This document shows positions 1 to 64,000 of a stretch of DNA of 64,000 nucleotides, piece by piece. The stretch comes from Spironucleus salmonicida (lineage: Eukaryota). Position 1 is the stretch's first letter, and every line of letters begins with the position of its first letter. The position numbers and the translations under genes were made by a program. Where the stretch lies: contig NC_090599.1 of NCBI RefSeq assembly GCF_000497125.1, positions 434,001 to 498,000 on the forward strand. Direction: 5' to 3'. The notes below the pieces were generated by a model. It was given only the letters and a program-made list of their open reading frames with translations, made no database searches and had not been told where the DNA came from.

Positions 1-1866
1 AGTTTATTCTAAACTATAATTAACAGATACGATTGAAAATATAGGATGATATAGTATGATTTTTGACAACTGTTATTATAGCTCTTAATTATTGTTATTA
101 TGATCAAAGCGTTATGTAAGATTATTATTACGTAAAGTATTACAAATAAAACCTTCTTCCTTAAATTTACGGAAAGACTCTTTCAAACTCAAATCTTCAT
201 CTAAACTGTCAACAAGATCAGGGCTCTAGCTAATAAAATGATACATTATATCAACACCCTACTTAAAACTTTCAACAAACAAATAGATCTCTTTTAGTTT
301 GATATAATCTTTTAATTTAACTAAAAAAGCTTCATACGCTTAACTATCAGTAATAAACTATATATTACCACTCTCCAAATCCTTAAAACTCACAACATTC
401 TCAATATTTTCACATAAAACAACCAAAAATAATCTCTCAATATTATACTATAACGCTTTTAGCAAGTTTACAATTTATGATTTGAAAATATCATAATTGT
501 TAATAACATCTAAATCGTCTAAAATCAATTTATCAAGAGAACTATCCAAATAATTCAGCAAAAAGTCATAATTCAGAGTCTCCTTTGAAAAAGCGTAATT
601 ATCTAAAATTTGAACAAAACTATTTTCAATATCGAGTGAGACTTCTGTAATTTCATAGTTTCTTAAAATTTCTAATATTTTACGCCCAATTACTTATAAA
701 TCTATCTCTACTTTCTTAATAATAACTTCATCATTTTTGGCTTACACCTCAAGTATTTTAACACGCTTATCAACTTACTAACCAATCAAAAAAGGTAAAA
801 TATCGATGAAATTTATTTCAGTAATTTCTCCTTTCTAATTTTCGTTAAAGATCGATAAGTTATCTTAATCTGCACTAGTGAAGTAATTTTTAAATTCTAA
901 ATAAGAAAACTCTGCAGCTTCCCGTCCTTATAATTAACCGGAAACCTAAAGTGCAATTTTTTTCTTTAGTTGGTTACAAAGTATATATAAATTACAGCTT
1001 TGTCCTAAGTGTGTCTTCAAGTTTTTATATTTTTAAGTAAGGTTATCCGCTTCGTCTGAGGTTATATTGTATTTAGAGAATGCTAATTAAATTTCCTGAT
1101 CAAATTCCAGACTACTGGCGTAGAATTTGTAAGTTGAAATAAATATTTTTATCTTTTCAACGTGAATGTTCTCTATAAGAATTTTTCCAACAAAGATAAG
1201 AACATTAAAATATGGTTCTTAATAAATATTCAGCATAATTTATCCTAATAAAGTTACAAATTGATCTTAGAGCAAACGATGCTTAAGTTGAGCTTCAGTT
1301 TATTCATATTAACCTATTACTTACTAAATATTTTAATGTAGATTAGTTGCTTCATTTCTAAGATCATCAGAATCACAAAGAATAAGGTTATTTAAACCAT
1401 CTCTAAGCCTTTAACCAGCCTTAATGATTGATCGGATATAACTACCAATATCATCAATTAGGTTATTAGTAATCGTGATTTACTAAAAATTAAGCTATTT
1501 TTAACACCAATATTGATCTGAACTTATTAGTTACTAGTTCAAAAAGATATTAACAATATCGTTCTTCAATTTTTATTCTTAAATATCAGTCAGGTTTGCG
1601 GAGATACCTCTAGAACTAAAGAATGAGCTTTTCGTATCTACAAATGACTTAACTGATATTTCATGTTAAAAATCAATACCTTTATCAACTTTCTTGACTA
1701 GCTTCTTTTACATAAGCATTTCCTCCACAATATTTAAATATTATGCAGAATTAAATATCTTATCTAAAGTTTAAGTTCTAAATGCTTACTCAATTGGATC
1801 TTAATAATTTCCATCATTTTCATAATTATCTTCATTTTCAGAATGGATTCCAGAAGAATCGGACAT
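1..1866 (-). CDS. Hypothetical protein, 3' end runs off the window (MSDSSGIHSENEDNYENDGNYQDPIEQAF...)
   Basis: Table-6 ORF from ATG at 1866 with C-rich upstream (CCATTCCTTTTA-ATG); same frame open at both ends checked. Confidence 0.75.
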
Positions 1867-1920
1867 TAAAAGGAATGGTAAAACAAATATTATTTTATAT
1901 TTATAACCATATAATAGATA

Positions 1921-2100
1921 TCATTCAAGCCTTTTTTTCAATGTTTTACTTATATTTTTGCTAATGATAACAGCAAAGTGCTTGTTGCCCTTAACCTACT
2001 AGTTCGATGTACTTATGAACTAAATTGGTAAATTTGCATCAAATAGAATTTTTTGAGCTTATTTTTTGGTCTTACTACCAGCTGCCCTTTTCTTGCTCAT
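1921..2100 (-). CDS. Small basic hypothetical protein, 59 aa (MSKKRAAGSKTKKQAQKILF...KKRLE)
   Basis: ATG-to-TGA table-6 ORF filling the gap between two genes; Lys-rich. Confidence 0.5.
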
Positions 2101-2141
2101 TCCTCATACCATATAGTATTAAATATAATACAAATTCCAGA

Positions 2142-2849
2142 ATGGACTATCATCCAATTCCACTTTTAGAGCGCTACCACAGGCTACATAATCTTTTAGA
2201 TCAGCTCTTAATAAAATATGTACCAGAAAATGAGCGACTTCCGTATCAAATTCTTAAAACTCCTAACGATTCTCAACATGGCTTGCTTCAAAGCAACTTC
2301 GAACCAGGATATCAGGAGTGTACTATTGCTAGCGATTTCAAACTAGCAGTGTATAGACAGAAAGTCAAGAAGCTGCAAAAAGCGCTTCAGGAGGCGTGCG
2401 GTGGAGCCATGACAGCGTCGCATGCACGCCTGATGGGTTCGTCGATTGGTGGGGACTCAGAATATTATAATATAGACACAATAGAAAAATATAATGAGAT
2501 AACAGAAGTTTAAGGTGAAATCCAGGGTGCTTTGCACCTGAAATCCAGCAAGTAGGTCGTCTGCCCATAGCCAGAAATTCAGCAGCCCTCCAAGTGCGTC
2601 CAGAAATCAATCTCTATCATTTCGCCGACGCGGCCGCATTTTGATGCAGAGTAGGTGAGCACTCAACTGCAGTCCCCTTCGTCTCCTGCTGTAAATTCCT
2701 CACGCTCCCACATAATCTATCCATTCGACCCGAGCCGCAGCGGCGTTCTCGCTGAAAACCATTTACTGAGGTCGCAGGTTCTTCAGCTGCAGCAGTCGCT
2801 AGACGACCAATTTGATAGATTCGATCTTGTACTGAGCACCAAAAAGTGA
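2142..2849 (+). CDS. Hypothetical protein, 235 aa, partly coiled-coil
   Basis: Joins track ORFs 2025..2513 and 2655..2849 via TAA/TAG=Gln; ends AAG-TGA. Confidence 0.8.
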
Positions 2850-2859
2850 CGTCTGGACC

Positions 2860-3327
2860 TCACTTCACCATCGCAAAAATTCGTCGGCAGTTGATGATTA
2901 TGAACTCCACGTGCTACCCGGACGTGAATTTCGAGTTGAAGTCCAGCGCAATCTTCTGGAACTCCTCCATCAACTGTTCAAATTCGTGTACTGGCTCCTC
3001 CACGAATACAGTCGACTGTTGGTTCATGAATGAGAGGTTCGTGGTAATTTCAGAGGTAGAAGACGACTCGTAGATGTTCTCCATGTCTGCATTTTTGATG
3101 GCGTTAACATGGGTATCTATGAGTGTGTCTATATAATTCTGTTTGATCACGAGCGTGGGCCGCATGAATTTCGTATTCAGCGAAGGAATTTTTTTTGGTG
3201 CATAGTTCGTATTCGCCCGAGCTGCTGAAAGCAGTATCTAAGGCTTATAGGCAGGGGAGCCTACTCGTGCGTACTAGAATTAAGCATTTTTAGTGATTAT
3301 TGTAGTTTCAAATTTTCGTTTTCTCAT
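2860..3327 (-). CDS. Hypothetical protein, 155 aa (MRKRKFETTII...)
   Basis: Extends track ORF 2914..3165 both ways under table 6; ends AAG-TGA. Confidence 0.75.
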
Positions 3328-3471
3328 TATTTACTAGAAGGCAAAAAATCATAATAACATATAATAGATTAAGTTATAAAAATATAGGTGAAAATATAAT
3401 TTACATGCTAAATTGATTGGTGATCAATAAATGCAATTATACTGTCGCCTTGGCAATTCCATATTAATGAA

Positions 3472-3903
3472 TCACTTAAGAGAGACAGAGGAGGAACCAC
3501 GAGTGGCACCTACACCAGCCTTACCGTGCTTAACAATCTTATAAGAAAGAGAGAATTCAGCAAGATATTAGCCGAGCATGTTGTGCTTGACTTCAACGGG
3601 GGTGAAGATTTTACCGTTATGGACGGCGATGGTAAGACCAACCATATCAGGAAGGATAATCATATCACGGAGGTGAGTCTTGAGCACCTTAGACTTACCA
3701 GTCTTCTGCTTGACGATTCTAGCTTTACGAACTTTTTCAAGGAAGTAAAGTTACTGAGGGGAAAGTCCACGTCTAAGCTTACGGGCTACACGAGCACGAG
3801 TGTAGTAGCCAACTTTGTCGATTGGGAGATCCATTATCTACTCAACGGTCAAACCTTTATGGGTTGGGACTTATAATCTCTTCTGTTTAGGGGCACCAGA
3901 CAT
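3472..3903 (-). CDS. RPS15: 40S ribosomal protein S15 (uS19), 143 aa
   Basis: [54 protein letters not shown] motifs; several in-frame TAA/TAG read as Gln. Confidence 0.97.
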
Positions 3904-3979
3904 CAGCGAGGAGTGGAAATAATATTTAGTTTCAAATGATTTATTGATTATTACATTATATTATAAATATAACTGGAAA

Positions 3980-4432
3980 ATGACTGAAAATTTATAATCT
4001 ACATAACCAGCTAATCAACCTTAATTATAATTTTATAATAGACAAAGAAGACCTGTTGTACACCCTCCAATATCCTACGCATTTCTGGTAATTATTGAGA
4101 TATTTATGCTCATGTCCTCGATCCCTTTCATAATTGAAAATACTGCAGATCTATCTAAAATTTGTACAGGAGTAATATCTCTTGTTTCAGCTCTAATCGC
4201 CATTTTATCCCATTTTCCTATTCCAAAATTTTATACCTTCCTATAGTCTTACTTTGCATTCTTTTAACATAAAAGTTTTGGGTCTTTTTACTGGGTATTA
4301 CTCTCTGGATCAATGCTACCAAACTAAAATAGCTTCGTATTTGAATCTACTTTGACTGGGTTTTCTCGATTATTACCGATTATGACATGCTGGCTTGCAT
4401 TTTTGCTTGTTATGGTTTCAATGTGCATGTGA
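3980..4432 (+). CDS. Multi-pass membrane protein, 150 aa (weak resemblance to TVP15/COPI-associated family)
   Basis: Table-6 ORF with 3-4 hydrophobic segments; SYFAFF..SFGSFYW. Confidence 0.7.
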
Positions 4433-4766
4433 GGAGTGAATTCTATTAAAATTATTATGACCTAGATCAGATTTTACTAAACTGGTTGGCATATTCAACG
4501 GATATATTATATATAAGGAAAATGTTTTAATATATAAGGCATATAATACATGTAACAAAATAACAAATAATTAAGCTCATAATATAAGCGAGCTAATATT
4601 AAAACTACTCGAAACATATTTACTATTTCATGTAATAAACATCTAAACATTAGAGTTATAATATATTGATATGACTACATAATTACAATTATACTTTCTA
4701 AAGTTAAGCGAATTATCCATAAAATTGCTCAATGCACAATAATAAAAATATATATATAACATAGCA

Positions 4767-7700
4767 TCACTTGTTTTTGATAAAATCTAGAGAGTATTAC
4801 CACAACCACTCAATTTTACTTTCTTCCACTCCCATTGCTTAAATTTGTTCTTTGAACTGATCCAATAACCATTAGATATTATGTTAATCTACTGCGTTCA
4901 GAATTTCACAACACGCCCAAACTGCCCAGCAATCTACAATCTCTGGGTTTAAAACTGTAGCAATCGAGCTAGACAGCCTAGCATCTGTCATATTCTTTAA
5001 AGTCATTTATAGCAGTGCATAAAGTGACCAGGCCGGGCCAAATCCAGGATTTTATTCTAAAAACTGCTTTATTGCGGAAGCCATAACGAATAGTGTCTTA
5101 GTTTTGTCTTTTTCAACACTGTCTTCTGGTGCAGATATGAAGTTCGTCAAAATTGCAGAAGATGGGTTCTCTGACGATTTACCTACCTTTTTGGAAGATG
5201 GGAACTTCTTATCAGGAGAAATATATTTTCTGTCACCTCCACCGTTTATAATATCTTGTTTCTTTTACCTAAATAAGTCAACTGAAATAGGTTTGGTGAA
5301 AGTTTTCTTAACTTCTTCTATAGGCGAATTATTTTCTCCCAAAAAATCCATGTTGCCGTCAATAAACATTATCTCATCATTAAGGTTAATTTCTTCTTAC
5401 ACATCAGCTCTCATCTTAGCTTTTAAAAACGCTGTATCTGTCTATAGATTGTTGTATTCTTATTATGGTGTTTTTACTTTAGGTTATAAATAGTCGATAA
5501 TCCCAATTGAAAGCATCATTGTATCGAGAAGATTTTGCGAAAAAGCGAAATCGAAAAATGATGCCTCGCCAATTGATGTACTTCCACGGTAGAAATCGTC
5601 GAATTCCTTTACTTTTTGAGCTTAAAGATAAGCATTATACGCATTTTTAAAAATCTCTTAATCCACTAGAGCAATTTATTCTTTTGAAATAAATTAATCG
5701 CCCTTTAAATAATAAAGAGATTTTGCCTTTAAATAACTGAATTAAGGGCAAGTTTTGATACGGTTTGACAGAGCTTGACCAAACTCGCCATCTTTTATCA
5801 ATTCAATATATTAAAGAACTTCATTGAATTTCTTTTCATTAAAAAGTTTTCGCAAAGAAATGAAATGTGATCTAATGAAAAGATGCTAAATTGCTACATT
5901 GTCAATATTCGCTTGCTCAAACATTAATTTTTTGGCTAATTCTGAGGTAATTTAAGCCATATGTGTTTCAGACCGAATAGATAAGAATTCTGCTAGAGAA
6001 AGTAAACATGAAATTTTTTGAGCAATTCTTGTTTATGAACCACCTTGAATTTTAACTTTTGGTAAAGTAGAGTCTACAATATGAGTTATAAATGCATCTT
6101 CATTATCAAATTAGTCTAATAGAGGCAATATATGTTTAAAATTAGGCGTGTCGTTAAGTAGATAATCTTAAACCGCTAAAAGTTAGTTTTGTGTCTAATA
6201 TTTAGTCATGCTTAAAGTTGTTCTGATAGACTTCATTTTTTAATAAACTTACTAAGTAATAGTATTCATAGCCGAACAGCTAAAGCTCTAATTACTACTA
6301 CCTAAAATTGATCCATTCTTTTTAAGGCTACCTAGCTACTATAGTGGCTAAGGAACAGTAGGAACTGATTGTTATTCGGCTTGATTCATAATATCTAGTT
6401 CTTATACTTTTTCTATGAGATTTCTGAACTTTTAATCATATTTAATTACTAACTTTTTAATAGAATTAAATATACAGTTTGATATTGTTTTTGCGGTTAA
6501 TATGTTCTTATGATACAGCATAAATATAAATCCACCAATTACCCACTCTGGAACTGGTTAAAGGCTGATATTCACCTCTTTTGTCTCAGCATCTTCTAAT
6601 AGAGATTCATTTTTAGTAATTTTCTTACCTGTTTCATCCTTATTGACAACCATTTACGTTTTTAACACAGTGTTATATTAATGCTGATTTTCCTCGATTT
6701 CAGGAAGCCCTAATATTTCTAAAATTAAAGCAACATCCGAGCTCCTGAAATTATTATCAAGAAGTTTATTTAATATATCTTGCTTCATTTCTGATTGTTT
6801 GTACTTTTCTACAGAACCTAAATTCCATCCAGTCAATAAATTTAATTAAAAGTGTTCGGACTAATCTAATAACTACTAAAACAATAGAACAATAGTTTAG
6901 TTTTCTGGTTACCTATAAACCTACTTTTCTTTAGTAGTTTGCAAAATGGTTAAATTAATAAGTTATGTATCATTTCCGATTAATGTATTTTAATTTCTAT
7001 TAACACTATTATACCCCTCTCTCCCAGAAGATGGTGCACCTTAACTTTACATAGAAATATTTAATTTTGGAATAGACTCTGATGATTTACTTATGTACTA
7101 TTAATCAGAATTATGTTAAACCGATAAAACTTTCTACTACACCTGCTCTAATTATTCGCGAACATTATCATCAATCAACAACTAATCTAACGCCTCATGC
7201 TTATTTTCAATAATATTGTAAAAACTTTTATTCACAATATTACAAATAGAGATAATTACAACATCTGCAGATATCAACTACGGCTAATACTAAACAATCT
7301 ATTCTACAAATGCAGTAGGGCTATACACATACTTTTTCATCCTCTCAACGTCCTCTAACGACTAGACCGCATGCGGCTAGCTCAATTTCAACCCAGAAAT
7401 CAAGTAACTAGTTAGCAACTAAGATGCATATTCAAACGATAAAGTGTCTTTTAGCATCGACATCTGAACCCCAACCTGATGCATTACATTTCCAGGAATT
7501 ATCCTTGTAATTATCGCCTATACCTTTTTGAACGCCAATTCTGCATATCTCTTATTATCCGCAGCCGCTAAGTATAGCGTGCTCTAAATGTTCTTATGGA
7601 GCTGAACTTGCTCAGTCGTCAATTCGCTCTCTTTTACAGTCAAATTTTTCTCGTCATGCTTCAGTTTCTTCTCTAATTCGAGCTGGTTGTGTATTTTCAG

Positions 7701-9920
7701 CAGTGCTGACGATAGCTCGTCGCTCACTTTTATCGATTTGAACATCTTCATGGAAGGCTTGTTTTTATCTTCGTTTTTGCCAGAAGTTGGTCTAGAATCT
7801 GAGTGTTATTTTGACAGTTTTTCCAATTCAATTTGCTCCATTTCTTCTCTTTTTAATTTTTCCTCTTCTTTCCGGTCTTGAAGCTCCTGAAAAACATCAA
7901 CTGAGACCTGGCTGGACACTAAAGAGACCAAATAGCTGATCATATCTTTTTTTGTTGGAAATCCTTGCTATAAATAGTTATACAGAACGGGCAAAATCTG
8001 CCTCAAAAGCATGTCGATCATGCCGTCGCCCTGCACGATTTGGCCAAAATTCGTGAAGTCCTGTTGTGACTCCTAATTAACAGCTTTTGGTACTGCTATG
8101 GATTTCTGCTGCGCGGCTCCCTGAAGACCTCTAAGAGCGTACTATTTGTTCATTTGCAGCTTTTTAAGGGCCTTAATTTATGTTAAATTACTCGCGACTC
8201 CGATGTCATTTCCGGCTTCTTGAGTGATAGAATTTATGAAGAATTTATCTTGAAGGTCTTGAACAAACGAAATTGTCGTATTTTTAATGCTAGAAAAATC
8301 AAGCTCTGGTGTCAAGCTTTAAATTTTAACATTGAAATTGCGAGACAAATAAGTCTTAATTTCGTCGATATTACCGCCTTAAATAGATCTAATTTGTTTC
8401 AAAATAATTGGAAACTTAAAATCCAGACTAATAAGCGTCATAACAGGTTTTTAGTACTCGTTTCCAGCGATCTCGTTGATTTCTAGGATCTTATATATCT
8501 GCTTAATCGTGTTTTAAGCGATTTAAACGTTTCTCATAGATTTTTGATAATTTTCGAGTAAATTTGCGATAAAAGGAGTGGTTTAACCTATACTATTAAT
8601 ATTATTAATATTAAATTATAATTTTTAAAGTAGAAAATTTATGCCACAAATTTCGTTAAGCCAAATCCTATTAACTTAGCCTTCTGGATACGTGGAAAAC
8701 ATGCTTTGCTTGGGGTCTTTTTTACCACGAATTTAAGGGATTTCTGAAGTGCTCACTTCAGTGTTAAAAAGCTCAGAATCATATGGTAAAAATGGAACAT
8801 TTGACGCTGTAAATGACGCTTTTTGATCCAGACCCGTAAATTTAAAAGTTGAATTCAAAGTAAAATTTTTAGGATCTTTTAAATCTGGCTCTGAACTCGA
8901 ATAAAATTATTTTCGCGAAATATTTTTACAATCTGGCCAGATAAATGGAGCTGCAAATGAGGACTGGAAAGTTGATTTGTCAGTCAATTTTTTAAATGTG
9001 ATAGTCAGTTTAGAGGCTAAATCAGGCAATAACACAATTTCATTTTCGAATAAATCGGAGGCTGTTTCGCGGTCTTCTTTGCTAAAAAATAAGAAATAAT
9101 TATTGTTTAACGCAGTTTTTCTTTACAAAATTGATACTTCCAAAGGGTCTTAGTAGGCTCTAAAAGCGCAATTTACCACTCCAGGTTTTGGGGATTTGCT
9201 CAAAAGTGGTTCAATTTTTAGAACATTTGCAAACATCTAAATGGAACTGGATGCTACTTCAAAAAGTTCTTTATATGACGGAAAGATAGTTCTTTGGTAA
9301 TTCGAAGTGGTAAATTTTTCTTCTACAATTTCGAAAAATTAAGAGAATTTGATTGTATCACTTATTTTACAATTTGCTACGTAAGTGAAACCTGGATTGT
9401 AAAATTCTTATGGGAAATTTTACAAATTGTACTAGATATTGCCTATTGTGGAGCCTGATAAATCTAATATTTCTGTAAAAATCACTGAAATTTCAAAAGC
9501 TAAGTCTTAATTTAGGAAGGACAAATTTACTTTTTAACAGTTAGCTGATATAATAAAATCATGTATATTAATATAACAAGTTTCTAAATAATTAAAAGTT
9601 AAATCCTATGATTTATCTTTGCTATTAAGTTCTTAAAGTGATAAAATCGAATAGAGTTCAATATTAATAATTGAGTTTAAAAGGAATGAAATATTAGTAG
9701 AAGTATAACCTGTTTGGCCTGTTTTCTCCTACAAAAATGACTGTAAATGCTCGGTTGTGATAAGTAATGTTTACTAGTCGAAACACACTGGTGAAGGAAC
9801 TGATGGTATATTTTAAGATATTTATAGTTATTCTTTATCAAGATATGCGATATTGAAGAACAAGGATTTATAAGTTTCTGATTTTTAAATCTCAGATAGT
9901 AGGTTTACCGTAATCTCCAT
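4767..9920 (-). CDS. Large protein (~1717 aa) with C-terminal TPR-like repeats; CFAP70/TTC18-like
   Basis: Start, stop and internal checkpoints in one frame; C-terminus DARLSSSIATVLNPEIVDCWAVWACC resembles the last CFAP70 TPR; family call is inference. Confidence 0.65.
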
Positions 9921-10522
9921 TATTGCAAAATTTGTATATTGTCGTTTATATATGGTTATATTTAATTAAATATAAAAACTAAATTTTTATATATTATTCT
10001 ATATGTACATAATATTTGTGTCACTCGAATTTAGTAGATAACGTGACTAGTGAAACGATTGGAGCATAAAATAAAGGATCAGATGTAATAATTACTTTAT
10101 ATTATAATAATTTGTTCATGACGATAATATTTGTTGTATTTATATGTTTAAGTAATACAAAAATTTATATATTATCTGAACACTAAAATTATTGATTATC
10201 ATATATATTCAGATATATTGTATAAGTAAAAGCAACTATGTTTGCAAGTATGGAAGTCGAAGACGCAAAACTATGATAATTATAAAATTCTTAAGTTCAA
10301 CTAAATCATCAAAATTATCTAATCATTAGATTTTATTATTTTTCTGAATACTAACCATACGCTTGTGGGTGCCCGCCCGCGCTGCTCAGGGGACAGCTCA
10401 GGCACCTCCGCACCCCGCATCCTGCTCACCCCTTATCCTTCTCCTTCTACTGCCCGGTTCGCTCCGCTGCCGCACCGCACCAGAATCGATACTTCGGTTT
10501 TTGGAGAGGGAAATATAAAACT

Positions 10523-10615
10523 TATACCCATATATGCGCAACCCGCCTCTCACTATCTGGGGCGGGATAGTATCTGCCGCCAGATAAGGCGGCCCGCTCC
10601 CATTAATTGGGTATA
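10523..10615. promoter_or_regulatory. Nested palindromic element upstream of the Myb gene
   Basis: TATACCCA/TGGGTATA outer arms, CCGCCT/AGGCGG, TATCTGG/CCAGATA and a central GATA-G-TATC; regulatory role is inferred. Confidence 0.5.
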
Positions 10616-10706
10616 TGCACATAATTCTGTTTTTACTGCACAAACTTTTTTGATATATTCCGGATATGCGAAAGTACACAACTGTCCCGACCTTCGCAGT
10701 CCAGAA

Positions 10707-10985
10707 ATGAACGCCGCGAAGCACAAGTGGACCAAGCAGGAGGAGGCCCTGCTCAGCGAGGGCGTGCGGCTCTACGGCTGCAACTGGCAGATGATCCGGG
10801 ACGAGCACTTCCCCGCGCTCTCCGCGCTCTCCCTCAAGAATAAGTACTACAACTACGTGAGGACCTTCGTCACGCACAGCCGCCCAGACACCAAGGCAAC
10901 GACCAGGACCGCATGCAGACCCACCAAGCTCACTAGCGAGGTGGACATCGTCAACCAGATCCGGCTCGCCCTCGGCCTCGAGTGA
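10707..10985 (+). CDS. Single-repeat Myb/SANT (telobox-like) DNA-binding protein, 92 aa
   Basis: KWTKQEEALLSEGVRLYGCNWQMIRDEHFPALSALSLKNKYYNY; first in-frame ATG at 10707; ends GAG-TGA. Confidence 0.92.
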   Translation: MNAAKHKWTKQEEALLSEGVRLYGCNWQMIRDEHFPALSALSLKNKYYNYVRTFVTHSRPDTKATTRTACRPTKLTSEVDIVNQIRLALGLE

Positions 10986-12016
10986 ATAGTATGCTAAGCT
11001 AATTTTATTATAAGTTAATTATTAAATAGTAAAAATCATGAAAACTTTATAAAATTAGGCACTGGGAATATTAATTTTTAGTGTATATACACGTTACAAA
11101 AGGTTATAATATTTCAGAAAATTTGTTGTGTATAATTACTATATAAATTATAAAGTTAATGCAATTTATTATATTTTTGTTTAATGTGAAATAAAGGAGG
11201 AATTGAAGAATATCTTTCAATATAATATGAATAATAATAAAATAAACTTATATAGATCTTAACTAGTATTACGAATATAATATTTTCTATACACTCCGCA
11301 AGAATACAATATATTCCATATATAACGACCTACAACTGAATTAAAACACGTTAATTTTTGCTGGCTTTAACTTTCAAACATTATTTTATTTAGAAATTCA
11401 ATAATTAAAACATTTATATAAACAAAATTTACTTTTTAATCAAATTCAACGTTATCCCAACATATTTAACCTTAACTATGTTAAAATTTACATATCTTTG
11501 GCTGAAAAATAAAGTAGTATCCAAATATTAAATACAACACCACTAAAAATAAAAGCTCAGTAACAAGGAAACCTGGATATGGATGTTATTGCTGCCATAA
11601 TAGTAATATAAATTATTTCAATTGGCCCTAAACAAACCTATACAACTACCATATATCCTTATATATTTTTAATTTTACTAATACACTATCACATACAATA
11701 AATAATAAATCCTATTTATCGATTCACTACTAATAACCATGCACTGAGCTACCAATGTTAGCCAAAATTTCAGCATGTCATAATCATACATAGTGACTAA
11801 AGGCATAGTTTCCTCATTTTAATTAGCTAACGTCTACCATATTATAATAAAATCACCTCGATTAGGCGATAAATCAGTGCCAAATTTTTATTAAATATAC
11901 TGAAAACGTAAAGGATAATTTGCTGTCATGCCATCATCCCGTGAACGGTAAAGTTTGAAGATAGTTTGTATACCTAATTAGTATAATAGAACTGTTTCAG
12001 GGATTAGAGGGACTAT

Positions 12017-12499
12017 ATGAATAATGATGCTGGCACTAAAGTAGCCACTAACATGAACGGAGAGTCAATGTTCACATTGTGCGCAAGGGGTAAATACAAG
12101 TATTGTGGGGTAGATTGTTAGTATTTTGAATAACAACTTCAGTTATTAATGCGAGATCACGGTTGGTGTCATATGCAAATATAGGGATATAACGGATCTA
12201 TATGTATCTGGTTAAATTTATGGACTGGGATTGTATTTAACTGCTATATAATAGATCATTCGAGGTAAAGTATATCAAATATAAGATCTTATTTCGTCAA
12301 GAATAGGGGCTGTATCTTTAAATAGAGACCTGTGCAGAATAACTTTATATGGAAGACTGTAGACTTATAGGTTTTCCTGAGCTAAACTAATGATGTAGCT
12401 AGAAAAAATGCGTTAGCAGTTGTGGTGGGGGATTATGCTGGGGTTCGGGTTTGGAGAAAATAGATAATGGATATTATTGGTCCGAAAAAATAAAAATGA
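12017..12499 (+). CDS. Possible hypothetical protein (160 aa), or 3' part of an interrupted ORF starting 11579
   Basis: ATG..TGA table-6 ORF with no recognisable motif; could arise by chance. Confidence 0.3.
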
Positions 12500-12724
12500 G
12501 ATCATGATGAAAATTTGAAAATATAAATGGGCGAATTGGGTGTGGGGTACGAATGGTTGATGAATTTATTCCGTTGCAAGAGTTATAGACAAGATTTAAT
12601 ACATAGTGTGGTATAAGGAGCATTGGTGAAAGAGCTTAAACAAAATCATGAATGAGATAATAAAGAGTTATTACAAGATATGATAAAACCAAGCATAATT
12701 GACTATTTTAAACAATGATCACTT

Positions 12725-15700
12725 TCAGACTTTTTCTTCTTAAATATTTCCAGATATAAACCTTAATTATGGACAATTAGCGACTTGCAAATCTTTTTCA
12801 GGACTAATTACAAATAAAATTTCAATAATCTTCATAAAATCACCAGCCTATACTAAAAATTCGACTTTTTCAACACAATTTTCAGTCCATTTTTTACCAG
12901 TTAGTATAATTTCAATCTGTTTGTCACTTTGATTTTCAAAATAGATGTGTTGTCCATATATGAGACTATCAATGAACATATTATGACCAATTTGTGTAAT
13001 TTTCGCCGAAAATGCAAAAGAAATAAGACATTTAAGTGTAATTGTAAATGTTGTCTATTCATTAAGGTTTAATAGTTTTATAAAATGTTGAGAATTATTA
13101 TTTTTCAAGCATTTTGGAACAAAAGAATCTTTAATTAATAAATCCATTGATACACAAACTCCTTCACCTTTTAAAGTTATAATAATATCATTGATTTTCC
13201 TTTTCATTGATTTGTCTGTAAAGATAGCAAGACAGATAACTTCCTCTGTTTTCCCTGATTTTATTGGTAAATATTAAAATATTAACATTTTCGACGTTTT
13301 AACCAGCTTTGAATCAATAAAAGATAACAATTCTAATTCTGCGTCAAATGACTAAATAAAGTTCTCTTTAACAAAGAATTCAGTTAAAGGCTAATCAATC
13401 TCAATAGATACTTATTTTTTCTTAGCTTATCCGACTGGTTGTTGTCCAAAATCTAGAACATATCTTGAACACACAGATTATACTGGCTCTATTTTTGGGG
13501 TTTCTATTGGGGGTGGAGGTTCTGGGACTGTATTTTTCTTAGATTTGGCAGATGGTGCTCTTTTAATTTCCTTTTACAAAACTTTTTCTTACACCTCTGC
13601 TACAACTGGCAATTAATTAGAAATGATAGTATCCTCTGAAATATGAACCATTGGCTAAGAAATAATAAATCTGTATGTTATAACTGAACATACAGCTTTT
13701 TAATCTATTAATATTGGGGCATTAAATTCAATATAATCTGATTTACTTTAAGTAAGATATCTATTTATATATTGTAAATCTGAATTTATATTCTCAGATA
13801 AATATTTAAGTAAGTACGCGACATTAAGAGGATTCAGATCAATTTATAATTTAATACGCTACTCTTTTTCTAATATTCCGGTAGTTGGTAAAAATTAGAT
13901 AAAATTATTAATCTTTTTAATTTCATTAATGAATGATGGAGCAATAGTATATTGAATATGATCGTTTGACAGACTAGATAATTCTATATCTGTATAAAAT
14001 ATATCATTAAGTGCGATTTCATAGATATTATCGTCTAATAATTTTGTTTATACTATGTTTTTCTGACTTGACCCAATGACCTAAAAGGTTACTTCTTATC
14101 CATACTCAGCTTCAATTAACACTTGCATTACAAATTTCTTCTCAATGTCTAATTTATATGATATATAAAACTCTTTAGTCTCTCCAGGCATTAATAATTA
14201 TATGCCACCATTTGGCTCTGAAAAACTGCTAAATCCAATATTTGTACTAGTATTCTATTTATTTGAAATCATTATATGCTATGGTAAGGCAGAATGATTT
14301 TATACTTATAAAGGGAACTTATGATACACACCAATATTGCTAGAATAACTTAAATTTATTTAATGTCCACTTTAAATTTCATGTGGTAATAAGCATGAAA
14401 TATTTTTATTAGTGAATTCAACTTTAACATGTAAATATAAACATTCCGGCTAATTAAATGCTATTACTTTAACCTTAAATTAAAAACAAATATAACTTCC
14501 AGAAAAATCTTCTTAGCTTATTTTTAACTAAATTTCTGCTAGTTATTCTTATTAATATTAGATGTTTTAAAGAGAATTACTAAGTTATGTATCTATAATT
14601 ACAATCTATTACTCTAGTTCTTCCTATGTTACTAATTGTTTAACTGGCTTGACTGGTTTTTTACTATTTTCTTATTCTTATCTTAGTTTTATCATATCAT
14701 CAATTTACTATTATAATTCTAGCTTTTCAATTTCATTCCGCTGAATAGCTGCTTTTTCTGTTTCTATAATATCTGAGATTTTAGTTATTTAAGTGTACCT
14801 ATCTGTAATTTAAGAATCTAGGTTTAATGATTGTCTAGTTGTTGCAAACTAATCGTCTGATATTTGAATATCAGACCAAAATTCATTTTTAAGATTTTTG
14901 ATACTGTTAAGTTATTTTTTGGATGCTATTTTCAATGAAAGCTTAGGAACAAATTGCATATTTTTAACATTAAGAATCATATCATTTTAATCTACTGTTA
15001 TAAATTACTTTAAGTTTTCTGGAATAACAATACTAACCTTTCTAGATTATGAAGCTGGGTCTTAATTTGTTATATTAACAACGGATTATGTCATTGCTTA
15101 GTCAAATAATCCTATCTAAAAGGTTTAGTTATACTACTCACCCCAAAAGCATGTTTTGAAATCTATTTCCTCTTCTTCTAATTATACTGGTGATGAACAA
15201 GTTTTGCATATAGTTTATAATTTATAGGTTCTTAATACTTTATTGTTTACGTCTAAAAGATTTAGCTGTTAATCAAGCAATAATTTTTTAAATTCTGGAG
15301 ATTTTGGCGAATGTATTTGACTTAAAAAGATCAATGAACGTGGCGGTATAATGAATTGAAATTCGAGGTCGTTCAATTACTAAAAATGTAATAATAGCTC
15401 TACAACTGAAAAATTATTTTTAAATTCATTGTCAATTAATGATATACGTTCTTAAATTTATATCATTAGTTATTCGTTAAATATATTTTCATCCATATAA
15501 TTAAATGTACCCTATGGGGGTGTTATAGGTCGTTTTTTCTTTGGATCAATTGTATTTAACTATATTGTCTTTTTGTCATATAATTCTTTTTGAACAGCTT
15601 CTTTTATTTCAAATGTTTTCTTTTCTGTAAAATCTTATTTACAGGATAATTTATATTCTTATTCATTAAATTTATTTCCATCTAAAAATAAAATTTTGGG

Positions 15701-17923
15701 TTTGCATAATTATAAGAATGAACCTTTAGCAAAATTAAACATTTCCTTATAAAGCAATACTTATTCATTTGGTGGTTCTGGTATTTAGCCATACTTTTCT
15801 ATTTATCTTTTTGATATAAATTCCTAAATATTATTATCTGTTATATCTTAAAAGTTTTCTTCGACTATAATAGTATTTTTGTCAGTTTTTAATTTCTTTT
15901 TATCAGCTAATGCTTATTATTCTAGATTATATTATGTAAATTATAACTTAATTTAATCAGCATATGTTTAAATATTGTTTTAATAGTAACTGATCTACTC
16001 ATATATGGTATTAATAACTTCGTCTGGTAAAAGTTCAATTAATTCAATAATGCCAGCATTTTTCAATTAATAAGAACAAGATATGGGTTAAAATCCAGTA
16101 TTTATAAAGTAATAACCTATTTAAGTATTTCCATCTACCAAGCATGTTGATTACACTTCATACTACTAAGATTCAACTAAATCCTCATTCAGTTTATAAT
16201 TTAAACTAGCATCATTGATATAACTATTATATACTTTAAAAGATTCATTATAATTATTAAATATTTAAATTTTAAATGACTCTTTATAACAATAAATTGG
16301 AATTAATAAACTACCACTTTAATGCCTGATAACTAATTCAGTGAAAACATCTTTAATATCAAAAATATTAGGGTCATTATAAGTAAATTTAATTTTAATC
16401 CTAGTTCCTTATCCAGGTGCTAACATACCTGACGGTGAGTATTCTAGCTTAAACATATTTCTATATTATTCTTCAATTTCATTAATTTTAAATGTTTATA
16501 TTGTCGCAGAATTATTAGTAATTGTAAATACAAATGCTTATTCTACTTACTACTTAAAATTATAAAAGTATATAGTATCTGGTTAAGATATGAAAGTAGA
16601 ATCCTTCGCTAGTTTTTGCGGTAATAAGGATTTTTATAAAGTTGTTGTTAGCTTATTAATTGACGGACTTAAAGGCACTAGCTTTGTTTGTTTGATAACA
16701 GGTATTTATTTCTCTCTAACAGTTAATTTCTTTGAAAATGCTTATGCAACCGGTTGGACATCGTCTGATGAATCACCTTCATCCGGTATTTCTTCTATAA
16801 CTTGCATTTTCTTAGCATCCTTGCTAGGCTTCTTTTGCTATTTACTAGAAGGCCTTTTTCCTTAACTTTATGGGCGACTAAAATTTAATTTTTCATTTTA
16901 GACTCCTAACAAATCTCTTAACTCATCGTCGGCTTAGTTTTCAATATTTACTACTTATTATTTCAATTAAATCAAGGAATCACAATTAACGCTCTTTGTT
17001 GTACTCCCCAACCCAAGTCCAAAATGAGGTGGAATCACATTCTTAGCCCTCTCTGAAACATGCTTTTTCAAGTGATCTGGAATATATGCATCTGCTACTG
17101 CACCTTCCAAAGTGTTTCCTGTAACCTTTGAAATTACTCTTTCATTTTTTGTTGATATTGCCATATCTTTAAGCTTGTTTTTGATAAAATCCTTCTCTTT
17201 TTGAACTTTATCCTAAAATTCAATCTCCCGGATTGCTAATTCTTTGGCAAAATCTTAAGCATCCTTCTTTCTCTATTTTAAAATTTAATCTCTTTTTATT
17301 TCAAATTTCTCAAGTTTTTATTGTTCTGTAATTACTCGTTAGTCTTTATATGGATTTTCCAGAAACTCTGTTTTACTTTTGATGCTTGATAATAGGTTTT
17401 ACTTGTATGCCGCCATAGCTTTGATGCTTATTGTAGGTTCTAGCGGTTGCTTCTAAGGTAGAGGTTTATATGTGATTGAAGTCTTTTTATTAGGTGGATT
17501 AAGAGGTCTGAAAAATGATGTTTAGAAGTTTTCTTTGTGCTCTGTCCATTCTTTTAAAAATCGTTACATGAACTATTTATAATTAGTTGGTTTTTTCTAA
17601 TAAATTATCGGAGTTGGTGGTGGCAAATCTTCGATAGCTAGCTGTGTTAGCTATGTGAATTTTTTATTTTTAAGCTATTTTTGGGACTCTAATTCATCAA
17701 ATAAGTTATTTATCACACTGTGTAAAACTTCTAGTCTGTCATAATACTTTGCCTATTGTTACAAGGCAGATAGATAAGGTTTCTCTAATGTAGGATCTTC
17801 AGCAAACTCGAGATATGCATTTTAAAGCTATATAGAAGCAGATTCATAATTTAATTCATTTTCTTCATAGAGTTGTACCTCTCTTTGTATTCTATCGGAA
17901 ATTATTTTTTCCGGAATTTTCAT
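12725..17923 (-). CDS. Large flagellar-type protein (~1732 aa): N-terminal coiled coil plus ASH/MSP-like Ig domains; CFAP74-like
   Basis: FTITNNSATIQTFKI...FKLEYSPSGMLAPGQGTRIKIKF is an ASH/Hydin-like motif; frame agrees with track ORF 16967..17164 and with the stop. Confidence 0.7.
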
Positions 17924-18016
17924 TTTAGGCAAAAATTAAATATGAATATTATATAAATATAATTTAAATATAGAATGTTCTGAATATGATATATTTTATA
18001 TATAAAAATAATATCT

Positions 18017-18649
18017 ATGAGTTCAGTTATTAAAATGGATATGAACGAATCTGAATTAAAATAGGCATAGTCATAGTTTGTTAAGTAGTTACTTACAACA
18101 TCAATCAATTTTTAATTAAATGATGTGAATTAAGCTATTGAGAGGTTGAGCTTTGGTGAACCAGTATGCTTTGATTTACTTAAAGATGATAGAGCGCAAA
18201 TATAAGTTACAGTTACAGAAATATCTGAATAAAATGAAACGGTGTTCTCAAAAATAGAAAGTACCAGTTTGAATAGCTAGTATAACGCTTAGTCTAGTAT
18301 CAATGATATCAAGGAGTTGATAGAGTAAAACACATTACTGGATAAAGATTTACATTTAAATGAGTTATCATTAAATGATATTTATAGTGAAAATAAGACA
18401 ACATAGATAGATTGCAATTAAGATCATTCATTTAAAAGTTAGAAATAATATGTAGCTGATGCTTACGTTGATATTGGAATAAAACCAACATCTACTTTAT
18501 TAACTGGATCAGTCAGAAAATCTTAAGTTTTAGTGGAACATATAAATTAAAATAATGTGTAAATTAAATTATTTGATTCTCCAAAGTGTAGGAAAAGCTG
18601 TTAGCAAATATAAGGCTCTTGTTATAAAAGTAGACTTTCTCATTAATGA
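18017..18649 (+). CDS. Hypothetical protein, 210 aa
   Basis: Fully translated table-6 ORF, divergent from the CFAP74-like gene. Confidence 0.75.
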
Positions 18650-18662
18650 TGGTATTATCAGC

Positions 18663-21179
18663 TCACTTTTTATTCTTACCTTTTTTACCTTTTTTGGATT
18701 TTTTCTTAGGAGGCACTGGGAAATGTGTGTCAAACAAATCTTTAATTATTTTCATTTCCTCTAATCTTTGAACCTTTTACTCATCTGTTTCTTTAGTTAC
18801 TTTGATATCTAGTTCATTATCATTTACAGAATCATCAGAATCAAAACCAGCCAATTCTTACTTATTTAAGTCTAATGCTTCTCTATAGTCTACATTTTCA
18901 TTAAAGTCTATTAATATTTCATATCTTTCACGATCAGTCATTTATGCATACGTTTTCAGCTAATCTGGTAGCTACTATTTAACTGAATCTGAATATCTAT
19001 CAATATCAACTTATGCCAAAAGTCCTTTGCCTATTGTAGCTAAAATGGCTGCATTGACCCATTTGCTATATTCTTCTGATATATCCTCTCTAATTTTCTA
19101 TAAATCATTAGTATTGTGCAAAAATTCTATAAATTCTAAAATATTTCTGCCCACTGTCTAAAAATCCTTAACACAATACTGCGTTTAACTATCCCCAAAA
19201 CTTGGTATATACACAGTATATGCTTTTCCACCATATTTATTGACGATATAGCGAATATTTGAATACTATTCTTCGGGGTTAAAACCTGTAGTTGTCGATT
19301 ATTCGTAATCAAAATTTGGAAATTTTTTACAGAAGGAGAATAAACTGCTTTCAACAAAATATTATTTGTTTTACAAGCAGTATTCATAAATTTATTTCTC
19401 AACTTCTAATGATACAAATTTTTTATCTATTTCAATAAGTGGAACCTCATCTGGTGGTGGACGCTATTATTAGTGTTATTCTTAACTTGTTATAAATGCT
19501 TTACTTCTTCGTTCTTAAAACATTCTTGTTAATACTTCTTACGGTAACTTTGGGACTATTCCTAAATTTCCAAAAATTTCCCATATCTTCATTTTTATAG
19601 GTTAATGATTAACAATTGATATTTAATCTATTTTCCATTTTTAAATAGATGTACTTGACCTCAAATCAAGAAGAAAATCTGCTCTAATTTCCTTAATAAA
19701 TTAATTAAATAATACTTGTTAAGGAGTTCTATAATTTCCTTCTTCGTGGAAAAATTTTTAAAAATTAATACCAAAATTATCTGTTCTACAGTTCCCAGAA
19801 ATTGTCCCATCGACTGCATACACTGGTAATACATAGAATACATATGTATTAAGCAAAATTTATCGTTATTATAAATGCTTATTATACCATATCTTAAGTT
19901 GTATTTTCTCCTTTTCATTAGCTTTCTCTATTTATTCCTAATATTCACCATCATACTCACAAAGTAAGTCATTGATAAACCCAGTCAATGCAAAACTAGC
20001 ACTATTATCTTATGGTGAGGTCTTTGACAAAATAAGGAAACTTTTCTTATCTTTTTCACTGTACTAATATATTTTCACCAGTGGCACCTAATTACCAAAA
20101 TAGCTCCTACAATAACTCAACATTTCAATTTTAACCCCCTTTTGCAGTATTTTGGTATTAATCTACTACAATTTGTTCAAAATCCATCCGTAGCTACAAT
20201 TTAACTGAGAGCTAAAATAAACAATTTCCTAGTCAGCCTACACCTCAAATTTGAAAATATAGCAGTAATAATTTCCTGGAGCATTGTATGAGATTTCGAC
20301 ACCTTTTTTGAGCTTTCCACTCTTTTACATCAGCCCAGATTTCTTTAGAAAATTTTTAAAATTAACCTATTATTATTTGAATTCTGACATTTCTTGCACA
20401 CGAAAACCGTTTGCTGCAAGCCCCACTGACGGCATCGCATCGAGGTAGAAGTAAGGTGTTTTACGCTAAAACGAGCCTGAATAACAGCAAATTTCGGACC
20501 CAATCCGGCTATATTTGTCCGTAAAAATCAATGGCTAGAACGGCTACTTTAGCGGCTTAAGGAGATTATTTACTTTGAAGGTGTAGGATCCCTGCTTGAG
20601 ACCAGAAATGGCAAATGCGAAGCTCATTTGGTGGTTCGAAGTCGTGAGATCCGGCCGTAGCAGAATATCGAAATTCGTGCCATTCGCATAAATAGCGAAT
20701 AAATTGGCCGTTTCGAAGCGCGATTCAACCTTGTAGGCGTTCGACAGCTTTAGTGAAAACGGTTTTGCGCCGATGTTCAATAAGGAGTGGAAAATCAAAA
20801 TCTTTTTCGTTTTCTACAGTAATTCCAACGACTCCTGCTTCTTGTAGGGCTCCTAGTCGCTAAACGTGACCGCGGGGTGCGATTCTGCGAGCTCTGGGTT
20901 TGGGTAGTTCAACAGCATCTGCGGTGAGTCTATAGGAACTTTAAGTTACTGCGGAGGCAGAATCAGTGGCTGGAACGCTAGTTTGGGTGCAGGAACTCCC
21001 GGTGCCGCCTGGCTATGCTGGAACGTCTACCCCTTCAGGTAGTCGAGCTTCGGTAGCTGGTCCCGGCCGTCCTGAGTAGGCATGGGCTACGGCAGCTTCG
21101 CGTTCGCGATGATGCTGTCTGCGACGGAGTAGTGGTCACCCCGCGTTAGAAGCGTTTAGATCAAATCTTGCTTTTGCAT
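18663..21179 (-). CDS. Cytosolic carboxypeptidase (CCP/AGBL, M14D)-like protein, 838 aa, degenerate active site
   Basis: ESRFETANL..FDILLRPD pro-domain; FYVLPVYAVDGTISGNCR; zinc motifs altered (SKTSPQD, DLRSS); basic C-terminal tail. Confidence 0.85.
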
Positions 21180-21220
21180 TCTTGGAATTTCACGGAATAT
21201 TAATTATTATACAAAATAAA

Positions 21221-23071
21221 TCAGTCGTAGTTGAATGCGCTGCCGCCGATGAACTCCCTCAAAATGGAGTGCTTTGGCACGTAGTCGCTGTTGATGCCCT
21301 GGACCCACGATAAAAATTGAATTACCCTTCTCGCCTCCATGTAACTATCAGAATCCTGGTTTACCTCGTGAAGGAGCGGTATTACGTAGGTGCTCAAGAC
21401 CATCAATTCATAGTCCAGGGCAGTATTGAAGTAGACATCCGCCCTACCCTGATTTGGGAATACCCATCTCTCTTCGCCCTTACGAACGTTTGTGAACAAC
21501 TCAATGGTTCTTTCTGCGCTGCAGTTTCTGTATTTCTTGTCTCGGACAATTCGACGAATCATTCTATAGTCACGGGTAGATATGCGGCAAGTTTCGTCTA
21601 CATTAATGCTAGTTAGCGGTTAAATGAAAATACCAAATTTTTGCTGAATTGGCACAGATTTAGTCAACAATGGATTAAGTGCGTGGATTCCTTCAATAAT
21701 AACACATCCACGATAAGGTAAGGACATGATTAGTTTCTTTTACTCTCTTTCACCTGTTTTAAAATTATATATAGGAGATTCAATTTATTTTCCCAATAAA
21801 AGATTACTAAGGTCTTTATTGAATAATGGAATATCTAAAGATTCCACATGCTCAAAATCATATTGACCATCTGGGCCCAAAGGAGTATCCACTCTATTAA
21901 CAAAGTAGTTATCCATAGATAAAACAATGGGATTTCTTCCCATAACAGTTAAGTTATATTAAAGCTTTTTAGCAAAAGTAGTTTTACCAGCACTGCTAGG
22001 GCCTGATATCATGACAAGTTTTATCTCATCTTGCACAGTAGCCTATCTACCGATTACAATAGAATTTTTGTTAAAGTTTTCTTTCACAGTTTTGTAAGCA
22101 TCTTTAACAGTGATAGGCCCATCTACGCAAAATTAGTTACGCCCGTTTAAAATTAATTTACAAACTTCACCTATTCTTTAATTTTGTCTGCTTTCACAGA
22201 TTTAAATGTAGCTTTTTAATCTTTCATCTCTATTTATAGCATTAAGCTATCCTAAAGAACTTACTTTCAAAACTTTAGACCAGTTCTAGTTTTCTTAATA
22301 TAATTGGTGAATAGTTGCATTATGCTAAAATTCAGGAATTTCAAAATGATTAGTATGGCTTGGATAAACAATTACTATCATATCTTCAATCATAAGTAAT
22401 CTATACTGCTTCAGTGACCCAGTAGTAGGTACTAAAGGAGTGTGCATTAATTAGTAATAATTACCACACTGACTAGTAAACACTCTGTTTTCATTTTTAG
22501 ATCTTACTACATCTGCAGATTCAGGTTGTGCTTAATTAGTTAATATTTATATAATATTTTCACTAGATATAGGTTTTCTAGTTAATATAGGAAGATTTTG
22601 CTTGATTAAATTTTGCATTTCTTTCTTAATCATATCAAACTCGATATGATCTATTGAATTATGCTTAGGAGCTGGAGTTGTCATTTCACCTTATAAATCA
22701 GATGATTCTATAACAATAGTATCATTCTAACATACTTCTTTAAAATAAAATGCGTGTCCAATTGAATGAGAAATGGTAAGCTAACGTGCTGGGCATATAT
22801 TATTCCATGCCATCTAAAGAAGGAAAACCAACGATTTACGATAAATAGACGATCCAGATACTGTGTCAGGATAAACTAGCTAGATATGAGAAGTTATCTA
22901 GATCTTATCAGATAATGATACAAGTTCATTATTCATTGTCGCCGCGGTTGGTGATAAATTTTTACTATTAGGTGGGAAAATATCTGGGTATTGCATAATT
23001 ACATCATAGATACGTGTGCCTGAAGGGATTTCAATCGGATTCGTCTAAGAATCAGTACTTATAAGTGGCAT
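21221..23071 (-). CDS. Uridine kinase/phosphoribulokinase family protein with N-terminal TGS/ThrRS-like region, 616 aa
   Basis: ISGPSSAGKTTFAKKL P-loop, MDNYF, EGIHALNP, RRIVRD, C-terminal SILREFIGGSAF. Confidence 0.92.
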
Positions 23072-23214
23072 TTGGTAGATTTAAATCGAAAAAACAACTA
23101 TATTTATATATATATAATATTATTAAACTAATTTGACGTGTTTAATCTATAATCAATATATATTCAAATATTTATATAAAAATCAATTTAAATGATTATT
23201 TATTATAAGAAATA

Positions 23215-26205
23215 TCACTTTTTGGCATGTTTCATAGCGGCCTTAATTTTCTGTCTACCACCTTAAACCTTGCCTGCCTTTATTGAGTTTGCCTTACTGC
23301 CTTTTGATATGCGCTCTTACACTGCTCTAGCAAGTTTTGTTTACCCTACTTTATCTCTCTTAAACACTCCAGATATTACCTATTAAACACCTCTCTACTG
23401 ATGTTTGCTTAATTTACCATGTAAAGGTATAGTAGCAGAGGGGCGTTTCCCATTTCTTGTTATGTCGCCACCAGCACCTTTGGCTTTAAATTAAATTCCG
23501 GTATTGATATTACTTAAATGCTATTGCATTCTCCTAGCTTCAATCATTTTCAACTCATCCTTAACATTTTCTAAAATTCTATCTTAATTGTTTTTATGGC
23601 TTACTTGATCAATAAATTCATCATAATTTTCATGTTAATCTAACTCATCAACTTTTTAGAACAACAATTCATCAATTTCGTCTTAATTTGAATTACCAAT
23701 TTTGATAATTTCATCATCATTATAATTTTTATTGGATAACTAGCTCCTTAGATGGCTTGGAAGAGTAATATTAAGCTGAATATACGTGTTAGCTTCATAT
23801 CTACCAGGATAGCTCTACGGAGAAACCTTCTTCAATACATGCATTATCTTGGTTTATACAGTCCTAGCCGTACGTGTAGCTTCGAAATTTCCTAATTACT
23901 AGCTTAAAACGGCTAAATTGCTCGTTAAAATCTCATTAACAAAATCTCTACCTACGCACAGGCCAGCTGCTATGAAAATACGCTTGATTTAGCTCCTGAA
24001 CTTCGGAACTAATATCATCTCATAAATATTAAACGAATATTGGTCTAAAAACTGCTGCAATTGCATAGAATCCAGATTGCAAAACAACATCTCGATGTAG
24101 TTCAAAATAGGCTATTTTTAACTATAATTTTGCGTAAACAAAAACTACGCAAATTGTACGAATTCGACAGGGAAAACAGGCAACTGGCCCATTTTAACGT
24201 ATTCGTCGAGCTGCAGCTTCATTATCTCACCAATACGAAACCCATAATAAGTCATGAATTTAACATTCTGAATGGTCGCTTCCTACGTGACAAATTTGCT
24301 TATATCAGTTCCATTTTCGGCCAGCTTGAAAACTACGTCTACAGCCGCATTTCGGCCCTTGCTATTTTCGATGCAGAGCCCTTAAAGGACCTCATTTTTG
24401 TAGCTTTCGACCCGCGCGGTCAAGTTTTCAGCCACGAACCGAACGCGGTATTTCATGTCCAATTTACACTCGTCAAACAGCGCAACGGCACCCTCCAAAT
24501 TGACCTTTGCGAAGCCGTTCAGAACCTTAAAACAGCAATTCTGGTCGTAGTTATTTTTGAGCATTTGAGCGATCAAAACGCTCATGATTTGGCCCGTTTA
24601 AGCGCCCAAACAGTCCCCAAAACGCTCTATGAAGCACGCCAGAAGGCTCACGACGATCTGCTGTGCTTCGGGAGCTAATTGCGGCAAAATAGCGACTTTT
24701 TATACCAAGAAGCTCACAGAAGTCTTAATTTCCGTGTTTGCGGGCAGCGTCGCGATGAATTTGCACGTGTTTTCGATCGTCGGCTGGCTGGTCCCGACGA
24801 GGATTTCCTGCAGGTTCGTCTGCGTGAGCGCCAGCGCGAATTTGCTGAAAACGGCGTTCGTTTGGTCGTCGTTTTGGTTGATTAGAGTGAGGAATTTGAG
24901 CTTCGAATTCGCCGCCAAAAGCTCCAAAATCTCCCGCGAATTCTCGATAAAGAGCATATAATTCTCCTCTATGAAGTCGTCAAGTTCGATATTTTTCAAT
25001 ATGCTAATCAAATTTTGGAGCGAAATAACGATATTTTTTTGCTATTTTTCATACTTTTTGCTCTCTTCGGACCAGTTCAGGAACGCCGTCGTGAACTCTT
25101 CGAAGCGGCAGGAGCTGCTGAAGGCGACGAATTGGATGTTCTCAATGCCGACGCCAAAAATTTGGAGGTTCTCGTAAAGGTCGAAATTCTCAGCCAATTT
25201 GCACAAAATTTGTGTGCTTTTTCCGACATTTTGTTATTATTATATCACCAAATTAATAAAAATTTACAAAAAATGATAGCCGTTTTTATGCTTTTTAACG
25301 CACGTTCCCATGTCCAAAATCAGCGTGTGGAAATGACTGAAAATCGTTATGAGCTTGCTCAGGTGGCAGAGGCTTTATATCAGTTTCTCGTTGGAGTGGA
25401 AATCGAATTTTACGAGGATTTTGAACGCGAAAACGAACTGCTAAATCGGCGTATTCGGGTTTTCCTGCAATTTGTGGATGAGAATCATCGCCGTTTCGTC
25501 GGTTTTTTCTGTCAAAACGCCCAATTTTGCGAGCAAAATCGGGTTCCTGAACGACTATTTGATCGTATCGAATGCCAAACTGTAGTCGAAAATGACCGAT
25601 TAATCGATCAAATAGGAAAGGAGTTTTGATTAGTCTGAGTATTAATGAGATATACAAATTTGTTTGAACAAATTCGCTCCCGCTAAAGTGGAAGTTTGGA
25701 GCGTTAAGGCGATAAAGAAGTAGCTGGCGTTCAGGAGGCGCTGGTTCTGCTGCAGGAGCAGAAGGGTAGCGTTGGCTACTTCCTATGCGAGCGCATATGG
25801 CGGCAAAACGTCTTTTTCGAGGGCTATTTTGGTCTCTAAGTGCAGGATATCCTGGATGAGTTGGTCAGTGATTTTTGGCTCGTCTGTGAGCGTCTGGACG
25901 ATTGGGGAGATGATCGGGCGCATTTGGGCTTCGATTGAGCGCGTTACGGCGATTTGCATCGGCTGTGAAGACATCACGTGCGGGATCGCTGAGTAGGCTA
26001 GTTAGAGCTCGCAGATCGAAAGGAACCCCGAAAGGATCGCTGTGATCTCAGACGATGGCGCCTGTGTCGCGTATTTCAAAATAAACGCTAATTAGCTCTT
26101 CTGTGTCTTCTCAGCTCTCGAAGTAACGTGCAAGACCAGAGGCTCTAGTGTCGTTTACTTATTGTGATACTTTTATGACGCTACCAGGAGATCTGAAACG
26201 TTCAT
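23215..26205 (-). CDS. RRP12: RRP12-like HEAT-repeat ribosome biogenesis protein, 996 aa
   Basis: C-terminal KAKGAGGDITRNGKRPSATIPL matches the RRP12 KAKKAxGDVKxxGxxxPYAYIPL pattern; three track ORFs share this frame. Confidence 0.75.
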
Positions 26206-26311
26206 TCAATTGAAATGGTTAGTGGAACGGAATAATAATTATTATATACATAATAATATCTTTTTGAGAATGAAAGTTAATCATTATTTATATTGTTAAA
26301 AACAAATTAAG

Positions 26312-27161
26312 ATAAAATTGTACGGCAAGCGTGTATATATCTTCGTTTCGAGTATTGAAAACCAGATTGAGAAAAAATAACTAATAAACTTAGCAGTAAT
26401 AGGTTTTACATGATAAATTCTGAAGGTTTTTTCGATTTCTAGATATAGAGTTAAGTTTCTTATCAACAGTTATATTTTGTTAAAAGAACTAATAATAGTC
26501 CAGAATAATTTTGAAATATATACCTACAATAAATTATATAATACTTTCTAGTATTATTTGAGATTAGATCGCAGTAAAAACCTAGTCATTGCTCAATTAA
26601 GTATATTTATGTTTTAATGAAATGATTTTGGATCCTATTCTAGTTAAAATATATTGAAACATACCAGTTCCTATTTATTTCTTATAATACTCATGAAAAA
26701 CGTACTAATTAGCATACTATTCACTCGAGGCCGAGGGCGAGCCGGATCTGGTTGACGATGTCCACCTCGCTAGTGAGCTTGGTGGGTATGCATGCGGTCC
26801 TGGTCGTTGCCTTGGTGTCTGGGCGGCGGTGCGTGACGAAGGTCCTCACGTAGTTGTAGTACTTATTCTTGAGGGAGAGCGCGGAGAGCGCGGGGAAGTG
26901 CTCGTCCCGGATCATCTGCCAGTTGCAGCCGTAGAGCCGCACGCCCTCGCTGAGCAGGGCCTCCTCCTGCTTGGTCCACTTGTGCTTCGCGGCGTTCATT
27001 TCTGGACTGCGAAGGTCGGGACAGTTGTGTACTTTCGCATATCCGGAATATATCAAAAAAGTTTGTGCAGTAAAAACAGAATTATGTGCATATACCCAAT
27101 TAATGGGAGCGGGCCGCCTTATCTGGCGGCAGATACTATCCCGCCCCAGATAGTGAGAGGC
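26312..27161 (-). repeat. Left arm of 850-bp inverted repeat (Myb gene plus ~400 bp AT-rich downstream flank)
   Basis: Reverse complement of 27551..28400; no mismatch seen by eye. Confidence 0.95.
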
Positions 27162-27365
27162 GGGTTGCGCATATATGGGTATAAGTTTTATATTTCCCTC
27201 TCCAAAAACCGAAGTATCGATTCTGGTGCGGTGCGGCAGCGGAGCGAACCGGGCAGTAGAAGGAGAAGGATAAGGGGTGAGCAGGATGCGGGGTGCGGAG
27301 GCGCCTGAGCTGTCCCCTGAGCAGCGCGGGCGGGCACCCACAAGCGTATGGTTAGTATTCAGAAA
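26709..27365 (-). repeat. Myb cassette copy 2 (657 bp)
   Basis: Reverse complement of 10341..10997. Confidence 0.95.
26721..26999 (-). CDS. Single-repeat Myb protein copy 2, 92 aa
   Basis: Same as copy 1 except S->R and R->I in the C-terminal tail. Confidence 0.92.
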   Translation of the reverse strand: MNAAKHKWTKQEEALLSEGVRLYGCNWQMIRDEHFPALSALSLKNKYYNYVRTFVTHRRPDTKATTRTACIPTKLTSEVDIVNQIRLALGLE

Positions 27366-27550
27366 TTATGATAATATACTTATTGATATATGGAGTATAT
27401 ACATTATAACAAAACCGTATAATGAACATAAAGTTGGTTTTTAGATATTAATGGCTAAAAGTTATACAATAATCTTATGTTTTTAGTCATAAACTATTTT
27501 TATATTTAGATTAATGATATATAATAAGTAGCAGTATATAACCGTAAACT

Positions 27551-28400
27551 GCCTCTCACTATCTGGGGCGGGATAGTATCTGCCGCCAGATAAGGCGGCC
27601 CGCTCCCATTAATTGGGTATATGCACATAATTCTGTTTTTACTGCACAAACTTTTTTGATATATTCCGGATATGCGAAAGTACACAACTGTCCCGACCTT
27701 CGCAGTCCAGAAATGAACGCCGCGAAGCACAAGTGGACCAAGCAGGAGGAGGCCCTGCTCAGCGAGGGCGTGCGGCTCTACGGCTGCAACTGGCAGATGA
27801 TCCGGGACGAGCACTTCCCCGCGCTCTCCGCGCTCTCCCTCAAGAATAAGTACTACAACTACGTGAGGACCTTCGTCACGCACCGCCGCCCAGACACCAA
27901 GGCAACGACCAGGACCGCATGCATACCCACCAAGCTCACTAGCGAGGTGGACATCGTCAACCAGATCCGGCTCGCCCTCGGCCTCGAGTGAATAGTATGC
28001 TAATTAGTACGTTTTTCATGAGTATTATAAGAAATAAATAGGAACTGGTATGTTTCAATATATTTTAACTAGAATAGGATCCAAAATCATTTCATTAAAA
28101 CATAAATATACTTAATTGAGCAATGACTAGGTTTTTACTGCGATCTAATCTCAAATAATACTAGAAAGTATTATATAATTTATTGTAGGTATATATTTCA
28201 AAATTATTCTGGACTATTATTAGTTCTTTTAACAAAATATAACTGTTGATAAGAAACTTAACTCTATATCTAGAAATCGAAAAAACCTTCAGAATTTATC
28301 ATGTAAAACCTATTACTGCTAAGTTTATTAGTTATTTTTTCTCAATCTGGTTTTCAATACTCGAAACGAAGATATATACACGCTTGCCGTACAATTTTAT
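27551..28400 (+). repeat. Right arm of 850-bp inverted repeat (5'-truncated Myb cassette copy 3 plus flank)
   Basis: Reverse complement of 26312..27161; 389-bp spacer. Confidence 0.95.
27713..27991 (+). CDS. Single-repeat Myb protein copy 3, 92 aa
   Basis: Identical protein to copy 2. Confidence 0.92.
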   Translation: MNAAKHKWTKQEEALLSEGVRLYGCNWQMIRDEHFPALSALSLKNKYYNYVRTFVTHRRPDTKATTRTACIPTKLTSEVDIVNQIRLALGLE

Positions 28401-28537
28401 AACTAAACTACCAGAAATAAATCCTTCATCAACTATTTTCCTTCCCACATGATTTTAAACTAATTGTTAAGTGTAAATTTTAAATTTTTCTATTATTATA
28501 CAATAATAAAGAGTATTATATACATTTCCAAAAATTC

Positions 28538-29194
28538 ATGTCAATGCGGTCCGCATACCAATCTGCATACTCCCCTACGCGGTTAGGGAAAACGAACGCA
28601 TACCAGTCGACACTAAATGATGCACAGCGGACCCTGAAACGCACGGAAGGTGAAGTTACCAAGCTGAGGCTCTTTAAGGCCGAAGTGGAGCAGCTCAAAA
28701 AGAAGCGGGAGCGCATAATGCTGAATCAGCAAAACCAAACTGCAAATTATGAGGAGACTAGGAAGCTGTACGAGGACTTCCAAACTATCCAGCAGCAGCA
28801 CAAGAAGCTCATGAAAACATAGTACGAGTCCATCAAGGCCCAGGAGCGTAAAACAAAGGCCTCAGTGAAGACAGACTTGTTCCAGAAGCAACAATCGGTG
28901 TAACAGTAGAAACGCACTATTACGCTCAAAATGGAGGAGAACTACCACGTGAGGCAATAGCGCCTCTAGCAGTACAAGAAGCAGATCCAGGACGTGAATG
29001 ACATCGAAAAACGTGCAAAAGATAACCGCCTGGCGCTGATCGAAACGAAAAAATGCGAGGTGGAGTCGATTAAAACGTAGCGGGTGCAGCAGTCTGAGGA
29101 CATTCAGAAGTACTGTTGGGCCAAAATGGAAGGGTTGGAAGAGGAGAAATAGCGCCTTCTGCACGAGCTGCAGCAGATTGATTATGATGAGTGA
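28538..29194 (+). CDS. Coiled-coil hypothetical protein, 218 aa
   Basis: Extends track ORF 28538..28822 through TAG/TAA; Q/K/E-rich; ends GAG-TGA. Confidence 0.85.
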
Positions 29195-29525
29195 GTTTGG
29201 GTGCTAACCAAAAAGTTGAGGTCTTAACTCAGTTGATTGTCATTTAGGTGATGAGAGATCGCTTGGCGTGTGAAAGTGTTGATTTTTAGCAAAAATTGGA
29301 TATGTGTTATTCTGGGTGATAAAAGGATGCGGCGGATAGTGACATACGATTCGTTTAAAGCTATTGGTGGGAGCGGGTCAAATAATTTTATCATTAAGTA
29401 GGTAAGTTTTACTTTAGTTAACATTATTGAGAAGAAAAAATAAAATAGATTAAATTAATGGATTTTAGTTAATTTAAATTTTATACTGAAATATTTGGGA
29501 TATACATTTTACTAACCTCCACATA

Positions 29526-30371
29526 ATGTACAAGGTTATTAAATTTTTATCAGCTGGCTCGTACGCATCAGTTTATGAAATTGAAGATGAGTTTAATATG
29601 AGATTTGCGTTAAAACGTATTTATAGAAAAATACCAGTTACAACACTAGAAATGCATAAATTTATAGATTCAGACTTCATTATACAACCCTTGCAATTAA
29701 TAATAACCAAAAATATTACTTTAAATATTATTTATCCTCTGGCAGTTTGTGATGCAAGAACATACTTTAAACAACATTTTACGTTTTAATAACTTGCTAT
29801 TTTTGTATCAGATGCGCTTTATGGTTTAAATACAATTCATAAAATACAAATATCACATCGGGATATAAAACTAGATAACTTCTTGGTATTTGAAACAGGT
29901 AAAAAGTTATCGTTTAAGATTTGCGACTTTGGAATTTCACAAAGTTATAATACTGTATCAAGAAACTAGCCACAATATACACCAATTGAGTGTATTTTTA
30001 AGATGCCTTATACTTGTCAAAGTGATCTATATAGTTTTGGAATAGTGTTGTTAAAGTTATTAGGAGTTAAATTTTAGATAAAATCTAAATTTGATCAAAT
30101 TGATATTGTAAAATCAGGTTAAAGATAGTTAGTAAAGACATTAAAATGTATTAAAAACTTAAAGCATAAAGACTTGTTACAGAAAAGAATTTAATGTAGA
30201 AATGAATTTTTCTCATTATCTAATTAGTGTCGAAATGATAAGTATGATATATTCAGAGAAATGGCGTGTTTATGCTTGTAAATGCCTTGTTAAAGACCTA
30301 CTGCAGCTGATTTGATTCTAATGTTTGAAAATCAATTAGGAAGTATCAAAGAGCACAGAACATTGCACTGA
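29526..30371 (+). CDS. Divergent Ser/Thr protein kinase (possibly NEK expansion), 281 aa
   Basis: SAGSYASV, ALKRI, HRDIKLDN, DFG, YTPIE, SDLYSFG. Confidence 0.9.
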
Positions 30372-30678
30372 TGGTGGGGTATGATTTGTAGTAGATATAT
30401 TGTTTATATTATTGGTTTTATTGCTTCCTTATAACGAATTAAAGATATCTATATATTCAAGAAATAGTAAACTAAAGTAATTATTATTGTAGTGAAGCTA
30501 AACAGTAAAGTTAGTGTAATAATTAACTACAAGACGTAATAAAGTCTAATTATTATATGGCTTTTAGATAAATAGCATAAAAATTTACCAATTAACAATT
30601 GAGCTAGCTATGATAAATCTCATAATAATTAAAATTAACTAAAAACAAATATAGCATTATATTATTATTTGTCAAAGA

Positions 30679-30873
30679 ATGAAAATTAAAACAAATGATC
30701 TGCTTCTTTTATGGATGTTGGCAGCAATGCTTGTTTTGACCATCCCACTAGTTGTTTTTAATGACACAATTGGCATGTTTGTCTACATCATAAATTTTCT
30801 CATTTTCTTCATGGTAGTGGTTAAGATTGTTATTTAATAAATCATCCTTTAGAGCAAACAAAAAATTGAGTGA
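30679..30873 (+). CDS. Two-TM microprotein, 64 aa, C-terminal KxKxx; VMA21-like
   Basis: MKIKTNDLLLLWMLAAMLVLTIPLVVFNDTIGMFVYIINFLIFFMVVVKIVIQQIILQSKQKIE; ends GAG-TGA. Confidence 0.65.
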
Positions 30874-30886
30874 CGTGACTGGAAGT

Positions 30887-31321
30887 TCACTGTAACGGTT
30901 TTTGATAGATAAATACAAAATCTCCCATCTACCATAGCAATATTAACACCTCTAGCGCGAAATTAGCGTTTATACTCACAATGACCTGGTAGCGTGAATT
31001 AAGAAATTGGCGAAGTTAGAAAAATATACCAGTATAAATCCTAAGACCTAGCACAACGTAGTTCAGCCACGTAGATGGTAAAGCAAAGAAACAAATAATA
31101 GGATCAATTGCCCACAGTATTATAGTAATAATCAATAGAATACGCTCTGATGTAGTCACAATTTATCCAAAAACCATATCGATACATTACATGGAATAGA
31201 GACCGAGAGCTAGGGATAGAAAGGATACAAAACAACGAATCTATACAACCATTTTCCAGTTATGTCTGATCCTTGCAGGCCAGTTGAAATTGCGTACGTA
31301 AAATACGTCCACTATTGTCAT
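30887..31321 (-). CDS. Multi-pass membrane protein, 144 aa
   Basis: Table-6 ORF with about 4 hydrophobic segments; ends CAG-TGA. Confidence 0.75.
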
Positions 31322-31352
31322 TTTTATAAGATAGGAATATATATATAATAGT

Positions 31353-33854
31353 TCACTTTCTCTATTACTAGACAAATCTATGGAGGGCATCAATAACACG
31401 AGGAAATACCGCATTAAGCTGCTTACTTACAATTTAAATAAGTGTAGAATTGACTTAATCGTTTTATAGGTTGAGTTGCAATCTATTTTAAAGCCATTCA
31501 AAATTGGTTTTTGCGTCTTCTTCTACAACCTAAATACCACTGCCAACTAATAAGTATAGTAAAGTAAATATTTAGTTTGTTTGCTTCCTTAGCTGCTAAT
31601 AGCTCATTATGAGATAGCTAACGAATAAACTAAAGTTAGGGCTATCCACTCCTCCTATCGTATCTATCATTTCTGGAGATATTTTCATTTAAGGAGGATA
31701 GGGCTTAGGATCTCTATTGAATAACCAGCCAAAATCTATATGAAATAGCTATCCAGATGGTCTCACCATAATATTTGCTGAGTGCCTATCACCAATAGCT
31801 AATATAAAAGTCATAATTGAATATAGAGCAGTCGATTTAATAAAGTTTGTCGTTTGCTATGTTTCTGTAAGCTGAACAGTTTGAAACTATTTCAAGTACG
31901 TTTTTATGTTTTGTAATTTTTTATCAAGAAGAATTTCATCAATATCTATCGAAGGCTGAACGCATTCAATAATACCAAAATCAGGAGAGAATGCGAAACA
32001 GCCATATAATGAAGCAGATAAGTCTATTCCACCTGCTTACAACGTGCTGTCAAAAAATTAAAACATCTGCATGACAATTACGTCATTTCGCACATCGTCA
32101 TTATACTTTAGTAAAACAGGGCACTCTGACCCATCTTCTAAAATCAGCCGGATCATAAGTGGCATTTTATTCGACTTAAAGACATGATAAACCTCAACGT
32201 TTATACCAATAACCCTGCAATTTTACCGAATGAACGGAAAATTTATTGCTTTTTTCTGCTTCAACAGCAGAGGATAGCGGTTCTTGTTCCGCAGCTCCTT
32301 CCCAAGCTGCTGGATCTGCCCCGGACGGTCCAAATTCGCTGCTTTTACGGTAACCCCCAAATTGTACAATTATTTCACAAAATCGACGCTGGCCTGAACG
32401 TCGCTAAAAACGACAGGAGAGGTCTCCTCGAGCTTCTAGAAGTACAGGCTGATCAAGTTCTCGTACTTGTTCCTCACGTCGACGCTGGCCGCCGAGTCGC
32501 GCCAAAGCTGCAAATAGAACGGAAACTGCACCGCTTGCATGAATTTCTCCTCGCAGTCGAAGAGTTCCAGCAGAAACAGCGCCAGCTCGCTTTCTGCGTC
32601 GAATTGGACGCAATTTGTGAGCTGGAACTGATATAACACGACCTCGCCGAAAGCGAAATTCCGCAGGTGGTGGATGGCGATTTCCCGCACTGCGGGCGCT
32701 GCAAACTGCGCCTGGAAGAACCACAGGACCTGCTCGATTGGAACGTTCTGGTACCTCGCGAATGCGCTAAAATTGGGCTCCTTGCGGGCCCGGATGCAGG
32801 CCAGCAGGACGTACGCGAACGATGCGCCGTCTCCGGCCAGAAAATCGCTGTTTTCGAGAAGGAGCTGCGCGTTCTGCAGCGGGACGAAAAATGGCCGCCG
32901 CAGCTCGCGTTGCAGCTGTTCCAGGACGCTTGCGCTTGGCGTAGCGGTTGCTCTGCTGAAGTTCGTCGTCTGTGCAAAAATTCCGCCGAATTGGTAGGCG
33001 TAGTCGAGCGAATTGTAGGTGCTCGAGAATTAGGCGTCGCGGGTGTGGAAAGCGGCGGTAGCAGCGTCAATAGCGTGATTTGTGGGTTCTGCGTTGGTGT
33101 GGAAGCGGATTTCGCTATCTGCGGTCGGGGGGACGAAGTTTCGCGCGCTGGTTCCAGCTAGGTCGAATGTGGGCGTGTTTGATACGATTTGGAGCTTTGC
33201 TGGTGCTACTGCGCTTGTAAGAATCGATTCTGGTCGGTTGGCGTTAATTTTCGCGAATCGCAGGACTTGGTTGATGTGGAACTGCTACTGGACGAGCAAT
33301 ATCTTCTCTAGAAGCTTGGGTTAAATGTTGTTATCGTAGATTTGTTGAATTTCGGCCAGCTAAAGCTGGTGAATTGCACGCGGCGGTAAATAGGTGCTTT
33401 AAGTCAGTGGTTTTTTGTAGTTTTTGTCTGCAAATACGATGTCGGTCGCCTGCGCTAAAATTTCAAAGGTGAGAGTATAGGTCGGGGTTTTGAGGTTATG
33501 TGCGCCTGTTTTTAATTGAAAAATGTAATTTTTCTTCTCAAACAGCTTAAATTAAAATTACGCTAAGGTGTCATCTTAGCGGATAATGCTTAATTTCAAT
33601 ATATCATCTGGCTTAAAAGATTGTATTTTAAGCGGAATTGCAAACTATTACTCTTTAAACGTAACTAAGCCTTTTTAATATTAATCGTTGAAGTCAGTAA
33701 AAAGAGGTGCAGTTTCTAAGGTTTCTTACTCGTATTGGAATGAAATTCTATAATCTTTTGGAAAAATTGTGAACTAGTCATTAAGAATTTTAATCTGCTT
33801 AAAATTAATCAAAGCGTAGTATGGTATTTCAGAAGATAAGGATACTAAATCCAT
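31353..33854 (-). CDS. VPS34: Class III phosphatidylinositol 3-kinase, 833 aa
   Basis: KYNDDVRND, LAIGDRHSANIM, LFHIDFGWLFNRDPKPYPP, C-terminal IDALHRFVQQQRK; PIK helical region in track ORF 32436..32690. Confidence 0.93.
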
Positions 33855-33912
33855 TTAAAGCGTATATGTAATTATACTTTAGTATATAATAATTATATGA
33901 CTGTCTTAAAAA

Positions 33913-34629
33913 ATGTTCGTCAAAAACAGTGATTTTAGCATAAATTCACCTGAATTAAATACTTAAATCATAGCTCCAAGTTAATCAGTGGTTGATTTAT
34001 CAATATTCTTTGATAATATTACTAAAATAAACGAAATTATAGATTAAAATTAGAATGTGTTCAGGTTTGTTAAAATTCTGATCAAAAATAGACATGATTC
34101 TTTAAGAACTACCGTTTTTATGCCATATATATTTTAGTCATATAAAATTTATTTAAAGATTTAGTCACTACTGGATTAGTTTATACTAACATTGAGAAAA
34201 TATAATACTCATTAAAATATTCTTTAATATCAAATTATGATGACAACTTACATCTTATAATTGATTTAAAAGATGTAGTATATTTCAGTTAAAGCAGTTT
34301 AGTTTTCGAAGATGACGTTGCAAGAAGAACTAGATTCGTAACTTTCAGGAATGTGGCCAATAGCTGCCTAGATTTCTATATTTTCTGATCAATTATATAC
34401 ATAATTTCATGAAATAGCATTATATTCACATAAAATTATGAAAAATGATTAATATATAACTATAAACGAGATTTGTCAACAGTCAGATTAAGTTTGTTAA
34501 GCTTGGCGGTATATTACAGGCATAAGTTAACTTCCTGATTTTATTAAATTTTCTTGCAACCAGTAAAAACTATCATTGTCAGATGTTCAAAGTGTTGTTA
34601 AAATTGAGAAAAAGCTCAGTGACTGGTGA
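33913..34629 (+). CDS. Hypothetical protein, 238 aa
   Basis: Fully translated table-6 ORF. Confidence 0.7.
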
Positions 34630-34632
34630 TTA

Positions 34633-36345
34633 TCACTAAAATACAATTTTACTTATCTCTTTAATATTGATTGTTTTTATTTCCAACTACAACCTGTTAC
34701 ATCTTTCTAAAATACTAATATTGTAAAATTAATACTTTGTTTTAATATCTCTATTGATATATTCAGTAATAATAGTTGCAATATCGGCTCGTAAATAAGG
34801 TAAATACTATTTATATATTTAAATTAACTAAGCTTTATCTTATATAATAAACATACAGCATAATATACAAATTTATTCATCTATGCTAATAGACTTGATA
34901 ATATTAATAACTTAAATATATTTATTAATTATCTAAATAATATCATGCTCTGAAAGTTGATCATATATAATACTTAAAAACTCTGAACCATTCGTTATTA
35001 TTAATAACTATTCTTTAAGAGTCAAAAATTTATCAAATTAATCAAATTCCGATAAGCAAAAATTATTACAATTAAAGAGGGTTTAAAGTTCTTAAAAAGT
35101 AGTTTGTGTATTTTCAATTTATCTTTCCATAATAGCATCTTTATATCTATTTTTAAAGAGAAATTAATTAATAGGAAGAGGTAAATCCGTCAGTTCTGAA
35201 AATTTTATTAACATATCTAGTAATATTTCGAAATTTTTATATGTAAAATTGTATAGTAATACTTGTGAGGCTATTGGTAACGATTTTGCTAAAATATCTT
35301 TAACTTTACAAATATGAATCAGTTGCTAATTGTTACTATTGATTATATCTTTATATTACAATCCTATAGTGGTTAATTTCATTTCAGTTAAGCAATATAG
35401 CATACCTTATTTTAATTTGAAATTAATACATTAGATATTTTTCACTTACTGATAAATATCAACATACACTTGAAAGAAATATTAATTTGGACCCCAGATA
35501 TAATTATTTATCCATATGCTATCTATTATCTTTGATATAAAATCGAGATTTAATGTTTTAGGTACCAAAAATTTAAAAATCTAGCTATGAATAAATACTT
35601 CAGGATTACTTGTTTAAATTAAAGATAGTGCTTACTTGGATAATTCTAAACATGATAGTTCACGAACTTCAAATGGTGAAATAAAATTAAGCTTAGGATT
35701 TTAATTATTATAGAACATTACACACTTAAGAGCATGTTGAAGATTACCTTTAAACATATAAAGGCCATAGTAAATATGAGAAATTAATTACTATTCCTCA
35801 GTGGTATATTAATTACAGTAAAGTTTAAACTTTAAGTTTTAATTCTAAGAATTAGCTTTTATATAATTAACAACAAGATAGCATCTGGTTGATACTAAAG
35901 ATAATAGATCAAAAAACTAATAAGGAATATTCAAAATGAATTCTAGAAGAATTTAAAGCAAAACATCATGTGTGAGAACCTCAAGTTTGGTTTTAAGAAT
36001 ATCAGGTACATGGTCTGCTACAAATTATAGGTTAACCAATACATTCTAAGCCTGTTAAAGATTTTATATCAAATTAATATTAGAATATAACTGCTAAATT
36101 AACAAAGTGTCTGTTACTGCGTTTTAACTTTTAAAACCAAGGATCTATTCTGTACTATTATTGTCTATGAGCACAGTTTATAATTTTTGCTAAACACAAT
36201 AAGGAAATATTTTAAGTATGGAAGATTATATAGTTTACAATTCGAAAGTTATATCAGGAAAATATGTACGTTATAATTTAAGCTAAAGAACTTATTTAAC
36301 ATACATTAAATAATACATCACAACTATTATATAATATTATATCAT
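34633..36345 (-). CDS. Hypothetical protein, ~560-570 aa (start 36345 or 36318)
   Basis: Frame open at all checkpoints; ends TAG-TGA; start uncertain. Confidence 0.6.
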
Positions 36346-36573
36346 TATTTATAAGAATGATTTTATATAAGTCTAGCGATAATTAAAAAATGTTTATTTC
36401 AGTAGTTAATATAATTAAGCAGTAATAATTATAAATATAAAATGAATAGGATATCCATAGATGTTTTTAAGAAGTCAACAATAAAAACACCGATAATTTA
36501 GTAAAGGTGACTATTAAAAAATCACCCAATAAATTATAATATAAAATTACATTGCCTAATTTAAATCAAATAT

Positions 36574-37041
36574 TCACTATTATTTTGCCAAAAACTGCCA
36601 AATATCCTTCCATTTTTATTTATTAATAACGAAACCCCCCTAGCATTTTTATACTTTATAAACTTTATTACCAAATTTCACACAAAACTTATCTGGAACT
36701 ATAAGATCGTCAAATTCGAAATCTGTAAAATGAATATCTGTTAATTTTTATAAAAATGCTACCTTTTACTTCAGTAATAAATTATTAGCTTGAAGAGAAG
36801 TCATTTAATAATATTCGGGTTATTAATACGTTTAAATAGGTATATCCGGAGTAGTATCTTTAGTTAAAGCTTACTCTTGTTAGTAAAATGCTAGTGAATA
36901 TGATAAGAGTAAATCTTCATAGTCTGTTTTAGAATATTATTTTGAAAATAAAGTAGGGTTTGGAAGTTCTTTAAATTCTGATTTTTTAAGACTAACTATT
37001 TTTGATGTCAATTCAGTAAAAGATGGATCTTCATTTTTCAT
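36574..37041 (-). CDS. Hypothetical protein, 155 aa (MKNEDPSFTEL...)
   Basis: Translated table-6 ORF ending TAG-TGA. Confidence 0.7.
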
Positions 37042-37139
37042 TTAAAATTTTATAAATTACCTACTACAATTTATTATTATATAAAATATTTCAATCCATA
37101 AATCTACTATTATTTATAATAATCACTATAGCGCAAAAA

Positions 37140-37928
37140 ATGGATGAGGAGACAGTCTCACGCCACTCGTCTCAAATTGATAACATTTACTCTAGAGTAG
37201 AGTCTGAAATATATGTGAGTAAAAATACTGCGAAAATTATGCTGATACGATCACCATCAAGAAACAAAAATGTCAAAAAGGATGTTAATATGAGAAAATT
37301 ATCATCGCTTCCAGAGGCACAATTTTTCAAGGCCAAAAAATCAGCACCTATTATTCCATAGCCATAAAGATAGCTGAAGCCCAGCGAAACGCTCGTTCAC
37401 GAGAAGCGGAAACTTGCAGTTCAAAAATAGCTTTTAAAGGCTTTAGAGTCTGGAAATTTGAACTAGCCATAATAATCTCACAATATATCTGCTTAATAAG
37501 ATCTAACGGATGCCTAAATGCGTGCTATTGCTTTGAACTCCCGTATCGAACACGCTAACGCATCGAAGTTAAAAAAGGAAAAGGTGAAAGAAAATTCCTT
37601 AAATATATCTAAATAGCGTTAACTTTCATTAGAAGATAAAAAACGAAAAGCTTTAGAAACAAAGTTGGAAGAGGAATTCATGCGAGAAGCAAAGCGTGAA
37701 AACTAGATTGAATAAACTATGAAAACATAGTAACTAAGGACATAAAGCCAGCTAGGCTGTTAGGTAATCTAAGATAAGGTTGGGATGATGTAAGAAAAAA
37801 TTAGATTGGAAAGGTACGAAACAGAAAAATAAATGCAGATAGAAGCAGATCAAGTTAAATGTGAAAGAGAATTTATTTAGAAGCGCATTGAGGAGCTCAA
37901 GGAGAAGAGCTAACGATTTAATAAGTGA
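37140..37928 (+). CDS. Coiled-coil hypothetical protein, 262 aa
   Basis: Extends track ORF 37140..37361; E/K/Q-rich; ends AAG-TGA. Confidence 0.8.
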
Positions 37929-38015
37929 AATGTTGAAAATGATTTTATTAAAAATAAATAATATGAATCTTTACTACTATATATTAACAATATTACTTTC
38001 TTTTTATTCGTCATA

Positions 38016-39467
38016 ATGTCAATACTAGAGTCAAAGATCGAAACTCCTGAACAGTTTAAGGAAATTAAACTAGTAATTTAAGATCATTTGTTAATTTAAG
38101 ATTAAAAATCTGAGCTGTATAAGCACCATATAATTGGTAAGCTTATTACATTTGCATCTAGCACTGAAGTTGTCGATATATAAATAGAGGTTTTAGAAAC
38201 AATTGATTTATTTTTATAAGACTCATCAGATTTAATTTTAGTATCACAGTCTTCTATATTGTATTTGTGTATGATATTGCTGAAAAATAGCAACCCTCTA
38301 CTTTAAATTGCATCCCTTAAGTTGTTAACTTCTTTGTGTTAATATGATGAAAACGCAACAGCTTTACTTTAAAATCATCATTTGATTAAAAATATTGTAT
38401 TGCTAGCGGAGTAAATCATGAGCCAAGATATAACTGAAGATATTACGTTACTTATTCAACATTTTACTACATTCATGTATATTTGTTGCTCTGTCTCAAC
38501 AAAAGTATAGAAAAAACTATCTTAGGCGGGGATTTCAGACTTTCTTCTTAATGCAACTGAGAAATTATAAGATACTACATAACCATTAGCATCAACATTA
38601 GCGATATTACAGATGTTGTCATAAGAAAAATTTATTGCGTAAGCTGTTATGTAAAGAAACTATCATGAGTTTTTGTTGAAGATGTTATAAAAGTATTTAG
38701 ATAATCAAACGAATATAGAAATCTGTTAACTTGTATTGAATCTTATTGGAACAATCTGTGCCGTTTTTTCTGCATCTGTTGCACAATTCATGTAAGTAAA
38801 AATTCCTAGTATGATATATTGTATTATTCTCGATACTAAAGATATTAACCTATTAAGATTTGCAGTATCTGCTTTAGTTGAAATCTTATATGCTGACAAA
38901 GGTTATAAATATTAAAACCTAACAGTCAATTTAAGATAAATTGGTCAAATTGATGATTTGTTATAAAATCTTATCGATCTTCCAGATAAATTTGAAGATG
39001 ATAGTGAATGTTATACAGTATGGGCTATAATGATGAGAATGTTAGCTAGTGTACCTAAGAAAGAAGACCATGTGAGATAAAGCATATTATGTAGAGGGGT
39101 CTTAAAAAGATTATTAGTAGGTTTAACTAGTGACGTTAGTCTTAATGCTAAAATATCGCTTTTAGATGCGTTGGGTTAAATGTTTTGTAGGCAATAATTA
39201 CCACCACAAGTATATTTAGATGATTTGGCCAAAACAACATCTGTGGTTTTAAAGTTGAAGAGAGAGTTTGTTAGCTTTAAAAATTAAAAGAGTGCTGAAA
39301 AATTATTATATTTAGAAGCAGTTGAACGTGCGAAAACAGTCTTAGAGAGATTAGGACATTAAGAGGGTCGAAATACTACTAAATATACTATGTATAGTAT
39401 GTTTATTATGGGTTGTACTTTACTTGTAGGTGCTGGTATTAGTTTTTTGGTTAGAGGGGTGAACTGA
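38016..39467 (+). CDS. ARM/HEAT-like helical protein with C-terminal transmembrane anchor, 483 aa
   Basis: Helical-repeat-like body; ends YTMYSMFIMGCTLLVGAGISFLVRGVN. Confidence 0.75.
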
Positions 39468-39548
39468 TAATATATGAAATTATTTGTTTTTGGTTTTCTA
39501 TAATATCTTTACAATACAATTTAAAATAACTTTATATTTAAATTCAAA

Positions 39549-40925
39549 ATGTGCTTCTCGAAATGTGTTTCTGAACCAACCACTGAATGGTTTGATGCCG
39601 CTATTAACAATAATATTACTATTATATAACAATAGATGAAATAGAACTAAGGAAAACGGGAATTAAGACTATAAACAGATGTTATCTTTACAGGATTTAC
39701 AGCATTTTTTTACTCAGTTTATCATGAAAATTTGGAAGTGTTGTCATTGTTATTACTTGATGAATTTACTCTCCCTACTATTGAACCTATACTATTTGAT
39801 GAAGATTAGATGATATAGTCCCAAGTTAATATGATTCTTCCAGAGGATAAATAAATAGATAATGAAAATGACGAATAGGCAAAATAAAAAGATGAAATTA
39901 AGCTACGGGAAAAATCTAAGCTATTAGAAAAAATTAAAAAATTAAAAAATAATGAAGTTGTTCCAGAATATAATATTAGAGAATTTCCATCTAACTCAAC
40001 AGCTCTAGATTTAGCTGTTCATTAATCAAATTGGAGAGCATTTGATATAATGTACGAGTCGATATTATTTTAGCCAGATCTGTTTTCTCCTATTCTTGGA
40101 TATATGAATGAACACGGTGAAACTACTTTACATTTCTTCGTTAGAAATGGTAGTCCTGAGGCTTTGTATATGTTGAAAAGAACTGGAAGAATACTGATAG
40201 AAAAAGAAATTGACAAAGAAGGCGAAAGCGGGCTCAATCCTGTTGTTTTGTCTATTAGATCCGGTAGAGTAGATTTTTTAGAATACTTCTTAAGCCTAGC
40301 ATACGATGACTTTTTCTTCGAAAAAATTAAATTTTGCTTACGTAAATAGAAAAGAAAGCCTGCTGTTGAAGAGCTTTGCACACCAAGTCTCATGTTCAGC
40401 ACAACAGAAGAAGAAGCCCAATAGGCGTCGTTTTTACTCTAAGGGTTTAGACGAAGATCATTACCACCTGCACCAGAATGGTTAGTTTTAGAAATTAGAG
40501 AAAAAATTGAATAAATGAATAGAAGCTCATACGAAGAGCCCATTGAGGAAGGGCCAGTTGCCCCATGGATCTAAACGCAAAGAGATTTAAATATACATGT
40601 CGATTCTAACCGAAACTCTTTCACACGTTAAAGCACCAGTGGGAAGTCTTAGCGAGCGTCTGTAGCTGAACTTCCACCAATGACACCAAAGCTAGAGCAT
40701 TTTATCTCATAGGAATAAACCAAGTAGCATAACAAAGATGGTCTTTTGCATGTTTATGAGTAAGTAGCATTACCCAAACCTAAATAGGAGGCTCCAAAAG
40801 TTTCTGTATATGGAATTTAGCTTTAAGCTGATGATGAGAGTTCTGACGCCGGACGCCAAGAAATAAATGTTTTAGAAGACTAGACTCCTATTAAAGATAA
40901 TGAGAATTCTGTCGAAGACTTGTGA
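39549..40925 (+). CDS. Ankyrin-repeat protein (diplomonad Protein 21.1-like), 458 aa
   Basis: WFDAAINNN, GFTAFFYSVYHENLEVLSLL, NEHGETTLHFFVRNG, GLNPVVLSIRSGRVDFLEYFL. Confidence 0.85.
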
Positions 40926-55684: not shown

Positions 55685-56410
55685 ATGAATCAAAAAATTG
55701 GTGTTCTCGGATGTGGCAATATGGGTGGTGCTATTGTTAGGGGTTTACTAAACAAGATTGATTAAGTATATGCATATGATAGAAATCTTAAAAATCGTGA
55801 ATCGTTAAATTAGATGACAAATGTTACATTATATAATTCTGCTGAAGAGCTAGCTAGAAATATTGATGTTCTCATCATAGCCATTAAACCAAATTCAATA
55901 ATAGATGTTCTCAAGTAACTTGAAGTTTGCAAAACCTACAACTTAGTTATTTCCGTTGCTGCAAATGTTACCCTTAGTTAACTTCAATCAGGTACTTCTT
56001 CTTAAGTAATTAGAACAATTCCAAATACAGCAGCAATTCTTAACAAGTCAATAACTATATCTACTGCAGAATCTCCTATTTTATCACTAATTGGGGATGT
56101 GGTAGTTCTCCCTGAAGAAAAATTTCATGCTGGCATGATTTTAGGTGGTTGCTAGCCGGCATTTGCAATGAAGTACATAAGAGCAGCCCAATTAGCAGGA
56201 ATTGAAATGGGACTTACCAGTTAGTAGGCGTAGGATATAAGTGTCGGTGCGGTGAGTGGTGCAATGGAGATTCTGAACCATGGTGGAACACCAGACTTGG
56301 AATGTAATAGGGTTATGAGTCCAGGTGGTGTCACAGTCAAGGGAGTTAATAAATTAGAAGAATTAGGATTTACTGGTGTTGTTATTTAAGCTCTTAAAGC
56401 GTGTAAATGA
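55685..56410 (+). CDS. proC: Pyrroline-5-carboxylate reductase, 241 aa
   Basis: IGVLGCGNMGGAI, IAIKP, ISVAA, RTIPNT, VMSPGGVTVKG. Confidence 0.95.
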
Positions 56411-56424
56411 TCAAAATTACGCAA

Positions 56425-57135
56425 TCACTTTATTATTTTACATTTAATAAAATCCGTAACGCCTTAATTCAAGCTTTGTTCTGCTTCCTTTATTTGCTCA
56501 AATGTATTCTCTTCCAAAAACCTAAACATCATTGGATGACAACTCTTTACAACTCTAACATTCTCACCCAGAATAATATATTTTTCATAACTTTTTGCAA
56601 ACTCACCCATCAACAAAAATACCACACCTGGTGATTCCATACAGATTGACTTAAACGCTTCAGCAATAACAGGCTCCCAGAACTTGATATGTTTATTAAC
56701 AGATGCCTTATCCTCATGAGTGAGGGATGCATTCAAAAATAAAATACCACAGTCTTCAGCCAATGCAGTAAAATAAGACTTTGTTTACTTTATTGCAAAT
56801 TAGGATTCTATTAAATCTCTTACATCATTCATTGTATTGAAGAAAAGCCTATTATGTTACAGTATGGCTTTTATTATGTTTCGCATAGAAATCGATTGTT
56901 TTTTATCAGCTAATGTAGAAGATTATAGGTCTAAAAAAGAAATCCCAGCAGCTGACTATTTACGCGGATACGGATCTTGACCTAGAATGACAATTCTCAC
57001 CTGTTTAGGGGATTTAACAAGTTTAAATGCCTCAAAAATCAGACCAGGACGCGGTATGAAATCTGCATTAGAACAATAATGCTCTTTATTACTTTACTAA
57101 TTCAGCGTGTCTATAACAGATTAAAAACTCTCCAT
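56425..57135 (-). CDS. UNG: Family-1 uracil-DNA glycosylase, divergent, 236 aa
   Basis: VRIVILGQDPYP, GILFLNASLT, FLLMG, SCHP. Confidence 0.88.
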
Positions 57136-57392
57136 TTTAATACACTAAATTCCTTTTCTATTATTATATATTATTATATCGAAAATAGATAATTTATATA
57201 TTAATACAAAATCATCAGAACTGCTGCGCTGCCTCTATTTCCACCTAATACTGATTTCCATAAAAACCCACTCACCAAATTTTTCCAAATTGTATTCTAG
57301 ACCGCATTTTAAACTACAATTTTCCCTTCCTTTTCCCACTCCCTCCGCTCCAAATCCGCCAAATCTCCCAAACCCACGCCTCACTCAAGCCC

Positions 57393-58241
57393 TCAAATCG
57401 GCCACACAAGCTCGTTTTCGCGGTCTACAACGACCGGCAGCATGTGCTCCTGGAGGTACCACTCCTGGCTGGCGTACGCCCCCCACTCCTCCCACGCGAC
57501 CGTGCAGAGAACGCGCCCTTTCCAGCGGTCCAGGCTCAGCCCGCGCGCCGACCCCTTAAACACGCAGAAAAACTCGCAGGAGCCGTAGTTCTGCACCGAG
57601 CCCGGCCGGACCCCCAGCCGCTCCCGAATGTGCTAATCGAGCTCGGCCTCGCCGCGTACTTGAACGTCATCCGTAAACTTGAAGCTGCAGATTCCAGCGA
57701 ATTTTTCAACGAAATTTGCGTTTTGCGCGTTCACGGGAACCGCAAAATCGTAGAATCCGGCCGTTTGGACCGCGGAAAGGAAGCTTTCCACGTCGCCGGG
57801 CGCGATCGATTTCGCGTTCACGGCCTCGCCGCAGGCGGCGCGGAACACGAAAAGGGGCGTGAAGCGGACGAGCTGCTCGCAGAAATTCACCTTTCCGCAG
57901 TCCGTGAAAAGGAGCGGGTGCAGCAGCCTCCCTTCCAGCGCCCGCAGCGCCTCGAGGGACGCGTTTTTGGTCTGGTGGAACGAGTTGTAAAAGAAGAAGA
58001 AATGGGACGTATTTGGTGTTATATCAGTTAGTTCTGATACGTAGCACGCGTGTGTGAATGCTGGCGGCTTCTGCTCCTCGCGCCATTTCAGCATTTCAGG
58101 GTCCGTGTCCGGGTCGTAGTTCGGGTCGTAACCGATTTTCTGGCCCTCGAAAAACGGAAAATCTCCGTTCTGCATCTCCGCGAGCCAGTCCGGAACGTCG
58201 CCGTCGTCGAAGTCGAACTGCTGCAGGACCAGAATAAGCAT
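57393..58241 (-). CDS. Hypothetical protein, 282 aa, possible inactive thioredoxin/PDI-like fold
   Basis: Joins track ORFs 57633..58256 and 57393..57596 via TAG; FTDCGKVNFCEQLVRFTPLFVF resembles a PDI-fold segment; no active-site CxxC. Confidence 0.7.
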
Positions 58242-58346
58242 TTTTGTGGGTAACAATTAAGCGTATAATAATGATAATTTTGATTAGAAAATTTTTTATA
58301 ATTAGTTATAATAATACAATAAATATAATAATACAATATAACGAAA

Positions 58347-58643
58347 ATGAACATCCACGTAATTGACCAAATTAGGGAGTAACAGCATGAGAGAATTGTC
58401 TAAATAGCCAGGCATTATAGTGAGAAACCTAGTGCGGCGCTGATAAAGCTGGTTGACGATTTGCTAAATATTCAAAATTTAGAAATTCCATAAGTAAACT
58501 CCCATATTTAGGGATTTGTTGATATTGAAAGAAAAAATTTATAGATTTAGATAGAAAAAGAGTAGGCAGATAATATGAAATCTGGTATAGAGGCTGAGCT
58601 TAAAAAAATATAAAGATTGTGTTAAAAATATCGTGTGTAGTGA
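58347..58643 (+). CDS. Hypothetical protein, 98 aa
   Basis: Table-6 ORF ending TAG-TGA; helical composition. Confidence 0.65.
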
Positions 58644-58819
58644 AGATTAATAAATTAGTTTATTGTAGAATTTATTCTAAGATATTATCAGTAGAATACT
58701 ACTAAATGTATTATAACTCTATATTTAAATACTTTTAATTACGTTTGTTGTTTAAAAATTGTTGGCCTATAATAATATAATATGCTTAATTTAATAATAT
58801 ATTTTTACGTTCACCATTA

Positions 58820-59224
58820 ATGAAGCTTACAGTTTCAATTCTACCATAGAACTAAAAGTTTGCAATATATGATTTTATTGACATCTTTAACGATAATAAA
58901 TAAAAATATATTGAAGCATTGTAAAATAAAATAACTAAAAAAGTAGTAGATGCCTTTATTTTTTAATCCGCTTATGGATACAATATCAATGTCCAAATAA
59001 AGACTACAACACGTAAAAAAATCATATCATTAGTGGATCCTATTTTAACATTGACTAAGGAACTGTTTGAGTAAATATTCTCAGAAGAATAGTTCGTGGT
59101 TGTTCTTAAAAAGCTTGTAAATAATATGTGTACTTCAGTGGCAATGGGTCCTACCACAATTGGTTGGTCGACTTTAGTATCAACCGATAATTCATATTCA
59201 TAAGCGGTTGAAGTATCCCAGTGA
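58820..59224 (+). CDS. Hypothetical protein, 134 aa
   Basis: Table-6 ORF, C-containing upstream (TTCACCATTA-ATG), ends CAG-TGA. Confidence 0.65.
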
Positions 59225-59301
59225 ATGTTTTTATTTATAAATTAAAATACAATGATAGGATGACTTTTTTAAATAATATTACTGTTATATTATAAAAATA
59301 A

Positions 59302-61119
59302 TCACATATCAAACGGAATTTCGTCTTAAGACTCTTCTATACCCTCATCTTCAATAATTTATTCATCCCAAACTATCTTGACTAATTTCTACCTACACAT
59401 TGGACATTCTTTAACTTTCCTGAAACATTTAAAACAAATATCATGGTTACAACCAAATTTAACCATTTCATTACTTTCAAAACAAATAGGGCAACAAATT
59501 CCATTCTACAAATCGTCATCTAATTAAATTTATTATTCTTATATTTTAGCTGGCTACTGCTTCTTACCAAGCTGAATTAATAAATTATCAACATCAGATT
59601 AAAAAATCTATTCATAAGTAATTATATGCTTGTTGTTTAAAACTAACTAATCGAACTAAGACTCAAAGTAGCAACCAGATGAAAGATCAATGGACCCCTC
59701 AGGAAGTAGCTTTTCATACTTTAATAAAAATTAAAAATGATACTCTAAGTCGCTAAATTTTCCCTTAATTACACGATATATTATAGCAGATTACTACTAT
59801 TAAGTATGTTGTTTAAAATGCTACAGACAAAAAAGAAGTGAGAATTTACACTTTCTAGAAAGTTCAAAGGCTTGATTTATAATTTATAAATCAACATCTT
59901 CTTCATAATAACAATTAATAAGAATAAAATAGAATATTAAAGATCCTGGAATGATCTCAATAGATATGAGCTTATCCCTAATATCCGGAACTCCAGAATG
60001 CAGTAGTGATAGTAACGGATAAAAGGAAGTCAATTTATGTAGGTCTGGTTGTAAAAGAAGATCTATGTTATTAATATTCATAACCAACTCTTTGAAAAAC
60101 CCCTGATTATAAAAGGTATTTGCACCTAAAATGATAATCTGATTCGTTAAATTTGAAAATTTTTGAAGCAGAAACCTAATATCCTCTTCAAACTATGCGC
60201 TGTCATACGCCCGTACATACTGATTGAGATAATGAGAGTATAGGATTCTACGCATTTTATTGTCGAACTCGTAAATTTCTTGCCTACCTTCAGACTCAGG
60301 AATAACATGGCTGGTTAGCAACAGAGATATTTAAGTCATAAAATTAGTATTATTATTAAGTCTAGCATATCTAATGAGCCCTCGCCAAATTTGTGCAGTT
60401 ACACCTGATTGGACATGCGCTGTTGTCTTCGCCAAATAGAAGATGTAGTCAATTAGCTACGATACTTCCTCCTCTTCTAGGAGGCAGAAAAACGTAAACG
60501 CCAAATGAACTTGAACTTTATGGTACTTTTCGAGAGTTTTGCTACTTGTATGCTAGAACACGTATGTCAGTAGCTTGTCAGTTGCCGGTAAAGGTGACAT
60601 GGTCAGGCACTGAAGGATTGAGAAAAGATACGGAAGAGTGCTCGATTACTGAATAGCGCTGTTAATGATTTCTGGGGTTATTTTTTCCCAGCTTTATATG
60701 AAATTTTTGTTAAAACTTCTAGACACAAGGCATGATAAAACGTCGTCGAGAACGTTTGAATCATCTATTTTTGCAATGAAGTGGCCCTTTAAATTGAATG
60801 CTTGCGACTGGCACTAGTAAATGAACACATCATTAATATAGATTTTGGTCATACTAATATTTTCGACCTATTGAAGAGTAATTTTGTCGCCACGTTAAAT
60901 ATTAATATTTCCAGATTGAAGTTCGCCCTCTTTAATTATAATAGTATTGCCTAAGATAGCAAACGACTCTGAAGATAATAAAAATGGTTAGTTTAAAACA
61001 TAAAAATTGCCGTATTTGTACCTTGCTTGTATATTAACAATTTTATTCTCATATATCCCAAAACCGAGTGGTTCTGGCAACTGTGAAATGTAATGACAAA
61101 TTTCATCTATCGAAAACAT
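59302..61119 (-). CDS. C-terminal C3HC4 RING finger protein (putative E3 ligase), 605 aa
   Basis: CPICFESNEMVKFGCNHDICFKCFRKVKECPMCR; two track ORFs share this frame. Confidence 0.85.
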
Positions 61120-61320
61120 TTTACTTAAAACAATTATATAGTATATATAAGTAATTAAGTCACTTCGACAATTTATGGCAGACTGAAAAGAAAACTCACA
61201 CAAGCCTTTTGATTCCAAGTTCACGCGTCAATGTCTTTATTTTCATAACCTGTAAAATAGGTTTTAATATAATAATTTTAATTATTATTATATATGATAT
61301 TCCAGTATATTTTTTCAAAA

Positions 61321-61800
61321 ATGCTCTCGCTAAAAAAAGGACGCCCTAAGTTTAAAAGCTCTGAAAAATTGTCATATGCACCTGACGACATAATGGACAA
61401 TATTTATTTGTAAAATTCTACACCATTTCCAGAATCATAGCCTCAACGATTTCGCACTATTATACCTCATCCGAAATAATAAAATTTTACCTCCAAAAAC
61501 GTGAACTATAACGCGGCTCATGTTAATTTCAAGTCATAAAAAATCATTTTCGGGGAACAGATTAACCACCACGTGCGCCGTGCAGCGATGGAATTTCAGA
61601 AGCTACAGGACTCCTACAAGGAGCGTAATTTAACATAGAAGGCAGCTATTTGCTACAGAGAAAACCGTAAGCTTTCTGGCCAAATTTCTTCCCAATTTGG
61701 GGTCAAAATGTACCAAATTGACCTGCCTTTTATCGGGATCAACTAGGTTTGCAGCGAAGTAATGAGCGCTTTCAAGCAGAAAGAATAAATTTTTAAGTGA
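61321..61800 (+). CDS. Hypothetical basic protein, 159 aa
   Basis: Fully translated table-6 ORF ending AAG-TGA. Confidence 0.75.
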
Positions 61801-62754
61801 GGAAAACTACAAATATGCTAATTATTTATCTGATATAATAGGGAAATAAACATTTAGGTCTTAAGCGAAAGCTAGAAATTTATCTTGATGGGAAGTTTGG
61901 GTAATTGGAGCGTTTAAAAGATAACATCTTCAAGTTCATAATAACGAAAGTAAATTAAAACTATTTAAAAAGAAAGTAATTTTTTATAATTTTTTAATAC
62001 GAAAAGATAGCTGTGCATAAATGTTCAAATATTATTAATAAAGCAGATTGAAATTTGGTTAAAGTCATATGACATTTAAAAGAGTATGGAGATATAACAA
62101 AAACTGTTATGGGGAAAGTGAAATTTAAATTAGATGATGAAATAAATTTTATATTAATATAGTAGGGTAAATCAGTTTTAATACCCTATTTTCAGCAATT
62201 TTGTTTGTTAAAAGATTTACAAAAATCTTGAAATTGAATGAAGGGTTGAAAATGAAAATACTAAGTAAGAAATTCATTAGATTTTAAATTTTGTGTATTT
62301 AGCTTATTATCTTAGAAATTTGATAATCATAAGAAAGTATATTAGGTTGACACAATTTTAAGTCGGGTGGCAAATAAAATATTTTGTTGCTTACATTTAA
62401 TTAATTTATAATAATAAAACTCTAAATGAAACAAAATTAATAATTTATCATTCATTATCAGGCCAAGGTTAAACATAAGTTTTATATTTAAAAAGAATCA
62501 ATAAATTAACTAATGAAACTGTTTTAATCGTAAATATAAATTTATTGGCAAACGTAGATAAAGATTAGATAATCGTAATTAATTAAGTAGCACAAATAAT
62601 TCATTTTTGTGAACATCAATGAATTAATAAGATAAGGAGTTAAAAATAAATACTAATCACTAGATATATAAATAGTGAGGGAAGAATATTCTTCTTATAG
62701 TACATGCATGAAAATATTAGGTTAGTAATAAAAATAATATACGTTATAGACTAA

Positions 62755-63285
62755 TCATTATAACAATGCACAAAAATCAAAATTACCAGTACATAATAGT
62801 GACTTAGAATGAATATTAGATGTAATAAAGTGAATCTTAAATCCTTGACTATAAGATTTAATTTAAATAAGATCTAAGACAGCTAATGGTTTTAGCTTAG
62901 ATAAATGCTATTTCTATACCGTCGTAATAAAAATAGGCGAAATTGACGATACAAACGTTAAAAAAGATATTTAAATATTAAAGGGGAGGTGAGCCATAAA
63001 TGCTTCTGCTGAAAACATAACTATCATTGATGGATGTTAATGAGACTTTTAATTAAAATAATCTAGCATTATATCTGGAGTTAATTATCTTACATTAGCT
63101 GGTAAATTATTAAGCAAAAATGGCGTTAGTAAAACACAAAAATCATAAAATTCATTATTTAAGAGATTAATTATTGGTAAAGGGCAATCTGATTCTGTTA
63201 AAATAGTGAATTTTGAAGAAGGAGAATTAAACACACAATTTGGAGGAGGATTTGATAATAATGATAATATAGAAATGTGTTTCAT
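62755..63285 (-). CDS. Hypothetical protein, 176 aa
   Basis: Extends track ORF 63085..63285 through TAA to TGA at 62755. Confidence 0.55.
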
Positions 63286-64000
63286 TCGAATATATACATA
63301 TATAATTATATGATAATTATTAGTATGGAATTATTAAACTCCATAAATAGTGATTGAAATATATCTAATAATAGGCGAGATATGTAAGTTTGTATATGAT
63401 CACAGTTAACGTTAATAATAGAGAACATTCTGCAACTGTCGATAAATTATATTTAATAAATTAAATAAATGATTATATATTTGTGAACAAGGAATCACTA
63501 TATATCTTTCAGTAGCTAAAGTCCTATCAGTTGTCATATTTAATTCATATATATACACTAATTAATATATAAACTCACTTATTATCATTATACATAAGTT
63601 TTCCACCTATAATATTGATTTATCAATATATTATCGTAAAACATCTAGATACCTAATTATAAAGAATTTTAAGAATTTTAAGTTTGTGATTTTATATAAT
63701 TAATATGAGAGAAACTTTATGTTATTAACGTTAAACTTAGAGTATAATAATACTGGAGTTCAAGTATAAGTCTTCACTATTTTTAATAGCCTAATTATAC
63801 ATGTAATAACCAAACCAGATTTATAATTTAACTGAATAATCACATAATTAAGACAAATTATAAGGTTTAATTATTTAAATTTGTGATTTGTAATAACTAA
63901 TACAACTGTATTAAAAAAATAAATATTATTTGTCATTAAAATTAATAATATATGAATATAGTATTTTATAGAGGCAAATCATACAATCACCACTTCATCT

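What the first reader, a model, noticed from the sequence alone, without database searches (positions are those of the whole stretch)
10341..28003. Dispersed GC-rich single-Myb gene cassette, three near-identical copies in 18 kb
Seen: a 657-bp unit (about 365 bp upstream, 279-bp Myb CDS, 12 bp 3') occurs at 10341-10997 (+) and 26709-27365 (-) with only 3 substitutions. A 5'-truncated third copy starts at 27551. Edges against unrelated AT-rich flanks are sharp, and the CDS uses GC-ending codons with no TAA/TAG. The Myb domain is identical in all copies; both coding changes are in the tail. Known: Spironucleus has an expanded Myb family. Inference: the gene spreads together with its promoter as a unit, either as a non-autonomous mobile module or by recurrent duplication and gene conversion, which could be a mechanism for the expansion. 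I see no TSD, TIR or poly-A tail.
Basis: partly seen in the sequence, partly recalled or inferred. Interest (0 to 1): 0.75.

Follow-up and report, generated by a model that had tools for sequence, protein, structure and literature searches.

The report
Three young copies of small Myb gene
A small GC-rich Myb transcription-factor gene was copied twice, recently and by two different one-off events, in an AT-rich diplomonad chromosome, which is ordinary young gene duplication and not a spreading mobile element.

Summary
A 657-bp unit lies at 10341-10997 (+) and 26709-27365 (-) with 3 substitutions, and a third copy starts at 27551. Each copy encodes the same 92-aa single-Myb protein.

The "unit" is not shared by all copies.
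- Copies B and C are arms of a head-to-head palindrome: 850 bp, 0 mismatches, including about 400 bp of AT-rich 3' flank that copy A lacks.
- A and B share 204 bp of distal upstream that C lacks.
- B therefore looks parental, and A and C look like two independent partial copies.

Protein clusters and short-read contig graphs show only these three copies.

New details:
- Copy A is flanked by an exact 10-bp direct repeat (chance 0.001-0.0035).
- Copy A ends 12 nt past the stop codon, where poly(A) is added in Spironucleus salmonicida (PMC1805757). A single retroposition-like or templated insertion is therefore possible.
- Contigs of probable RNA runs cover the whole unit.

Single-gene, GC-rich duplicates are already reported for this genome type (PMC9509377). 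Interest is low to moderate.

The parts
10341..10997 (+). Copy A: the 657-bp segment shared with copy B (distal GC-rich upstream, proximal promoter region, CDS and 12 nt of 3' sequence)
   Evidence: 657 nt, 3 substitutions against 26709-27365. GC is 0.559, against 0.18-0.20 in the 200-nt flanks.
10707..10985 (+). Copy A CDS: 92-aa single-repeat Myb protein (S58, R71 variant), with TGA stop
   Evidence: PF00249, E 2e-9; GC3 0.92; three-helix bundle with pLDDT about 90, disordered linker 59-73, C-terminal helix 78-88.
10330..10339 (.). Left copy of the exact 10-nt direct repeat ATTTTATTAT flanking copy A, 1 nt from the homology edge
   Evidence: Chance of a repeat of 10 nt or more in AT-rich flanks is 0.001 (15-nt flanks) or 0.0035 (25-nt flanks).
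11002..11011 (.). Right copy of the 10-nt direct repeat. It is separated from the unit by GCTA, so the junction reads GCTAA-GCTA-ATTTTATTAT.
10341..10544 (+). Distal upstream segment present in A and B only. It is GC-rich (block 10341-10500 has GC 0.61) with no codon periodicity.
   Evidence: GC by position 0.56/0.66/0.60; no Rfam match; fold z-scores -2.4 and -2.3.
10545..10706 (+). Proximal upstream segment kept in all three copies. It holds twin 16-nt imperfect palindromes (10554-10569 and 10571-10586), an AT-rich TATA-like stretch and a C-rich stretch before the ATG.
   Evidence: The promoter reading is an inference from the motif positions described in PMC3916229, section 10.
26709..27365 (-). 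Copy B: the hub copy. It shares 657 bp with A and 850 bp with C.
26721..26999 (-). Copy B CDS: 92 aa (R58, I71 variant). A public gene model extends it to the ATG at 27404, giving 227 aa.
   Evidence: (P0003, 227 aa). The extension has no homologues and no codon periodicity.
26312..27161 (-). Palindrome arm 1 (copy B side): 397 bp of AT-rich 3' flank, the CDS and 162 bp of upstream
   Evidence: 0 mismatches in 850 nt against 27551-28400.
27162..27550 (.). Spacer of the palindrome. It consists of B's distal upstream (27162-27365) plus unique AT-rich DNA (27366-27550, GC 0.20). Probable RNA contigs reach 75-88 nt into it from B.
   Evidence: a 245-nt contig of run X2 joins the reverse complement of 10341-10370 to 10545-10574. 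The loose ends of X5 and X6 before 10341 match 27366 onward.
27551..28400 (+). Palindrome arm 2 (copy C): 162 bp of upstream, the CDS at 27713-27991 and 397 bp of 3' flank beyond the A/C homology edge at 28003

Best explanation
This is a young three-member paralogue cluster of a small (92-aa) single-repeat Myb transcription-factor gene. The host is a hexamitine diplomonad chromosome that reads TAA/TAG as Gln, most likely Spironucleus salmonicida (inferred).

Copy B (26709-27365, minus strand) is the parental locus. Two separate one-off events copied different stretches of it.

1. An inverted DNA duplication of 850 bp made copy C and a head-to-head palindrome. The duplicated stretch is the proximal promoter, the CDS and about 400 bp of non-coding AT-rich 3' flank. 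The arms are still identical, either because the event is very recent or through arm-to-arm conversion.

2. A 657-662-bp copy was inserted 15.7 kb away in inverted orientation (copy A), with a 10-bp duplication of the target. It spans the distal GC-rich upstream through to 12 nt past the stop codon. This came either from reverse transcription of a long B transcript or from a templated DNA insertion during repair or replication.

All copies keep the proximal 162 bp with the twin palindromes, and so they probably stay expressed. There is no recurring mobile unit.

The high GC content is a property of the parental segment. It belongs to the known, unexplained GC-rich, high-GC3 patches of this genome and is not a sign of foreign or mobile origin.

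Shown: the copy structure, the breakpoints, the identity levels, the Myb fold, and the presence of the unit in probable RNA contigs. Inferred: the direction B to A and B to C, the mechanisms, and the promoter function.
For: Structure
- B shares 657 bp with A and 850 bp with C, whereas A and C share only their overlap of 468 bp. B as the source needs two events; any other order needs more.
- The B-C arms include 397 bp of AT-rich flank (GC 0.244) at 0 mismatches in 850 nt, so that event was at the DNA level.

Junctions confirmed independently
- A 245-nt contig of DNA run X2 joins the reverse complement of the unit's 5' end to position 10545 of the unit.
- Contigs of X1 and X2 cross both A junctions.
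- The B/C-type 3' flank is the only alternative 3' junction listed at the unit's edge, apart from one unexplained X2 loose end at 10996 (see evidence against).

Copy number
- The 90%-identity protein cluster has 3 members, all on one 1,696,856-bp contig.
- HMMER against 1.84 billion representatives finds 1 hit at E 1e-30 or better, the protein's own cluster. The next full-length relatives are 30-39% identical.
- Contig depths over the unit are 1.2-4.8 times the flanks, not tens. The tool warns that depth is not a copy number.

No residual homology beyond any breakpoint, so the present edges are the original event edges.

Copy A as an insertion
- It has an exact 10-nt flanking direct repeat, with chance 0.001-0.0035.
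- B, C and the whole palindrome have at most 6 nt.

No mobile-element features
- The longest terminal inverted repeat is 6 nt.
- No RT, transposase or integrase domain appears among the 37 window ORFs scanned; 14 of them had any Pfam hit.

GC-rich patches are not special to the cassette
- The PI3K gene at 32-33 kb has GC 0.51, and 57-58 kb has GC 0.51.

Literature
- PMC9509377 (whole text read): 19.2% of the S. salmonicida assembly lies in duplicates of at least 2 kb and at least 95% identity, most often a single gene, with GC 44.7% against 30.7% elsewhere.
- PMC1805757 (passages): there is an unexplained subset of high-GC3 genes in GC-rich segments, while highly expressed genes have GC3s of about 0.4.
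- PMC3916229 (section 10): 107 Myb proteins, against 8 in Giardia.

Expression
- Contigs of X5 and X6 (RNA is a guess) cover 10341-10989 and 10341-10877 at contig depths of 120.6 and 23.1. The neighbouring gene has 4-4.7, and the intergenic bins have nothing.
Against: - No whole genome was available. "Only three copies" therefore rests on protein clusters, contig junctions and rough depths. Degenerate or fragmentary copies elsewhere are not excluded.
- Contig tables were truncated (18 records not shown), and contigs drop rare variants.
- In X1 the three-copy part has about 4.5 times the flank depth, more than 3 times.
- Both edges of the A/B homology coincide with the edges of the GC-rich island, and the 3' edge coincides with the expected poly(A) site. 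A random DNA breakpoint model does not predict this.
- The distal GC-rich block (10341-10544) is unexplained. It is non-coding by periodicity, has no Rfam match, and is yet present in the probable RNA contigs.
- An X2 loose end at 10996, preceded by a 30-mer that is absent from the window, hints at some other locus sharing A's right flank.
- The direction of copying is inferred by parsimony only; there is no outgroup.
Confidence: 0.72

Rival explanations
1. Copy A is a retrocopy. A long transcript of copy B starts upstream of the unit and ends at the normal poly(A) site. It was reverse-transcribed, 5'-truncated and integrated with a 10-bp target-site duplication. It carries the proximal promoter because that promoter lies inside the long transcript. 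This is a sub-case of event 2 in the best explanation; copy C remains a DNA duplication.
For: - The unit ends 12 nt after TGA. In S. salmonicida the poly(A) tail begins 9-14 nt after the stop in 122 of 134 ESTs (PMC1805757, passages).
- There is an exact 10-nt flanking repeat with chance 0.001-0.0035.
- The terminal GCTAA is doubled at the 3' junction, as RT slippage could produce (recalled, not tested).
- Probable RNA contigs run without a break from 75-88 nt upstream of the unit in B's flank to 10989 or 10877.
- Reverse transcriptase genes are reported in that genome (PMC9509377, whole text).
- Both homology edges fall at the edges of the transcribed GC island.
Against: - There is no poly(A) tail at the 3' junction; only AA, which B also has.
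- Contigs cannot show that there is a single transcript, which strand it is on, or where it starts (the tool's caveat).
- A promoter-like stretch lies directly before the ATG, and 5' UTRs are short in diplomonads (recalled). The main mRNA would therefore lack the 366 nt upstream.
- No RT gene lies in the window.
- The gene has no intron, so processing cannot be tested.
- The TSD statistic is post hoc over 4 boundaries examined.
- One paper search (10 of 215 listed) showed no report of diplomonad retrogenes.
Confidence: 0.25
2. The copies are old duplicates kept nearly identical by repeated ectopic gene conversion. GC-biased conversion made the converted tract GC-rich, which would explain why the homology edges and the GC edges coincide.
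For: - The GC island and the A/B homology coincide.
- Duplicated regions of the S. salmonicida assembly have GC 44.7% against 30.7% elsewhere, and the authors suggest gene conversion for the surface-protein arrays (PMC9509377, whole text).
- The non-coding upstream is GC-rich too.
- The palindrome arms show 0 differences in 850 nt, as arm-to-arm conversion would give.
Against: - There is no decayed homology outside any boundary: flank identities are 0.25-0.40 against a random 0.315, sd 0.046, and local scores are within the random range.
- The 397-bp flank shared by B and C is not GC-enriched (0.244).
- GC-rich patches of the same kind occur in genes that are single-copy in this window.
- The 10-nt flanking repeat at A suggests a discrete insertion.
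Confidence: 0.12
3. The 657-bp cassette is a non-autonomous mobile module that inserts as a defined unit at many sites.
For: - The A/B edges are sharp and fall against AT-rich DNA.
- Copy A has a TSD-like 10-mer.
- The unit's 3' end, CTAA, resembles a Helitron CTRR end (recalled feature).
Against: - Only A and B share the endpoints; C has different ones.
- B has no flanking repeat above 6 nt, and there are no TIRs.
- The 5' TC is preceded by T rather than A, and a TSD is not a Helitron trait (recalled features).
- No further junction types appear in two DNA contig sets, and there are no further cluster members.
Confidence: 0.04
4. One or more of the copies is an assembly artefact.
For: Near-identical repeats and palindromes are classic sites of mis-assembly.
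Against: - Contigs of runs X1 and X2 independently contain both A junctions.
- They also contain the B/C 3' junction and, in X2, the 245-nt spacer contig that links B's 5' end to C's start.
- Variant letters at 10878 and 10918 are present beside the reference ones.
- These runs may come from the same sample as the assembly, so they are independent of the assembler but not of the culture.
Confidence: 0.02

Closest known systems
Short, single-gene, GC-rich duplicated regions of the Spironucleus salmonicida chromosome-scale assembly (PMC9509377, whole text read)
   Same: These are near-identical copies of a stretch holding one gene. Their GC content is well above the genome mean, and the genes belong to a multi-gene family.
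   Different: That survey counted only matches of 2000 bp or more. These copies are 657-865 bp and would fall below the cut-off (inference). The palindromic arrangement and the flanking 10-mer of copy A are not described there.
Small single-repeat Myb proteins of Hexamita inflata (87-99 aa; clusters of P0022, P0072, P0127, P0139)
   Same: They have the same length and the same architecture from Met1: one Myb repeat, a variable linker and a conserved C-terminal helix. There are 16 invariant columns in 17 sequences. They also occur as several near-identical paralogues, some on one contig.
   Different: Identity is only 30-39%. Their DNA could not be fetched, so their GC content, flanks and mode of duplication are unknown.
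Processed retrogenes made by LINE-type target-primed reverse transcription (features recalled, not from a call)
   Same: Copy A has a target-site-duplication-like direct repeat, a 3' end at the expected poly(A) site, and a possible 5' truncation relative to a longer transcript.
   Different: There is no poly(A) tail. The copy carries 366 nt upstream of the ATG, including the presumed promoter. There is no intron loss to witness an RNA step.
Palindromic (inverted) segmental duplications with arm-to-arm homogenisation, as in sex-chromosome palindromes (recalled)
   Same: The arms are head-to-head, contain a gene plus non-genic flank, are perfectly identical, and are separated by a short unique spacer.
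   Different: The scale is tiny (850-bp arms, 389-bp spacer). Conversion is not shown; recency alone explains the identity.

Membership tests
Myb/SANT DNA-binding domain proteins (Pfam PF00249) | Profile match above the curated cut-off | tested here: met
   37.9 bits against a cut-off of 24.4, E 2e-9, residues 7-50, in all three copies.
Myb/SANT DNA-binding domain proteins (Pfam PF00249) | Three-helix bundle with regularly spaced aromatic residues | tested here: met
   helices 10-23, 27-34 and 40-57 with pLDDT about 90. W8, W27 and Y47/Y48 are invariant in 17 sequences.
Myb/SANT DNA-binding domain proteins (Pfam PF00249) | Sequence-specific DNA binding | not testable with these tools
   The twin palindromes at 10554-10586 are only a candidate target.
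Non-autonomous DNA transposon (MITE-like module) | Terminal inverted repeats | tested here: not met
   the longest inverted match between the two 40-nt termini is 6 nt.
Non-autonomous DNA transposon (MITE-like module) | All copies share both endpoints and each has its own target-site duplication | tested here: not met
   C has different endpoints. A has a 10-nt flanking repeat, while B and C have at most 6 nt.
Non-autonomous DNA transposon (MITE-like module) | Many dispersed copies | tested here: not met
   three copies only, in the data reachable. A whole-genome search was not possible.
Helitron-like element (features recalled) | 5' TC and 3' CTRR ends, insertion between A and T, a hairpin near the 3' end, and no TSD | tested here: not met
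   the 3' end CTAA fits. The 5' TC is preceded by T in both A and B, A is followed by G, there is no clear 3' hairpin, and A has a 10-nt flanking repeat.
Processed retrocopy | 3' end at the mRNA polyadenylation site | tested here: met
   The homology ends 12 nt after TGA. The rule of 9-14 nt comes from PMC1805757 (passages). The X5 RNA-like contig ends at 10989 (a weak hint).
Processed retrocopy | Poly(A) tail at the 3' junction | tested here: not met
   the junction reads GCTAA-GCTA-ATTTTATTAT.
Processed retrocopy | Target-site duplication | tested here: met
   an exact 10-mer with chance 0.001-0.0035. The test is post hoc, over 4 boundaries examined.
Processed retrocopy | Loss of introns and absence of the parental promoter | tested here: inconclusive
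   The gene is intronless. The copy includes 366 nt upstream of the ATG. That fits only if a long transcript exists, and one search is compatible with this without proving it.
Inverted segmental (palindromic) duplication | Two high-identity arms in inverted orientation that include non-genic flank, confirmed by an independent junction | tested here: met
   850 nt, 0 mismatches; the 245-nt spacer contig in X2.
Concerted evolution by ectopic gene conversion | A converted tract embedded in older, diverged homology | tested here: not met
   the flanks beyond all four boundaries are at random similarity.

The most novel reading that the evidence does not exclude
Copy A is a promoter-carrying retrocopy. 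A long read-through transcript of copy B includes the gene's own proximal promoter. It was reverse-transcribed and integrated with a 10-bp target duplication exactly from a 5'-truncation point to the poly(A) site. If so, RNA-mediated duplication operates in diplomonads and can yield immediately expressible copies. That would be a concrete route to the roughly 100-member Myb expansion of Spironucleus.
Probability: 0.25. Interest if true: 0.55.

Novelty: new member of a known kind. Interest (0 to 1): 0.27.

Why it matters
This is one well-resolved, very recent step in the growth of a transcription-factor family that is about thirteen times larger in Spironucleus than in Giardia (PMC3916229, section 10).

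- It shows the family growing by small local duplications that carry the promoter. The two events at this locus had different breakpoints and probably different mechanisms.
- It argues against reading GC-rich islands in this AT-rich genome as foreign or mobile DNA.
- It flags an inconsistent gene model: 227 aa for copy B against 92 aa for copies A and C.
- The flanking 10-mer, together with the poly(A)-site end of copy A, gives a cheap genome-wide test for retroposition in diplomonads. One literature search (10 of 215 papers listed) did not show that retroposition is established there.

Tried and rejected
- Whole-genome search: no genome is held for this window.
- Structured RNA in the GC-rich upstream: Rfam gave 0 matches at E up to 1 over 9000-30000. 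Folding the 366-nt upstream gave z-scores of -2.42 (plus strand) and -2.34 (minus strand), which is unremarkable, and there is no covariation data.
- Coding N-terminal extension: the 366 nt upstream is open in frame with the Myb CDS. I rejected it as coding for these reasons:
  - there is no third-position GC peak;
  - there are no homologues among 393 word-sharing candidates;
  - A and C have no in-frame ATG;
  - the Hexamita relatives start at the same Met.
- NCBIfam gave 0 families for the protein.
- Similarity of the distal block to anything else in the window: only chance hits of 12-21 nt.
- Helitron and MITE readings were rejected (see the membership rows).
- TSDs for B, C and the whole palindrome: none above 6 nt.
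- The first TSD null was inflated by the (ATAAT)n array, so I redid it without that array.
- Loose-end 30-mers of DNA contigs at 10179, 10996, 11232 and 11658 were sought in the window with up to 3 mismatches; 0 matches each. Their origin stays unknown.
- No empty-site joint across copy A was listed in any of the 4 runs laid (table 5). Contigs drop rare variants, so this does not show absence.
- No listed run is on record as RNA. X5-X8 are guesses, and their cover is reported as presence only.
- Paper searches for diplomonad retrogenes (10 of 215 listed) and for GC-biased conversion in Spironucleus (8 of 282 listed) showed no dedicated study in the listings. Supplements were not consulted.

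Full report
**Setting.** The window is AT-rich (GC 0.311). Its long ORFs are open only if TAA and TAG are read as Gln: 103, 130 and 179 such codons in the ORFs of 1766, 1732 and 2295 aa.

Pfam gave hits for 14 of the 37 window ORFs I scanned, including the three Myb copies. The hits are ordinary cellular genes: a CFAP74-like protein, uridine kinase/PRK, protein kinases, PI3K, P5C reductase, UDG, ankyrin and RING. None is a reverse transcriptase, transposase or integrase.

Several lines point to a hexamitine diplomonad, most likely Spironucleus salmonicida:
- The nearest full-length relatives of the Myb protein are from Hexamita inflata, and a more distant hit is from S. salmonicida.
- The protein's cluster sits on one contig of 1,696,856 bp.
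- The DNA runs that hold the stretch have 12-13 million letters of contigs.

This identification is an inference. I use the S. salmonicida literature on that basis.

**The observation.** It is real.
- 10341-10997 (+) and 26709-27365 (-) match over 657 nt with 3 substitutions. These are 10404 A/G in the upstream part, 10878 A/C (S58R) and 10918 G/T (R71I).
- The three coding sequences (10707-10985, 26721-26999 minus strand, 27713-27991) give 92-aa proteins with one Myb repeat. Pfam PF00249 scores 37.9 bits against a cut-off of 24.4.
- GC by codon position is 0.52/0.43/0.92, against GC3 of 0.20-0.67 in six neighbouring genes.
- A self-comparison of the whole window finds no other repeat pair.
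- The AlphaFold model has a confident three-helix bundle (residues 10-57), a disordered linker (59-73) and a C-terminal helix (78-88). The R71I change lies in the linker. S58R lies one residue past the end of the third helix and just before the linker.

- The B-C homology runs on through 397 bp of AT-rich 3' flank. C 27551-28400 is the exact reverse complement of B 26312-27161: 850 nt with 0 mismatches. The 5 mismatches of the 865-nt BLAST hit all lie in 27541-27550. B and C are therefore arms of a head-to-head palindrome with a 389-bp spacer.
- A and B share 204 bp of distal upstream (10341-10544) that C lacks.
- A lacks the 3' flank that B and C share.
- There is thus no common unit. B overlaps both of the others, so the most economical history is B to C and B to A as two events with different breakpoints.
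- Beyond all four breakpoints, similarity is at the random level: 0.25-0.40 against a mean of 0.315, sd 0.046. The edges are therefore those of the events, not eroded ends of older homology.

**Copy number and reality of the copies.** No genome was held, so I used three proxies.
1. *Protein cluster.* The 90% cluster has 3 members. These are the A form, the B/C form, and a 227-aa model that extends B to an ATG at 27404. All are on one contig.
2. *Protein search.* HMMER against 1.84 billion representatives gave 506 hits at E up to 0.001. Only 1 hit was at E 1e-30 or better, and that is the protein's own cluster. The next full-length relatives are 30-39% identical.
3. *Contigs of two DNA runs laid on 9600-11700.*
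   - Contigs cross both junctions of A.
   - The only alternative 3' continuation listed at 10997 is the B/C flank.
   - One 245-nt X2 contig joins the reverse complement of 10341-10370 to 10545-10574. That is exactly the B-spacer-C path.
   - Contig depths over the unit are 1.2-1.8 times the flanks for the two-copy part and 2.1-4.8 times for the three-copy part.

Three caveats apply. The tool warns that such depths are not copy numbers, 18 records were not shown, and contigs drop rare variants. Within those limits there are three copies, and they are not an assembly artefact.

**Copy A as an insertion.**
- A is bracketed by an exact ATTTTATTAT at 10330-10339 and 11002-11011, 1 nt and 4 nt from the homology edges.
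- I drew 8000 random AT-rich site pairs at the same spacing, leaving out the (ATAAT)n array. A flanking repeat of 10 nt or more occurred with frequency 0.001 for 15-nt flanks and 0.0035 for 25-nt flanks.
- I looked at four boundaries, so the corrected figure is about 0.004-0.014. B, C and the palindrome show at most 6 nt.
- The A/B homology ends 12 nt after the TGA. In S. salmonicida the poly(A) tail begins 9-14 nt after the stop in 122 of 134 ESTs (PMC1805757, passages).
- The 3' junction reads GCTAA-GCTA-ATTTTATTAT, so the terminal pentamer is nearly doubled and there is no poly(A) tail.

**Transcription.** Contigs of two runs that are probably RNA (the label is a guess) cover 10341-10989 in X5 and 10341-10877 in X6. 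The contig depths are 120.6 and 23.1. The neighbouring gene has 4-4.7, and the intergenic bins have nothing.

Both contigs continue for 88 and 75 letters into B's upstream flank (27366 onward). So the "upstream" 366 nt is present in RNA at B. The X5 contig carries the B/C letters at 10878 and 10918. Contigs cannot show strand, ends or whether there is a single transcript.

The 227-aa model for B probably reflects this RNA signal, but I think it is over-extended:
- The extension has no third-position GC peak: 0.56/0.66/0.60 and 0.53/0.46/0.38.
- It has no homologues among 393 candidates.
- Its ATG lies outside the duplicated segment.
- A and C have no in-frame upstream ATG.
- The Hexamita relatives align from the same Met1.

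**Mechanism.**
- *Event 1 (B to C)* was at the DNA level, because it includes a long non-genic flank.
- *Event 2 (B to A)* was a discrete insertion. The flanking repeat, the end at the poly(A) site, and the fact that both edges fall at the edges of the transcribed GC island fit reverse transcription of a long, 5'-truncated B transcript.
- Against the retrocopy reading are the missing poly(A) tail, the inclusion of the promoter, and the weakness of contig evidence.
- A templated DNA insertion during repair or replication, re-copying 10 nt of the target, is the alternative.
- I put the retrocopy reading at about 0.25.

All three copies keep the proximal 162 nt. This stretch holds two adjacent 16-nt imperfect palindromes (10554-10569 and 10571-10586), an AT-rich stretch at about -55 and a C-rich stretch before the ATG. 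The layout resembles the TATA, C-rich and A-rich promoter layout described for S. salmonicida (PMC3916229, section 10). The promoter function is inferred, not shown.

**GC richness.** It is not evidence of foreign or mobile origin.
- GC-rich patches occur in genes that are single-copy in this window, such as PI3K at 32-33 kb (GC 0.51) and 57-58 kb (GC 0.51).
- The 2007 survey describes an unexplained subset of high-GC3 genes in GC-rich segments, while highly expressed genes sit near GC3s 0.4 (PMC1805757, passages).
- The 2022 assembly paper reports that duplicated regions of at least 2 kb and at least 95% identity (19.2% of the genome, usually one gene) have GC 44.7% against 30.7% elsewhere (PMC9509377, whole text).
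- GC-biased conversion is a natural suspect. Here, however, the B/C-shared flank is not GC-enriched (0.244), and no older homology surrounds the tract. I rate that reading at 0.12.
- The distal GC-rich block (10341-10544) remains unexplained. It has no Rfam match and unremarkable fold z-scores.

**Verdict.** Recurrent local duplication that carries the promoter is supported as two one-off events.

This is a new, small example of a phenomenon already reported at larger scale for this genome. It has one feature worth a follow-up: the TSD-like repeat together with the poly(A)-site end of copy A.

Noticed in passing
window 50386-52277: There is a 1.9-kb pure (ATAAT)n microsatellite: 379 copies, 96% matches, GC 0.00-0.09 over 2 kb. 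It creates long spurious ORFs on both strands under table 6.
   Followed up: partly
window 26721-27404 (-): Public gene models are inconsistent among the paralogues. Copy B is modelled as 227 aa (P0003) starting in B-specific flank, while A and C are 92 aa. The extension looks non-coding.
   Followed up: yes
window 10341-10997 and 26709-27365: A and B are 657-bp inverted repeats, 99.5% identical, that bracket 15.7 kb with four genes (CFAP74-like, an 838-aa ORF, uridine kinase/PRK, a 996-aa ORF). Homologous recombination between them could invert the segment, and short contigs cannot tell the two orientations apart.
   Followed up: no
window 10179, 10996, 11232, 11658 (flanks of copy A): DNA contigs of X1 and/or X2 branch off at these places into 30-mers that are absent from the window. 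They could be other loci or alleles sharing short AT-rich stretches. The X2 branch at 10996 sits exactly at the unit's 3' edge and is unexplained.
   Followed up: partly
window 10404: The probable RNA contig of X5 joins B's upstream flank to the letter A at 10404, which is the copy-A letter; the window's B has G there. The X6 contig has G. X1 DNA contigs show only A, and X2 contigs break at this site. This may be collapse of transcripts from several copies, or the site may be polymorphic or converted between copies.
   Followed up: no
window 10554-10586 (also in B and C): Two adjacent 16-nt imperfect palindromes of the form TATCTG-N4-NNGATA lie about 120-150 nt upstream of the ATG. Copy C's 5' breakpoint falls 9 nt upstream of the first one. 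They are a candidate binding site, possibly for the Myb protein itself.
   Followed up: no
window 20000-22000, 24000-26200, 32000-33000, 47000-48000, 57000-58000: GC-rich patches (GC 0.41-0.51 per kb) lie inside or across ordinary genes that are single-copy in this window, for example PI3K at 31353-33971. This is the compositional mosaic reported for S. salmonicida (PMC1805757).
   Followed up: partly
Hexamita inflata proteins P0022, P0155-P0165 (no DNA held): The homologous small-Myb family in H. inflata also exists as several clusters of paralogues at 90% identity or more (7, 2, 4 and 2 members). Some clusters have several members on the same contigs, for example five members of three clusters on one 458,580-bp contig.
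   Followed up: no
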